Below, in pieces: positions 1 to 52,755 of a stretch of 52,755 nucleotides of DNA. Numbering within the stretch: the first letter of the stretch is position 1; every line of letters begins with the position of its first letter. The translations under genes were made by a program, and so were the position numbers. Source of the DNA: Trichomonas gallinae. Taxonomy: Eukaryota. The stretch covers positions 1 to 52,755 of the forward strand of contig MRSU01003035.1 in the NCBI GenBank assembly GCA_008369845.1. Direction: 5' to 3'. The notes beneath the pieces are model-generated. The model saw nothing but the letters and a program-made list of their open reading frames with translations. It searched no databases and was not told where the DNA came from.

Positions 1-2
1 GG

Positions 3-86
3 AAAAGTGATGTTTATACTCGTTATACAGATTTATCCACGCAGGAAGCAGCTATAATAGTTGATCCATTATTATTATATAAATAA
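3..86 (+). CDS. Possible 3' end of a gene truncated by the window edge
   Basis: Open frame KSDVYTRYTDLSTQEAAIIVDPLLLYK* ending in TAAA, followed by AT-rich sequence; no family recognised. Confidence 0.35.
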   Translation, partial: KSDVYTRYTDLSTQEAAIIVDPLLLYK

Positions 87-2161
87 ACAAAATTTTTAAA
101 AAAATTAAAAAAATTTACAAAAGTAGGGATAATTGACTAATATATTTTTAGCGATAAAAACTGTCACAGCTATTTTGAGTATGTTATACTTATTTAGAAA
201 AATTAATTGACCTTAATGGATTTTTGACGGGTTGAATGAAATTTAAATGTGTTTAAAATGATTAGTATTTGGCTCAAAAATCGAATAAGCAAGAATTCAA
301 ATTTATTGGTATAATTTGAAGCCACTGATTACCACTTTTTATTAAATTTTCATAATAGTCATAACTTTTATAGAAAACCGGTGCATCATTAAAAGCATTT
401 GATTCTTGAAGATGTTTTTTGAGCCAATAGTGAGGCGAGTATGGAGTTGAGACTGGTGGAATGATAATAATGATAAATAAATTTTATACGGTATAAAGAA
501 CGTCACTTTCCATTTTGCACCACATAAAGAATGTCACTTTTCAATTTACGCAACATTATTAAATGTACTCTAAATACATAATTTGATCTTTTTCATCATG
601 AAAGATGTTCCCAAAGAGTAAATTCAGTGATCAAAAATGTCACGCATGTTCATATGAAGTTGGAAGTCAAAATAAATTGTTGAAATGATAAAATATGGGT
701 GTCATCTTTGAATTCTTTAAGTATACTGGTGGAAATTCAGGAAGTAAAAAAAAAGAATTGAGAGATCCCTAATTCTATACAGGGCAACATATAACATGTC
801 ATGCTCTCAAAAAATTGACCAATGATCTACAACTACTCTATCAAGTGTCAACCCTTGACATTTATGAACAATTACCGCATCAGATACTTAGAATGACAAA
901 TGCAGACGTTGGAAGTCCATTCTATCTGATTTAGCGTCAAAAAACATCATCTAATAGTATAAAATTTGTGATTATCTAATTTAATTATAAAGTCTTCGCT
1001 GCAAGATCCGATTGCCCAACAACATTTTTTTCTTTACTAAATATATTTTTACAAAGATATTTACCAGTAAAGTTCACCTTATTGCTCAATTGCTGGATCA
1101 GGTAGAGCGGATGATTTCATATTTGATATATATAGTCTGTTCAATTTTTAATTTTCGTACCAAAGTTTTTCAGACAAAAGACAGCAGGAAACACCTTGAT
1201 AGTTGTCTAGAGATGCCTGAAGAAATATGAAATTCATCCAACAACTTTTTGGCTGGATAACGGGTTAGAGAAGGCAGGAATCTTTTCCAATAACATCCAA
1301 AATTTTGAATGAAAATCATTCGTATTCCAAAATTTTGAACAAACCAGGACATCGAATAAAACTTTGTTTTGATTTGTAAAGAAAATTGAAAAAATCGTGT
1401 CTGTGATCATGTGATGCATATCTCATATGATGCAGAAATGATTCGCATATTCACAACTAAGATTTAGTTGTATAATGTCGAAAAGTGACAATCTGGTATC
1501 ACTTTTTGTATTTTACATGTCAATTGTTGTTATTCAATTGAACCCTCTTCCCTGTTTCAACAGATTTTGTCGAATACGTATATAATTAACAAATATTAGA
1601 TTGTAAAAATTTCCAGAATATCTTCCGAATTTGCATCCCTACTCATGCTTTAGAAAATATATATAGTCTTGACATATAAATTGGTATTTGGCTCGATATC
1701 GATCAATCAAATCATCAATTTCCATGCATTAATATATGCATAATTATAGAAAGTGTATCACAATGTCATGATTTTAATTTGTTATAACGAATTTTCGAAA
1801 TATCGTTTTCTATCATAAAGAATGATAAAATATCTAAGAAAAATTGTATAAAAATTGAATTAAAATATTAAAACTTTCAAACTCGCTAAAATGAAATTTC
1901 ATCAATTTGCGATATTTGGATTCAATCAAAACCTATATTTAAAAACGATATCACAAGACATAATTTATCAATATAAATATATTTCATTGAGCAACTCACA
2001 GATATTTTTATTTTTGGAATTTGATATAATAAAAAATGGGAAAATTCTCTAAAATATATGATGTATAAATTAAATATTTTCTACAATTATAATAAAAAAT
2101 ATGGATAAAAAACAAAAGAAATTTCGCAGAAGGGTAAAAAAAGGGATTTTTTTTTTCAAAA

Positions 2162-5100
2162 ATGTTTTGGATCTTTTTTGGGTTCATCAAATGTTATGAT
2201 GACTTTGATGATTTCGATCCTGACGAAAACCCCGAGTACAGTTACTTTGTATCGAAAAAGAAAGGTGCAATCATTGGTGTGCCGAAATCTGTTGGAAAAC
2301 CATGCATTAATCCGCGGTTTACTGGTGCTTTTGTTATAGATCCATCTGTAACTTTGGATGGACAGACATATCCTATAAATGGAATTGGAAAATACGCGTT
2401 TTATCAAACAAGAATTCAATCGATATCTTTTCCTGAAAGTGTTACAAAGATTTATGAGTATGCATTTTCAGGTTGCCACTATCTAGAAATCGTAGACTTA
2501 TCTAAAACAAAAATTGACGCGATTAAAGATTCTGCATTTTCAAATACTTCGATTCGAAACATTTTATTGCCTCAGTCATTGACAGAAATCGGTAATTTCG
2601 CATTTGCAACATCACCAATTACAGAAATTAAACTTCCGAGTACAGTAACAAAATTAGGAAATTATCTCTGCTGTAATTGTACAAAACTGAAAACAGCTGA
2701 CTTATCAGCTGCAGGCACAGCTGATCTTCCAAAATGCTGCTTCAGAGGCTGTGTTTCTCTTTCAACAGTTAAATTACCTTCGAAATTAGTAAATATCCAC
2801 AACGAAGCATTTTCTTACACAGCAATTTCTTCAATAACAATACCGCAGAACTGCTTAACATTTGGCCGCCTCGCTTTCTCTTATTGTTCGCTTTTAACAG
2901 AAATCAAACTTCCAAACAAAATGAGTAATATTGACTATGGTTGTTTCAAAGGTTGTGTGTCGCTGAAGAAAATTGATATGAGCTCGATCAATATTACAAT
3001 GTTTTCAAATGATTTATTCAGAGATTGCACTTCGTTGACGACAATTGTCTATCCAAAAGGTTTCAACTCGTTCGGTGAGTTCTCTTTATCAGCAACACAC
3101 ATGAAGGAGTTAACACTTTCATCCGAAATCACAAATATTCAACGTGGAGCCTTCAGTTGGAACGTTTTCTTGCAGAAAGTTGACCTCTCTGCATTGAATC
3201 TTGACAGTCTTCCAGACGAAATCTTCAGAATGTGCACACATCTCAAATCCGTCACTCTGCCATCGAAGATTAAACGAATCCCAGAGCGTGCTTTTGCTCA
3301 GTGTGTCTCCCTTAAGTCCATCGATATGACAAAGACATCTATAAACACAATTGGAATAAATGCATTTTATATGTGTTCAACACTTGCTGAGATTTCATTC
3401 CCAGAAAGCCTTTCTTCGATCGAAGATGGTGCTTTCGCTTCCTGTGCGTTCATTGAATTCACAGCTCCCGCATCTTTGAATTTCATTGGTGCTCAGGCTT
3501 TCTTTTCATGCAGAAAACTGAAGACAGCAGATCTTGCAAACTCAGCCATAACAGATCTTTCCGATTTTGCGTTCGCTGTCTGCACATCTTTAACAAAAAT
3601 CACAATTCCAACCACATTGAGAACAATTGGTGCCTCAGCACTCGCTGATACAGCAATTTCAACAATCGCTAAGAGCTCATTCGGCGAAAAAATTACATCT
3701 ATCGGCTCCCGCGCATTTGAAAATTGCAAAGAACTCAGAAACATCGATATTTCCGGTACATCCGTCACAGTTCTCAACGGTACATTCCGTGGATGCAATA
3801 ACCTCGCCATCTGCAAACTCCCAGCCAATATCCAGAGAATCGAAGATTCACCATTCTTCGGAACAGCAATTACACCTCTTCCTATCCCAGAGACATTAAC
3901 ATCCCTGGGTCCAGGAGCTTTCGCGAATACATCTTTCAACGGAGAAGGCCTCCCAACAACCTTGACATCCATTGGTGACTACGCGTTCGCTTGGTGCCCG
4001 TCTTTGACATCACTAGACTTCTCCAAGTCGACAATAACATCCATCGGAAACTACGCTTTCTTCAACTCTTCTCTCAAGACCATCCAGTGGCCAACAACTT
4101 TGCAATTCATCGGCCGCAACTTATTCTTATTGACACCTTACAAGGACGTCAAACTCCCAGCATCAATAAACGATTTGGCTGTCGCAGCATTCGAGGCCAA
4201 CACAATCAAGACACTGGATATGAGTGACACAGCTGTCTTCGACCTGCCAAATCGCACATTCGCTCACACTAAAGAACTCATCGAAGTCAAGCTGCCAAAC
4301 ACGATAAGGTCTATTGGCGACCACTGTTTCTTCGGTTCTTCTATTCAGAAAATTGAGCTGCCAAAGACAGTTAGTCAGCTTGGCCCAGCTGCTTTTGGTA
4401 TGACACAATCCTTGACTTCAATTGATTTCTCATCTACAGCTGTCAAAAACATATCAGCCGCCTGCTTCTTCAATTCTTCCATTGCCAGAGTAGTACTTCC
4501 ACAGAACTGCACAATCTTCGAGTGGGCTTTCGCTTTGAGTGATTTAACAGGCTTGTCTGGAAGCATCTTCTGGATGGGTAGATATGCTTTCTTCTACTGC
4601 CACAAACTGGCTAGAATCAGTTTGACGCAAGACTGCTACTTCACAGATGTCGCTGATCACTGCTTCTCTCACTGCTTCAAACTGTCAGAAGTCAAACTAC
4701 CCTCAAATCTGACGGTCGTCCACAATCTCGCTTTCTGCAACTGCACATCTCTTAAACAAGTCAACCTCGCTGAGACACAAGTCAGGCAGCTTTTGTATGG
4801 TGCTTTTGCAAATTGCACGAAATTGACAGGCTACTCTATACCAGCCACTTGCACACAGATCGGCGATGAATGCTTCTTGAATACGTCAATTTTCTCTGTC
4901 GAACTTAACAAAGAAATTTCAACAATCGGAACAGGTGCTTTCAGATCATGTCACCACTTGAAGAACATAGATATGTCGAAGACATCTGTCACGAAGATCT
5001 TGAACAAATGCTTCAGCGGATGCTTCGCTTTGAACGATATTCAGCTGCCTGAGAAATTAGAAACAATCGGTAACTACGCCTTCCAGCACTGCGGCATCAC

Positions 5101-6493
5101 ATATATAACAATGCCAGAAACACTGAAAGGACTTGGCCGTATGGCTTTCTCTGGCTGCTATAACTTGCAGTCAGCTGATCTCTCGAAGACAGCAATGATA
5201 TCTATAGCTTGTGGTGCATTTTCTAACTGCTCGAAGCTCTCCAAAGTCATCCTTCCTCCAAAACTCTCTAGACAGAACTCTAAAGTTCCACTCTGGTTGT
5301 ATGAAACAACAACAGTCTACGTTAACTTCTTCAATGAAACACACAGACCGAACTACAACCAGGATGAAGTTGTCGCGGAATACTCAGAGCCACACGAATT
5401 CGTCCTCGCACAGTCCGGCCCATTGTCAAACGCACATTCATTAACAGAGTTCGATTTATCCAATACAAAGATGGTAGACTTATTCCCATGGTTCTTATAT
5501 AACGCAACATCATTAACAGACGTCAGACTGCCAAACACACTCGCGACAATCGGCGAAGGTGTCTTCGGTAACACAGCTATCACAAAAATTGTCATTCCAA
5601 ATTCAGTTACAAACATTGGACCTTCTGCCTTCAGAAACTGCGCTAAACTGACAACAATTGATTTAGAGAAATTGAACTTCACAGTTATTGGATCGTCCAT
5701 GTTCCTTGGCACTCGCAAATTACAGTCAGCCAAGTTGCCACCAAAGACAGAAACAATTGGCAACTTTGCATTCTTCAATTCATCGATCGGCAACATTAAC
5801 TTGCCACCAACAGTTGAGACACTTGGCAGATCAGTTTTCGCTTACTCCAACCTCGAGACTATTAACCTTCAGAAGACAAAGGTCACAAAGATTCCTGACC
5901 ACGGATTTTTGGGAACTGAGAAACTGAAGAATATCACGTTTAATCCAGATACGACACATATAGGTCGTGCTGCGTTCATGAACTCCGGAATAGAATCCAT
6001 TGATATCCCATCTAAAGTACAATCTATAGAGTCACTTGCTTTTGCAGGCTGCAGGAAATTAAAGACTGCGACATTGACTCATTGCACACTTAACAGAATT
6101 CCTTACGGCGTATTCGCTTTCTGCACATCATTAGAGACGGTGAATTTGCCGTCGGGACTCATGTACGTTCACGACGATGCGTTTGAGGGCTGCACAGCTC
6201 TCCGCACTGTCTACTATTTCGGATGCAATGTCATTGCATCTAAGGCGCTCGGCAAACTGAAGACAGTTGACGAGCTTGAAGTTTTAGTTCTCGAGAACTT
6301 CCCACACAGAGAATTTCTCGGCGCCAGAGTTTCATCTTTCTACAACTCTGACCTCGAGGAGCAGCTAGAGCAGGCACAGTGTGCAAAGCGCGGCCTCATC
6401 AGAGATTACAGGCCGCAGACTATACCAGATCCCAAGTACCCACGCGTCGAGATGGGCAGACTCATGCGTATCACATACAAAGAACACGACTAA
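2162..6493 (+). CDS. BspA-like leucine-rich repeat protein (TpLRR/LRR_5 type), 1443 aa
   Basis: Dozens of ~23-aa repeats (xLPxxLxxIGxxAFxxCxxL alternating with DLSxTxIxxIxxxAF); short hydrophobic N-terminus MFWIFFGFIKC; no obvious C-terminal transmembrane segment. Confidence 0.93.
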   Translation: MFWIFFGFIKCYDDFDDFDPDENPEYSYFVSKKKGAIIGVPKSVGKPCINPRFTGAFVIDPSVTLDGQTYPINGIGKYAFYQTRIQSISFPESVTKIYEYAFSGCHYLEIVDLSKTKIDAIKDSAFSNTSIRNILLPQSLTEIGNFAFATSPITEIKLPSTVTKLGNYLCCNCTKLKTADLSAAGTADLPKCCFRGCVSLSTVKLPSKLVNIHNEAFSYTAISSITIPQNCLTFGRLAFSYCSLLTEIKLPNKMSNIDYGCFKGCVSLKKIDMSSINITMFSNDLFRDCTSLTTIVYPKGFNSFGEFSLSATHMKELTLSSEITNIQRGAFSWNVFLQKVDLSALNLDSLPDEIFRMCTHLKSVTLPSKIKRIPERAFAQCVSLKSIDMTKTSINTIGINAFYMCSTLAEISFPESLSSIEDGAFASCAFIEFTAPASLNFIGAQAFFSCRKLKTADLANSAITDLSDFAFAVCTSLTKITIPTTLRTIGASALADTAISTIAKSSFGEKITSIGSRAFENCKELRNIDISGTSVTVLNGTFRGCNNLAICKLPANIQRIEDSPFFGTAITPLPIPETLTSLGPGAFANTSFNGEGLPTTLTSIGDYAFAWCPSLTSLDFSKSTITSIGNYAFFNSSLKTIQWPTTLQFIGRNLFLLTPYKDVKLPASINDLAVAAFEANTIKTLDMSDTAVFDLPNRTFAHTKELIEVKLPNTIRSIGDHCFFGSSIQKIELPKTVSQLGPAAFGMTQSLTSIDFSSTAVKNISAACFFNSSIARVVLPQNCTIFEWAFALSDLTGLSGSIFWMGRYAFFYCHKLARISLTQDCYFTDVADHCFSHCFKLSEVKLPSNLTVVHNLAFCNCTSLKQVNLAETQVRQLLYGAFANCTKLTGYSIPATCTQIGDECFLNTSIFSVELNKEISTIGTGAFRSCHHLKNIDMSKTSVTKILNKCFSGCFALNDIQLPEKLETIGNYAFQHCGITYITMPETLKGLGRMAFSGCYNLQSADLSKTAMISIACGAFSNCSKLSKVILPPKLSRQNSKVPLWLYETTTVYVNFFNETHRPNYNQDEVVAEYSEPHEFVLAQSGPLSNAHSLTEFDLSNTKMVDLFPWFLYNATSLTDVRLPNTLATIGEGVFGNTAITKIVIPNSVTNIGPSAFRNCAKLTTIDLEKLNFTVIGSSMFLGTRKLQSAKLPPKTETIGNFAFFNSSIGNINLPPTVETLGRSVFAYSNLETINLQKTKVTKIPDHGFLGTEKLKNITFNPDTTHIGRAAFMNSGIESIDIPSKVQSIESLAFAGCRKLKTATLTHCTLNRIPYGVFAFCTSLETVNLPSGLMYVHDDAFEGCTALRTVYYFGCNVIASKALGKLKTVDELEVLVLENFPHREFLGARVSSFYNSDLEEQLEQAQCAKRGLIRDYRPQTIPDPKYPRVEMGRLMRITYKEHD

Positions 6494-7027
6494 TATCTTT
6501 ATTTTTTTTTTCCTTGTAATTACACTAATTTCGTTTTTAAAATTAAAATGCATTCAATATATTTATTTTTTGTCATATCTATTACTTTTTACAGAAGCAT
6601 CAATACATGTAGTTTCTGATCAAAGGACATCTATTGTTATTCATCATCATATCATTAACATTATCAAAGGAAGTTGAATTCAAATTGATAGATCATAAAG
6701 TGGAGGTTTATTGCATAATTACATCAAGACTTCTTTGTAAGAATTTAGATTAATCTTTATTTGGCATTATCACAATTAATAACTATGTGAATTTCTTATT
6801 AAATCTGATCTGAAACCGATATAATATAACTATGATGCTTTTGCCTTATGGATACATTATTAGATTGTTATGAATTTTTTTTCGATTTGTAATAAGATGA
6901 TTTGACATGATAAATTTGCTGTGATTGTTTTTGTTTGCTCGTGGAATTAGTACAGTAATGGAGAAAAGAATTGTAGGATGAAGAAACAACAAAAACAATT
7001 TATATATGACAGAGAACAAAACAAAAT

Positions 7028-7924
7028 TCAGCTGAATGAAACGTTGTGTTTCAAGATTCTTGCATCGCCGGGTCCTCCCCCTGTAGCGATCATAGACATA
7101 GTTGGATGGCACGCTATAGCGTAGCTCTGCGGCATGTGAACTTCTCGCTCGAAAAGACTTTGTAAACTATCCATGTCGACAATTTTAAGGAGTCCGTCCA
7201 TCAAAAACGCGATATATTGGTGCTGCTGAGGTGTTGTGAAAATGCTGTACTGTCTGGACGAAAACTCTGAGTTTATTTTTTCTATCTCCATGTTGTTTGC
7301 AAGATTCTTCATGCGAATCAAGCCATTGTCGCCTAATACAATTGCGAGCTCATCTTTTTTGAACAATTTAATCTGCCAGAGTCCAGAGCATTCTGTATTA
7401 AAGCTCTGGTAACAAATGTGACGCACTGGGGAGTTCATTAACGGAAAAGTATTAAACATTCGAATAATTCCATCTGTAGATGTTGTAAGAAACGCATTTT
7501 TTTCAGTCATTATGGTTATAGAAGTAATAGGGAATATAGAAGCTGGTATTACAATAGGAACTGAGTCTTGTTTATAATGTAAAACAACTGTTCCATCCGA
7601 AAATCCAGATAATGAGAAGATTTTTTGGGATGATGTAATACAAAGTGCTTGTTTATCTTCACCTGAATCATAAAATACCTCTGAAATACTATTTTTGATA
7701 TCAACAAGAAAAATTGAGCCATCTTTTCGTGCGCACATAATAATGTATCCATTAGAATGCCATGCGAAACGATTAATATATCCAATGTTGTCGATTTTTC
7801 TAATTGAAACTAAATCGTTACTTTTATATATTTGCAAATTACCATCCGTGGATGAAGCAGCAAGCAACGTCCCCGTTGGACTGAATTCGCAGCATGAAAT
7901 TCCATACGAAACCGGATTATTCAT
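7028..7924 (-). CDS. WD40-repeat protein
   Basis: Repeats CEFSPTGTLLAASSTDGNLQIY, FAWHSNG...RKDGSIFL, LTTSTDGIIRMF, IACHPTMSMIATGG; first ATG at 7924 (the ORF-track start at 7972 is non-ATG). Confidence 0.85.
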   Translation of the reverse strand: MNNPVSYGISCCEFSPTGTLLAASSTDGNLQIYKSNDLVSIRKIDNIGYINRFAWHSNGYIIMCARKDGSIFLVDIKNSISEVFYDSGEDKQALCITSSQKIFSLSGFSDGTVVLHYKQDSVPIVIPASIFPITSITIMTEKNAFLTTSTDGIIRMFNTFPLMNSPVRHICYQSFNTECSGLWQIKLFKKDELAIVLGDNGLIRMKNLANNMEIEKINSEFSSRQYSIFTTPQQHQYIAFLMDGLLKIVDMDSLQSLFEREVHMPQSYAIACHPTMSMIATGGGPGDARILKHNVSFS

Positions 7925-8023
7925 GTCAAAATACTTTTGACAAATAAATTCATTTTTGACAAGTAATGTCAAATTTTGTCAAAATGCATCATTGGTGATA
8001 TATTTATTCACATAGAGCTGATC

Positions 8024-8383
8024 TCATGAAAGAAGAGACATCTTTCTGTTGCAATAGAATAATTCATGTTCTAGCTGCTGTTTTATTACCGTTTTCTGAA
8101 AAATTAAAAGTTTATTATAAAAATTAAAAATTTTATCAAGTGCTTGTCCATCGAATACGACTATGGGAGTTAGGCCACATTTTCTTATAGCATTAATTCT
8201 ACTCATTAAATACGGAAGAACGACTTTTGTTGAAGTATCTTTGATAAATTCGACAGGATATCGAAAACTAACACGATGAAGCCATACAAAACCATCAATA
8301 GCTACTTTCAACCCGACAAAACTGCCCAAATGATATATTTTTGATACGTATGCAAATAAAGGCAACAAACCTTGAATTCCCAT
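8024..8383 (-). pseudogene. Truncated XPG/Exo1-family nuclease, N-terminal fragment
   Basis: MGIQGLLP, VAIDGFVWLHR and PIVVFDG are XPG-N/Exo1 motifs. Similarity breaks after VFDGQAL; an Exo1-like remnant (ENGNKTAART*) lies in another frame; no XPG-I domain. Confidence 0.75.
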
Positions 8384-8762
8384 CACATAAAATGATTCAT
8401 TTTAAGTCAAATCATTCAATATTTTGAAATATTTTTATGAAATACATTTATTTATTTGTTATATTTTCGAACCCAATGATAACATATATGTTTCTTTCCA
8501 TTAATATAATACAACAGATTTTTGTTGAAGATTTCACTATATAGAATTACTAAATTCTCTATATTTTTATTTCATTCAATGAATTTATTCAGGATCTTTA
8601 GCAAACCACACATATTCAGTGGGAGATAGAAACCTTATCCCCTATTTGAGTGAACCATAAATTAGACATATATAAATTTATTATCTTTTTTTACCTCCAT
8701 GTTAAACAATTATTTCATTAAAATATTGAATTACCAAACTAATATTTAAGTTGACTAGAAAT

Positions 8763-9796
8763 ATGTATGGTCCATTTTAACTTCAATTGTTATTTAGTGA
8801 AATATTTGTTCAACAATTTTTGTTCATGAATGGGAAGAGTTTTATGGTACCTCTGACAATGTTAGTATGCATGAAGGAAGATCCACTTATCTAGGCAAAT
8901 TTCCTGAATCAGGTTCACTATATATTAAAAATTCATATTTTTTTGATTTAACTCGACGCGCTATTTTTTTCCTCAATTTTGAAGGGAGTAGTGACGACAA
9001 AACATTAATTGAAACTACCACATTCCACAATGTTTCATGTGATAGTAGTTATGGTTCAAATACAGGTGGTGCTGTTTTTTTATACTATAATGGACAAATT
9101 GTTCAAGACTCTGTAACATATATCCTAACATATATGGGATTTGGTGGACTCCATACTGTTTTTGATTCAAAGATTTCTTCCAGCTTAGAGCAGAAAAATT
9201 ATTTTCTAGAATCCAGTATTTCTTCAAGCGGTCTTAATGAAATATCTTCAACATTATTTTCCAATCAAAAGGGAATAATTTGTCATTCAAAAAATAACAT
9301 AACAAATAATAAAGGAAAATCATCTACTTTTGGTTATTTCTACTCCGAATATCAGATTTCCAGTAATGATACATTGTATCGAAACAACACAGCAAAACAA
9401 AACTATTTTATTAATATTCCAACGAAAACAAAATTATATTCCTCAAGTATAATAGACAATCAGTATGTTGGTGAAACCCCATCAGAATATGGATTGATTC
9501 ATATAATTAATCAAGTTACATTCGAATGCTGTACATTATTAAGAAATAAAGGAGGAAATCTATTTTCTAAATCCCGAAGCAACAATCGACTTATATTGAT
9601 TAATACATATTGTGATTCAATCTCATATACTTGCCCTTGGGTAATTCAGCCCTATGAAAGGTTTTTGGAAACTTCAATCAATAAAAGTTTGAACTGCATA
9701 TTCCATTTCAAAATCTCCACTATAGAAATTGTTATTAAAAGTGAGTCTCAAATCCAATGCTTGCTGATACACATTTTTTTAATAATATCTAATTAA
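8763..9796 (+). pseudogene. Asn/Ser-rich hypothetical (beta-helix-like trichomonad family) with a disrupted 5' end; 309-aa ORF at 8867-9796
   Basis: ORF 8867-9796 is intact. The upstream ATG at 8763 is followed by an in-frame TAA (8778-8780) and a 14-nt imperfect tandem duplication (8799-8812/8813-8826) that shifts the frame. Confidence 0.5.
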
Positions 9797-9824
9797 AGTT
9801 ATAGTATATTGAATGATCAAAATA

Positions 9825-10038
9825 GTAAACGCAAAAAAAAAATGAGAATAAAACAGCTTTGATTCATGCTTCAGAAAAAGATTAACATGAAGTTGTCAAA
9901 CCTTTCATCACTGTTCCCGGAATCGATGTAAACATAAAAATCATTGGCAGCATAACAGAATTGATTATAGCTTCATATAATGGTCATCATGAAGTTGTCA
10001 AGCACTTTCTCAATGTTCCTGGAATAGAAGTAAGCTGA
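9825..10038 (+). pseudogene. Ankyrin-repeat gene fragment (two repeats)
   Basis: From 9841: NENKTALIHASEKD*HEVVKPFITVPGIDVNIKIIGSITELIIASYNGHHEVVKHFLNVPGIEVS*; 33-aa (99-nt) period with an internal TAA at 9883. Confidence 0.85.
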
Positions 10039-10126
10039 CAGCTTACTATTAAGAATACACATAAGTTCTTGTACTAGACTTCCTATATAGAATCAATTGA
10101 TTATAATTATACTTGAAATCCTGTTC

Positions 10127-10151
10127 TTTTTTTTTTTTTTTTTTTTTTTTT
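10127..10151. repeat. Poly(T) tract, ~25 nt
   Basis: Uninterrupted T run. Confidence 0.9.
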
Positions 10152-10355
10152 GATAAAATGTTATAGTTGAATCATATGAATGAATTATTATTGCTACAAG
10201 TAGTTAATAAAATAACAAATACAAGTAAAAGATTACAGGATAGCTTCGATCGATTTATCTGTGCCAGAATAAATAGTTGACAACCAACAACCAGCAAATA
10301 GACATGAAATGTCATTTGCCAGGATCAGTAGCCTGTTCATTGTTGATTAATAAAT

Positions 10356-11822
10356 TTATAGGTGAGGCAAGCAGAGAGAGAATGCACAAAGAGGTGAAAG
10401 TGGGTATCTCAGTTCACCAGCGAAGGCAGTTTTATGGATTTTGCCGAAGAACAAAACCGGATTCTTCATGTTTTCTTTTTCGACTAAGATGAAATTCTTG
10501 ACTGAACTAGTATGAACTCTGCTGCCAAAATCCAGGAACTGGACCCCATCTTTCATTATAGGAGGCTTAGGCTTGTATTCTTTCACGTGGGCGTCACCTT
10601 TCACAAGATTTGAGCTGTCGCCAGCCGGAAATGTGGAACAGTTTGCAGGGAGGTAAACTTTGAACTGTCTGTATGTGGAGTTTTGAGTTAATAATGATTT
10701 GAATTCTATTGCAGATATTTCTCTGTTCTCTGAAACAGTGAAAAAAGATAATCTCGAAAAATTTGATGAAGTCTTAGCAATAACTTTGTCTGGTGTGTTA
10801 GATAATGTGTACTTGATTACAATACCAGAAATAGAGGTTTCTATGTACGCAGTCATGATTTGCATATTTGTAGTTTCATCAATATAAGCAAATGCCTGTG
10901 TTTTCTTGCTATCTTCAATGAGCTGTATTCTAAACAATGATGATGAACCCACAGGCACTGGAGAATAAATATTTGTAGAATCAACAACGTATTTCATGCC
11001 TTCATCTTGGTTTATTTCTTCTTCATATGATTCTTCTTCGCCTAAATCTTTGACCTCTAATGAAATAGGAGCTTTTGAGCTTGAATCTGGTAATGGCACA
11101 ATTGAATCTCTTGGAGGTGACCAGGGTTTTTCATTTATTTCGATTTTAGGAGGTGGACCAGCTGGCATTTTGATTTGTTTCGGTGGTTCTTCGATAATTG
11201 GTGGAGGATTTAGTGGTTCTGAAATTTTAATTTCATGTGGTGGAGAATCAACAGTTATTGGTGGTGTAATTGTAGGCTCAACAACTTTTATGCGTGGTTG
11301 AGGTGTTGTAACAAGTTTTGGTGGCGGATTTGAAGGTGGTGCAATATTTAATTTGATTTCATCAGGATTGAGATCAGCTTTGATTGAAGAACGTCTTAAT
11401 ACTGGTTTTGCAGGTGCTTTAGGCTCATGTGGAGGATTTATTTGAATTGTATTCGATTTTGTTGGAGTTGAAGGAGTAATATTATCGTTATTAACTTGTT
11501 TTATTGGCGAATTGATTAATTGTATTGGATTCTTTTGTTGTTCTATTGGAATATTAACGGAAATTAATTCTTCTCTGTTTGAAATGAGTTTTCTTCGAGG
11601 TCTAATGAAGTTTTCGTTATTAGGACCATGAATAGATGGTTGTTGTATCTCTATTTTTTGCAAAAATTGTTTGCTATTATTTGAATTTGATGAAAGTGGA
11701 ATATAGCTTGGTTTGTAGTTGAGAAAACTGACCATATCTACTTCTCCGGCGTAAAGCAAATTAGAATTTTTAAATTTATGCTGATATGATTCAAGATATG
11801 ATTCTATATTTTCTTCATCCAT
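10356..11822 (-). CDS. Tubby C-terminal domain protein with a Pro-rich N-terminal half
   Basis: LDFGSRVHTSSVKNFILV...FGKIHKTAFAGELRYPLSPLCAFSLCL matches the Tubby signature; Inr-like TCATTTTT immediately upstream of the ATG. Confidence 0.85.
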   Translation of the reverse strand: MDEENIESYLESYQHKFKNSNLLYAGEVDMVSFLNYKPSYIPLSSNSNNSKQFLQKIEIQQPSIHGPNNENFIRPRRKLISNREELISVNIPIEQQKNPIQLINSPIKQVNNDNITPSTPTKSNTIQINPPHEPKAPAKPVLRRSSIKADLNPDEIKLNIAPPSNPPPKLVTTPQPRIKVVEPTITPPITVDSPPHEIKISEPLNPPPIIEEPPKQIKMPAGPPPKIEINEKPWSPPRDSIVPLPDSSSKAPISLEVKDLGEEESYEEEINQDEGMKYVVDSTNIYSPVPVGSSSLFRIQLIEDSKKTQAFAYIDETTNMQIMTAYIETSISGIVIKYTLSNTPDKVIAKTSSNFSRLSFFTVSENREISAIEFKSLLTQNSTYRQFKVYLPANCSTFPAGDSSNLVKGDAHVKEYKPKPPIMKDGVQFLDFGSRVHTSSVKNFILVEKENMKNPVLFFGKIHKTAFAGELRYPLSPLCAFSLCLPHL

Positions 11823-12039
11823 TAAAAATGAAGCACAAAGATAATCTAAACAATATTTTTATATACTGAAACCATCCATAAAAACAAGCAATAACTATTT
11901 ACAATATATTTTTAATAACGGAATTAAATTATGTATCTTATCAATAAGAACCAAAAATTAGCATCCAAACTATCTATATATATAAATATTGAAATATTGG
12001 AATCATATATTAACATATTATATTTCAATTTAAATTTAT

Positions 12040-12324
12040 TGCATGAGGCAAAGAATTGTCGTCAATAAAGCAGTAGCTTATGATGTAGTTTTCAATAATT
12101 TATTGCTATTCTTCAACATTATAATTCATATTTTCATAATTCTTTGAATTATATCAGTTATAGCAGTTAGCATATGCTTTGCAAGATCTACATCTTGGCA
12201 GCCTATGTTCATGCGTTTTCGTTAAATAATCAATTTCATTTCCCAAATAAGGCGCAAGTTCGAAAATTACTTGTGAATGCGCATGATTATTGACTCTATC
12301 AGATGGATTCTTAATATCTAGTTG
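12040..12324 (-). pseudogene. Sec23/Sec24-like zinc-finger region fragment
   Basis: Minus frame reads VIFELAPYLGNEIDYLTKTHEHRLPRCRSCKAYANCYN*...ISYCFIDDNS (cf. PRCxxCxAYxNP and the trunk YxFxID); several stops; second CxxC missing. Confidence 0.55.
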
Positions 12325-12670
12325 TTAATTAGATCAACCAGACCTCATCTATTCTTTGTCTTTGCAAAATATTTTTTTTTTGACATTCTGACAAAAATCA
12401 CATAATCTGGCAAATAAAGAGTTTTTATTTGTCAATTTCCCTAACACCTCAGATCATGAGATATATTTCGCCATCTTATTGTTGCATCGTGAATTGAGGG
12501 AAGTGAGGTGTTTCTGGGTTCATTATGTATAGTTTTAAATTAGATAAACCAAAACCCATCTAAATTTTTTTTTTTGACACAATGACAAAAATCACATATT
12601 TCTGACAAATAAATGGTTTAATTTTTTGACATTGACAAAAAAAATTTGGCGGGTTTCCTAAATAGCCTAA

Positions 12671-13294
12671 ATGGAAAACAAATATTCGAAGATTCCTGAC
12701 CCAACACCAAACGGAAAACGCCTTACTCAGCTTTTCCAGTCAAGCTCTGACTCATCGGTTCCATCATCACGCCAGCAATCGCCGTCTCGTCAGCCATTAA
12801 GATCGCCGATCAAAACTCCGTTAAGAGATGACTATTTATCACCATCGATTCCAAATTCTCCACTCGTCAAGGCAGTCTTGAAGTCACCAAGCACCTTCAA
12901 AAGATTGTTTTCGACAACTTTCATGTATTATTTCTCACTCTTCTTATTCTTATTCGCAGTCTCATTCGCTATTGGCCCAACATCCAGATGCCTCAAAGCA
13001 CGAAAGAATCCCAAACCAGAAATTTGCAATGATAAAGCAAAAATAAATTCATGGAGCGACGCCTTGAAGGAATTAAATCTTTTAAGCATCAGCAACAGCT
13101 CGCACACACTCAATGATGGTCATAATACAGAAGAAGTCGTCAAATGCTTCAATGGAGACTTCATTCTCAAGACAAACAACAAGATTTTGGTTTATAAGCT
13201 ATCAGACCACACTGAAATGATTTTCGGAACCTTGCTGATGATAATCACACTCTGTATTCACTTAATTGCTACCTATGGACATTACAACTGGTAA
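12671..13294 (+). CDS. Hypothetical two-transmembrane protein with an SP/TP-rich N-terminus
   Basis: 207-aa ORF; hydrophobic segments FMYYFSLFLFLFAVSFAI and IFGTLLMIITLCIHLIA. Confidence 0.75.
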   Translation: MENKYSKIPDPTPNGKRLTQLFQSSSDSSVPSSRQQSPSRQPLRSPIKTPLRDDYLSPSIPNSPLVKAVLKSPSTFKRLFSTTFMYYFSLFLFLFAVSFAIGPTSRCLKARKNPKPEICNDKAKINSWSDALKELNLLSISNSSHTLNDGHNTEEVVKCFNGDFILKTNNKILVYKLSDHTEMIFGTLLMIITLCIHLIATYGHYNW

Positions 13295-13558
13295 CAAAAT
13301 AATTGATTTGTAAAATATTGCTTATTATTCAATTTATCAATCTATATATTGTTGTATATATGCTTTATTACGCTTAATATCAAGCCAATATCTTTAATTA
13401 TCGATAAAATTATCAAAAAAAATTATCATATTGAATTTGATATGTAAGCAGCTAATACAGGTGCCACTTTGGCCAAATACACCTTATTTTGATAACTATT
13501 ACTGCATATTTGGTAAAATTGTCATGTAAAAAGCAATATTTGACGTGTAAAATAATTT

Positions 13559-13566
13559 TCATTTTT
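13559..13566 (+). promoter_or_regulatory. Trichomonad initiator (Inr) element
   Basis: TCATTTTT just upstream of ATG 13571; matches the TCA+1YT/A Inr consensus. Confidence 0.6.
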
Positions 13567-13570
13567 ATTT

Positions 13571-16500
13571 ATGTTTTTCACGCTAATTTTTGTTTGTTTT
13601 AGCGTGATGCAGCATTATTTTGTAAAAATAGACGTAGAAAATATAAATCCTGGATTCGCTGCTGTGTTTGACACTACCAAATCAACAGATTCAGATGATC
13701 CCGAATATTTAATAACAAACAAGCTACAAAATGCGAAAGAATGGAAACTTGACTGCACAGTAACAATGCCTCTTAATAATATTCACGTATATGAAAATGT
13801 TAAAAATTCAAATGAATCAAATAACTTCTTATTCATCCCTGATTACTTAATGAATGATAATATAATCGAAAAATACGTAAATCTAGGCTTCTCGCCAGTC
13901 TCAAAAATGTTAAAAAAACAAAGATATATTTTATCTTCCGAGGATCAACCAGGATACAGCATGCTTCCATACACATATTCAATATTACAGGCGCAAAGTT
14001 CAGCGATGGTGTATTCAAAGGCGGATTCTAACCACAAAAATCCAATTTGTCATAAATTAGATTTTTCATTTTACAAGAATATCTGCTACATTTCAGCCTT
14101 AATCTACACAGTTTTGATGATATTTAGACTTTATTATTACTATTTGCCAATAAATCTCAAAGATGATCTCGGATCTCGTTTCTGGTTCGTTTCGAAGTCA
14201 AAAATAGCGCTGACATCTCCAGCAAGACTCTCATATTCCGAGTATAGAGAACTTTACAAGCTCATTGACAAAGCAGAAGCATCAAATTCAAGTCAACAAA
14301 AAGTTCTTCGCATTTCGAGGACAAAAATCTCAACAGAGCTATACCATTTATTCGTTTATCCTATCTTTGACTACTATTTCGTTATTTATTGGGTTGAAAG
14401 ATACGCTGAAATCGCAGAACCGTTAAATACGATAATCGAAGGCTCACACGTTCAAATCGATGACTCCTATGAAACAGTTTCTCCTCCAATTGAAATTTCC
14501 TACAAAGATGGATATCCGCAAGCAGATATCACGCTAAAACACTTCGACAAATCGGCGAATATTCACATTTCATCTACTGTTTCCAATGATCTTCCATTTG
14601 GATCTTATTCTCTCCATCTCGCTTACATAGATTGTATGCATCTAGGAATCATTAATCAGATATCATATATTGCACCAACACAAGATGCATTCAAAGTATT
14701 CATCGAAAACATATTCAATAGACTTGATTTCGCTTCTCTTGACGTTATCACGATTACAGGAAATCATGTCGAAGAAATAATGAAATTCTACAGATATGAT
14801 GACATTCAGCCAATTGTTGACAGCATCATCCGCAAGATGCCAACGCACAAAGGTCCTTCTTCCATTTCTCAAAAACATATTGGTGATTACATGTTTATTA
14901 CTGACAGATTCCAAGTCGCAAATGTTGTTTATGTTGTCCTGACTGGGCAGATTGCAAATCATCTCAGTTTATGCGTTTCTGAAAATACTTTTCATTTTAT
15001 TATGTCATTGCTTGTTTCTTACCATCATTCTGTCCTTTCTACACGTGGAGATGCATGTTCATTGATGCGCGTTCAAAATCTCCTCGAAAGAACAGAAATT
15101 TTCTCATTAATTGAATGCGTTGGTTCTCCAAGCCACTTTTTGCGTGCAACAGGCAAACTTTACGATCTTACCATCAACCAAGAAGTCGTTGACAAGTTCC
15201 TAGCAAGGGTTTCCCCAGATGTCAGATCTCGACTAATTGCAACGGAAAATCGCCAAGAATTGAGCTCGTATGTCGTCATGTTCACTAGAGAAAATGGAAT
15301 GGATGAATGTGTGTCGATTTCTTCAACTTCTTATTTCGATGAAACTATTGCTCAAAATATTTACCTTTACTTAGTCGAAGATGTCTCTAGGTTCCACAGG
15401 CGTGCTCAGAAGCTCAGAGCAGCTCACGATGACTTTAAAATGGCATCAGAATTTCTTGGACTCCACAAAGTCTACAAGAACATGGCCCTGGCTCACCCCA
15501 CGCTCTTGTCCCTCGAGCTGGGCTACAACGGAATCATTGCATCGCTAAATGAAGTGATTTACGAGGAAGACAAAAATATTGATTTAAACAGCGAACTAAC
15601 GAACCAGATACAAGTCAACATCAGACTCGTTTCATCTCTCGGATATCCAATAAATTACTCTGTCATTAAGGCGGCATCTGATGGCAACTTCTTCATTTTC
15701 GCGCCAAGAGAGCTCAGACAGTTAAGAGCGATTTCTTCAGATGACTTAATCAAACAAGAATCAACAGCAAATGCATTGGAGTCAGATTTCGTTTTGATTT
15801 TATCGGATCTGACAAGCGACGATGCAACTGTTGTAGACTCAGCAGGCAAACTTCCTTCCACAGGCAACATCAAGGACATTATAAGTTTGTTGACAAACAA
15901 AGCTCCGCACGAAACTGTCAATACTATACAAGCGAAGATGCAGAATGTGAAAGATGGAACGATCGAATACGCAAGCTTCGACGCACAGCTTGCAGGAAAG
16001 ATAAAGACTATGACTTGGTATAAGTTTATTATAGCCGCGATGAACGACAAGATGATTCTGTTCGTCTACAACAACAACACAAAGAAGCAGAGCTTATTGG
16101 CGATGTCAGACATGATGAGGAAAGCGGAGAGTTTCTTGGGATCAACGAAAATGTTCTACTGGTTCTTCGAAGACGCGAACGAGCCAAAGAGGACGTTCAC
16201 GAAGCCCCCTATGGCCAGTGGACAGATAACTTTCAACTGGTCGTCGATAGAAAGCGTTATAAGAGAAGATGACAGAAAGAGAGTTTCAGATATAATAAGG
16301 AAAGCAATAGATATGAAAGGCGAAATCAACGCAAAAGTCGTTTTGACATTTGACAAGCCAAGAGAATACTTGCTGAGAGGTTCATATAACAATGACATAT
16401 TATGCGGCATTGCCACAAATGTCAATTGGATTTCTAAATCAATCAGAAAGACGAAAGATGCGATCGCTGAAGAAAAGAAGAACGCTGAAATAATGAAGGT

Positions 16501-16645
16501 CGTCAAGCATGAGAACAGACTGAGGATGTTCCAGATCGCTATGTGTTTGAAGGATATGGTCAGTGCAGCTGAAGATGTCGGATATGATGGAGATCTTGTC
16601 AATATTGTTGTTAATTCATTCGAAAAAGTTCAACAACTTATTTGA
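13571..16645 (+). CDS. Hypothetical 1024-aa protein with a signal-like N-terminus and one likely TM segment
   Basis: Long ORF with Inr; MFFTLIFVCFS leader; hydrophobic ICYISALIYTVLMIF; no catalytic domain recognised. Confidence 0.8.
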   Translation: MFFTLIFVCFSVMQHYFVKIDVENINPGFAAVFDTTKSTDSDDPEYLITNKLQNAKEWKLDCTVTMPLNNIHVYENVKNSNESNNFLFIPDYLMNDNIIEKYVNLGFSPVSKMLKKQRYILSSEDQPGYSMLPYTYSILQAQSSAMVYSKADSNHKNPICHKLDFSFYKNICYISALIYTVLMIFRLYYYYLPINLKDDLGSRFWFVSKSKIALTSPARLSYSEYRELYKLIDKAEASNSSQQKVLRISRTKISTELYHLFVYPIFDYYFVIYWVERYAEIAEPLNTIIEGSHVQIDDSYETVSPPIEISYKDGYPQADITLKHFDKSANIHISSTVSNDLPFGSYSLHLAYIDCMHLGIINQISYIAPTQDAFKVFIENIFNRLDFASLDVITITGNHVEEIMKFYRYDDIQPIVDSIIRKMPTHKGPSSISQKHIGDYMFITDRFQVANVVYVVLTGQIANHLSLCVSENTFHFIMSLLVSYHHSVLSTRGDACSLMRVQNLLERTEIFSLIECVGSPSHFLRATGKLYDLTINQEVVDKFLARVSPDVRSRLIATENRQELSSYVVMFTRENGMDECVSISSTSYFDETIAQNIYLYLVEDVSRFHRRAQKLRAAHDDFKMASEFLGLHKVYKNMALAHPTLLSLELGYNGIIASLNEVIYEEDKNIDLNSELTNQIQVNIRLVSSLGYPINYSVIKAASDGNFFIFAPRELRQLRAISSDDLIKQESTANALESDFVLILSDLTSDDATVVDSAGKLPSTGNIKDIISLLTNKAPHETVNTIQAKMQNVKDGTIEYASFDAQLAGKIKTMTWYKFIIAAMNDKMILFVYNNNTKKQSLLAMSDMMRKAESFLGSTKMFYWFFEDANEPKRTFTKPPMASGQITFNWSSIESVIREDDRKRVSDIIRKAIDMKGEINAKVVLTFDKPREYLLRGSYNNDILCGIATNVNWISKSIRKTKDAIAEEKKNAEIMKVVKHENRLRMFQIAMCLKDMVSAAEDVGYDGDLVNIVVNSFEKVQQLI

Positions 16646-16985
16646 GGAATAGATTATTATTCATTGTAAATGTTAGTTAATTTTATTTTTTTGAAATTGA
16701 ATTTTTTTTTTGTTTATCACTATAATAGCTTAAAAGCCTTCATTTTTATAGACGACAAAGAGATTATCATGCAAATTAAATCATTTTAATATGTTTCTGA
16801 AAATATTGAAAATTAAAAAATGATTAGATTTCATTTTTATGACTGTAATATTAGGTATATTAATGAGTGTGTCCATAATATAGGTTTAAATGTTAATGAA
16901 TTGGTTTTTTTCATGTAAAATTATAATGTCAGAAAATTATACGAAATGTGACGTGTAAATTGTCAGATTAGACTGCTTGTAAACA

Positions 16986-18935
16986 ATGGATCCTCTTCAA
17001 GCGGTCACTCAATCGATAAGTGCTGATGGAATGTTTGAGTTGAGGATCCAAGATGGCTCCCCAATCAATGTTCGTTGCACGATTCGATTTGTTTTCTTGA
17101 TTATAGAATCCGAACAAACGAAAAGCATTGCTTTCCTTCCAGAATATGGACCAGCTATTTTTGGAATAGAAAACACTGGAAATTCAATTATGTTTTCGCC
17201 ACTTGATGTTGATCTACATTCAATGTTTACGATTTCTTCAAAAGAATACTCGCTAATCCAAAATTTCTTTAATTATGCGTCAAACTCGTATCTTGTTATA
17301 AAGAAATTTTGCGATGTTATCGATCGTCCACTCGAGAAACAAGAATATCTCGTTTATTACTACGGTTTAAACAGTGTTGAGCGCCCGATTTGTTTAATAT
17401 TACGTGACAACAAACTAATTCTCGATGAAAATGAGACTGTTATCGATACAATTGAAATCACATCAAGAACAAAAATCACTTTATCAGACATAAGAATGGA
17501 ACCAATGTTTGGGGTTTCGAACAAAATGGGCCAAATTATATGGTTTCAGTCATTTAACATAACAAATGTCATTCATTGGTTTTTATCTATTTATTTAACG
17601 AAGCAATACGTCATTGAACAACAACAGAACCTTCTAAACAAAATAAAAATACCAGAAACAATCGAAACTATTGCATCTCCCGTTAAACAAATTCCGCAAA
17701 ATGTAAATCGTGTTTCTCTTGAATCAATGACACCAGTTAATAAGCAAAAAGAAGTTATTTCGAAGTCAACACCTGAACCCACATACAAAAAGGCTGACGA
17801 AAAGAAACTAGAAAGAAGAGAGGAATTGCAAAAACAGAATAATTCGCTTCTTTCGGTTCTAAGCATAAAGAAAACCCAATACAAGGAAAAAGTATGGATA
17901 ACAGAAGAAAAAGAACCGGAAATCTCTGTAATTCAACAAACATCATTTGAACCAGTTCAAAAAATCGAATTTCCGGAACTACGCCATAATCCTATTGATA
18001 AATCTACCTTATTGGAGATAATGAGCCAGAAATATTCATTTGCTAGACCATCTCCATCTCATTATCTTAAAAATCCTGTTAAAATACCAGGAACATTCAA
18101 GTTAAATCTTCCTTACAACGCCAACAGTCCATTCACATTCTTAAATAGATATAAAGACGCTGATCCACAATTAGCATATCAACTTCTAGTCAGTTTGGTG
18201 ATGTGTCAGTTCTGTGGGAAGTCTATACTAGACACATACAATGTAAAAGCGAACACATCTCTTCCGCAAGTCCAAGCAATGTATGTCGTTGATTATTATA
18301 AAAGCGATTTACCGTCTTATATATTGTCTCATCCTGAAATACTTAGCAATTACAGAATATCAGCACTTGTGTATGATAAAGAGCTCTTAAAGTCTCTTCC
18401 CAAGAAACAATTACAAAAAGTTTCAAGTTTTCAAGTACAATATTCTTTCCCGCATGATCCAATGAAAGATTTACGCACTTCAATGAACAATGCGCTGATG
18501 TCTGCACGTTTGAGGCAGTTTGATCCAATTAAAGTTTTCCAGGACTTCTCTCGTTCTTGGATTGCTGTTTTCCAGCACCACTGCAAGCAGAACCTGTTAG
18601 AGCCACTGTTTGTCAGACTCTCGACCGATATTGCGAGGAATAACGAGACGTGGAACATTTTTAGGGAAGAGTCGGAATTAAGACAGAAGTGGCCATTGTT
18701 TTTGCTGCATTCAATGAGAAACGAGAGAGTAGTTGAGAATCTTCTGGTGGCAATAAGTGCGCCACAGATTCTTCATTATTTCTACGACGACTGCGCGTTG
18801 ATAAGGAGGGACGACATCGTCGAAGAGCTGGTGTTTTACACCTGCGTATTCGCGAGCTTCAGGATCAAGATATCGAACAACGGAACAGTAGAACAGCCTC
18901 TTCCTGGTCCACAGTTCGATGCAATATTCAAATGA
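16986..18935 (+). CDS. Hypothetical 649-aa protein; possible PH-like N-terminal region and C-terminal RUN-like domain
   Basis: C-terminus KWPLFLLHSMRNERVVENLLVAISAPQILHYFYDDCALIRRDDIVEELV...FASFRI resembles the RUN C-terminal blocks. Confidence 0.7.
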   Translation: MDPLQAVTQSISADGMFELRIQDGSPINVRCTIRFVFLIIESEQTKSIAFLPEYGPAIFGIENTGNSIMFSPLDVDLHSMFTISSKEYSLIQNFFNYASNSYLVIKKFCDVIDRPLEKQEYLVYYYGLNSVERPICLILRDNKLILDENETVIDTIEITSRTKITLSDIRMEPMFGVSNKMGQIIWFQSFNITNVIHWFLSIYLTKQYVIEQQQNLLNKIKIPETIETIASPVKQIPQNVNRVSLESMTPVNKQKEVISKSTPEPTYKKADEKKLERREELQKQNNSLLSVLSIKKTQYKEKVWITEEKEPEISVIQQTSFEPVQKIEFPELRHNPIDKSTLLEIMSQKYSFARPSPSHYLKNPVKIPGTFKLNLPYNANSPFTFLNRYKDADPQLAYQLLVSLVMCQFCGKSILDTYNVKANTSLPQVQAMYVVDYYKSDLPSYILSHPEILSNYRISALVYDKELLKSLPKKQLQKVSSFQVQYSFPHDPMKDLRTSMNNALMSARLRQFDPIKVFQDFSRSWIAVFQHHCKQNLLEPLFVRLSTDIARNNETWNIFREESELRQKWPLFLLHSMRNERVVENLLVAISAPQILHYFYDDCALIRRDDIVEELVFYTCVFASFRIKISNNGTVEQPLPGPQFDAIFK

Positions 18936-19395
18936 AAAATAAGAAATATTATGTTTTTTGTTTAAAAAAAAAATAAAACTGTCGATGTTAGTAATAAGCA
19001 TCACTTTTTGAGTGGTCTGGATGTGTGACGGCATATTCGCACTGCATTTTTGTGTAACTGTTGTATCTTTAATCGAATCTCCAATTCGAGATAGATTAAA
19101 TGTGGAAAATTGAAAATTTGGAATAACGAAGTTTTGAATGAAAAGTCGATTTTCAAAAGATTACATTAAAATAGGTGGGAAATTTTTAAAAATAGTAAAA
19201 TCGAGCTGCACGTTGAAATTGTTCAAATATATAAAAACAGTTTTGAGATTGATTTATTATTTAAAATATCTATTTTCAGTGAAGATTGTAGATGCACAAA
19301 TTGTCATGAACAAATAAAGACTAAAAACAGCTATAAAAATTTTAAAAATATGTTTAATAAATCCAGCACTTTCAAATGATTAGAATTACTTTTTA

Positions 19396-19629
19396 TCATT
19401 TTTTGTTGCGTTCAAGCCATTCTTTTTCACATTTATCAGAATAGTCAAGCTTTTTCTTCAGCACTTCATCGGATATTGGGTCAGGGAAGAACTGTGGGGT
19501 TGGGACTCCTCTTTTGGCATTTCTATCTTCAAAATGATATGTTGGTGGAAGATCTGCGATGGAGTCGACATACTTTTTTGCCGCACGAAAATCACTAACA
19601 AACTTCTTCACACTAGAAAACGCAGACAT
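19396..19629 (-). CDS. Small hypothetical protein, 77 aa (MSAFSSVKKFVSDFR...)
   Basis: ATG at 19629 preceded by Inr-like TCATTTTTCAAA; coding-like composition. Confidence 0.7.
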   Translation of the reverse strand: MSAFSSVKKFVSDFRAAKKYVDSIADLPPTYHFEDRNAKRGVPTPQFFPDPISDEVLKKKLDYSDKCEKEWLERNKK

Positions 19630-20045
19630 TTTGAAAAATGAAGTGTTATTTTGAAAGAAAACTTTGGATTCCTCTGAAAAAGTCACAATGATTTTTCCAA
19701 ATAATATTTATTTGCTTAAAATTAGGGCGCAATAAATAATGATAGAACTAAATAAGCCAAAATCAATATCTATTGTTATATTTATCAAATAAATTTTCCA
19801 CGAAAATAGATGATCCAAAAGGAATAAACCTGAACCAATATTTTTTTTCAAGCAGAAGTCGACTTGAAAATTATATATAATTTTGTGTTTGTATATCAAT
19901 TATATATCAATATTCAATATTCATTATTAACTGTTTCAATAAATGAAGCGTGAATTTGAAACATCGATCAATTAGGAAAAAAAATAACAAATTTATATAA
20001 AACATATAAGGGAAAAAAAATCTATTAAAAAAAATAATATGATTA

Positions 20046-23000
20046 TTATAGGATACCTATCTTGTGGAGAGTCTCGCTAAGATTCTTCGCATCTTTGTCT
20101 GCTTCAATATCAGTCAAAATTCGGCTGCTGAACGATTTGTCAATCACGGCGGAAATGCTTTCTTTAGAATTATCTATGTTAGATTTTCTCGTTGAAGCAA
20201 ATGTGGAACTATCTGCCTCCTTGATGATATTCATTAGTTTAGAGTGGAGTCCCATGCAATCTCTCTCAGCAAGAGTCCTGTGGACTGAATGAAGCTCAGT
20301 GAGGTGAAGCAATTCGCGGAGCTTAACTTTCGCGCTTTCGTCTTTCTGCGTCTCTCTGTTTCCTGTCTTCATGATCAAGTTCACGTACTCCTCGATCTTG
20401 TGCTGGTTGAGTGAAACGATCTCCCTGGAAATCTTTATAACATCATTAGCCAGTTTCTGTCTTTGTGAAGAAAGCTCGTCGAGAATTTTCTGCTTATTTT
20501 CTTTTTCGGATGTATTTTTGATTAATTCTGCCATTTGCGACAGCATTTTTTTGCGTTCGTCCTTGAGACTCATGTATATAGAAGCAATAGTAGACTGTTG
20601 ATTTGCCAGCAAAAGATTGAGCGGAACTTTAATTGTTGGGCGTGGAACATTTTGATTATAATATAAAGTCGGCATTTTTTGGGTCACTGTGTAATACTTT
20701 ATATCTACTTCGCCGTTGCATTCTTGTATTGTTTGATGAATTGTGATTTGTCTCTTTAATTGGATAAATTTCGAAAGATTTTGCAAAGCTTGGAAATAAT
20801 AGAGCAAATGGGCCCTCTGATCACAGTCGAAGATCTCTGACCATTGTATAAAGGATGTCACCGCTTCTATTGCATTATAATCATTTATTGTCTTAATTCT
20901 TTTAATTTGATCTAAAAATGATGAATCTGCTTGTTCCGTGGCAACAATGGCTTGAGACACTGCTTGTATTTTCTGTAAAATGGCATCAAGTTTGAGACCA
21001 CCTTCAGATATGATCTTATCCCAAACTGAAATTAAATGATTGAGTTTTTCTTCATCTGAGAATCTTTTGTTGACTAATGATGCATCTAAGAGCAATTTTG
21101 AGTGATTATCTCTGATAAATCCTTGTGAATTGAACAACAGAAATTGAGATACGAAATAATCTGCAATTAAGTTGATATTTATTGATCTGACCATGAGTTT
21201 CGGGAATATATTCATCTTTCTTTGCTCATTCATTATAATATCGAAGACTTCATCAAATAAATTTGCAAATGAAATTATAATGTAAAGTTTTTCAAAACAA
21301 TCGACATATTGAGCTTGTTTCTCTACAGGGAGATCGTGGCAGTTTTGAAAAGTGAGAATTAACAATTGATATAAATTTGAATAAGTTAAACGACCCAATT
21401 TCATTGATTTGACGAAATCTATGACAACTTGTGAAGTAACCGAATGAATTAAAGAATCTAAAATGCCAGATACATTAATAATTTTGAATTTATAATAATT
21501 TTGCACGAATGATTCTGAAAAATCTGTGTCAATAAATAAACTATCGTCGTATGAAATGAATAATTCCTTTGTTTTCATTATTTCAAAAATAATTTGTAAT
21601 TCAACTGATTTCATTGATAATTTTGTATTAAAGTCAATATAAAATTTTGTAGGAGCTACTTGGCTCTTTAATGATTTGGCCAATTCTTCGATATATCCAG
21701 TAGGTATTCTTCCTGAATTTAATTTTTTGATTTTTCGAACAATCTCGATTAAATCGTTGACAATTGGTGACATCTCAGTGTTTTCCCTGACTTGGCTCAA
21801 CTGGTTAAGCTTAGAACTTGGATCTGTGAATGTTAAAATATCATTAATAACATTTAAAGCTAAAATGATTTCTTGTGTCAATTCTGGATGATTAAAGGAG
21901 ATTTGTAGCAGTTTCAATGGCTCCATTTTTATGTCAGAAGAGATTTTAACTCGCGTAATTTCTGTTTTAGTGTCTGCTTGAGAGCAGAGCGTGTTAATAC
22001 ATTCGCTAAGACACTTAGATGGGTCATTTTGAATTAGATGTTTATCAATTTCCTTGTTTTCAGAAATAATTGAATTTTTCGAATTCAAAAACGTAAGATG
22101 GACCAAAATAGAATAGCAGGATATTCCAATAACATCGCAATATAAGTATAATTGATGCAAAGAGAACAAAATTTCGAGTAATGAATTTAATTGTTGAAGT
22201 TTTTGATCTGTTTGTGGTGCATTCATAATAGCAGTATCTAATATCGAAAAGCAATGCAATATTTGATAGAAATCAAGAGGTTTCGTTGATATTTTTTCTT
22301 CTAAATAATTTAATTGAGGATATTGATTGGAAACTTGGCTTGAAATTGCTGACATTTCATTAATGATGTTCTTAATGTTTGGAATAATCATTGATGTTGG
22401 TGATATATTAGAATATGATGGATCAAATATTTTAATTCCGTAAGCTTCGATTTCTGAGGCCAAACATGTAATGAAATCAACTGACATGTTATCAATTGAT
22501 TTCTTGAATGAATTATTTTGTCCTAATTCTAAAGAAATTTCGAGAGATGGATAATTAAATGAAGGATAAGGAAAAGAAAAAGCATTGCTTTGTATCAAGT
22601 CGATAATTTTTGACATTGAGTCTATTAAAGGCAGAAAAGGTGAAATAATCTGCGAAGTATCAAGAATTAAGTCGATAATATTATTAATCAATTTCATTTT
22701 TGGTTTTTGAGCTGTTATGAATGTGTTAATCCTTCTGCTTGCTTCTAAGATTAATATAAATACGTCTTCTGGGGCGTTTCCTGATGTTATTGCAAATGAA
22801 CAATTATAAAAAATCAAAATCTCTCTTATGAACACATTTTTGTAGTCAATAGCATTACCCTTGGCCATTAGAGCAAGAATCATCATGAGTTTCTTCAATT
22901 TGAAAAGATTATGATAAAACATTGCAATATAAGGAGTTACATTAAAAGTATTGAGGTATTCGATAATATGTCCAACTACGTCTGTCAAAATCTGCAGTGT

Positions 23001-24020
23001 AATTGTTGATTTACCGATTAATTCGAATTTTTTTGATTGTAAATACGATTCTAATGAAGGATTTGGCGATGTGTCATCTAATTCTATTAATCCTTGGAAA
23101 CAGCCAATAAATTGCGAGAATTGAATATCAGTAATGTTGCTTTTAGTGAATTGAATTTTTCCAATTTCAGAATGCTGAAGATATATGACTTGGTTGTCGG
23201 ATATCAAGGCTTCAAAATCGATCATCATTGAGATTTCTTCTGGACTTTTCGAATATAACAAAGCAGAAAAAATCATTGAATATTTAAATCCGACAAGAGC
23301 TAATTTGAGGAATCCAATAAGTATTAGGATGTTTGTAAACTGTTCGCAGATAGATTTAAAATGCTTTCTTGTCGATGAAGCAAAATTGTCTATAATTCCG
23401 TAAGCAAGGCCTCTTAAACCATAAATTTGCTTAAAGGTCTCATTCAATTCAGCTATAGTTCCAACACTTTCGAATTTGTTCAGTATTGCTGCTGCTTTTT
23501 TGCGATTTTCTTTTATAACTTCGAAATTTAGATCGGATTTGACCATTTTTTCGATTGCTGCGATCGACGCTTTCATTTGTTTTAGAGTATTAGTCCATAA
23601 ATCGTGGAAAGAAATGGCTCTGTAAGGCGAAAATATCGACACGCATTGTTTTGCGATTTTTTGGCACACATCCTTAATTTTTGCAATACTTAGCGAATTT
23701 GTTTCGAGTTCTTGCATGATTGAAGTGAATTTATTTGATAAAATGTAGAATTGATTTTTAGAATCCTTTGAAAGAAAGACATTTTCATTGATGAGGAATG
23801 TATGATTGTATAATAGCTTGAAATGCGTAAGAATATAATAGTAATTCAAGAATTCCGGGGTATTTTTTAAAATTGAAATATTTTGGTGGAAATCTTCAGC
23901 TTTTTCCAGTAATTCTTTCATAGATTGGCCCACAAACATCTCCATCAACACTTGGTCGAATGTGAATTCCATTTGCAACCTTGATAAAGAACTTAAAATA
24001 TCATTCGTATTAGAACTCAT
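20046..24020 (-). CDS. Hypothetical 1324-aa helical protein with a C-terminal coiled coil
   Basis: Long uninterrupted ORF; no family recognised. Confidence 0.8.
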   Translation of the reverse strand: MSSNTNDILSSLSRLQMEFTFDQVLMEMFVGQSMKELLEKAEDFHQNISILKNTPEFLNYYYILTHFKLLYNHTFLINENVFLSKDSKNQFYILSNKFTSIMQELETNSLSIAKIKDVCQKIAKQCVSIFSPYRAISFHDLWTNTLKQMKASIAAIEKMVKSDLNFEVIKENRKKAAAILNKFESVGTIAELNETFKQIYGLRGLAYGIIDNFASSTRKHFKSICEQFTNILILIGFLKLALVGFKYSMIFSALLYSKSPEEISMMIDFEALISDNQVIYLQHSEIGKIQFTKSNITDIQFSQFIGCFQGLIELDDTSPNPSLESYLQSKKFELIGKSTITLQILTDVVGHIIEYLNTFNVTPYIAMFYHNLFKLKKLMMILALMAKGNAIDYKNVFIREILIFYNCSFAITSGNAPEDVFILILEASRRINTFITAQKPKMKLINNIIDLILDTSQIISPFLPLIDSMSKIIDLIQSNAFSFPYPSFNYPSLEISLELGQNNSFKKSIDNMSVDFITCLASEIEAYGIKIFDPSYSNISPTSMIIPNIKNIINEMSAISSQVSNQYPQLNYLEEKISTKPLDFYQILHCFSILDTAIMNAPQTDQKLQQLNSLLEILFSLHQLYLYCDVIGISCYSILVHLTFLNSKNSIISENKEIDKHLIQNDPSKCLSECINTLCSQADTKTEITRVKISSDIKMEPLKLLQISFNHPELTQEIILALNVINDILTFTDPSSKLNQLSQVRENTEMSPIVNDLIEIVRKIKKLNSGRIPTGYIEELAKSLKSQVAPTKFYIDFNTKLSMKSVELQIIFEIMKTKELFISYDDSLFIDTDFSESFVQNYYKFKIINVSGILDSLIHSVTSQVVIDFVKSMKLGRLTYSNLYQLLILTFQNCHDLPVEKQAQYVDCFEKLYIIISFANLFDEVFDIIMNEQRKMNIFPKLMVRSININLIADYFVSQFLLFNSQGFIRDNHSKLLLDASLVNKRFSDEEKLNHLISVWDKIISEGGLKLDAILQKIQAVSQAIVATEQADSSFLDQIKRIKTINDYNAIEAVTSFIQWSEIFDCDQRAHLLYYFQALQNLSKFIQLKRQITIHQTIQECNGEVDIKYYTVTQKMPTLYYNQNVPRPTIKVPLNLLLANQQSTIASIYMSLKDERKKMLSQMAELIKNTSEKENKQKILDELSSQRQKLANDVIKISREIVSLNQHKIEEYVNLIMKTGNRETQKDESAKVKLRELLHLTELHSVHRTLAERDCMGLHSKLMNIIKEADSSTFASTRKSNIDNSKESISAVIDKSFSSRILTDIEADKDAKNLSETLHKIGIL

Positions 24021-24164
24021 AAAAAATAATAAATATATTTTTAATATAATATTTTTTGTTCTTTATATCCTTGAAAATGAAAGTCTGCAGTCTATATATA
24101 TTACTTTTTTCAAATCAAATATCTTTACAAAACTCAAACTTTTCTTTATCAATTATTTTACAAA

Positions 24165-24227
24165 GGTTACAGGGCCTCCGACCCAGGACAGAACCTCAAC
24201 AGGCTCCGCACTAGGTTTAAGGTTCCG
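24165..24227 (-). other. GC-rich ~60-nt hairpin element (candidate small RNA or cis-element)
   Basis: Minus strand ACCTAG-T-GCGGAGCCT[GTTG]AGGTTCTGT-C-CTGGGT folds as a 15-bp hairpin with G-U pairs, set in otherwise very AT-rich DNA. Confidence 0.4.
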
Positions 24228-24728
24228 ACATGTAAAGTTTACATGACAAAAGTTATGTAATGAAAGTTGTATCGAAACGAGAACTTGATAATTTTTGCGT
24301 GAATCATTCTTGTTAACTAGACATTTTTATCATAATCGCTATGAACAAAAGTTATGGTTTTCTATTTTTCGAATATTAGCGAATTTAGCAAAAATAATTT
24401 AAGAATATATATTCAATGAACAGAATTCAAGGGGTGTCTAACGAGCAATTCGATACTCTGTGGGGAGATATTATTAATGGCGAAAAATAAAATTGAGCAT
24501 CCTAAACAATGCATTTTTTGAAGTTTTTTGTACAAAAATAGCAGTGTCAGATTTTTTCAATAGTCTACATATCGTTTACAGTTTACCCTGCTGCTCTATT
24601 AAAATGCATGATGTTGTAAACAGAAAAAAAAGATTTGAGTGACTCTATTATTTGTAAAGTGTCGATATGTCAAATCCTTATTTCTGTTTATGATAATGAT
24701 AACAGGTGTCAAGAAGTGATATGTTTAC

Positions 24729-26876
24729 ATGTCAAATCAGACATGTAAAATGCAAAAGAAAACTATAAAACAGGGGAGACCCTGCTTATTTTTAAATCTT
24801 ATTATGGAATTAAAAAGTGGGAAATTCATGGAATTAAAGCTAATGAAAATGATATTTCCACAACTAGAATCGATCAGGCTTGAAAGAAAACTGACTTGTT
24901 CTGTTGATGGAAGGCCAGATGTTGTAGATTTTAATTTAATTGGCCCATTTGTCTTTTGTAGTGGTGTTAAGCCATCAAATCTTCAACTAATCATATATAT
25001 ACCGCATTATTCCGTGTCATTAAACAAGAAAGATCACGTTTTAAATTTCCTATCTTTATCTCCTTTTGGATCAACAGAAATCAAATTTTTTGTCCCAAAG
25101 GAGTTCAATATTTCGAGTATACATAAGCTTATTATCAAAACAACACAAATGCTTTACGAAATTGATCCAAAACGAATTCCACCTCTTTCAATATTACCGA
25201 AATGCTATAATCTTACAACTCATACGATGCATCCAATGGAAATAAACGCTATTGAATCAGAATTAGTTCTTAATTTTGAACAGAAAACAAAATATTATCT
25301 CGAAAAGCAAAATATAAACATTCTTACAGCTCAAGACTTAATTGGTATTCCAAAGGAATATTTCTATGTTTCATTTATGATAGTATTTCGTAAATTAAAT
25401 GAATATTTGATTGTTTGTGATTCAATTGATCAATTTATGTTTTCTTTCATTACAATTGACTTCAAAATATACTCAATATCAAACAGAAAGACAGCAATAC
25501 CAATAAAACTAGCTGTGCCTTTCCCAAAAAAGAACCAACTGATTTGCGAAAATATTAATTTTGTTTCTGAGATTAATGATCCGATGCAACATAATATTTC
25601 AACAACACTAGACTTAAAGTATATAGATTCAATACCTGTTCCTATGAAAGCTGCAGAAAATTTGGAAATATTAAATTTCAATAACAAAATTAGCAGAACA
25701 ATTTTATTACATTCGAGTTTAAACCATAAAAATCAACTTTACGACACCAAAATCATTGAAAGTCAGATCCCTGATGTTTTTATTTCCAAAGCTTTTGAAG
25801 AAGAAATCCAAAATATTCAAAATCAAATTGATACTACACAAGAAAGCATCAAAATCAAGCCTTTACATGAAAATTATCCATCCAGAGAATTCATGACTCA
25901 AAGCGGGTCAGAACTCAGTGCTGTGATGTACTTTAGACCGATTGCCGATCCAAAACTGATATTTTTGTGCCAAAAGATAGGAATTCCATTCGAAAATCCT
26001 GTTTTTTCTATGAATGGCGAAGAAGAACTTAATCAGTTGAGTCGCCAAAAGACATTGAATAACATGGCAATTTTAGTTGCTTCCATTTTAATCAATGGAA
26101 CAACTGATGTAATATTTTTGTCAAAAATTCCACAAATATGCAACAACGATCAATCGATAATGAACTGTCTGCCTACTACTGATATCTCGCCTTTCTCAAA
26201 AATAGCTATTTTCATCGCACGATTGATTAAATCTCTTCGCTTGCAGAAATTCATACAGATGCTGTCGTCTAGCTTCGATCTCAGAAAATCATTATATCGG
26301 GAAGATGGAATGTGTTCTAGTACTTTATTTCTCGAGCAGTTGAAGTCTAAAGTAACAGTTTACTTTTCAAAGCAGCAGCCACTTAATAATGCTTATCCTC
26401 TTCCTTTTGCGAATAGAGAAAGATACGAATACTTGATTAGGTCAATTATTCCAAAGGCGAGAGAAGATGAAAATTCTGCAATTCAGCTTATTTTCTACAT
26501 CGTCCAGTTCTTCATGCAGAAGATAAAAGACCCGAGTAAGCTTATCGAGATTTTATCTACGACTATACAGTCAATAGATGACGAAAATCAGCGCGTGATG
26601 ATGGTCGCATCAATTTCTTCGGCGATGAAAAACAAGCAGTCGATATTAGGTAAATTCGCGTTTACATTATTGAAAGGCCTCGAATGCGGTCAGTTGTATC
26701 TATGGATTTTATACTTAGGGAAAGATATAATGAAAAACAAGCATTTTTACAATGCTGAAGCTCCAGCAGCAAATATTGAAAACATTGTAATAATTTCTGA
26801 TTCACTCTTCAAACTCTCGGGAGTGATGTTTGACATCAATCCCAACTTACTCAACAAATATTCTGTTTTTAAATAA
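24729..26876 (+). CDS. Hypothetical ~700-aa protein with tandem C-terminal RUN-like domains
   Basis: GKFAFTLLKGLECGQLYLWILYL...KHFYNAEA...LFKLSGVMFDI and an earlier similar block SKIAIFIARLIKSLRLQKFI...SLYREDG; true start may be a downstream Met. Confidence 0.7.
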   Translation: MSNQTCKMQKKTIKQGRPCLFLNLIMELKSGKFMELKLMKMIFPQLESIRLERKLTCSVDGRPDVVDFNLIGPFVFCSGVKPSNLQLIIYIPHYSVSLNKKDHVLNFLSLSPFGSTEIKFFVPKEFNISSIHKLIIKTTQMLYEIDPKRIPPLSILPKCYNLTTHTMHPMEINAIESELVLNFEQKTKYYLEKQNINILTAQDLIGIPKEYFYVSFMIVFRKLNEYLIVCDSIDQFMFSFITIDFKIYSISNRKTAIPIKLAVPFPKKNQLICENINFVSEINDPMQHNISTTLDLKYIDSIPVPMKAAENLEILNFNNKISRTILLHSSLNHKNQLYDTKIIESQIPDVFISKAFEEEIQNIQNQIDTTQESIKIKPLHENYPSREFMTQSGSELSAVMYFRPIADPKLIFLCQKIGIPFENPVFSMNGEEELNQLSRQKTLNNMAILVASILINGTTDVIFLSKIPQICNNDQSIMNCLPTTDISPFSKIAIFIARLIKSLRLQKFIQMLSSSFDLRKSLYREDGMCSSTLFLEQLKSKVTVYFSKQQPLNNAYPLPFANRERYEYLIRSIIPKAREDENSAIQLIFYIVQFFMQKIKDPSKLIEILSTTIQSIDDENQRVMMVASISSAMKNKQSILGKFAFTLLKGLECGQLYLWILYLGKDIMKNKHFYNAEAPAANIENIVIISDSLFKLSGVMFDINPNLLNKYSVFK

Positions 26877-27205
26877 AATTTTTGTTTGTATTTTAGTAAG
26901 CTGCAATTACTTTTAATCAACAAATTTAACAATATTATAAAAAAAACATTATTAGAATAGTTATTCTTCAAAATTTAGTAATGATTCTAATTCCTTGATT
27001 GAACAACATAACTGTATTATATGCACCTTCTTAAAATATCATTAGCTTGCAATCAATTGCTCATTATTAATATAGTGTTTCATCGATAATATAAATGATC
27101 ACAAGCTTCGGAATAAGATTTGTTACTGAAGTAATAAAATCTAAAGAAATTTCATTTGTTGTGTGTATATGAATAATATATGTACGTAACAAAATGTTCT
27201 ATACT

Positions 27206-29902
27206 TTATTCTTGTTCAATACATGATTTAACTTTCTTCAGCATGATGTGTCTGAGTGTCTCACTTGGCACAGTCATTCTTGCCTCAGAAATGAACTCTA
27301 TAAGGACGTGCTCATAATCCTCCTTTGTATTAGCTTCAAGGAGAAGCTGGATGCAGATTTTCATGTTCTGCAATGAAATGATTGGAATTCTCTCGCATAA
27401 CATTGATGCGAGGACATTGATTGTACCTTTGATATTGTCAGTATCATCAAACAAACTGACTTGAACTCTCTCTGCGGAAATGAAAACAAACAGCTTGATA
27501 ATGTATCTGATTATCGTATCCAGACAGAACTTGTGCGAAGGCTCTGTCGCAATGAACATCATCGTTGACATAACAGGAAGCAGGAAACTCCTAAAGAATC
27601 CCTGTCTGTCTCCTTCCCTCAAATTCATGTCAGCTTTAGTGACAGTGTTTTCGATTGCATTGATTGCAGATGTGATGGCTGTTTGATCCTGGCACTGAAC
27701 TAGGTCCAATAAGAAACCCATGTCTGTCTCGAGATTACACGGGTCACCTTCAAGAGAGATTTGGAAGTAGCCCTGTATGTATGCGTTGATGACACCAGGA
27801 ATCAAATACTGGAATGTTGGCTCTGGGAAGTCATCATCAGCAATCATCTGCTTTGTTGGGTCAATGATGAGCTGGTGGATTTCTTGTGCTTCTTCTGGCT
27901 TCAATTCGAGCTTCAACAATGCTTCCGCCAACTGCAATGCCTCGATTTGTCTGATCGATGGTGCTGAGTTTGCATAGATCGACAAAATTGGCTTGCACTG
28001 CTTGATACCTGCAGTCTTGAACAAAACTGTTGCTGTCCTGCAGAAAGCGTACATCTCCTTTTCTTCATCATGACCGCTCAGATCGTGAAGTGGTGTCAAA
28101 TGTGTTTCAAAATCTGTTAGCAAAATTGTCAAGTCTTCAATCATTCTTGATACGATTTTAGATATGTATCCTGGATCAGCCTTAGCAAAGCCAAGAAGGA
28201 TGGCAAGCACGAAATGAGTGTGGACAACTACATCTTTGTTGTTCTGGAAATCTTTTGTGGCTGTCCATCTTTCTAAGGCCATGTCGACGAGTTTTGACAA
28301 TTTCGATTTCGCGTGATAAATTTTTCCGAAACCTTCGCAGACATCTGTGTAAACGTCAGGTGCCAAAATGACATTGTTCATGATCAAGTCTGTCAGATCG
28401 GGCAGATTCGTAACTAATGAGGCACAGTTTGATCCAATCGCGAGAATTGTGTTTGCAGACATCTTTCGCAAATTCTCAGAAACTAAGCCTGTTGTCGCCA
28501 AATTCAATGCGATCGATATAAACTGTGGAGTGAGTTTTTGAGCTTTAGCGTAAGCAGCCACCAAGTAGAGGAAGCAGGCGGCTACAACTGAATGTATCTC
28601 TTTTGTCAATTTAGAGTTCTTAAAAGCCTGAAGAATGAACTGGAGAGACTCGACGACGAAATGTCCTTCGACGACTGAACCTGTAGCTCCTGTGATGCAT
28701 GCAATTGACCAGATGACAGACAAAAACAGCTTCGGCTTGAAGACGCTGTTGAGTTCGTTGAATATTCCTGCGACAGCTGGCATAACTTTTTCTGGCTCCA
28801 TTGTCAGAATTGCGACGAAAATGTTGCGGAACTGCGAATATTCGAGCATCGCATTTTCGTCGAGCGATGTATCGCCTTCTCCTGGCAAGATGAAGCCTGG
28901 TGGCTGTGGCATGTTCCTCAAGACGTAATCTCTTAAGTGACCAAATAGTTCTTGGTATAAAGTGAATCTGTCGAGCCTGGATTCGGTTTTATATGTCTCG
29001 AAAACTCCTAAGATGAAATTTTCCCAGAAATCAAGATGAGTCTGAAAGTCGAGCTCTGCAATTTTGTTGAGGACTCCTCTGACGTTGGCCAGCTGCTCTA
29101 CTTCAAGTACTTTTGCGTGCTTAATCAAAACTGGGCAGATGCTGTTGAATACCTCTTCTGAAGGCAAATTTTCGATCATCGAGCATAGATGAGGGAAAAC
29201 CATTTTAATGATTTCTGGTGTGCATCCATCGATGCAGATAAGTGTGCACAACAATGCAAATACCTGGGGGTCTTGGTTTTGGCCAAGAGAGTTGAATTTT
29301 GCAATATCAACATCTTCCCATTTAATGTAAGGCAAAAATGCATCAAGAGCACGCTTCGCGTCATTACTTGGAACAGCATCAATGCAAGCACTGATAATTG
29401 GCTTCTTAAATCCAAGCATTTTGTCGTGAATTTGTTTTAATTTTGCTGGTGTAATTTTCGTTGAGTCAGAATCAGTAACCTGTAGTAAAAAGTTGGCAAG
29501 CACACCGAAATTGCCTGCTGGTGCTGATAAAATGTCTTCAAAGAATGCGGGCCATTTTTCTGGGAAGTCTTTGATAGCAATATTAGCGAGAATGTTCGAC
29601 AACTGTCTATTGATGACATTTGAATGTGATTGTAAGTTATTTATAATGAATGATCTCATGCCTTCTTTCATTCCTGGATTTAATCCATCCCAATTGTTTT
29701 CAACGCATTTGCTAAGAACTATACACGCGACATTTTCTACTTGTTCATTGCCGACGCCCATTAATGCTTCAACATAATTTATAGAATCTTCAGCATCGAC
29801 GAATTCAGCAAGAAAAGCAAGGCATTCCTGTTGACGACGTGAATTCGGATCATATGCATCGCTGACGCGGCTTATAACGTTTTGTACAGTATAATCAGTC
29901 AT
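27206..29902 (-). CDS. Divergent exportin-1/CRM1-like karyopherin
   Basis: Importin-beta N-terminal-like region (VLSKCVENNWDGL); LSNILANIAIKDFPEKWPAFFEDI; LRDYVLRNMPQP...EYSQFRNIFVAILTME and LSVIWSIACITGA...EGHFVVESL parallel CRM1 HEAT 9-11. Confidence 0.75.
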   Translation of the reverse strand: MTDYTVQNVISRVSDAYDPNSRRQQECLAFLAEFVDAEDSINYVEALMGVGNEQVENVACIVLSKCVENNWDGLNPGMKEGMRSFIINNLQSHSNVINRQLSNILANIAIKDFPEKWPAFFEDILSAPAGNFGVLANFLLQVTDSDSTKITPAKLKQIHDKMLGFKKPIISACIDAVPSNDAKRALDAFLPYIKWEDVDIAKFNSLGQNQDPQVFALLCTLICIDGCTPEIIKMVFPHLCSMIENLPSEEVFNSICPVLIKHAKVLEVEQLANVRGVLNKIAELDFQTHLDFWENFILGVFETYKTESRLDRFTLYQELFGHLRDYVLRNMPQPPGFILPGEGDTSLDENAMLEYSQFRNIFVAILTMEPEKVMPAVAGIFNELNSVFKPKLFLSVIWSIACITGATGSVVEGHFVVESLQFILQAFKNSKLTKEIHSVVAACFLYLVAAYAKAQKLTPQFISIALNLATTGLVSENLRKMSANTILAIGSNCASLVTNLPDLTDLIMNNVILAPDVYTDVCEGFGKIYHAKSKLSKLVDMALERWTATKDFQNNKDVVVHTHFVLAILLGFAKADPGYISKIVSRMIEDLTILLTDFETHLTPLHDLSGHDEEKEMYAFCRTATVLFKTAGIKQCKPILSIYANSAPSIRQIEALQLAEALLKLELKPEEAQEIHQLIIDPTKQMIADDDFPEPTFQYLIPGVINAYIQGYFQISLEGDPCNLETDMGFLLDLVQCQDQTAITSAINAIENTVTKADMNLREGDRQGFFRSFLLPVMSTMMFIATEPSHKFCLDTIIRYIIKLFVFISAERVQVSLFDDTDNIKGTINVLASMLCERIPIISLQNMKICIQLLLEANTKEDYEHVLIEFISEARMTVPSETLRHIMLKKVKSCIEQE

Positions 29903-29931
29903 TTTACAGAAATTTTGTCTCTTAAAATTTC

Positions 29932-30122
29932 TGTCATATAAAATTGTTTTTTGTCATGTAAATTTGTTCCTGTTCTGAAAATATTTGTCATGTAAATTTT
30001 ATTTTGTCGCGTAAATCTTTGTAAAATTGTGTTTGGACTGATAGATTTGTCATGTAAATTATTGTATTTTTTAAATTTGTCGAGTAAATTTGTTTTTGTA
30101 GTGTAAATATATGTCATGTAAA
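29932..30122. promoter_or_regulatory. Cluster of ~7 copies of TGTCATGTAAA-like motif upstream of the CRM1-like gene
   Basis: tgtcatataaa, tgtcatgtaaa (x4), tgtcgcgtaaa and tgtcgagtaaa within 190 nt, all in the same orientation. Confidence 0.6.
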
Positions 30123-30470
30123 ATTAAATTAACAAAAAAATATTTTTCGTTAGTTCTTTATAGATTATAGAATATCAGATATTCACTATGCATATTTTCG
30201 AAAATAAATTAATTTGCTTAGATTATATCAAAATCAATTTTTATTATGAGTTTTATGATTTTTTAATTGTTGGATTGTGTCCTGTATGGTACACATAGTT
30301 TATATGTTGCATATCAAGGGCTAGTTCACGTGGTCATTTTGATAAAAACTGCGATTTTACATCAAATCGCAAAGTCCAAAAGAAAATTAAACGGAGAAAA
30401 TGGTTTTTATAGTCAAATAAGCCTAATAAAAAAGATCTTTTTAGAAAAAGTTTTGAATAAAATTTTCATA

Positions 30471-30478
30471 TCACTTTT
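30471..30478 (+). promoter_or_regulatory. Inr element
   Basis: TCACTTTT directly before ATG 30479. Confidence 0.65.
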
Positions 30479-30694
30479 ATGAGCTCGAAGGATAAAAGCC
30501 ATAAACACAGTCACAACTCCAAGCCCGAAAAGGACTCAAAGCATGACAAGAGCAGCAAGGATAAGAAGGATAAGAAATCCAAGAGAGATCATGAAGAACC
30601 AGACATGGGTCCAGTTCCACAATGGGCAACACTTCCTATCAATAAAAACGATGATCCATTCCGCGATGACTTCGAAGTTGAAATTAAATTCTAA
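30479..30694 (+). CDS. Small Lys/His/Asp-rich hypothetical protein, 71 aa
   Basis: ATG with Inr; coding-like codon usage. Confidence 0.7.
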   Translation: MSSKDKSHKHSHNSKPEKDSKHDKSSKDKKDKKSKRDHEEPDMGPVPQWATLPINKNDDPFRDDFEVEIKF

Positions 30695-31236
30695 TTTCTC
30701 CGAAAATATTACGGCATAACAAGGTTGAGTAAAAAATGTTTATTGATAGCATGCTGCTACTGCTTAGTATTTCATCCTCTGCAATACTCATCTAAAAGTA
30801 CCTATCCCTGAATAGGTTTCAACTTGCAAGGACTTTTTATATTATTTACAATTTTTTATCTGAACTTTGGATGCCAAATATCTTTTATTCTTTATGCTTC
30901 CTAAGCCAATGAATTATTATAATGTGATAACGAAAAATTATATTTCATTTTTTTATTTTAGAGTTGAGCTTAAATCTTATATGAAAACATCGTTAATTTT
31001 TGTCATATATTGATAATCTATAATGATTTAACGCAGATTTATGATTTCAATTCTGAATAATAAATAATGAAGCATAAGTACATAATATTATTGGAATTAT
31101 ATGTTATACATATAGTTTTAGCTGCAATAATTCTGTTGTAATTGCTTTAAAATGAAGATTTTGCTATGTTTTAGATTTTTTTAGTTTGTTTTTGACGTTT
31201 TGACGCTTTACAAAATTTATATTATAAATCAGTACG

Positions 31237-31521
31237 ATGATTGGATTAGTACGGTTTAATTTCTAACAAGCAGTGGTCTCTCATCTACGGCATTATTCTC
31301 ATCACTAATGCTGTCTGCATTTTAAACCAGGAAAGATTCTTAATGACATGTTCAGTTTTATTTTCTAACAAACAGTTGGTTTGAACTATTCTCCAGAAAC
31401 AACAGATGCTTCTCTTAAGGGAAGAATCGCGCTCATGATTTACAAATTCCAAAGCGTTTGCAAGTTCCCATTAATCATCTTAAACTCCTACATAATTGTC
31501 TACGACTTCTTATTCGGTTAA
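31237..31521 (+). CDS. YOS1: Yos1/IER3IP1-like ER-Golgi membrane protein, 77 aa; exons 31237-31248, 31274-31349, 31376-31521
   Basis: Spliced product MIGLWSLIYGIILITNAVCILNQERFLMTFGLNYSPETTDASLKGRIALMIYKFQSVCKFPLIILNSYIIVYDFLFG* has the Yos1 signatures NAxxILNxERFL and PLIxxN...LxG-end. Confidence 0.88.
31249..31273 (+). other. Spliceosomal intron 1, 25 nt
   Basis: GTACGGTTTAATTTCTAACAAGCAG: GT...TCTAAC(N3)CAG; its removal puts ATG 31237 in frame. Confidence 0.8.
31350..31375 (+). other. Spliceosomal intron 2, 26 nt
   Basis: GTTCAGTTTTATTTTCTAACAAACAG; its removal joins the two Yos1-like halves in frame. Confidence 0.88.
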
Positions 31522-31862
31522 ATGGAAAGTTTTGTACTATATATGACTAAAATGTTACATTTTGATCTTCATATCCAAATATCATTTTTCTATTCAGTGC
31601 TTAAAAAACTCAAAATCTGAAAAGAATTATAAGTTTACTGATAATTTCAATGATTTTAGGCAAAAGAATGGCTTTTTTTGAAAAATATTTTAAACTTAAT
31701 AATAATTTGATGATTTATTCCATGAAAACTAAGGATTATGATAGTTGCGATGAGTAATAATGATATGACGCATAATTAAAGATTGATTTGTGATATTATA
31801 ATTTTTGTCAATATATATTTTACATGGCAAAAATATAAATTTGAAAATGTGTACGTTTATAA

Positions 31863-32585
31863 ATGCAGCAAGCGATTCGTGTATTTGAGGAAAATGCAAA
31901 GCAAGCATCATGTTCTCTGGAAGAAATTGAAGCTAGAGCTAGCTCAGAATTCCCTTCTGCTGCTCCAATATTAAAATTATGCCAAAGATTACGAGAAGCC
32001 AAAATTCGATATCAAATTTTATTTGAAAACATCAGTAAAATACAAGATGCTAATGAAAACCTTCAAAAATGCATTGCAAGTGATCTGATGCCAACTGCAA
32101 AACAAGTTAAAGCAGCTTGTGCACATGAAGGAGTACAAGTTCCTTCAATAATTCCAGAACAAGTCACAAAACAAGCAATATTAAAAGCTGCAACACCAGC
32201 ACCAACACCAACAACAACGACACAGGCGGCAGCAGCAACAACAACTACAACTACAAAGTCGAAGTTACCACAACCGAGAAAATCAAGGAAATCTGAGCCT
32301 GCAAAGCCGCAACATGAATATATTGAGATTACAGATGATGAATTTAACGCTATACCTGATTATCTCAGAAGATCAGTTAAAATTGATGAACTTCGCCAAG
32401 TACATCAATTCATTTTCAATTTCTTCTACGGATCAGCAAGAGAAGAAGAATCTATGCCAAGAAAAGAGTTTCTCAATATTGAAAATAGTGCAATCAAAAG
32501 GAAAATAGAATCAGTGTTGAAATGCTTGAAATACATAAAGAAGATCCAAATGGATAGGTCCAATAACGTTATCCAATGTGTATAA
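31863..32585 (+). CDS. Spindle and kinetochore-associated (SKA2-like) protein
   Basis: N-terminal FEENAKQASCSLEEIEAR...PILKLCQRLREAKIRYQIL resembles the Ska2 coiled coil; C-terminal ITDDEFNAIPDYLR resembles the Ska1-type winged helix; Thr/Ala/Pro linker between them. Confidence 0.6.
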   Translation: MQQAIRVFEENAKQASCSLEEIEARASSEFPSAAPILKLCQRLREAKIRYQILFENISKIQDANENLQKCIASDLMPTAKQVKAACAHEGVQVPSIIPEQVTKQAILKAATPAPTPTTTTQAAAATTTTTTKSKLPQPRKSRKSEPAKPQHEYIEITDDEFNAIPDYLRRSVKIDELRQVHQFIFNFFYGSAREEESMPRKEFLNIENSAIKRKIESVLKCLKYIKKIQMDRSNNVIQCV

Positions 32586-32944
32586 ACTAAGTTGTTTTTT
32601 GTTGTTCGATAAATTATTTTGTTTCTTGATGTCTATCAATCTAATGATATGTAAATGTTTTATTTGCTACTATAGAAGTAAAATGGCATATAAATGCATT
32701 AAAGATTATATTAATATTCAGCTGAATTTAAAATTATTGTGATTTTGTGTAAGAAATGCAGTAACCAATTTCTTTATACTGTTGTAAATTAAGGTATTAA
32801 TTGTGTAGCTACAAATTCGATATCAATTATCCAAATAAAGCAAAATAGTTTGAAAATGAACAATTTTGAATGAAAATGAAAGTATATTTGAAAGATAAAA
32901 TCATGATGCGACGTGGTCGGCCAAAATAATAATAGAATTTTTCG

Positions 32945-34315
32945 ATGTATGATGAATATAAAGACCTTTATGAGAGTTCTATAATTCAAACAGATCCATT
33001 AGAGCTAAAAATAGAAAAGGACTTCCATAATGATGAAAATTCTGATATATCTCAAGAATTCGGAGCAAATTTTATTTCAATCTACGAAAAATTCATGGAA
33101 TCACCAACATTTCTTGGACTATCCGCTATAAATGACCAAATATATGCTAACTATCAATATGAATACGAAAATATTCTTCAAAAACCGTATATTATTGAAA
33201 CATTAAATTTATTTACTCCAGAAACGTCGATAGATGATGCAGCTGTAATAGTAGATAACATTTCATTCCTTTGTGAGCTCCCAAAATCAGCTTTTATAAT
33301 TCGATTTTCTGATAATGGAGCGATACCTATTTTAAAAGTTATTTGGAATAAGTATGAGGACCTTATTCCTAAAGTTATTACGTGTTTTGCGATCTTAATT
33401 ACAAACACATACAGTAATTACAGCGAAGAAATTCTCAAATTTGCTTTTAAGCCAATAATATCTAATATTATGAATCCTGTATTAGCAGAAGTGACCAGAA
33501 GTTCAATGTTATTCGTATTTTCTTTATGTAAATATATCGATCTTAATGATAAGCGAAGACACAAGGTTAAAGATGCAATTATTACAGCTTTACAGTTTGA
33601 TGATGACTCTTTGTACATCGCATTGTGGAGTATTCATTACTATATTATCAATTATGTTTCAGAGATTTCAGAATTCGCTGGAAACCGTGTTAACATGGTT
33701 CTATTAACCATCCTTCCTCATAGAGATCAAAATATTACTTTAATAGTATTAGAAATCTACAAACAATTAATAGGAAGACCAGATACCCAATATTTCACTT
33801 TCCCGGCCTTCCAAGTCTTTAACAGACTCATTGAACTAACAATGATCGATTCTCTCGATGTTTCGATAAAATCTCTTAGTGTAATCGAAACTGCAATTAA
33901 AAACTTTCCATCTGCCCCTGAACACTTTCTAATGAATGGTTTGATGGATTGTTTATCGAATATAATAGAAGAATCAGATTTCCAAAAGAAGTCTGTTGCT
34001 TTCATTGTTTTCACGCGTCTTCTCACATTCGCTATACCAGAATCGTGTAAAGATATGCTCAATGATGAGAGAGTTATGAGTTTTGTTTCGTTTATTGAAA
34101 GTAGCGATGGAAAATTCTTAAAGGAATTCGCAATTAGCGTGGGAAATGCTTTAAAGAAATGTGATGCAAATGGTTTGATGCAGGAAGCAAGACAAACACT
34201 CCTTAAAAATGATATTGTAGCAGCTTTAAACGATATTCTTGATTCAGTTGATGATGATGAACTAGAAAGATATGGAGAAGCCTTAATAGATCAAATAGAG
34301 TTATTAAACGAATAA
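32945..34315 (+). CDS. ARM/HEAT-repeat hypothetical protein, 456 aa
   Basis: Helical repeats such as FSDNGAIPIL, IALWSIHY, FLMNGLMDCLSNIIEESDFQKK. Confidence 0.75.
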   Translation: MYDEYKDLYESSIIQTDPLELKIEKDFHNDENSDISQEFGANFISIYEKFMESPTFLGLSAINDQIYANYQYEYENILQKPYIIETLNLFTPETSIDDAAVIVDNISFLCELPKSAFIIRFSDNGAIPILKVIWNKYEDLIPKVITCFAILITNTYSNYSEEILKFAFKPIISNIMNPVLAEVTRSSMLFVFSLCKYIDLNDKRRHKVKDAIITALQFDDDSLYIALWSIHYYIINYVSEISEFAGNRVNMVLLTILPHRDQNITLIVLEIYKQLIGRPDTQYFTFPAFQVFNRLIELTMIDSLDVSIKSLSVIETAIKNFPSAPEHFLMNGLMDCLSNIIEESDFQKKSVAFIVFTRLLTFAIPESCKDMLNDERVMSFVSFIESSDGKFLKEFAISVGNALKKCDANGLMQEARQTLLKNDIVAALNDILDSVDDDELERYGEALIDQIELLNE

Positions 34316-34631
34316 ATATCTATCCAATATATATATTTGCAATAAAATATTTTAATATAGCAAAACCTAAGTGATTTGATTATAGAAAACACACTTATAT
34401 TAGCTACAATTATAAAATTTATCATAAAAATGAGACTTAACCTTATAAAATTATATCAAAAAATTTATTTCCAAAAAAATAAAGCATTTGATTATGTCAT
34501 TGATATCTTTTCGTAGTTTTTTACATTGTAATCGATGTATTGCAGTTTCTTATTGAATAAAAGGATAAAATGAAAAAATTATTTTGTGTTACAAGGCTAT
34601 AAGTGATATAAAGTGTTGTTTTTATTGCAAT

Positions 34632-35636
34632 TTAGTGTGCTGTTGTGAATTGCTTGGCGATTTCTGCGAATTCCTTTGTATCATCTTCAGCTAAGGCTGC
34701 TCTTACTGGTGTTGCATAACCAATGAATAATGAAGCGAGTGTTTGCTTAAGTGTCTTCTTTTCTAATGTTGGGAAGTCCTTAGCAAAATCATCTGTGCCA
34801 AATTCGTATTTCTTTCCATTAAATTCGAAAGAGCCATCTGTTGGGATAACAATATTGTTAACATATTCGAACACTGGGTTATCCTTAATATCATCTGTGC
34901 AGAAAGCAGCATTAAACTTATTTCCGAGTGTTTGGTCATCATCCTCGAAGAAGACTGTGTTCTTTGGATCTGGCTTCGGTGGATTTGACTTGACGCCCTT
35001 GAGCTTCATGATCTGGCGGATTGGGATGACAACTGGGGCCTCCTGGTTCTTAACTTGAGCAACACGCTCGAGAAGCTGGTAACGCTCCTCAGAAACGACA
35101 ATAACATCAGCGCTAAGCTCGCAGAGTTCAATTAAGTGGAGCATTGGAGCAATAACTGATGATGCTGTGAGTGTTTCGCGCTCCTTCTTGCCCATTGGTG
35201 GAAGGGCCTTCTGTACATCAGAAGCATTGATGTGTGTTGTGATCTCAGCGAATTTTGAGAATAATGTGAAGTTATCGATTGTATATTCATCAGAAATGAT
35301 GTACTGGACGTGCGGACCGTTGACTCCAGAAGCCTTGAGGGCCTTAATGGCGTACATTGAGGCAGCCTTAAGTTGTGCCTTGTCACGACCGAATGCGTGG
35401 TTCAAAGAAGCAACGACATCAGCGACGAAAACGATGTACTTGCCTCCAAGCTGACCAACGAGCTTGGAAACCATGACAAACTGCTGAACCTGGGCGATGT
35501 TAATACGACCATTCGGCTCAAAAGGCTGAACAACTGTGAATTCGGTCTTTCCAGCAAGCTTAGCCTTAAGGCTCTCGACAATGTCCTTGTTTGTGGAAAC
35601 AGACAAGAGACGTGTAGCAACTTGATTTGCGTCCAT
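34632..35636 (-). CDS. Tyrosyl-tRNA synthetase-like protein with degenerate catalytic motifs
   Basis: FEPNGRINIAQ, FVADVVASLN, MGKKE, DPKNTVFFEDD, AFC and DNPVFEY align with HIAQ-type eukaryotic TyrRS; HIAQ->NIAQ, KMSKS->NPPKP, YPxMQxxD->APMLHLIE. Confidence 0.8.
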   Translation of the reverse strand: MDANQVATRLLSVSTNKDIVESLKAKLAGKTEFTVVQPFEPNGRINIAQVQQFVMVSKLVGQLGGKYIVFVADVVASLNHAFGRDKAQLKAASMYAIKALKASGVNGPHVQYIISDEYTIDNFTLFSKFAEITTHINASDVQKALPPMGKKERETLTASSVIAPMLHLIELCELSADVIVVSEERYQLLERVAQVKNQEAPVVIPIRQIMKLKGVKSNPPKPDPKNTVFFEDDDQTLGNKFNAAFCTDDIKDNPVFEYVNNIVIPTDGSFEFNGKKYEFGTDDFAKDFPTLEKKTLKQTLASLFIGYATPVRAALAEDDTKEFAEIAKQFTTAH

Positions 35637-35719
35637 CTAAAAAAATTTTAGGGTTTTGTAAACTAAACAAATAAATTGAAAACAAAGCTTGTCATTAATA
35701 AGGTTATTTCTCTTTTGTG

Positions 35720-36476
35720 AAAAGTGGCAGGTTTACATGTCGGATTTGATGTGTAAAGTGTCCAAAAGTGACGTTTAATGAAGATTTCATCTTTTTTTAG
35801 ACACTGGTAAGAGAGTGTGCCACTTGTCTTCAGCAGAGTGTCTTGTTACATCATGACGCTCTGCTGCAGACAAGTGGCATCAATTTCTGTTGATCTCGCT
35901 CGAATTCTAAATTCATCGATGTTTAGATCTCGAGCGAGATCAACAGAAGGCGCCATATCTGACGCTGGCACAATCTTCCAATATTTCTTCAAACTCTTTA
36001 TCTCCAAAATTTAGTATTTCACATGCAGTATCAAAATCTTTTGAAAAATGACAGAAATGGATGCACCCCCTGTCTAATGTCACTTTTGGACACTTTACGT
36101 GTCATATCTGATATGTAAACCCTTCACTTTTTCGTTCCGAATTTCGGAACAGAACACGTCTTTTAAAGCAAGCGAGGCTTTCAACAAGATGTCATTATCA
36201 TGGAGTTTTTGTGATTGTCGCAGTTGCTCCAAACTTCACATTTGTTGAAAGCTTTGCATGCTTGGCACAAGTCCTGTGCACCAAAACATACCTGAAACAT
36301 TAATATTAGGTGTGTTTTGGTGCATAGGATGCTTGCAAATCGATCCAAAACGAAATCGGCTAGTTTAATACAATTTCGATTTCGTCCTGGACCGGCAGAA
36401 ACTAGCTGCGACAGTTCCATAGACGCCATGAGGAGCCATCCTGATGTTGTTTTTGTGACTGCAGCAACTATTTTTT
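35720..36476 (+). ncRNA. Candidate large structured non-coding RNA (identity unknown)
   Basis: Helices 35720-35775/36076-36131 (56 positions), 35818-35879, 35885-35948, 36198-36226/36403-36431, 36272-36329 and 36341-36394; non-Watson-Crick positions are mostly G-U on the + strand; no credible ORF. Confidence 0.6.
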
Positions 36477-36716
36477 CCCAAATGTCACTTTTTTAAATTG
36501 AGACCCCACCCCTCTTATAATTAAGTCCAGTTTACATGGGAAATTGACCAAAATTTTGACATGTAAAGCGTCATTTTTTGTTTGACGGAATATTATACGC
36601 TACAATTGCATGCGGATTTTCAATCGTAAAATAGTCCAATTATTGTTTTTTATTTTTTTTTTTTTTTCGACGTATAAAATATATTTACATGTCATTTTAA
36701 TTTTTAAACGGCTATA

Positions 36717-37820
36717 ATGTTAAATCCAGCATTTTCTCAGCTTTATGCTGTTGAAAATGATAAAGTCACAGATGACCTTACTAAATGGAGGCAGTTTTGT
36801 TATGCTCAAATAGTGAGGATCCAAGATATCAAGTACAAAACAAAAATGCATTCATCTTATCGAAATCAGATGATTGATCCATTAAAAGCTAAATATGATG
36901 AACTATTAGATGTGCTAAAGACTAAGGACTCTGAACTATCGGAAATTACTAATAAATTAAAATCAACGCGTGAAAATAAGGAAAAACTAAGCGAGAAATT
37001 GGATAATGCCACAACCAAAAAGTTTGATATACAGAGAAAGAAGAAATTCTATGACCAATTCCCTGAGCAATTTCGTCTAAAGATGAATAACGCAAATCAA
37101 TTCTTAGAATTCGATATTAAAGATATTTTCGCTCGTTCACATAAGGAGCTTGACAAGGTACAAGCAAAGATCGATAGGCTCATTAACCGAGTTAATTCTT
37201 ACACGCAGTTCGATACTACAATCGAAATTCCTGAAACAAGGAAATATGAAGAGAAAAAGGCTGCATTAGAAGAATTTGCGACTGAACTGGCCATATCTTT
37301 CAACCAACTGCAATTTCCTGAGTGTAAGGTTGAAATATTGCCATTATTGCAAAAATATCAAGACGTCAGGCTAGTAGAGAAGGATTTAGATACTGCTATA
37401 CGTGAAAATGATAAAATTGAGCAAGCAATTCAATCAGCTTCTCTTGAAAGCTATGAGATTAATATTCAAACGCTTCAGACGCAAATTTCACAAGAAGCAC
37501 AACGCCAAAAGCTAGAACTTGAAAGCTTGAAGTCACAATATGATTTATCAGATTTGCAAACTGAAATTGATCAATGTAATTTAACAAATTCAGATCTCGA
37601 GCACAAAATCGACGAAGAAAGAAAGAACATGAATATATTGTTGAAGCAAAAGCAAGAAGTCTTAGAAAAAGCCAATGAAGAAGCAGCAAAAAATGATGAA
37701 ATAATTCAGCAGCTAACTAAAGAATATAATTCACTTGCTCCTCTTATTCCAAAGCATTCTCATGATACAAAAGATGAGCAAGTCAATACCATCTATAATG
37801 GACCTTGGTTTAATTTTTAG
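36717..37820 (+). CDS. Coiled-coil hypothetical protein, 367 aa
   Basis: E/K/Q/L-rich heptad pattern; TCATTTT upstream. Confidence 0.8.
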   Translation: MLNPAFSQLYAVENDKVTDDLTKWRQFCYAQIVRIQDIKYKTKMHSSYRNQMIDPLKAKYDELLDVLKTKDSELSEITNKLKSTRENKEKLSEKLDNATTKKFDIQRKKKFYDQFPEQFRLKMNNANQFLEFDIKDIFARSHKELDKVQAKIDRLINRVNSYTQFDTTIEIPETRKYEEKKAALEEFATELAISFNQLQFPECKVEILPLLQKYQDVRLVEKDLDTAIRENDKIEQAIQSASLESYEINIQTLQTQISQEAQRQKLELESLKSQYDLSDLQTEIDQCNLTNSDLEHKIDEERKNMNILLKQKQEVLEKANEEAAKNDEIIQQLTKEYNSLAPLIPKHSHDTKDEQVNTIYNGPWFNF

Positions 37821-37938
37821 AATTTAAAAAAATGTTTGTATTTTTGTTTTAATTACAATAATATAGATTGGCTATAGGCAAACATTTGATATTAATATAT
37901 AACATAATTCTATCTTTAAAACAAACAAAATAAATAAA

Positions 37939-39087
37939 TTATTTTCGAGAAACTCTTCCAGATTTTCCTTTCTTCTTCTTGGTAGCTTTGGGTGCTGTCT
38001 TCAGGAACCTCCTAATTTCAAGTTGAAGCCTCACAGATGAAGAAATCATATCTTGATATAATTTATTAGCTGCAAGTAACTTTGTGCTCTGTATTCTTTC
38101 ATCTGTTTGCATGGGTTCCCTCTTTTTCATGATTTCTTCAACTTCTTTCGACAAAACTAATAAATCGGCTTCAATTTCTTCTGCTTTCATCTTAGATATC
38201 CTATTCTGCTCAAGCAAACTTTGCATCTCCGTGTCATACTTTTGTATCAGCGTCTGCACAGCCTCCTCTTCCTTTCTAAGGCCGCGCCTCATCTTTCCTT
38301 CGTCTTCTGTATTAGTTTTTTGCGTTTTTCCTGCTTCTTCTTTGGTTCCTCCAAGTTCTATCCTTATTGCTTCCTCGGAATTCTTTTCGTCTTCTAGTGG
38401 TGTCTCGTCTATTGTCAGGGAGTTCTCAGTTGCCTTCGCCTGCATCAATAATTGACGAATTGCATCAAATTCTTCTTCTTTTTCGCGAACTAATGCATCC
38501 CTTTCTCTGCTTGTCTTAGAATCTCTGATTTTGAGCTGATCTATCTGCTCTTTATTCGTCCTTTTGCGGAGTTTTATATCATTTACTAATCTATTTTGTT
38601 TTTCTTCGATTTCTACTGGAGTTGAGAATCTAAGAACTTCCATAGAGTTCAAGTCTTTGAACATTGATGTGATTTTGACTGTAGCACCGCCGCTACTCGT
38701 TGACTGGGCAAGAAGCGGAGCAAAATAATCTGAATGGATTCGCAAAACGCGGATCAAGCCACGTGATGATTCTTTGTATATCTCCCTCAGTTCTTCGAAG
38801 TCCTGTTGGTAGCCTGGTTTTGGCTCTCCGTCTGCAGTCATAACAGAAAGCAGGGCTCTTTGATTTGTGAGGAATTCATCGTGTGCCTCTTGTACTTCTG
38901 GCGCGATATCGGATTTCCCTTCGAGAAAATCTTCAAGAGAAGACAGAATTAGAGAAAAATCGACCCTTGAAGCTGTATCCTGTAGTACTGCAAGAATTCT
39001 CCTTGACTCGATAGATGATATTCTAGCACCTGCATCATTCGATGGACTTTTCGGCTTTGTTGATAGGGCAGAAGCTCTAGAAGTCAT
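37939..39087 (-). CDS. IQCD/DRC10-like dynein regulatory complex subunit
   Basis: SIESRRILAVLQDT N-terminal motif, long coiled coil (IQKYDTEM), degenerate IQ region and basic tail KKKKGKSG; Inr TCACTTT at 39090-39096. Confidence 0.65.
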   Translation of the reverse strand: MTSRASALSTKPKSPSNDAGARISSIESRRILAVLQDTASRVDFSLILSSLEDFLEGKSDIAPEVQEAHDEFLTNQRALLSVMTADGEPKPGYQQDFEELREIYKESSRGLIRVLRIHSDYFAPLLAQSTSSGGATVKITSMFKDLNSMEVLRFSTPVEIEEKQNRLVNDIKLRKRTNKEQIDQLKIRDSKTSRERDALVREKEEEFDAIRQLLMQAKATENSLTIDETPLEDEKNSEEAIRIELGGTKEEAGKTQKTNTEDEGKMRRGLRKEEEAVQTLIQKYDTEMQSLLEQNRISKMKAEEIEADLLVLSKEVEEIMKKREPMQTDERIQSTKLLAANKLYQDMISSSVRLQLEIRRFLKTAPKATKKKKGKSGRVSRK

Positions 39088-39517
39088 TGAAAGTGACGTT
39101 TTTTATAATTTTATAACTTTACTTGTCAAATATTATATTTACATGACAAAAATGAGCTTATTTGTCAAAAATCAATTGACAAAACAACAAATTTACGTGT
39201 CATACATATAATTCTAATTTACATGACAAAAAAATTTTTATTTGTCAAAAATTAATCTTTTTGGTTCTAAGTTAACCTGAATGATATCTGAATTAGTTTC
39301 CTCTGAAATTCATTCAATAGTCCATATGTATTAATTATTATTCTGCAATATACTCATTTTAGGATAAAAATAAAGTTATAAACATATTTACATATTTTAA
39401 TATAAAGATACTTGTGTATTATATGATTCTATTTTTAACACGCATTATCCTAAAATTCAGGAGTTATTTATTATCAAATATGAAATAAATATAATTAACA
39501 AAAACATTGTATAGTAT

Positions 39518-40567
39518 TTATTTATCCATATCAAACTGTTCCATCTCTGCGATATCAATTTGATATGTTTCGAGAGGATCGATTGGTGGTTTTCTAGCAC
39601 TCATCTTACAAAGAGCTTTTTCAGCGATAGCTGTAACGTGTGATAAGTATAGAAGTTGTACACGTATTTCTGACTTAAGATCTACTGATTCTTGATCATC
39701 AACGCCCATCTTTTCTAATCTATCTTCAAGGACTTTATACTCTTTATTAAGTGAGTCATAAACTTGATCTAAATTATCAACAGTTGTCTTAGAAGACTCT
39801 ACTTTAAGAATATTCAATAATGCACTAAAAGGTAATGATTCAATGTTGTCGGTTGCCTCATTATAGGCCTTTTGGAATCTCTTAAATGCTTGTGCATATT
39901 CCTCATGTGATTGAGCTGCCATTTCGAATTCATTTGATTTTTGTAAATATGTTTGGAGTAACTGAACAAATTGTTGAGAAATTTCGTCTTTTTCGGATGT
40001 CAGTCTTTGTAATTTGCTGTTTTCTTGTTGAATGAGCTGATCGAAATTCACAGATAAAATTCCTAAAGGCTTTGGTAATACGCCATTTTTGAGTGCTTGG
40101 ATTGCCTGTATTTGCTCTGTTAGATGATTTATCTCTAATGACTGGCCAAAACTTGATGAATTTTGCGTTGGAGTTTGAAAATCGTTTTTCTTCTTGAGAA
40201 ATTGTGCAGCTGTTGGAGAAAGTAATGCGAGATTTCTTAATTTAGATCTCTCTTGCTCTTCATGTAGTAATTGTTGAGCTTTTTGGATTCTAAGGGCAAG
40301 CTGTTCATTGGCTCTTTGTAAATTGCTTAAATGTTGTCTTGCTTTTTGATATCTAGTATTCGCTCTGTAATTTTCTTCGATAATTTGAGGATTGCTAACA
40401 TATAAATGATCATTTTGAGGAATATCAAATCTTTGAAGTGGTTTAATTGACTGTAATTCAGTATTTCTTGCATTAACTTGTTGCAACGCGTTAGTCAAAA
40501 GTTCCAGTTTCTTTTCTAGAGATGAAATTGACTTTTGTTTAATGGCTATTGATATTTCTTCTTCCAT
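39518..40567 (-). CDS. Coiled-coil hypothetical protein, 349 aa
   Basis: Q/E/L-rich heptads. Confidence 0.75.
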   Translation of the reverse strand: MEEEISIAIKQKSISSLEKKLELLTNALQQVNARNTELQSIKPLQRFDIPQNDHLYVSNPQIIEENYRANTRYQKARQHLSNLQRANEQLALRIQKAQQLLHEEQERSKLRNLALLSPTAAQFLKKKNDFQTPTQNSSSFGQSLEINHLTEQIQAIQALKNGVLPKPLGILSVNFDQLIQQENSKLQRLTSEKDEISQQFVQLLQTYLQKSNEFEMAAQSHEEYAQAFKRFQKAYNEATDNIESLPFSALLNILKVESSKTTVDNLDQVYDSLNKEYKVLEDRLEKMGVDDQESVDLKSEIRVQLLYLSHVTAIAEKALCKMSARKPPIDPLETYQIDIAEMEQFDMDK

Positions 40568-40739
40568 CTAATATAACAGGGGCTGGCAATAAATAAAAGG
40601 GGATAAAGCAAAAATATTTATTATTGCAAAATATCCTTAACTTTTGCAGCCGACTATTAATTAATAAAATTTACATGTCATTAAATAGTTCATATGACTT
40701 ATAGTCAGCTGTGAATGTTATATTTCATAAACTATATCT

Positions 40740-42014
40740 TTATTTGAAAGTATTGTACATACTAACACAAATAATTGTTAGTCCAAATAAGGCAACAAAG
40801 CATGCGAAAATCATCAGGAATCCATGTGGCTTGGCAATTCTCAAGTAGTATATTGCTGGTAACGTGTAAGCAATAATTGGGCATAAAACGCCACCAATTA
40901 TATTAAATATGGATCCAATCTGCTTCACAGTAATAGCTATGATTGCTCCACAAAACAAAAGCAAGAATCCAATTAAATTCCATCTCAATGTTGTAAATTC
41001 GGTCTTGAAAAATGTGTCATTGACTGATAATCTGCATGCAAATAATATCAATGGGATGCATAACACTGTTAGCATTGCGTATAACAATTCAGTAATATAT
41101 GTGAAAATTTGGCCTTTTGGATAATAAGATATTGCAACTGGGTCCAAAATCTTATCGAATAACGTGAAATAGCCAAGCAATCCTGGAATGGAATAAATTA
41201 AATAAGCACAAACGGTAACGCAGGCCATAACTGTTATCTTTCGCTTATTCGTGCCATTTTTGAGCTTTGTGAGAGCTGGGAAGATGTTTGGATGGCATGT
41301 ATATGATGTTGCTTGAATTCCAATTGCAGATAAGAAAATTTTGCCGAAGTCAAAGTATTTGAGTTCCTTTTGTGGATCAAAACCGTTTTCTTTAACAGAT
41401 TTGGCGAAATAAAACAGCGTGTGAAGTAAATAAATAAAAACGAGAACCATTGAACCCGCTGAAACGAAAGAGAGCTTCTGCATTGTTTTCAAGCACATTA
41501 GTGGGAATTCTATGCAAATATTAGGGACTAAAACTAAGAACCATCTGTTGAAACACCATTCTGGAACACCTTTGAAGTTTTTAAGGAATGCTGATGTCAA
41601 TGACATGGAATACTGCATGTATATTGTGCCAACACCGAATAAAACGATAATTAAAATGATATTTACTACAGGAACGAATTTATTATTGATTGCAACAGTC
41701 ATCAACTGTGAGTAGTCGTTAATTCCTGTAATACTCGCTGATTTGATAAGATATGTGAATGTGATAAACGAAATTGATGCAAGAAAGAATGTCAAGATTA
41801 AATTCAAGAAAACTCCGGCACGAAAACAATATGGAACTGATAGAATACCTATGCCAGTAATAGTGATGACAAGAATCGTAACAGCTTGAAACATTGAGAT
41901 TTGGTTATCACTTTCATTTGCATTTTCTCCATTTCTTTTCTCACCACTCGAAATATTGACAGCTAAAGAGTCGTTGGATAAGAGTTGATCATGATCCAAC
42001 TCAGTCATTGACAT
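40740..42014 (-). CDS. Amino acid transporter (AAAP/Aa_trans, SLC38-like)
   Basis: GIGILSVPY, SYTCHPNI, GYFTLF, YTLPAIYY motifs; about 11 hydrophobic segments. Confidence 0.92.
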   Translation of the reverse strand: MSMTELDHDQLLSNDSLAVNISSGEKRNGENANESDNQISMFQAVTILVITITGIGILSVPYCFRAGVFLNLILTFFLASISFITFTYLIKSASITGINDYSQLMTVAINNKFVPVVNIILIIVLFGVGTIYMQYSMSLTSAFLKNFKGVPEWCFNRWFLVLVPNICIEFPLMCLKTMQKLSFVSAGSMVLVFIYLLHTLFYFAKSVKENGFDPQKELKYFDFGKIFLSAIGIQATSYTCHPNIFPALTKLKNGTNKRKITVMACVTVCAYLIYSIPGLLGYFTLFDKILDPVAISYYPKGQIFTYITELLYAMLTVLCIPLILFACRLSVNDTFFKTEFTTLRWNLIGFLLLFCGAIIAITVKQIGSIFNIIGGVLCPIIAYTLPAIYYLRIAKPHGFLMIFACFVALFGLTIICVSMYNTFK

Positions 42015-42159
42015 GTAAAATTATCGTATGGAACTAATTTGACGATAAGAAAAATCGGCTGAGAAGATTTTTGACTTTTTGTCAATTTGTCGAAAATGAG
42101 AACTTTATTTGGCAAAAAAATAGAATCATTTGACACTTATTGAATCAACAAATAGTCTT

Positions 42160-42700
42160 TGATTATAAATTATGCTTGTATTTTTAAAATTAACGGTTTT
42201 TAGCTGTAATGCGAAAGTGTGAAAAGTATGGGACATATATTTCAGCTTTAAGCTGCCAGTCCACTACTAATAGAATATTATGTCAATAACTCCAAATTAT
42301 TTGGCAAAAATAGAATTATTTGACATGTACAGAACTATCAATTAGTATATGCTTACATTTTGCTTGGACTCAAAGATTAACATACTCTAGATGTAGTATG
42401 AATATGAGCATAGTATAAGACTTTAATTTCAACTGTGTGCTGCCGGTCTTCTTCTTCATCAATTAATTGTCAAAAAATCCAGATTTTACTTGTCAAAAAA
42501 ACAGTTGATAAGATTGAGTGAAATCTATGCTAAAATTTAGCGTATGTTTTTAAAATTAGCACCCTATAGTTGTAATGCTCATGTGTGCAAGGCATGGGAC
42601 TTCAATTTTAATTTTTCGTTACTAGTCAACTTCTAAAACAAGCATTTGTCAAAAATTTTAATAATTGTCAAAATAATAGGTTTATTTGTCAAAAATTTTG
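42160..42700. repeat. Three diverged tandem copies of a ~180-nt unit
   Basis: Gapless alignable cores at 42201, 42388 and 42567 (tagNtgtaRt...atRRgac...gYtRcYRgtc), each followed by TGTCA/TGGCAAAA motifs. Confidence 0.7.
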
Positions 42701-42715
42701 TTTAACGTATAAATC

Positions 42716-44239
42716 ATGGAACCAAGTCAAATACATGGGCAAGAGATTCCTTATAATTATAATAGGATAAAAATTAAGCAGACACCAGCACATCTATCGA
42801 ATTTGCAAGGAGTTTCGTCGATTTTAGAAAAATATCGTTGGCAAACAGCTGGTTCTGTGAAACCAATAGAAACTGGTCTACCATTGATATCAGAATCCAC
42901 TCTTTCACACGATTTTGCAAATGCAAAAGAAATAGAAGAACAAATTAAATTAGCTGATGAAAGAATTACGGAAGATTTACTTAATCCTGACAGAAACAAT
43001 GATTTTATCCGAGATAAAAACGCAGATCTTAACCTAAATGAACAAACACAAGAATATCAATCAGAATTTAAAAAATTATATAATACAATCAACCAAAGAA
43101 AACTTGCACGTCAAAATAGACCGCAAACTGGCATATCAAAGAAGGTTGATCTAAATGGAAACTTAATTGATTGCATGGGAAAATTACAATTAAAATCTGT
43201 CCAAGGAACTGAAGAAATCGATGACGACAACCCTTTCCCAATTATTCCACGCAGGCAGCAGACCATTGGTATCCCTAAGCGTTCTGAGTCCCAAATCGTT
43301 AAAGTTAATATGAAAAAAGTTTTTCGTCCGAATTCGCGTCCGTTCACAGAAATAGATAATGAGCATGATTTCTCTATGACTATCTTTAAAGTTGACAAGT
43401 TCAAACCTTCATTTTCTCGTCAGCAGCTCGAATTGCAGCAGAAACCGCAAAAACACGAATCATTGTTGATCGATTTAAGCAGCCAAGATATGTTTTGGAC
43501 TAAAGAAAAGGTTCCATTCACTCGAGAAGAAGTCGGCATGCTCAAGAAATTCCGCGAACAATGCAAGAATAAAACACTCGAAGCAAATAAAAGAAGAAAG
43601 GAGGTTATGAACGAGCGCCAAAAAGCGATCTCTAAGACTTTCCAGTCGCGAAAGGCTTTCGAGAAGGAGGTAGAAATAACAGAGCAGGTCTGCCGGAGGA
43701 CAATGACGCTGCCGCCGGGCAAAGGCGAAGAACACTTCTTGAGTTGGTCCGAAGCAGCAAAAGAGGCGAAGTCAGATCCAAGCTCTTTACCATATAGAAA
43801 GAAAGCCTGGGAGAAACTTGGCGTTTTGATTAAAGAAATTGGTGGATTGAAGCCAGGAAACTCTGAATACTTGATACAAACGTTCAGAAGACTGCTTTTG
43901 TCAGGTGAACCAATTTCATCATCGACGTTATTCGATACTTTACTTGTTCTCGATCGTGGTGAGTTTGCTGATACAGAAACAGCAATGACAATCGAAGCTT
44001 TAAGGGAAGCTTGCGGTGTTTCATCAGATGAATTAATTAAATGGATGGAATCCAGGAACTGTCCAACAGAAATCATGGTGGAGATTCCAGAGCACATACA
44101 ACGCCAGAAGAGACTGAAAGCAATCAGAGATAAGAAACGTGCTGAAAAGGAACGATATGAAAGAATCAAAAAATGCGATTTCGTTATTCCAGATATGTCA
44201 AAAGGCTTTCAAGCACTCAATGACGCGGATAAGGACTAA
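42716..44239 (+). CDS. Hypothetical charged protein, 507 aa
   Basis: Long ORF; no family recognised. Confidence 0.8.
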   Translation: MEPSQIHGQEIPYNYNRIKIKQTPAHLSNLQGVSSILEKYRWQTAGSVKPIETGLPLISESTLSHDFANAKEIEEQIKLADERITEDLLNPDRNNDFIRDKNADLNLNEQTQEYQSEFKKLYNTINQRKLARQNRPQTGISKKVDLNGNLIDCMGKLQLKSVQGTEEIDDDNPFPIIPRRQQTIGIPKRSESQIVKVNMKKVFRPNSRPFTEIDNEHDFSMTIFKVDKFKPSFSRQQLELQQKPQKHESLLIDLSSQDMFWTKEKVPFTREEVGMLKKFREQCKNKTLEANKRRKEVMNERQKAISKTFQSRKAFEKEVEITEQVCRRTMTLPPGKGEEHFLSWSEAAKEAKSDPSSLPYRKKAWEKLGVLIKEIGGLKPGNSEYLIQTFRRLLLSGEPISSSTLFDTLLVLDRGEFADTETAMTIEALREACGVSSDELIKWMESRNCPTEIMVEIPEHIQRQKRLKAIRDKKRAEKERYERIKKCDFVIPDMSKGFQALNDADKD

Positions 44240-44624
44240 TTCAACATTTATATCTTTTTTGTTTGTAAATATACTATGTTATTGTTAATATATTTAATTC
44301 ATATTATAGTTTTGTGTCTGAAAGCATCATTTCTATGCTTTTTCGTTCTTCAAATCGAAGAAATTAAAATTTCAAAAATAATTTAATTGTTTTAACTTAT
44401 TTTTCAAGTGCAAAATAGCATAAAAGTCGATATAATAAAAACTCTTTCAGACTTTTTGAAGAATTATGGAATATAAAATCAAATATCAAGAATTATATAA
44501 AATCAAGATTTAGAATCTTCAAAACTTGTGGACACCATTATTTCTATTTGATCTGAAGTATATAAAAAGAGATTTTCATTATAAATTTAATTTTAAAATA
44601 ATTTTAACAAAAAAAAATAGAAAA

Positions 44625-45656
44625 TTAGAGCTCATTATTATTATAATGGCTAACTGGGAGCCAAGCTGCGCCACCAGTATAAATTGTTTCCAACATTGGA
44701 CCAACATCACTCATACTATCAATTTTAATTATCATATCTGTAATAGGGTTGTAGACCCAGAAGTTACTTGACTTAAGGAACTTCCATGGTAATTCTTTAT
44801 GTCCCTGGAACCATATATAATTCATACTTGAATATTTATCACGCAATCTGTTCCATCCGAGCTCATCTGAGTCCTTTGTGTATATAATGCATTTGTGTAC
44901 GCCGCCAAGGCAATGCTTTGAAAATTCAGTTGAAGGAAGAATAATATCAGGAATTTCACCTGGAACACGTAAAGTTTTATCTATAAATGCATTCAAATCG
45001 CGCTGTATTTGACGGAATTCGATTTTTCCAACATATGTGTAATTATATGTTGAATTCATGAATCTAATCTCTGGCGGCTTTGTAACATTGAATTTCTTCA
45101 TCAAATCAGGACTACGTGTAATTCCGATTCTTACTTTGCGATTTCCATTAAATGAATTTGATAATCCAACCCAGAGGTTTGGTGTGACTTCTTTTTCTGT
45201 AAATAGGACTGCATATGACTTATAAGTTTGTTGGAGCCATGATTCAGTGAATTCTTGAGTATAATCATATAAATATTCTGCGCAAAAGTTAATTATGTCA
45301 GATGGCTCACCATCACCCACGTATTCTGTTTTTCCTTCCTCATGGAAGACCCAAAATGATGGAACTGATTTGACAACAAACTTCCTTGCTGTTAATGGAC
45401 TCCTTTTAGTATAAACGATGCCAAATCTGAATATTCCTTCAGCTAAGTTCGATGCTTTGATAAATTTGGGGAATGCTTCGTCAGAAAACTTGTTTCCTTC
45501 TGTATGAAGCATAACAATCCAAATTTCTTTTTTATTCTTACGATTTTCGACGAATTTTGTGAAATAACTATCTGTAAGTGTTTTAGCGTATCCAACCTTC
45601 AGTTTCTTTTTATTCTGCTCTTCACAGGAACAAAGCAAAAAGAATAAAGAAAGCAT
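44625..45656 (-). CDS. ER-luminal thioredoxin-fold (PDI-like) protein lacking CxxC
   Basis: Signal peptide MLSLFFLLCSC; WIVMLHTEGNKFS at the WxVxFYAPWCGHC position; ARKFVVKSVPSFWVF; C-terminal NNEL. Confidence 0.75.
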   Translation of the reverse strand: MLSLFFLLCSCEEQNKKKLKVGYAKTLTDSYFTKFVENRKNKKEIWIVMLHTEGNKFSDEAFPKFIKASNLAEGIFRFGIVYTKRSPLTARKFVVKSVPSFWVFHEEGKTEYVGDGEPSDIINFCAEYLYDYTQEFTESWLQQTYKSYAVLFTEKEVTPNLWVGLSNSFNGNRKVRIGITRSPDLMKKFNVTKPPEIRFMNSTYNYTYVGKIEFRQIQRDLNAFIDKTLRVPGEIPDIILPSTEFSKHCLGGVHKCIIYTKDSDELGWNRLRDKYSSMNYIWFQGHKELPWKFLKSSNFWVYNPITDMIIKIDSMSDVGPMLETIYTGGAAWLPVSHYNNNEL

Positions 45657-46116
45657 GCGACTAACTAATTCTTTTTTCTCACTTTTTCAAAATTTTGTCA
45701 ATGTAAACTAATAATTTTGACAGATGTAAATATTATTTGGCAAAATTTAAAACAGATTCATTATGATTTTCCAATTACATAACCTTTTGTTGGATACATT
45801 GATATCACAAAATGTATGTAATAATGAATACGAAAGTTATTATAAAGTCATATTGACGAAAGCATTGCATACTTTTCAAATTACGTTTATTAGTCTAAAA
45901 ATAGTACTTTCTTTCTCATGTAGAAGCTCATTTATTGATGAAGAAGAATAAATATGTCAAATAAAGTGAATATTTGACATGTAAAGTGAAAAACTTCAAA
46001 GTGATTTTTCTCATTATACAAAGGTTTTTTGGACAAAATAATTTGACCAAAATGATTCTATTGACATAAAGAATGCAATTCTAAGAGGATTCGAGTTTAA
46101 TTCTATCGAAAATTTG

Positions 46117-46124
46117 TCACTTTT
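46117..46124 (+). promoter_or_regulatory. Inr element
   Basis: TCACTTTT 11 nt before ATG 46136. Confidence 0.6.
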
Positions 46125-46135
46125 CTATAAAAATC

Positions 46136-47251
46136 ATGTTAGCGCCACAAAGTAATATACATAAGATATTGAAATCAGCCAGTTTTAGGATTATCCTCCC
46201 CGCCTACACGCAAATACAGCCAAAAGATATTTCTACAATAAAAACAAGAAACTGGCTCGTTCCTGGAGAAAAAACCATTATTTTCATCGAAGTGAAGAAT
46301 TGTATTGGCTCCATGGACTCTTTCTCATTCTATTGCTCAATTGTAGATATCCAAAAAACACCACAGCCTCAAGAGCCCCCGAATTATGTTAATGTTGGCG
46401 GATTAATTCCAAACTACACCGTTCCAAACATTCAATCATTCAAAACACCAGAAGGCATCTTATACTTCCCGATCAGATTGTCTGTTCCGTTGAATTGCGC
46501 ATCAAATATTTCACTTGATGCTTATTGCCTCCGCGAAACAGACCCAGTCTCGAAATTGAGATGCTTTGCCTTCTTCCCATTCAAGATTTACAGATCACTT
46601 AACTTCACACCTCAATCAATGGTTGTATCGATTAATGTAAACGTTACATTCCCAACACAATGGACTGATTCTGTATCCATTGTATCAGCATCCCTTAAAT
46701 TCAACGAAAAAATTGTCTCAGAAACAGATTTCTCGCAGAAAATTGCGATTATCTCGACATCTGACACTGCATACCAAATTTACGATGGCGATGTTGTTTC
46801 TTGCGTCTTTGCTCTTAAGCCATTGAATGATTTAGGCGGCTGCGCGATGTCTAACTTGCCATTAGTTTTTAATCTCGCTTGGAGAGCTGATGGCTCAGAC
46901 TATGTATCAACATTCCCATTCCAGGCAGGCACACAGCTTTCTGACCTTGTTATTACGGCTCCATCTGTTAAAGCTGAATTACTCAAAAATTCGAGAATGC
47001 CAATTACCATATCAAGCGTTGGAGCTACGCTCCCACGCTCAATCACGCTTAATTTCGGCTCAGGAAATATTCAGCCGATGACACGTTCAATTAAGCTCGA
47101 TTTTACTGCTGATTCATCGGTTAAAATCATTGATTATAACTTTATTCCACTTGTCAGTGGACACCATGAGCTTGATATTAGTGCGGATTGCGATGGGAAA
47201 ACATTACGTCCATTATTCCCAATATTTGTCGAAGTATCTAAACATGAATGA
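46136..47251 (+). CDS. Beta-sandwich-rich hypothetical protein, 371 aa; possibly a TRAPP-II accessory subunit (TRAPPC14/Trs65-like)
   Basis: ORF is solid; the family guess rests only on RNWLVPGEKTIIFIEV and FIPLVSGHHEL. Confidence 0.6.
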   Translation: MLAPQSNIHKILKSASFRIILPAYTQIQPKDISTIKTRNWLVPGEKTIIFIEVKNCIGSMDSFSFYCSIVDIQKTPQPQEPPNYVNVGGLIPNYTVPNIQSFKTPEGILYFPIRLSVPLNCASNISLDAYCLRETDPVSKLRCFAFFPFKIYRSLNFTPQSMVVSINVNVTFPTQWTDSVSIVSASLKFNEKIVSETDFSQKIAIISTSDTAYQIYDGDVVSCVFALKPLNDLGGCAMSNLPLVFNLAWRADGSDYVSTFPFQAGTQLSDLVITAPSVKAELLKNSRMPITISSVGATLPRSITLNFGSGNIQPMTRSIKLDFTADSSVKIIDYNFIPLVSGHHELDISADCDGKTLRPLFPIFVEVSKHE

Positions 47252-47774
47252 ACATTATCTATTTAATAACTGAAAAATATTTAGCTATTTTCATTTTTAG
47301 ATTAATTTCGAATATTTTTCGCGAATTTATTTATATGTTCAGCCTATTGTAAGTTTAAACCTGCCTATTTTCGTCAAAATATTTAAAAACAAACGGTAAT
47401 TAGTGAATATGAATGAATTTGAAATTTTGAAGAAATCAAATCTTCAACGATAGTTATAATTATGCCGTGAAATTTATTAAGAATGTCTTGTAGTCGTTGT
47501 TAATGCGTAGTTTTTCGATAAATTTCTTGCAAAATTGATGGGATTTTGAAAAATTAAAGAGTTCAAACCGACATATCACGATTTTCGGTGCCTGATGATG
47601 GCCCTGAATTGTTTTGTATTCATTTTTAATCATTATTCGATTTCGATACAATTTATTGATCAGAAATTTTTCGAAAACGAAAGATGGGAGTCAAATCTAT
47701 AGTTGTTTTCGCTGTGTGCTGCTTAATGGTTAAAAAATTTTGCTGATTTCTAAAGAAAAAAAACAACAAATAGT

Positions 47775-49301
47775 TTATAATCTAATAAATGGTGATAAAA
47801 TCGTAAACCTATAGTTCAAGTCTGGTGAATCTTTCCAATATCCCTCATCTTCTCCGGAGGATGTGAAGATTGATAAAGCGTCAAGTTTATCGTTGAAAGA
47901 GATTGTAGAAGCATATTGTCTGTTCAGGTCAACGCCCAAACATGCCTTGGCCTGCTTGTGTCTAATATCAAATGCGCGAATCTTACCGTCTGAATAACCC
48001 GCAACAATGTAATTTGGACTGGATGTGATTGTGGTGGGCTGTGGACCACCAGCGTAGAACGTTGCCACCGATCTTGGCTCGCGAACGTCCCATATCTTTA
48101 TACTATTATCAAATGAGCATGTACAGAATATATTTTCTGATATGCTACTAAACTCTGTGATCTGTGATCTGTGTCCTATGAATGGTCTGATTTCTTTTCC
48201 TGATTGATCGAAAAGACTGCACGTTGTGCTTCTTATCTGGCTGCACACAATCTTTTCTCCCTGAACGCACAAATTTGAGATACCAGTATAAGCCACAGAG
48301 AGTTGGACTGGGTAAACTTGCAGTGTATCGTTTGTGAAAAAGATAGAATTATGTTCTTTTGAGACAAATGCAACGAAGCCATGGCCCGTTGCTATGTGTG
48401 TGTCTTGAAATGACTGAACGGGCAGCTGTGTGAGCAGCTGCTGTGAGTTTTCAAGAGAAAATCTGATTATTGTTGTTCCCGACACCATCCAAGCAGCATC
48501 GCCCTTCTTACCAATCGTTATGGAGTTTATCTTGTTAGGATATGGCAACTGTATGACTTTCCATTCGGTGGAAAATTCTGGGTGTATTGTATAACTTAGG
48601 TTATTCATCTCATTTATCATGCTAACGTAAGCTCCGTAACCATTTGTGATACAATTAGCTTCGTGAGGCGGGAGAAGGGTCGACCGGAAATCTCGAGTTT
48701 TCCAGATGGAGGTATCTATCTGAATGTCATTTTTGTTCAATAAATCATTAATAGCAAATGGCAGAATCCTGGGTGGCGGTGCCGGAAACTCTATATAATT
48801 GGCGGATTTAAGAGATGAAAAAGTTGCGGTGCTTGGGTCGCTGAAACAGATTCTATTATAGTCCGCAACAATTTCCTGCATTCTAGGACTTGTATATGCA
48901 ACCCATGCGGCCTCGTCTTCGAGACTTCTGAGAGCATTTGTATGTGAGTTAGTTTGTATAGGCAATTCCGTAGTTCCTATTGATGAGCCCGATGTTCCCT
49001 CCGACTGGCTGTCGTTCGTTCCGCTGGACTTTTTAACTTCGGGTTCAGTACCAGAGTCAATTAAATCTTTGCTGTCATTAGCCACTAGTTTTTTGTTATT
49101 ATTAAACCATAATCTAACCGTACGGTTGGTCCAGTGATTTGAATATTTGGAAAGTTCTTCAGCTACTTCAGCCGCTATGCGACTTCTGTCTGGAGATCTT
49201 TCCGGATACGAGAAATAAAGCTTCAAGTTCGGCGTAAGAATACTCTGTTCTTGCGGGGAAGGGTGGTAGCGTCTTATATCATCTGTAGGTTGTCGATCCA
49301 T
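47775..49301 (-). CDS. Homeodomain-like plus WD40-repeat protein, 508 aa
   Basis: N-terminal PSPQEQSIL...WTNRTVRLWFNNNKK; C-terminal FIGHRSQIT...TCSFDNSIKIWDVR and AGYSDGKIRAFDIR. Confidence 0.82.
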   Translation of the reverse strand: MDRQPTDDIRRYHPSPQEQSILTPNLKLYFSYPERSPDRSRIAAEVAEELSKYSNHWTNRTVRLWFNNNKKLVANDSKDLIDSGTEPEVKKSSGTNDSQSEGTSGSSIGTTELPIQTNSHTNALRSLEDEAAWVAYTSPRMQEIVADYNRICFSDPSTATFSSLKSANYIEFPAPPPRILPFAINDLLNKNDIQIDTSIWKTRDFRSTLLPPHEANCITNGYGAYVSMINEMNNLSYTIHPEFSTEWKVIQLPYPNKINSITIGKKGDAAWMVSGTTIIRFSLENSQQLLTQLPVQSFQDTHIATGHGFVAFVSKEHNSIFFTNDTLQVYPVQLSVAYTGISNLCVQGEKIVCSQIRSTTCSLFDQSGKEIRPFIGHRSQITEFSSISENIFCTCSFDNSIKIWDVREPRSVATFYAGGPQPTTITSSPNYIVAGYSDGKIRAFDIRHKQAKACLGVDLNRQYASTISFNDKLDALSIFTSSGEDEGYWKDSPDLNYRFTILSPFIRL

Positions 49302-50160
49302 TATCTCTAAATTTTAAAACAAAGAAAACTTTACAGAAAAAAAAAACCTGAATTAACTAATAAAACCGTCATATCGTCCTGGTTCAGAAATATTTGATTG
49401 AGCTGCCTCAAATCTTATAAAAAAATCAGTAAAGGGTTCTCAATTTTAGCAGTTATATTTAAGACACAACTTAAAACTGATAAATTTTACTCGCTTCCTT
49501 TGGATGATTCCAATCCTAAATCTATCACTTTTTTAAATTGAGAAGGAGAAATTGAATGCATTGAAAAACCGAATTATTATTTGCTAAAATTGATGAATTC
49601 GATATATACACATATAGGGGATGCTAAAAACATTACTGATTAAAATCCAATTGAATTTTTCTAAATGTTTTATGCGCAAATTTACCCAATATCTAATACA
49701 ATAACCTTTTATGTAGGAAAACTCGAAAATTTCATTTAACAATCAGTAAAAATTTTCCCTCAGAAATTGTTTTCATTTCAATTATATTGTTTTCTAATAT
49801 ACCCTTATTTCACCTTGTAATGCATAATGTTGCAATATTAGCAGTTTTGTAATTTAATTTTATAAATTATTAAAATGCTATATTCATTGAGTTAATTGAT
49901 ATTATGCAAAATTATTTTTACAATTCAATTTTTGCTAATTTTTATATTTGAAAACAATGTTAACCCTTCAACAGGTAATAAATTCATTTGAGATTGAGAA
50001 TACTTTTCATAATTTTTGATCTTTACTAATTTGTCGATTTTTCAGTACCTCACTGTCTACTAAATCTTGGAACACACGTTTTGGGTTAAAATCTTAGACG
50101 GTAAATTTTTGAATACTTGTAAAATAATTTTCTAAATTTTCAAAGATTTAATTGTGAACT

Positions 50161-51029
50161 CAATGGATTTAGATTCTGCAACGAAAGAACACAAATTTAT
50201 AAAATTGCACCCCTCAAACAACAAAAAATTCTTCAAAAAATATGAGATAGATAAACTTGATCCATTTGTTCTTTATTCGACAATTCTAGATGCTATTGTC
50301 TCGATAACTCGCTTAAAGTGGGAAAATATGGTAAAAAGCCACACACTCTCGATTGATGTTTACAAAAAAGGTATATTCGATTATGGAACTCATCATGTTG
50401 AACTGGAGTTGCTCTTTAATCAATTTCACCGTAAGGATCAGGGCTTTACTGAAAAATAATTCAAAATTTCCAGAATTTGAAATTTTTGCTTTTTTCCTAT
50501 CAAAGGATCTGTAAACTGTTCTTTAGAAAGAGTTTCAAACGTTTATAACACGAAATTCTCTAGAATCGATATCAAATTGTTCTAGATGTAAGTAACCAGG
50601 GACATAATCAATTGCATTTTATGATGTTCTATGTTCATTTTATAATATCTCTTAATCAAAGATATATGAAAGAAGGAAATTAATATAATTTTTATTTTTT
50701 GCAACTAGCCCAAAATAAACATGGGGTTATTCTTTATAGCAACACTTGAATTTATAGACGGAATGTGGAGTTTCAAAATGTTAATATTTATTATTTTTAA
50801 TTTGCTTGCTGCATGGAAGGATTATGATGCTGTTTTCGGGTTACATATCTTAATGATAGCATTTAGAAATCTAATTTCTAATTATGATGAAGAAAATAAA
50901 ATTCAGTTAAACAAATTTGGGATTCGGCTGCATAGAATTCATTCTTATAACCTAAATATCATTCCTCAAAATAAATATAATTTCAAAATATCATTGATTA
51001 GAATTGATCAAGTAATTGACTTTACATGA
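50161..51029 (+). pseudogene. Decayed Rab-GAP TBC-domain gene (TBC1D15/Gyp7-like)
   Basis: Fragments in different frames: WENMVK...YKKGIFDYG, NLKFLLFSY, QIVLDVS (IxxDxxR position), FYDVLCSF, WKDYDAVFGLHILMIAF; many stops and frameshifts. Confidence 0.45.
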
Positions 51030-51721
51030 CATTTTGTCAAATATATAACTTTACGTTGCAAAAAAAAAATAATTCAAGCGAATGCTTTATATTATGACAT
51101 ATCAATATCAAGATGTGTTAGAGAAAAAGCTAGCATTAGTCGATCTGAGGATGTTAATGGTCTGATATGGATCCATTTTGACCCATCATCCTAAGTATTT
51201 GGGAATTTTGTAAATCTAAACGAAGGAATCTATGATTTCCCTCTTTTTCTGACTTTATGTTCCCTTAATAGAAGATTGCATCTAACAAAACATCAAATTG
51301 TCGTTAAAATTATCACCATAAATTTTCAAAATTTATAATTCTAATCAGTATATGACTGACACAAGCGCGTATTGTGCCATTACTGAACTAGAAATATCTA
51401 CAATCCTGTAATTTCGAAGATTGATATCAGAAGATTGGTTTTTAGCGTATCATAGATATAACTTGGGGAAAATCTACTGAGAATTTGGATGATTTTATCA
51501 ATGTGTATATGTTCCAGAATTTATATCAAGTGATCGAAATATATAGGGAAAAAATAACACAAAAAGTAAAATATATCTATCATACATTAAATTTACTCTT
51601 CCCATAGATTGAATAATAGTGGTTTATTGGTGCTTATTTCCATAAATTATATAATAAATATAAAAATACTTTTAAAATTTGAAAAAAGCCAGTAAATTTA
51701 GTCAATTCCATGATATAATTA

Positions 51722-52219
51722 TTAGTGTACAGCAAGACGAGTAGCTAATCTAACAAATTGTTCATCGTTCATTTGATGTAAAGCTTCCGCATCATTTGTA
51801 ATAACCCCCGGATAGTGTCTAGTTATATGATCCATAAGATCATCAACATGAGCTTTATCTATGAATGTGATAATATAATCTGGATCAGCTTTGATATAAA
51901 TCTGATTATTTTTCGTTGCATATTTTGTTTGCGGTGTAAGAATCTTGTAAAATGCGGAATCTTCGTTGGTTTGAGTATTATTCAATAATAAAAGCGTAAG
52001 ATCATCCTGATTTTCGACTGTGCATAAGAATAATGGTCCACCAATTGGAAGCTTAATCCATTTTCTATCTTCATTCATCTTGAATAAACATACCTCTGGA
52101 TAAACGTTAAGATAGTCTTCTATGTGTCCATATTGCTGGTACTGCTTCCTTATGACCTTCAGGTTGGTGTTCTTCCTGAACTGCTGATCGAATTCGACTT
52201 GGAGGTTGATATTTTCCAT
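51722..52219 (-). CDS. Dcp1-like mRNA decapping cofactor (EVH1 domain)
   Basis: NLKVIRK...IEDYL...VCLFKM...WIKLPIGGPLFL...LLLLNN parallels Dcp1; first ATG at 52219. Confidence 0.75.
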   Translation of the reverse strand: MENINLQVEFDQQFRKNTNLKVIRKQYQQYGHIEDYLNVYPEVCLFKMNEDRKWIKLPIGGPLFLCTVENQDDLTLLLLNNTQTNEDSAFYKILTPQTKYATKNNQIYIKADPDYIITFIDKAHVDDLMDHITRHYPGVITNDAEALHQMNDEQFVRLATRLAVH

Positions 52220-52602
52220 TCTGGAAAATAATGGATTTTTCGAATAGTCATAAATAACTAGAAATTTGCACAATATTTTTATTGAAAATCTAAAAAATCA
52301 TATATTGGAATAAATTATGGTAAATTTTATAACGAGCAATCATAACTATTTTACATACTAAATAATATTACTATCTCAAAATTGTTTAATTATCTAAAAT
52401 AAAGGAATATTTTTTCATATTTAATGCTTTTCATAGCTTTTGATTTGATATAAGACTAAGAAAACGTTTTAAACGGCATTTATCTTAGTATTTATGGTTA
52501 ATTAGGATAAATAACGAAAATATATTTTTTATAATGATCGTTTATATGCTGTAGTAAGTAATGAATTTACCAACATTAAGATGTTTACGCGAATTAATGA
52601 GT

Positions 52603-52755
52603 TTAAGCCTCAGCTTCCTCGTCTTCTTCGCCTTCGCCCTGTTCCTCGACACCAGCTGTTTCGTACATTTCGTATTCCTGGATGAGATCTGTCATGTTGG
52701 AGCGAGCTTCATCGAATTCGACTGTTTCGAGGCCTTCGTTGACGTACCAGTGGAT
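52603..52755 (-). CDS. TUBB: Beta-tubulin, 3' end (truncated by the window edge)
   Basis: IHWYVNEGLETVEFDEARSNMTDLIQEYEMYETAGVEEQGEGEEDEEAEA*. Confidence 0.95.
   Translation of the reverse strand: MHWYVNEGLETVEFDEARSNMTDLIQEYEMYETAGVEEQGEGEEDEEAEA

Follow-up and report, generated by a model that had tools for sequence, protein, structure and literature searches.

In yeast, Yos1p, Yip1p and Yif1p are described as partners in a complex essential to transport between ER and Golgi, and the human family member, IER3IP1, is a protein of 82 amino acids with two predicted transmembrane segments (PMC11335259). The yeast YOS1 gene contains two introns and is reported as one of 10 such genes (PMC3287188, PMC4227748, PMC3946582), and an intron set for the Saccharomycetaceae includes 36 entries for YOS1 (PMC4202332). 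For the trichomonads, the published catalogue contains 63 single-intron genes in Trichomonas vaginalis and 81 intron-containing genes in T. stableri, three of which possess two introns (PMC12316389). None of the multi-intron candidates reported as tested in T. vaginalis was confirmed (PMC13548475). The type-B introns of these organisms are 23–28 nt in length with GT-AG ends and a TCTAAC motif that is fused to the acceptor (PMC6260720, PMC13548475 Table 2). Their branch A is reported 7–8 nt from the end, and a loose donor is tolerated (PMC6260720). Heterogeneity is described at +5 to +7, with wider variation in T. stableri, and many small trichomonad genes keep introns of this type (PMC12316389). 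The closest described gene is TsBTPI-3_002403 of T. stableri, one of the three two-intron genes, which is annotated as 'Yos1-like' from an RNA-seq assembly with exons of 26, 76 and 240 nt and type-B introns of 25 and 26 nt, and which is listed with phase 0 and 'Tvag_G3 conserved: No' (PMC12316389 S2 Table). The intron-containing genes common to T. stableri and T. vaginalis exhibit a mean identity of 91% (PMC12316389).

The sequence analysed here, referred to as the window, is a 52,755-nt stretch of Trichomonas gallinae DNA (contig MRSU01003035.1, forward strand). The original prediction stated that no ORF is called at 31237–31521 and that excision of two very short introns from this segment, each with TCTAAC at a fixed distance from CAG, would produce a Yos1 protein with a 12-nt first coding exon. 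None of the 24 ATG-initiated ORFs of at least 40 aa found between 28000 and 35000 overlaps this segment, and removal of the two introns listed in Table 1, which carry different donors as had been claimed, leaves 77 codons and a product of 77 aa. The 127 GT/GC-AG intervals within 31150–31620 give rise to 944 enumerated one- or two-intron products, among which the 77-aa product ranks fourth in length and first among those spliced at both TCTAAC-3-nt-CAG acceptors; each of the three longer products needs at least one acceptor outside both motifs. Retention of intron 1 yields only 9 aa, retention of intron 2 yields 40 aa and skipping of exon 2 yields 6 aa, so both introns must be removed.

Table 1. 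Features of the Yos1-family gene in the window and intron-like stretches of its distant homologue L001
Feature	Position	Strand	Characteristics	Basis
Initiator-like element (candidate)	31229..31233	+	TCAGT; ends 3 nt before ATG	Sequence; putative role
Coding exon 1	31237..31248	+	12 nt, 4 codons	Splice enumeration
Intron 1	31249..31273	+	25 nt, phase 0, type-B-like, donor GTACGG	Motif; T. stableri length; L001 position
Exon 2	31274..31349	+	76 nt; Yos1 profile positions 2-25	Pfam PF08571
Intron 2	31350..31375	+	26 nt, phase 1 in codon 30, donor GTTCAG	Full type-B consensus; gap in X1 contig
Coding exon 3	31376..31521	+	146 nt including TAA; Yos1 profile positions 40-81	Pfam PF08571; ESM Atlas
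TAAA over stop codon	31519..31522	+	Candidate UAAA polyadenylation signal	Sequence; putative use
L001 intron-like stretches	2403-2426 and 2503-2525		Both start GTATGT and end TCTAATTTCAG	Predicted

The family assignment of the product is based on Pfam scans in which each exon was submitted alone, with the gathering threshold of 27 bits as the cut-off. Both exon 2 (E 8.5e-8, 32.8 bits) and exon 3 (E 2.8e-8, 34.3 bits) exceed this value against the Yos1 family (PF08571), as the HMMER comparison proposed with the original prediction had anticipated. A search of the ESM Atlas with exon 3 returned Yos1 clusters in its top three rows, the best at 0.90. Kyte-Doolittle analysis in 19-residue windows identified hydrophobic peaks near the N-terminus (1.9) and the C-terminus (1.5), and a chain of 77 aa with two hydrophobic ends has the size and, as judged by hydropathy, the layout of Yos1/IER3IP1. 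Word-index protein searches with exon 3 provided nothing at 25–83 aa or 84–2000 aa, a result that argues weakly against the existence of a close annotated Yos1, and a structure search found no solved structure for the protein. Alignment scans with exon 2 produced 254 pattern matches from viral contigs and 101 from prokaryote genomes, and none of these proved to be a relative.

Both introns resemble the trichomonad type-B class in their length, their GT-AG ends and the fused box of TCTAAC, 3 nt and CAG, with the branch A located 7 nt from the 3' end. The difference lies in intron 1, which carries G at +5 and G at −4, fails the published strict pattern GTWYWD ... TCTAACH(1,2)AACAG for this reason and is therefore designated type-B-like; this pattern is a search filter. 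Against 60 dinucleotide shuffles of the window, the strict pattern is matched once (intron 2) compared with no match in any shuffle, and a relaxed motif is matched three times (both introns and one site elsewhere) compared with 0.33 +/- 0.62 and a maximum of 2. The count of the 12-nt branch/acceptor box alone is not significant, with two matches against 0.85 +/- 0.96 in the shuffles. A stronger argument than these counts is that both boxes fall within 285 nt and join two Pfam-significant pieces in profile order. The suggestion that more small spliced genes are hidden is not borne out within the window, where a motif search for further hidden introns identified only a 23-nt type-B-like motif at 10812-10790 (−). 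This motif lies inside a 488-aa Tub-domain ORF, its removal would shift the frame and it was judged a chance occurrence. For T. vaginalis the same suggestion gains the indirect support described below.

The gene shares with T. stableri TsBTPI-3_002403 its three exons, the 76-nt middle exon, a 25-nt followed by a 26-nt type-B intron and a Yos1-like product, and the two-intron layout predicted for the window was thus already present in the published intron lists. The T. stableri gene differs in its species and in its gene neighbourhood, and the comparison covers layout and product, as the table is without sequence. A type-A-intron gene is located approximately 28-30 kb upstream of T. stableri Yos1, and no motif matching it was found in the window. 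The gene described here is an orthologue-like match to the published T. stableri gene that encodes a conserved housekeeping protein, and it is mostly ordinary. Yos1 is missing from all 63 T. vaginalis rows of S2 Table (PMC12316389), and it was not found in PMC13548475 with text terms or in five supplements. A full-text search found no article pairing Yos1 with Trichomonas; it missed the S2 row because supplements were outside its scope. The word Yos1 is absent from the listed literature on intron position and loss, nothing on the Yos1 gene appears in the available portions of PMC13735942, PMC12289875 and PMC10711314, and the available portion of a Giardia intron paper makes no mention of it.

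Three sequencing runs were compared with the window, and only one (X1), which is merely presumed to be RNA and derives from a relative rather than from the window's organism, covers the gene. An X1 contig with a depth of 60 spans 31274-31545 minus exactly the 26 letters at 31350 that constitute intron 2. Over Yos1 this contig differs from the window by three other letters, and the two that are listed are synonymous. All eight of the X1 pieces listed (of 54) over 9801-29800 fall inside ORFs, and the piece at 27211-29898 is nearly the whole of the ORF at 27206-29902, with 97 differences in 2590 letters. A further piece, at 31805-31841, lies between genes and is loose at either end. X1 behaves like RNA of a relative, with a small remaining probability that it represents DNA from a lineage in which intron 2 has been lost. 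No contig in the three runs bridges intron 1, and the first base of exon 2 is where the X1 contig starts. The comparison with spliced RNA proposed with the original prediction bears out the removal of intron 2, in a probable RNA run of a relative, and provides no bridging contig for intron 1. The start of the contig at exon 2 and its end 26 nt past TAAA were considered as transcript ends and rejected, because contigs cannot show ends. Elsewhere in the window, an X1 contig bridges 205 nt at 12303-12509; the ends of the skipped segment are TG..GG and the interval contains unknown letters, a pattern that is not spliceosomal.

A distant homologue was identified by a phmmer search with exon 3 against 1.84 billion representatives, which returned a single match (P0006) with 47% identity. 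The DNA encoding it was recovered from metagenomes as two contigs, L001 and L002, from at least 595 pattern matches, and these are identical over 5168 nt and were therefore counted once. L001 is predicted to contain a 15-nt exon 1, a 24-nt phase-0 GT-AG intron, a 76-nt exon, a 23-nt phase-1 intron and a 146-nt exon that together encode 78 aa, and both exons used for the profile comparison are above the Yos1 cut-off. Both predicted introns are at the same codon positions and phases as those in the window gene, with 76 nt between them, so that the proposed comparison of intron positions with other eukaryotes finds the same two positions in L001 under predicted splicing. Aligned without gaps, the two genes share 17 of 25 aa in exon 2 and 22 of 47 in exon 3, and shifting the exon 2 alignment by one or two codons leaves only 1-4 matches. 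At third codon positions, agreement is limited to 12 of 25 sites in exon 2 and 18 of 48 in exon 3. The L001 introns differ from trichomonad type B in their TCTAATTTCAG ends, in a branch A located 6 nt from the end and in a variant box within 23-24 nt. The neighbouring L001 genes, including one for a condensin II subunit, are uninterrupted, and TCATT precedes the Yos1 start (one of four starts checked), which suggests that L001 is derived from an intron-poor parabasalid. Both introns were likely inherited from an ancestor common to T. stableri and the L001 organism.

The S. cerevisiae gene YOS1 (YER074W-A) also resembles the window gene in its Pfam family, similar size and three exons. Its first intron and that of human IER3IP1 presumably fall in phase 1 and directly precede the conserved glycine after the ERFL motif, as does intron 2 here. 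Human IER3IP1 likewise belongs to the same Pfam family, is of similar size and has at least three exons (PMC11335259). The introns of the window gene are far shorter than those of both relatives.

We are highly confident that this locus is a three-exon gene encoding a 77-residue protein of the Yos1/IER3IP1 family with a predicted ER-to-Golgi role, whose 26-nt intron is missing from the transcript-like contig of a relative and whose 25-nt intron is likely removed. The absence of a contig bridging intron 1, together with a donor and acceptor that are off the strict consensus, would also fit a gene in which only intron 2 is spliced, with the intron 1 segment retained or untranslated and the protein truncated or started elsewhere. 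This is very improbable, as retention ends translation after 9 aa, the Yos1 match begins at the first residue of exon 2, exon 2 offers no ATG before its 24th codon, and the 25-nt first intron is recorded by RNA-seq in T. stableri and has a counterpart at the same position in L001. Intron 1 could alternatively be spliced, alone or as a minor form, at an in-frame tandem acceptor (AAG) at 31270, 3 nt upstream of its end, which would make it a 22-nt intron and the product 78 aa. We consider use of this site just as improbable, since it would place the branch A just 4 nt from the end compared with the 7-8 nt reported for type B and the middle exon is 76 nt in both T. stableri and L001.

A pseudogene in decay, or motifs that happen to fall in this order in AT-rich intergenic DNA, would account for the lack of a called ORF, the 12-nt motif that is not over-represented and the empty word-index searches. 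It has been largely refuted by the X1 contig, the T. stableri row and L001, and its probability is negligible beside an intact frame of 77 codons, two Pfam matches, the precise 26-nt gap, synonymous differences in the relative and codon-position-biased conservation with L001. A separate question, compatible with the three-exon gene, is whether the introns are ancestral ones that have survived by chance in a small gene or are kept by selection, for example if inefficient splicing tunes Yos1 output. The presence of both positions in a distant homologue and the standing of YOS1 among the two-intron genes of yeast and in the Saccharomycetaceae set favour selection, yet these introns of 25-26 nt show no evident regulatory element and type-B introns are kept in many small trichomonad genes; we regard selection as rather unlikely, though worth considering.

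For the three-exon gene, a simple course of expression may be proposed. Transcription would proceed from the Inr-like TCAGT, which we take to be an imperfect match to the trichomonad Inr consensus. The reduced trichomonad spliceosome would then read the fused branch/acceptor box, together with a loose GT donor, in each 25-26-nt intron, with intron 1 removed at 31273. UAAA is described as the T. vaginalis polyadenylation signal (PMC13548475), and polyadenylation may be directed here by the TAAA that overlaps the stop codon. By analogy with yeast, where Yip1/Yif1 act in ER-Golgi traffic (PMC11335259, PMC10655558), the predicted product would act with Yip1/Yif1 in this pathway.

The gene at 27206-29902 (−) encodes a divergent CRM1/exportin-like protein that is 69% identical to TVAG_490230 of T. 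vaginalis G3, the best named of five matches. None of 10 window proteins had an exact counterpart in the protein collection, and these findings fit a trichomonad other than T. vaginalis G3, likely a Trichomonas species. On the other side, Yos1 is adjoined by a SKA1-like ORF at 31863-32585 (+) with an E value of 5.7e-6 that is below the Pfam cut-off and is covered by X1 contigs. A lysine-rich ORF of 71 aa at 30479-30694 (+), preceded by an Inr-like element at a distance of 11 nt, gave no Pfam match and may be another small unannotated gene. The 119-aa ORF at 8024-8383 (−) features only an XPG N-terminal domain (E 6e-14), with likeness that stops near residue 82; no type-B intron is evident at this break, and the ORF is probably a truncated Exo1/XPG-type fragment. 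A 1443-aa BspA-type leucine-rich-repeat protein is encoded at 2162-6493 (+). The BspA-type family is expanded in trichomonads.

The T. stableri Yos1 gene (5.540 Mb, +) is located between 002388 (5.511 Mb, −) and 002436 (5.609 Mb, −) (PMC12316389 S2). Agreement in exon sizes, in product and in the length and phase of the intron points to TVAGG3_1019300 (chr_I 20.399 Mb, +) and TVAGG3_1017660 (20.152 Mb, +) as their apparent T. vaginalis orthologues, so a T. vaginalis Yos1 is expected between these two genes on the minus strand. Row 19 of S3 Table lists an 'inactive' type-B intron of 25 nt on the minus strand at chr_I:20,320,422-20,320,446, described as 'not assembled, low coverage' with no gene named (PMC12316389). 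Its relative position in the interval is 0.32, compared with 0.29 for T. stableri Yos1, and the chance of one of the 14 type-B entries falling in the interval on this strand is approximately 0.009, or 0.023 for all 34. Given the occurrence of intron 19 at the syntenic place, T. vaginalis probably carries a Yos1 that has escaped annotation and may contain two introns. We consider it fairly likely that intron 19 belongs to Yos1, and give equal weight to T. vaginalis Yos1 having kept both introns or not. Only tentatively, and with somewhat less than even confidence, we propose as a whole that a three-exon T. vaginalis Yos1 lies at chr_I ~20.32 Mb with intron 19 as its second intron, that Yos1 introns are among the last survivors in the independently intron-depleted trichomonads, budding yeasts and Spironucleus, and that the position of intron 2 is as old as eukaryotes. 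Among these, S. salmonicida is recorded with 43-nt introns (PMC6679479 supplement).

Judged by eye, intron 19 differs from intron 2 of the window by a single letter; this likeness was discarded as evidence, since CG13 and CG14 are equally close. TVAG_490230 is located on a 26.08-Mb record that is shorter than the chr_I coordinates in S2, and the window's own gene order therefore gives no support to the T. vaginalis locus. TGATGA-like and CTGA sequences are motifs of box C/D snoRNAs. Words of both kinds occur in the long type-A 'inactive' entries of S3 Table, many of which, at 100-137 nt, appear by eye to be near-identical between T. vaginalis and T. stableri, and these entries may be snoRNA-carrying introns of non-coding hosts (PMC12316389). 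Another type-B entry without a named gene (S3 row 20) is on chr_II (PMC12316389).

The layout of this gene was already published, and what is new here is the conservation of both intron positions in a distant homologue and a precise prediction for T. vaginalis. Filters based on a strict motif drop a probable intron, as is the case for intron 1. Two introns of approximately 25 nt around a 76-nt exon constitute a compact natural substrate for the reduced trichomonad spliceosome. The gene also points to one exact locus in T. vaginalis that probably conceals an overlooked gene of the secretory pathway, and if the prediction is true, T. vaginalis Yos1 would be a multi-intron gene in a species that is reported to have none.

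Follow-up and report, generated by a model that had tools for sequence, protein, structure and literature searches.

Tyrosyl-tRNA synthetase (TyrRS) is a textbook homodimer with half-of-the-sites reactivity. The tRNA-Tyr binds across the dimer, with its anticodon on one subunit and its CCA end on the other (PMC11758952), and trypanosomatids have a double-length TyrRS in which a catalytic N-terminal half with a damaged anticodon domain is followed by a dead C-terminal half (PMC8319005, PMC9978631, PMC9437257, PMC10157851). All 16 double-length TyrRS picked from our matches carried HIAQ and KMSKS in the N-terminal half only and HPxDLK in the C-terminal half only. The pseudo-dimeric TyrRS of Leishmania major (3P0H-J) was reportedly described by Larson 2011 and Kaser 2018. 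Only the fused form is mentioned in the available part of AARS Online (PMC11580382). A solution with two genes is represented by SerRS2alpha and SLIMP of Drosophila, a biochemically proven class II mitochondrial pair in which the dead paralogue retains the tRNA-binding element lost by the catalytic subunit, a long-variable-arm coiled coil (PMC10817482). TyrRS of the mimivirus/Entamoeba clade (2J5B) have the catalytic and the anticodon motifs in one chain, and the mimivirus TyrRS is an active homodimer. Carter, Bedouelle and Winter reportedly found in 1986 that a dead His45Asn full-length subunit rescues charging by a C-truncated subunit without the anticodon domain; this bacterial TyrRS heterodimer was a laboratory construct, and the same HIGH histidine is Asn in the 334-aa protein described here.

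The window (the whole stretch of DNA analysed, 52,755 nucleotides of Trichomonas gallinae contig MRSU01003035.1) contains one TyrRS-like gene, and a second TyrRS motif set was absent from it.

34632..35636, minus strand: gene for a TyrRS homologue of 334 aa, catalytically dead by its motifs; orthologue of T. vaginalis TVAG_364990 and proposed anticodon-binding subunit.

We confirmed the first-pass annotation of a real, full-length ORF with a TyrRS fold. The translated ORF was uninterrupted and had its own stop, and the closest PDB sequence match of the protein was the mimivirus TyrRS 2j5b (E 1.2e-37). The predicted fold (AF2 pLDDT 84.6) matched the Plasmodium TyrRS in Foldseek (TM 0.88, E 2e-19), and fold comparison identified a Rossmann domain, CP1 and a helical anticodon domain, as in a class Ic TyrRS homologue of the archaeal/eukaryotic type. 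Pfam gave no match for the protein and the NCBIfam tyrosine--tRNA ligase model scored 88 bits, below its cut-off of 220, while the ESM Atlas confirmed membership of the W/Y synthetase family. The GC3 of the gene (0.45) was the highest among 22 ORFs measured in the window, 28 of its 30 Lys codons were AAG and ATA was absent, so that its codon usage looks like that of a highly expressed gene. The high GC3 noted earlier was borne out. The comparison with a tubulin gene could not be confirmed, tubulin having no Pfam match among the 22 ORFs and no motif across the six frames of the window; a Tub (tubby) family protein at 10356-11822 (minus strand, GC3 0.24) was perhaps the source of the label. Elsewhere in the window, a BspA-type LRR protein (2162-6493, plus strand), an exportin-1-like protein (27206-29902, minus strand) and a Dcp1-like decapping protein (51722-52219, minus strand) are ordinary parabasalid genes, and an ORF at 31863-32585 (plus strand) had weak SKA1/SKA2 matches (E 5.7e-06, below cut-off), which would make it a possible parabasalid subunit of the spindle-kinetochore Ska complex.

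The protein belongs to a family, here called the dead family for the motif losses described below. Of 642 candidates from a word-indexed search covering proteins of up to 585 aa, nine were relatives, with lengths of 324-354 aa and 41-98% identity. A HMMER search of 1.84 billion representatives without a length limit gave 237 matches, and the 150 listed included three more full-length members and three fragments, the dead-family matches among these 150 being no longer than 342 aa. Counts for the dead family refer to 12 non-redundant full-length proteins, leaving out the near-duplicates P0002, P0003 and P0012-P0018 and the fragments P0024, P0026 and P0031. Searches with the dead-family alignment as query gave 8 pattern matches in viral contigs and 76 in JGI metagenome contigs, and P0373, an intact parabasalid-type TyrRS, gave 251 in the latter; none of these was confirmed as a locus.

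The T. vaginalis orthologue (TVAG_364990; A2FU50) was 79% identical to the 334-aa protein, and a relative with 98-99% identity differed by 4 amino-acid changes versus 40 nucleotide differences over 34478-35716. TVAG_364990 has been found as protein, with 4, 10 and 5 peptides in Tables S2-S4 and up to 46% coverage (PMC8717582). The concern, raised before, that the protein might be unexpressed or not conserved is therefore answered by the proteomic detection of this orthologue and by the conserved family. Contigs of X2 and X3, two runs taken by guess to be RNA, ended at 34604 and 34598 among the loose ends listed, about 30 nt past the stop, and contigs of the DNA-type run X1 continued, a weak hint at most. 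The T. vaginalis genome also contains an intact gene, TVAG_263250, which encodes 346 aa with a W/Y synthetase Pfam domain, and both proteins are present in all three proteomic tables (PMC8717582). The intensity ratios between TVAG_364990 and TVAG_263250 were 0.69, 1.49 and 0.52 in the three tables, as raw values from enriched fractions; the synthetase rows covered in Table S3 (30/51 places) span 3.4e6 to 1.7e10, and another synthetase-annotated row of the same study has an intensity similar to that of the pair. These intensities weakly support the pairing of the two proteins. Table S3 also lists TVAG_104060, a 406-aa 'tryptophanyl-tRNA synthetase, putative' which, like TVAG_364990, has no Pfam entry (PMC8717582); a second dead paralogue of class Ic is one possible reading.

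For comparison, a search for TyrRS shorter than 419 aa gave 5291 matches, of which the best 120 included the enzymes of Tritrichomonas foetus (341 aa) and Histomonas meleagridis (342 aa). These two and 22 further proteins at least 63% identical to the T. foetus enzyme were used as the intact parabasalid set. The motif alignment comprised 12 dead-family, 24 intact parabasalid, 55 mimivirus/Entamoeba clade and 16 plant-type proteins. Its counts compare across species rather than within one genome, as 10 of the 12 dead and 22 of the 24 intact proteins come without a named organism, the intact set leaves out TVAG_263250, and no dead copy carries T. foetus or Histomonas as its named source. Supplements to the Histomonas genome held one TyrRS row, in a table restricted to transmembrane predictions, and those of PMC7885099 gave no match.

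The losses in the catalytic domain of the 334-aa protein fall into three regions.

35490..35531, minus strand: tyrosine-site and HIGH region replaced (residues 36-49), with VQPFEP at 36-41 and NIAQ at 46-49; FEP and G-R retained.
35082..35150, minus strand: YPxMQxxD replaced by APMLHLIE (163-170) and GxDQ by SEER (182-185); residues 163-185.
34971..34985, minus strand: KMSKS replaced by NPPKP (residues 218-222).

All five replacements named earlier are present as written, and the first motif, given earlier as YDGFEP, reads YNGFEP in the mimivirus/Entamoeba clade. In one alignment, Y[ND]GFEP, H[ILV]AQ, YPx[ML]QxxD, GxDQ and KMSKS were each found in 0/12 dead-family proteins and 24/24 intact parabasalid TyrRS, and each in 54-55 of the 55 mimivirus/Entamoeba clade and 15-16 of the 16 plant-type proteins. 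Neither HIGH nor KMSKS was present in any of the 12 dead-family members, and the same was true of each tyrosine-pocket motif (Y[ND]G, YPxMQxxD, GxDQ; 0/12 per motif). Judged by these motifs, the 334-aa protein and its family are catalytically dead TyrRS homologues. Alternatively, the protein might still be catalytically active but on a different substrate, be it another amino acid or some other ligand. Databases label it a tyrosine--tRNA ligase, and the family shows little or no variation at FEP, R44, D73, P164 and E170 (Asp to Glu), but the ATP-binding motifs are gone, and the replacements of the HIGH histidine, YNG, GxDQ and KMSKS differ between members, which is in keeping with decay rather than with a new active site. 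We regard a changed substrate as highly improbable.

The anticodon domain of the same protein presents the opposite picture to that of the intact parabasalid enzymes.

34863..34919, minus strand: first anticodon-domain motif, K-x3-AFCTD plus NP (residues 240-258); K240, A244, C246, D248 and N253 invariant in 16/16 aligned family rows.
34746..34766, minus strand: second anticodon-domain motif, LEKKTLK (residues 291-297), aligned with HPxDLK; K293, K294 and K297 invariant in the family.

A[FY]C was found in 12/12 dead-family and 4/24 intact parabasalid proteins, as well as in 50/55 of the mimivirus/Entamoeba clade and 16/16 of the plant type. The second motif, as [DEN]K[KR..]x[LV]K, was present in 12/12 dead-family, 0/24 intact parabasalid and 49/55 mimivirus/Entamoeba clade proteins, and its plant/archaeal form HPxDLK was likewise found in 0/24 of the intact set. 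The dead family has A[FY]C[TN]D, [DEN]K[KR]xLK and a short anticodon loop in common with the mimivirus/Entamoeba clade, where the mimivirus form of the second motif is MNKRELK. LEKKTLK is thus a common form in this clade and a normal motif rather than a decayed one, and the first-pass description of anticodon motifs that were only partly kept was mistaken. At the same position, the sequence of the intact parabasalid TyrRS is variable and acidic and contains an insertion, and the mean net charge around the second motif is -3.1 versus +0.75 and 0.0. Conservation followed the same reciprocal pattern: the two anticodon motifs were the most conserved in the dead family (0.64 and 0.59 versus 0.34-0.48 for the catalytic regions) and the least conserved in the intact family (0.53 and 0.43 versus 0.69-0.78). 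Over the whole anticodon domain, the intact proteins were no farther from the outgroup than the dead ones (0.40 versus 0.35; conserved columns, 0.67 versus 0.60), and by this comparison the loss in the intact parabasalid TyrRS is confined to the motifs and does not extend over the C-terminal domain. The outgroup of 55 includes P0419, P0361 and P0403, all lacking the K-rich motif; P0361 and P0403 adjoin the intact clade.

As in the trypanosomatid pseudo-dimer, the dead unit keeps the anticodon motifs (12/12) and the catalytic unit has lost the second one (0/24), here across species. There, however, a single chain carries both halves and HPxDLK is used, whereas here the dead unit is encoded by a separate gene, belongs by sequence to the mimivirus/Entamoeba type and would have to find its partner in trans. 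The tRNA spans the TyrRS dimer, and with reciprocal loss of motifs this suggests a heterodimer of one catalytic and one anticodon-binding subunit. In this reading the K-rich motif would contact the anticodon, as its alignment with HPxDLK suggests. The M. jannaschii TyrRS reads G34 via Phe261, His283 and Asp286, and the mimivirus TyrRS has no Phe261 loop (PMC10135938), so that the anticodon role of the lysines is presumed from their position. His283, Asp286 and the Phe261 loop are missing across the mimivirus-type clade, and anticodon reading may therefore matter little for these enzymes.

This bears on a second explanation, in which the intact enzyme functions as a homodimer whose anticodon surface has been remodelled, and the dead protein is a facultative partner or regulator, modulating it by better tRNA capture, stabilisation or dominant-negative titration, or connecting it with a different pathway in the way that SLIMP connects SerRS2 with LON. 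Besides the G34 loop already missing from mimivirus-type TyrRS, a facultative role would fit the retention of A[FY]C in 4/24 intact parabasalid TyrRS, P0373 among them, and the well-folded C-terminal domain of the intact parabasalid-type enzyme, whose model had a pLDDT of 91.6 and 2j5b as its top Foldseek match. The interface of the intact enzyme is also conserved and symmetric-looking (within-group identity 0.65). However, the second motif is lost in 24/24, with the variable acidic segment exactly at the site that is invariant in the dead family, and the fused analogue requires both halves (PMC10157851, citing Kaser 2018). We consider a facultative partner unlikely.

The candidate complex was modelled with ESMFold2 from P0373 and the 334-aa protein, each with its alignment. 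P0373 served as a cross-species stand-in for the partner and is Trichomonas-like by guess from its length and N-terminus.

35142..35417, minus strand: predicted dimer interface (residues 74-165), formed by 74-84, 119-142 and 154-165; 29 of 33 equivalent columns are also used on the partner's side.

The pair scored 0.83, compared with 0.00 for the best of three controls; the runs agreed in at least 94% of contacts and the pLDDT of the partner was at least 85. Among solved complexes 116 of 157 reached the mark applied, and among mismatched pairs 2 of 215, numbers that carry over only roughly to this case. The predicted interface is the pseudo-symmetric CP1 surface, and in the region of residues 74-165 the dead protein lacks the basic R..QIMGR stretch that intact enzymes keep. 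The modelled pair is a heterodimer, and close relatives of a true partner also pass such a test. Moreover, the modelled complex resembles TyrRS homodimers that have already been solved, and the pass may stem from this likeness. The prediction, which is also compatible with a facultative partner, shows at the level of the model that the dead protein still fits a TyrRS dimer interface; binding itself is beyond it. A partner fused to a PLP-dependent decarboxylase was also considered and rejected, as there is no fusion in the enzymes of T. foetus and Histomonas (341-342 aa) and TVAG_263250 has 346 aa.

Fusions were encountered as a separate observation among the matches. A mimivirus-clade TyrRS was fused with a PLP-dependent group II decarboxylase in a group of proteins of 730-800 aa (P0023, P0039, P0062, P0091, P0219, P0231, P0234, P0237, P0238, P0240, P0241, P0243-P0245, P0247-P0255 and P0257). 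Two TyrRS of that clade, P0239 and the Cotonvirus protein P0242, both on contigs longer than 1 Mb, have a 90-aa N-terminal piece that by eye may be a decarboxylase remnant. TyrRS was also found joined to a Glu/Leu/Phe/Val dehydrogenase (P0040, P0048, P0049, P0057, P0061) and to an endonuclease/exonuclease/phosphatase domain (P0025, P0260). In the decarboxylase-fusion group, KMSKS is decayed in P0039 and P0034, and HIGH too in P0039, which are possibly independent pseudo-subunits.

In trees computed in quick mode, with SH-aLRT as the sole support measure, the dead family formed one clade on a long stem (SH-aLRT 100; 1.6-1.8 changes per column), and the intact parabasalid set formed one side of a branch, with P0419 inside. 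In the free tree the dead family grouped with the mimivirus/Entamoeba TyrRS and was separate from the intact parabasalid clade. In the part of PMC11304981 available, a Trichomonas TyrRS is placed in the mimivirus clade and a dead copy is not mentioned. The dead copy may have arisen by duplication with reciprocal loss or by acquisition of a xenologue. Both the long stem and the position in the free tree, with the dead family as a possible xenologue, would suit a further explanation, that the protein, as a dead homodimer, has been put to another use (tRNA trafficking, modification or another RNA) and does not act with TyrRS. There is a precedent in tRNA-binding LeuRS paralogues (PMC9437257). Forcing the dead and intact parabasalid proteins together costs only 0.05 lnL, however, and such a joint clade is not rejected (AU p 0.49); a homodimer without the basic CP1 stretch would be left with anticodon pads only, and an independent RNA-binding protein leaves the matching loss in the intact enzyme unexplained. 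We give this explanation a slim chance.

The ATG of the gene lies head-to-head with a feature that was previously taken for a structured RNA.

35720..36604, no strand assigned: foldback element rich in hairpins, present as many diverged copies in the DNA of a related organism.

The reported spacing of about 84 nt is correct, with 84 nt from the ATG at 35636 to the first inverted-repeat arm at 35720. This spacing, the folding of 35700-36520 (z -22.6, with nested inverted repeats within) and X2 contigs on parts of the element could be read as signs that the protein binds, or is co-regulated with, a structured RNA. Yet Rfam gave no match at the gathering score for 35720-36604 (23 sub-threshold matches, mostly generic hairpins), and the element behaves as a many-copy repeat. 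In X1, one contig covers the dead-TyrRS gene at a depth of 24.4-24.5, and 748 contigs fall on 35300-36900, up to 65 per position and with a summed depth of up to 270,889 (which gives no copy number), the depth being very different between the hairpin modules of the element; so many diverged contigs stacked at one place indicate a family of repeats. The relative's X1 contig fits the window to 35716 (record 5632 of 5752), and its remaining 120 letters do not match it, which suggests that the relative either lacks the element at this site or has a different one. Left ends of other copies, seen as loose ends at 35764, correspond to the reverse complement of 36480-36512 and would fit terminal inverted repeats. 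The element is probably MITE-like or a nested repeat and not part of the TyrRS system, and the suggested functional link to the protein is unsupported and, in our view, scarcely credible. Intergenic short dispersed repeats at 7924-7966, 29926-29964 and 39115-39256 contain TTTACATG and TTTGTCAAAA words that also occur at the ends of the element.

Overall, the reading we prefer is that the dead protein is, with good probability, the anticodon-binding subunit of a heterodimeric TyrRS whose catalytic TyrRS is separately encoded. The first-pass annotation had suggested a separately encoded dead partner; with the reciprocal loss, the conservation, the detection as protein and the complex score, this is now the best reading, after correction of the supposedly decayed anticodon motifs. 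The heterodimer itself is predicted from modelling. That it is obligate, and that an intact partner with the same motif loss is present in this genome, is what we infer. In the proposed mechanism, a catalytic subunit of the TVAG_263250 type would activate tyrosine and hold the acceptor end of the tRNA; the dead subunit, bound to it at the standard CP1 dimer interface, would use its AFCTD and EKKxLK motifs to clasp the anticodon loop of that tRNA. The resemblance to SerRS2alpha/SLIMP is one of analogy and not homology, the parabasalid pair being class Ic, presumably cytosolic, dependent on the anticodon domain and proposed from sequence and a model.

No description of a heterodimeric or split parabasalid TyrRS was found in the open full-text literature, the scope of this search (subscription journals and bioRxiv supplements lay outside it), judged by listed titles and the openings of abstracts; neither TVAG_364990 nor TVAG_263250 is named in the main text of any paper found there, and the available part of PMC8318970 held nothing relevant. 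We find it rather more likely than not that parabasalids (Trichomonas, Tritrichomonas, Histomonas) have a natural, obligate heterodimeric class I synthetase from two unlinked genes, in which the dead subunit may be a captured TyrRS of the giant-virus clade that let the resident enzyme lose its anticodon site. If true, this would give the trypanosomatid pseudo-dimer an unfused counterpart, and the solution seen in SerRS2/SLIMP would have arisen in class I as well. With a TyrRS made from two genes, one could test cleanly what each subunit contributes and how subunits that were duplicated or captured come to depend on each other. This reading predicts poor tRNA charging by the T. vaginalis TyrRS when expressed alone, an essential role for a gene now annotated as hypothetical or putative TyrRS, and, in these parasites of humans, cattle and birds, a dimer interface that is absent from their hosts and would be of interest for drug design.
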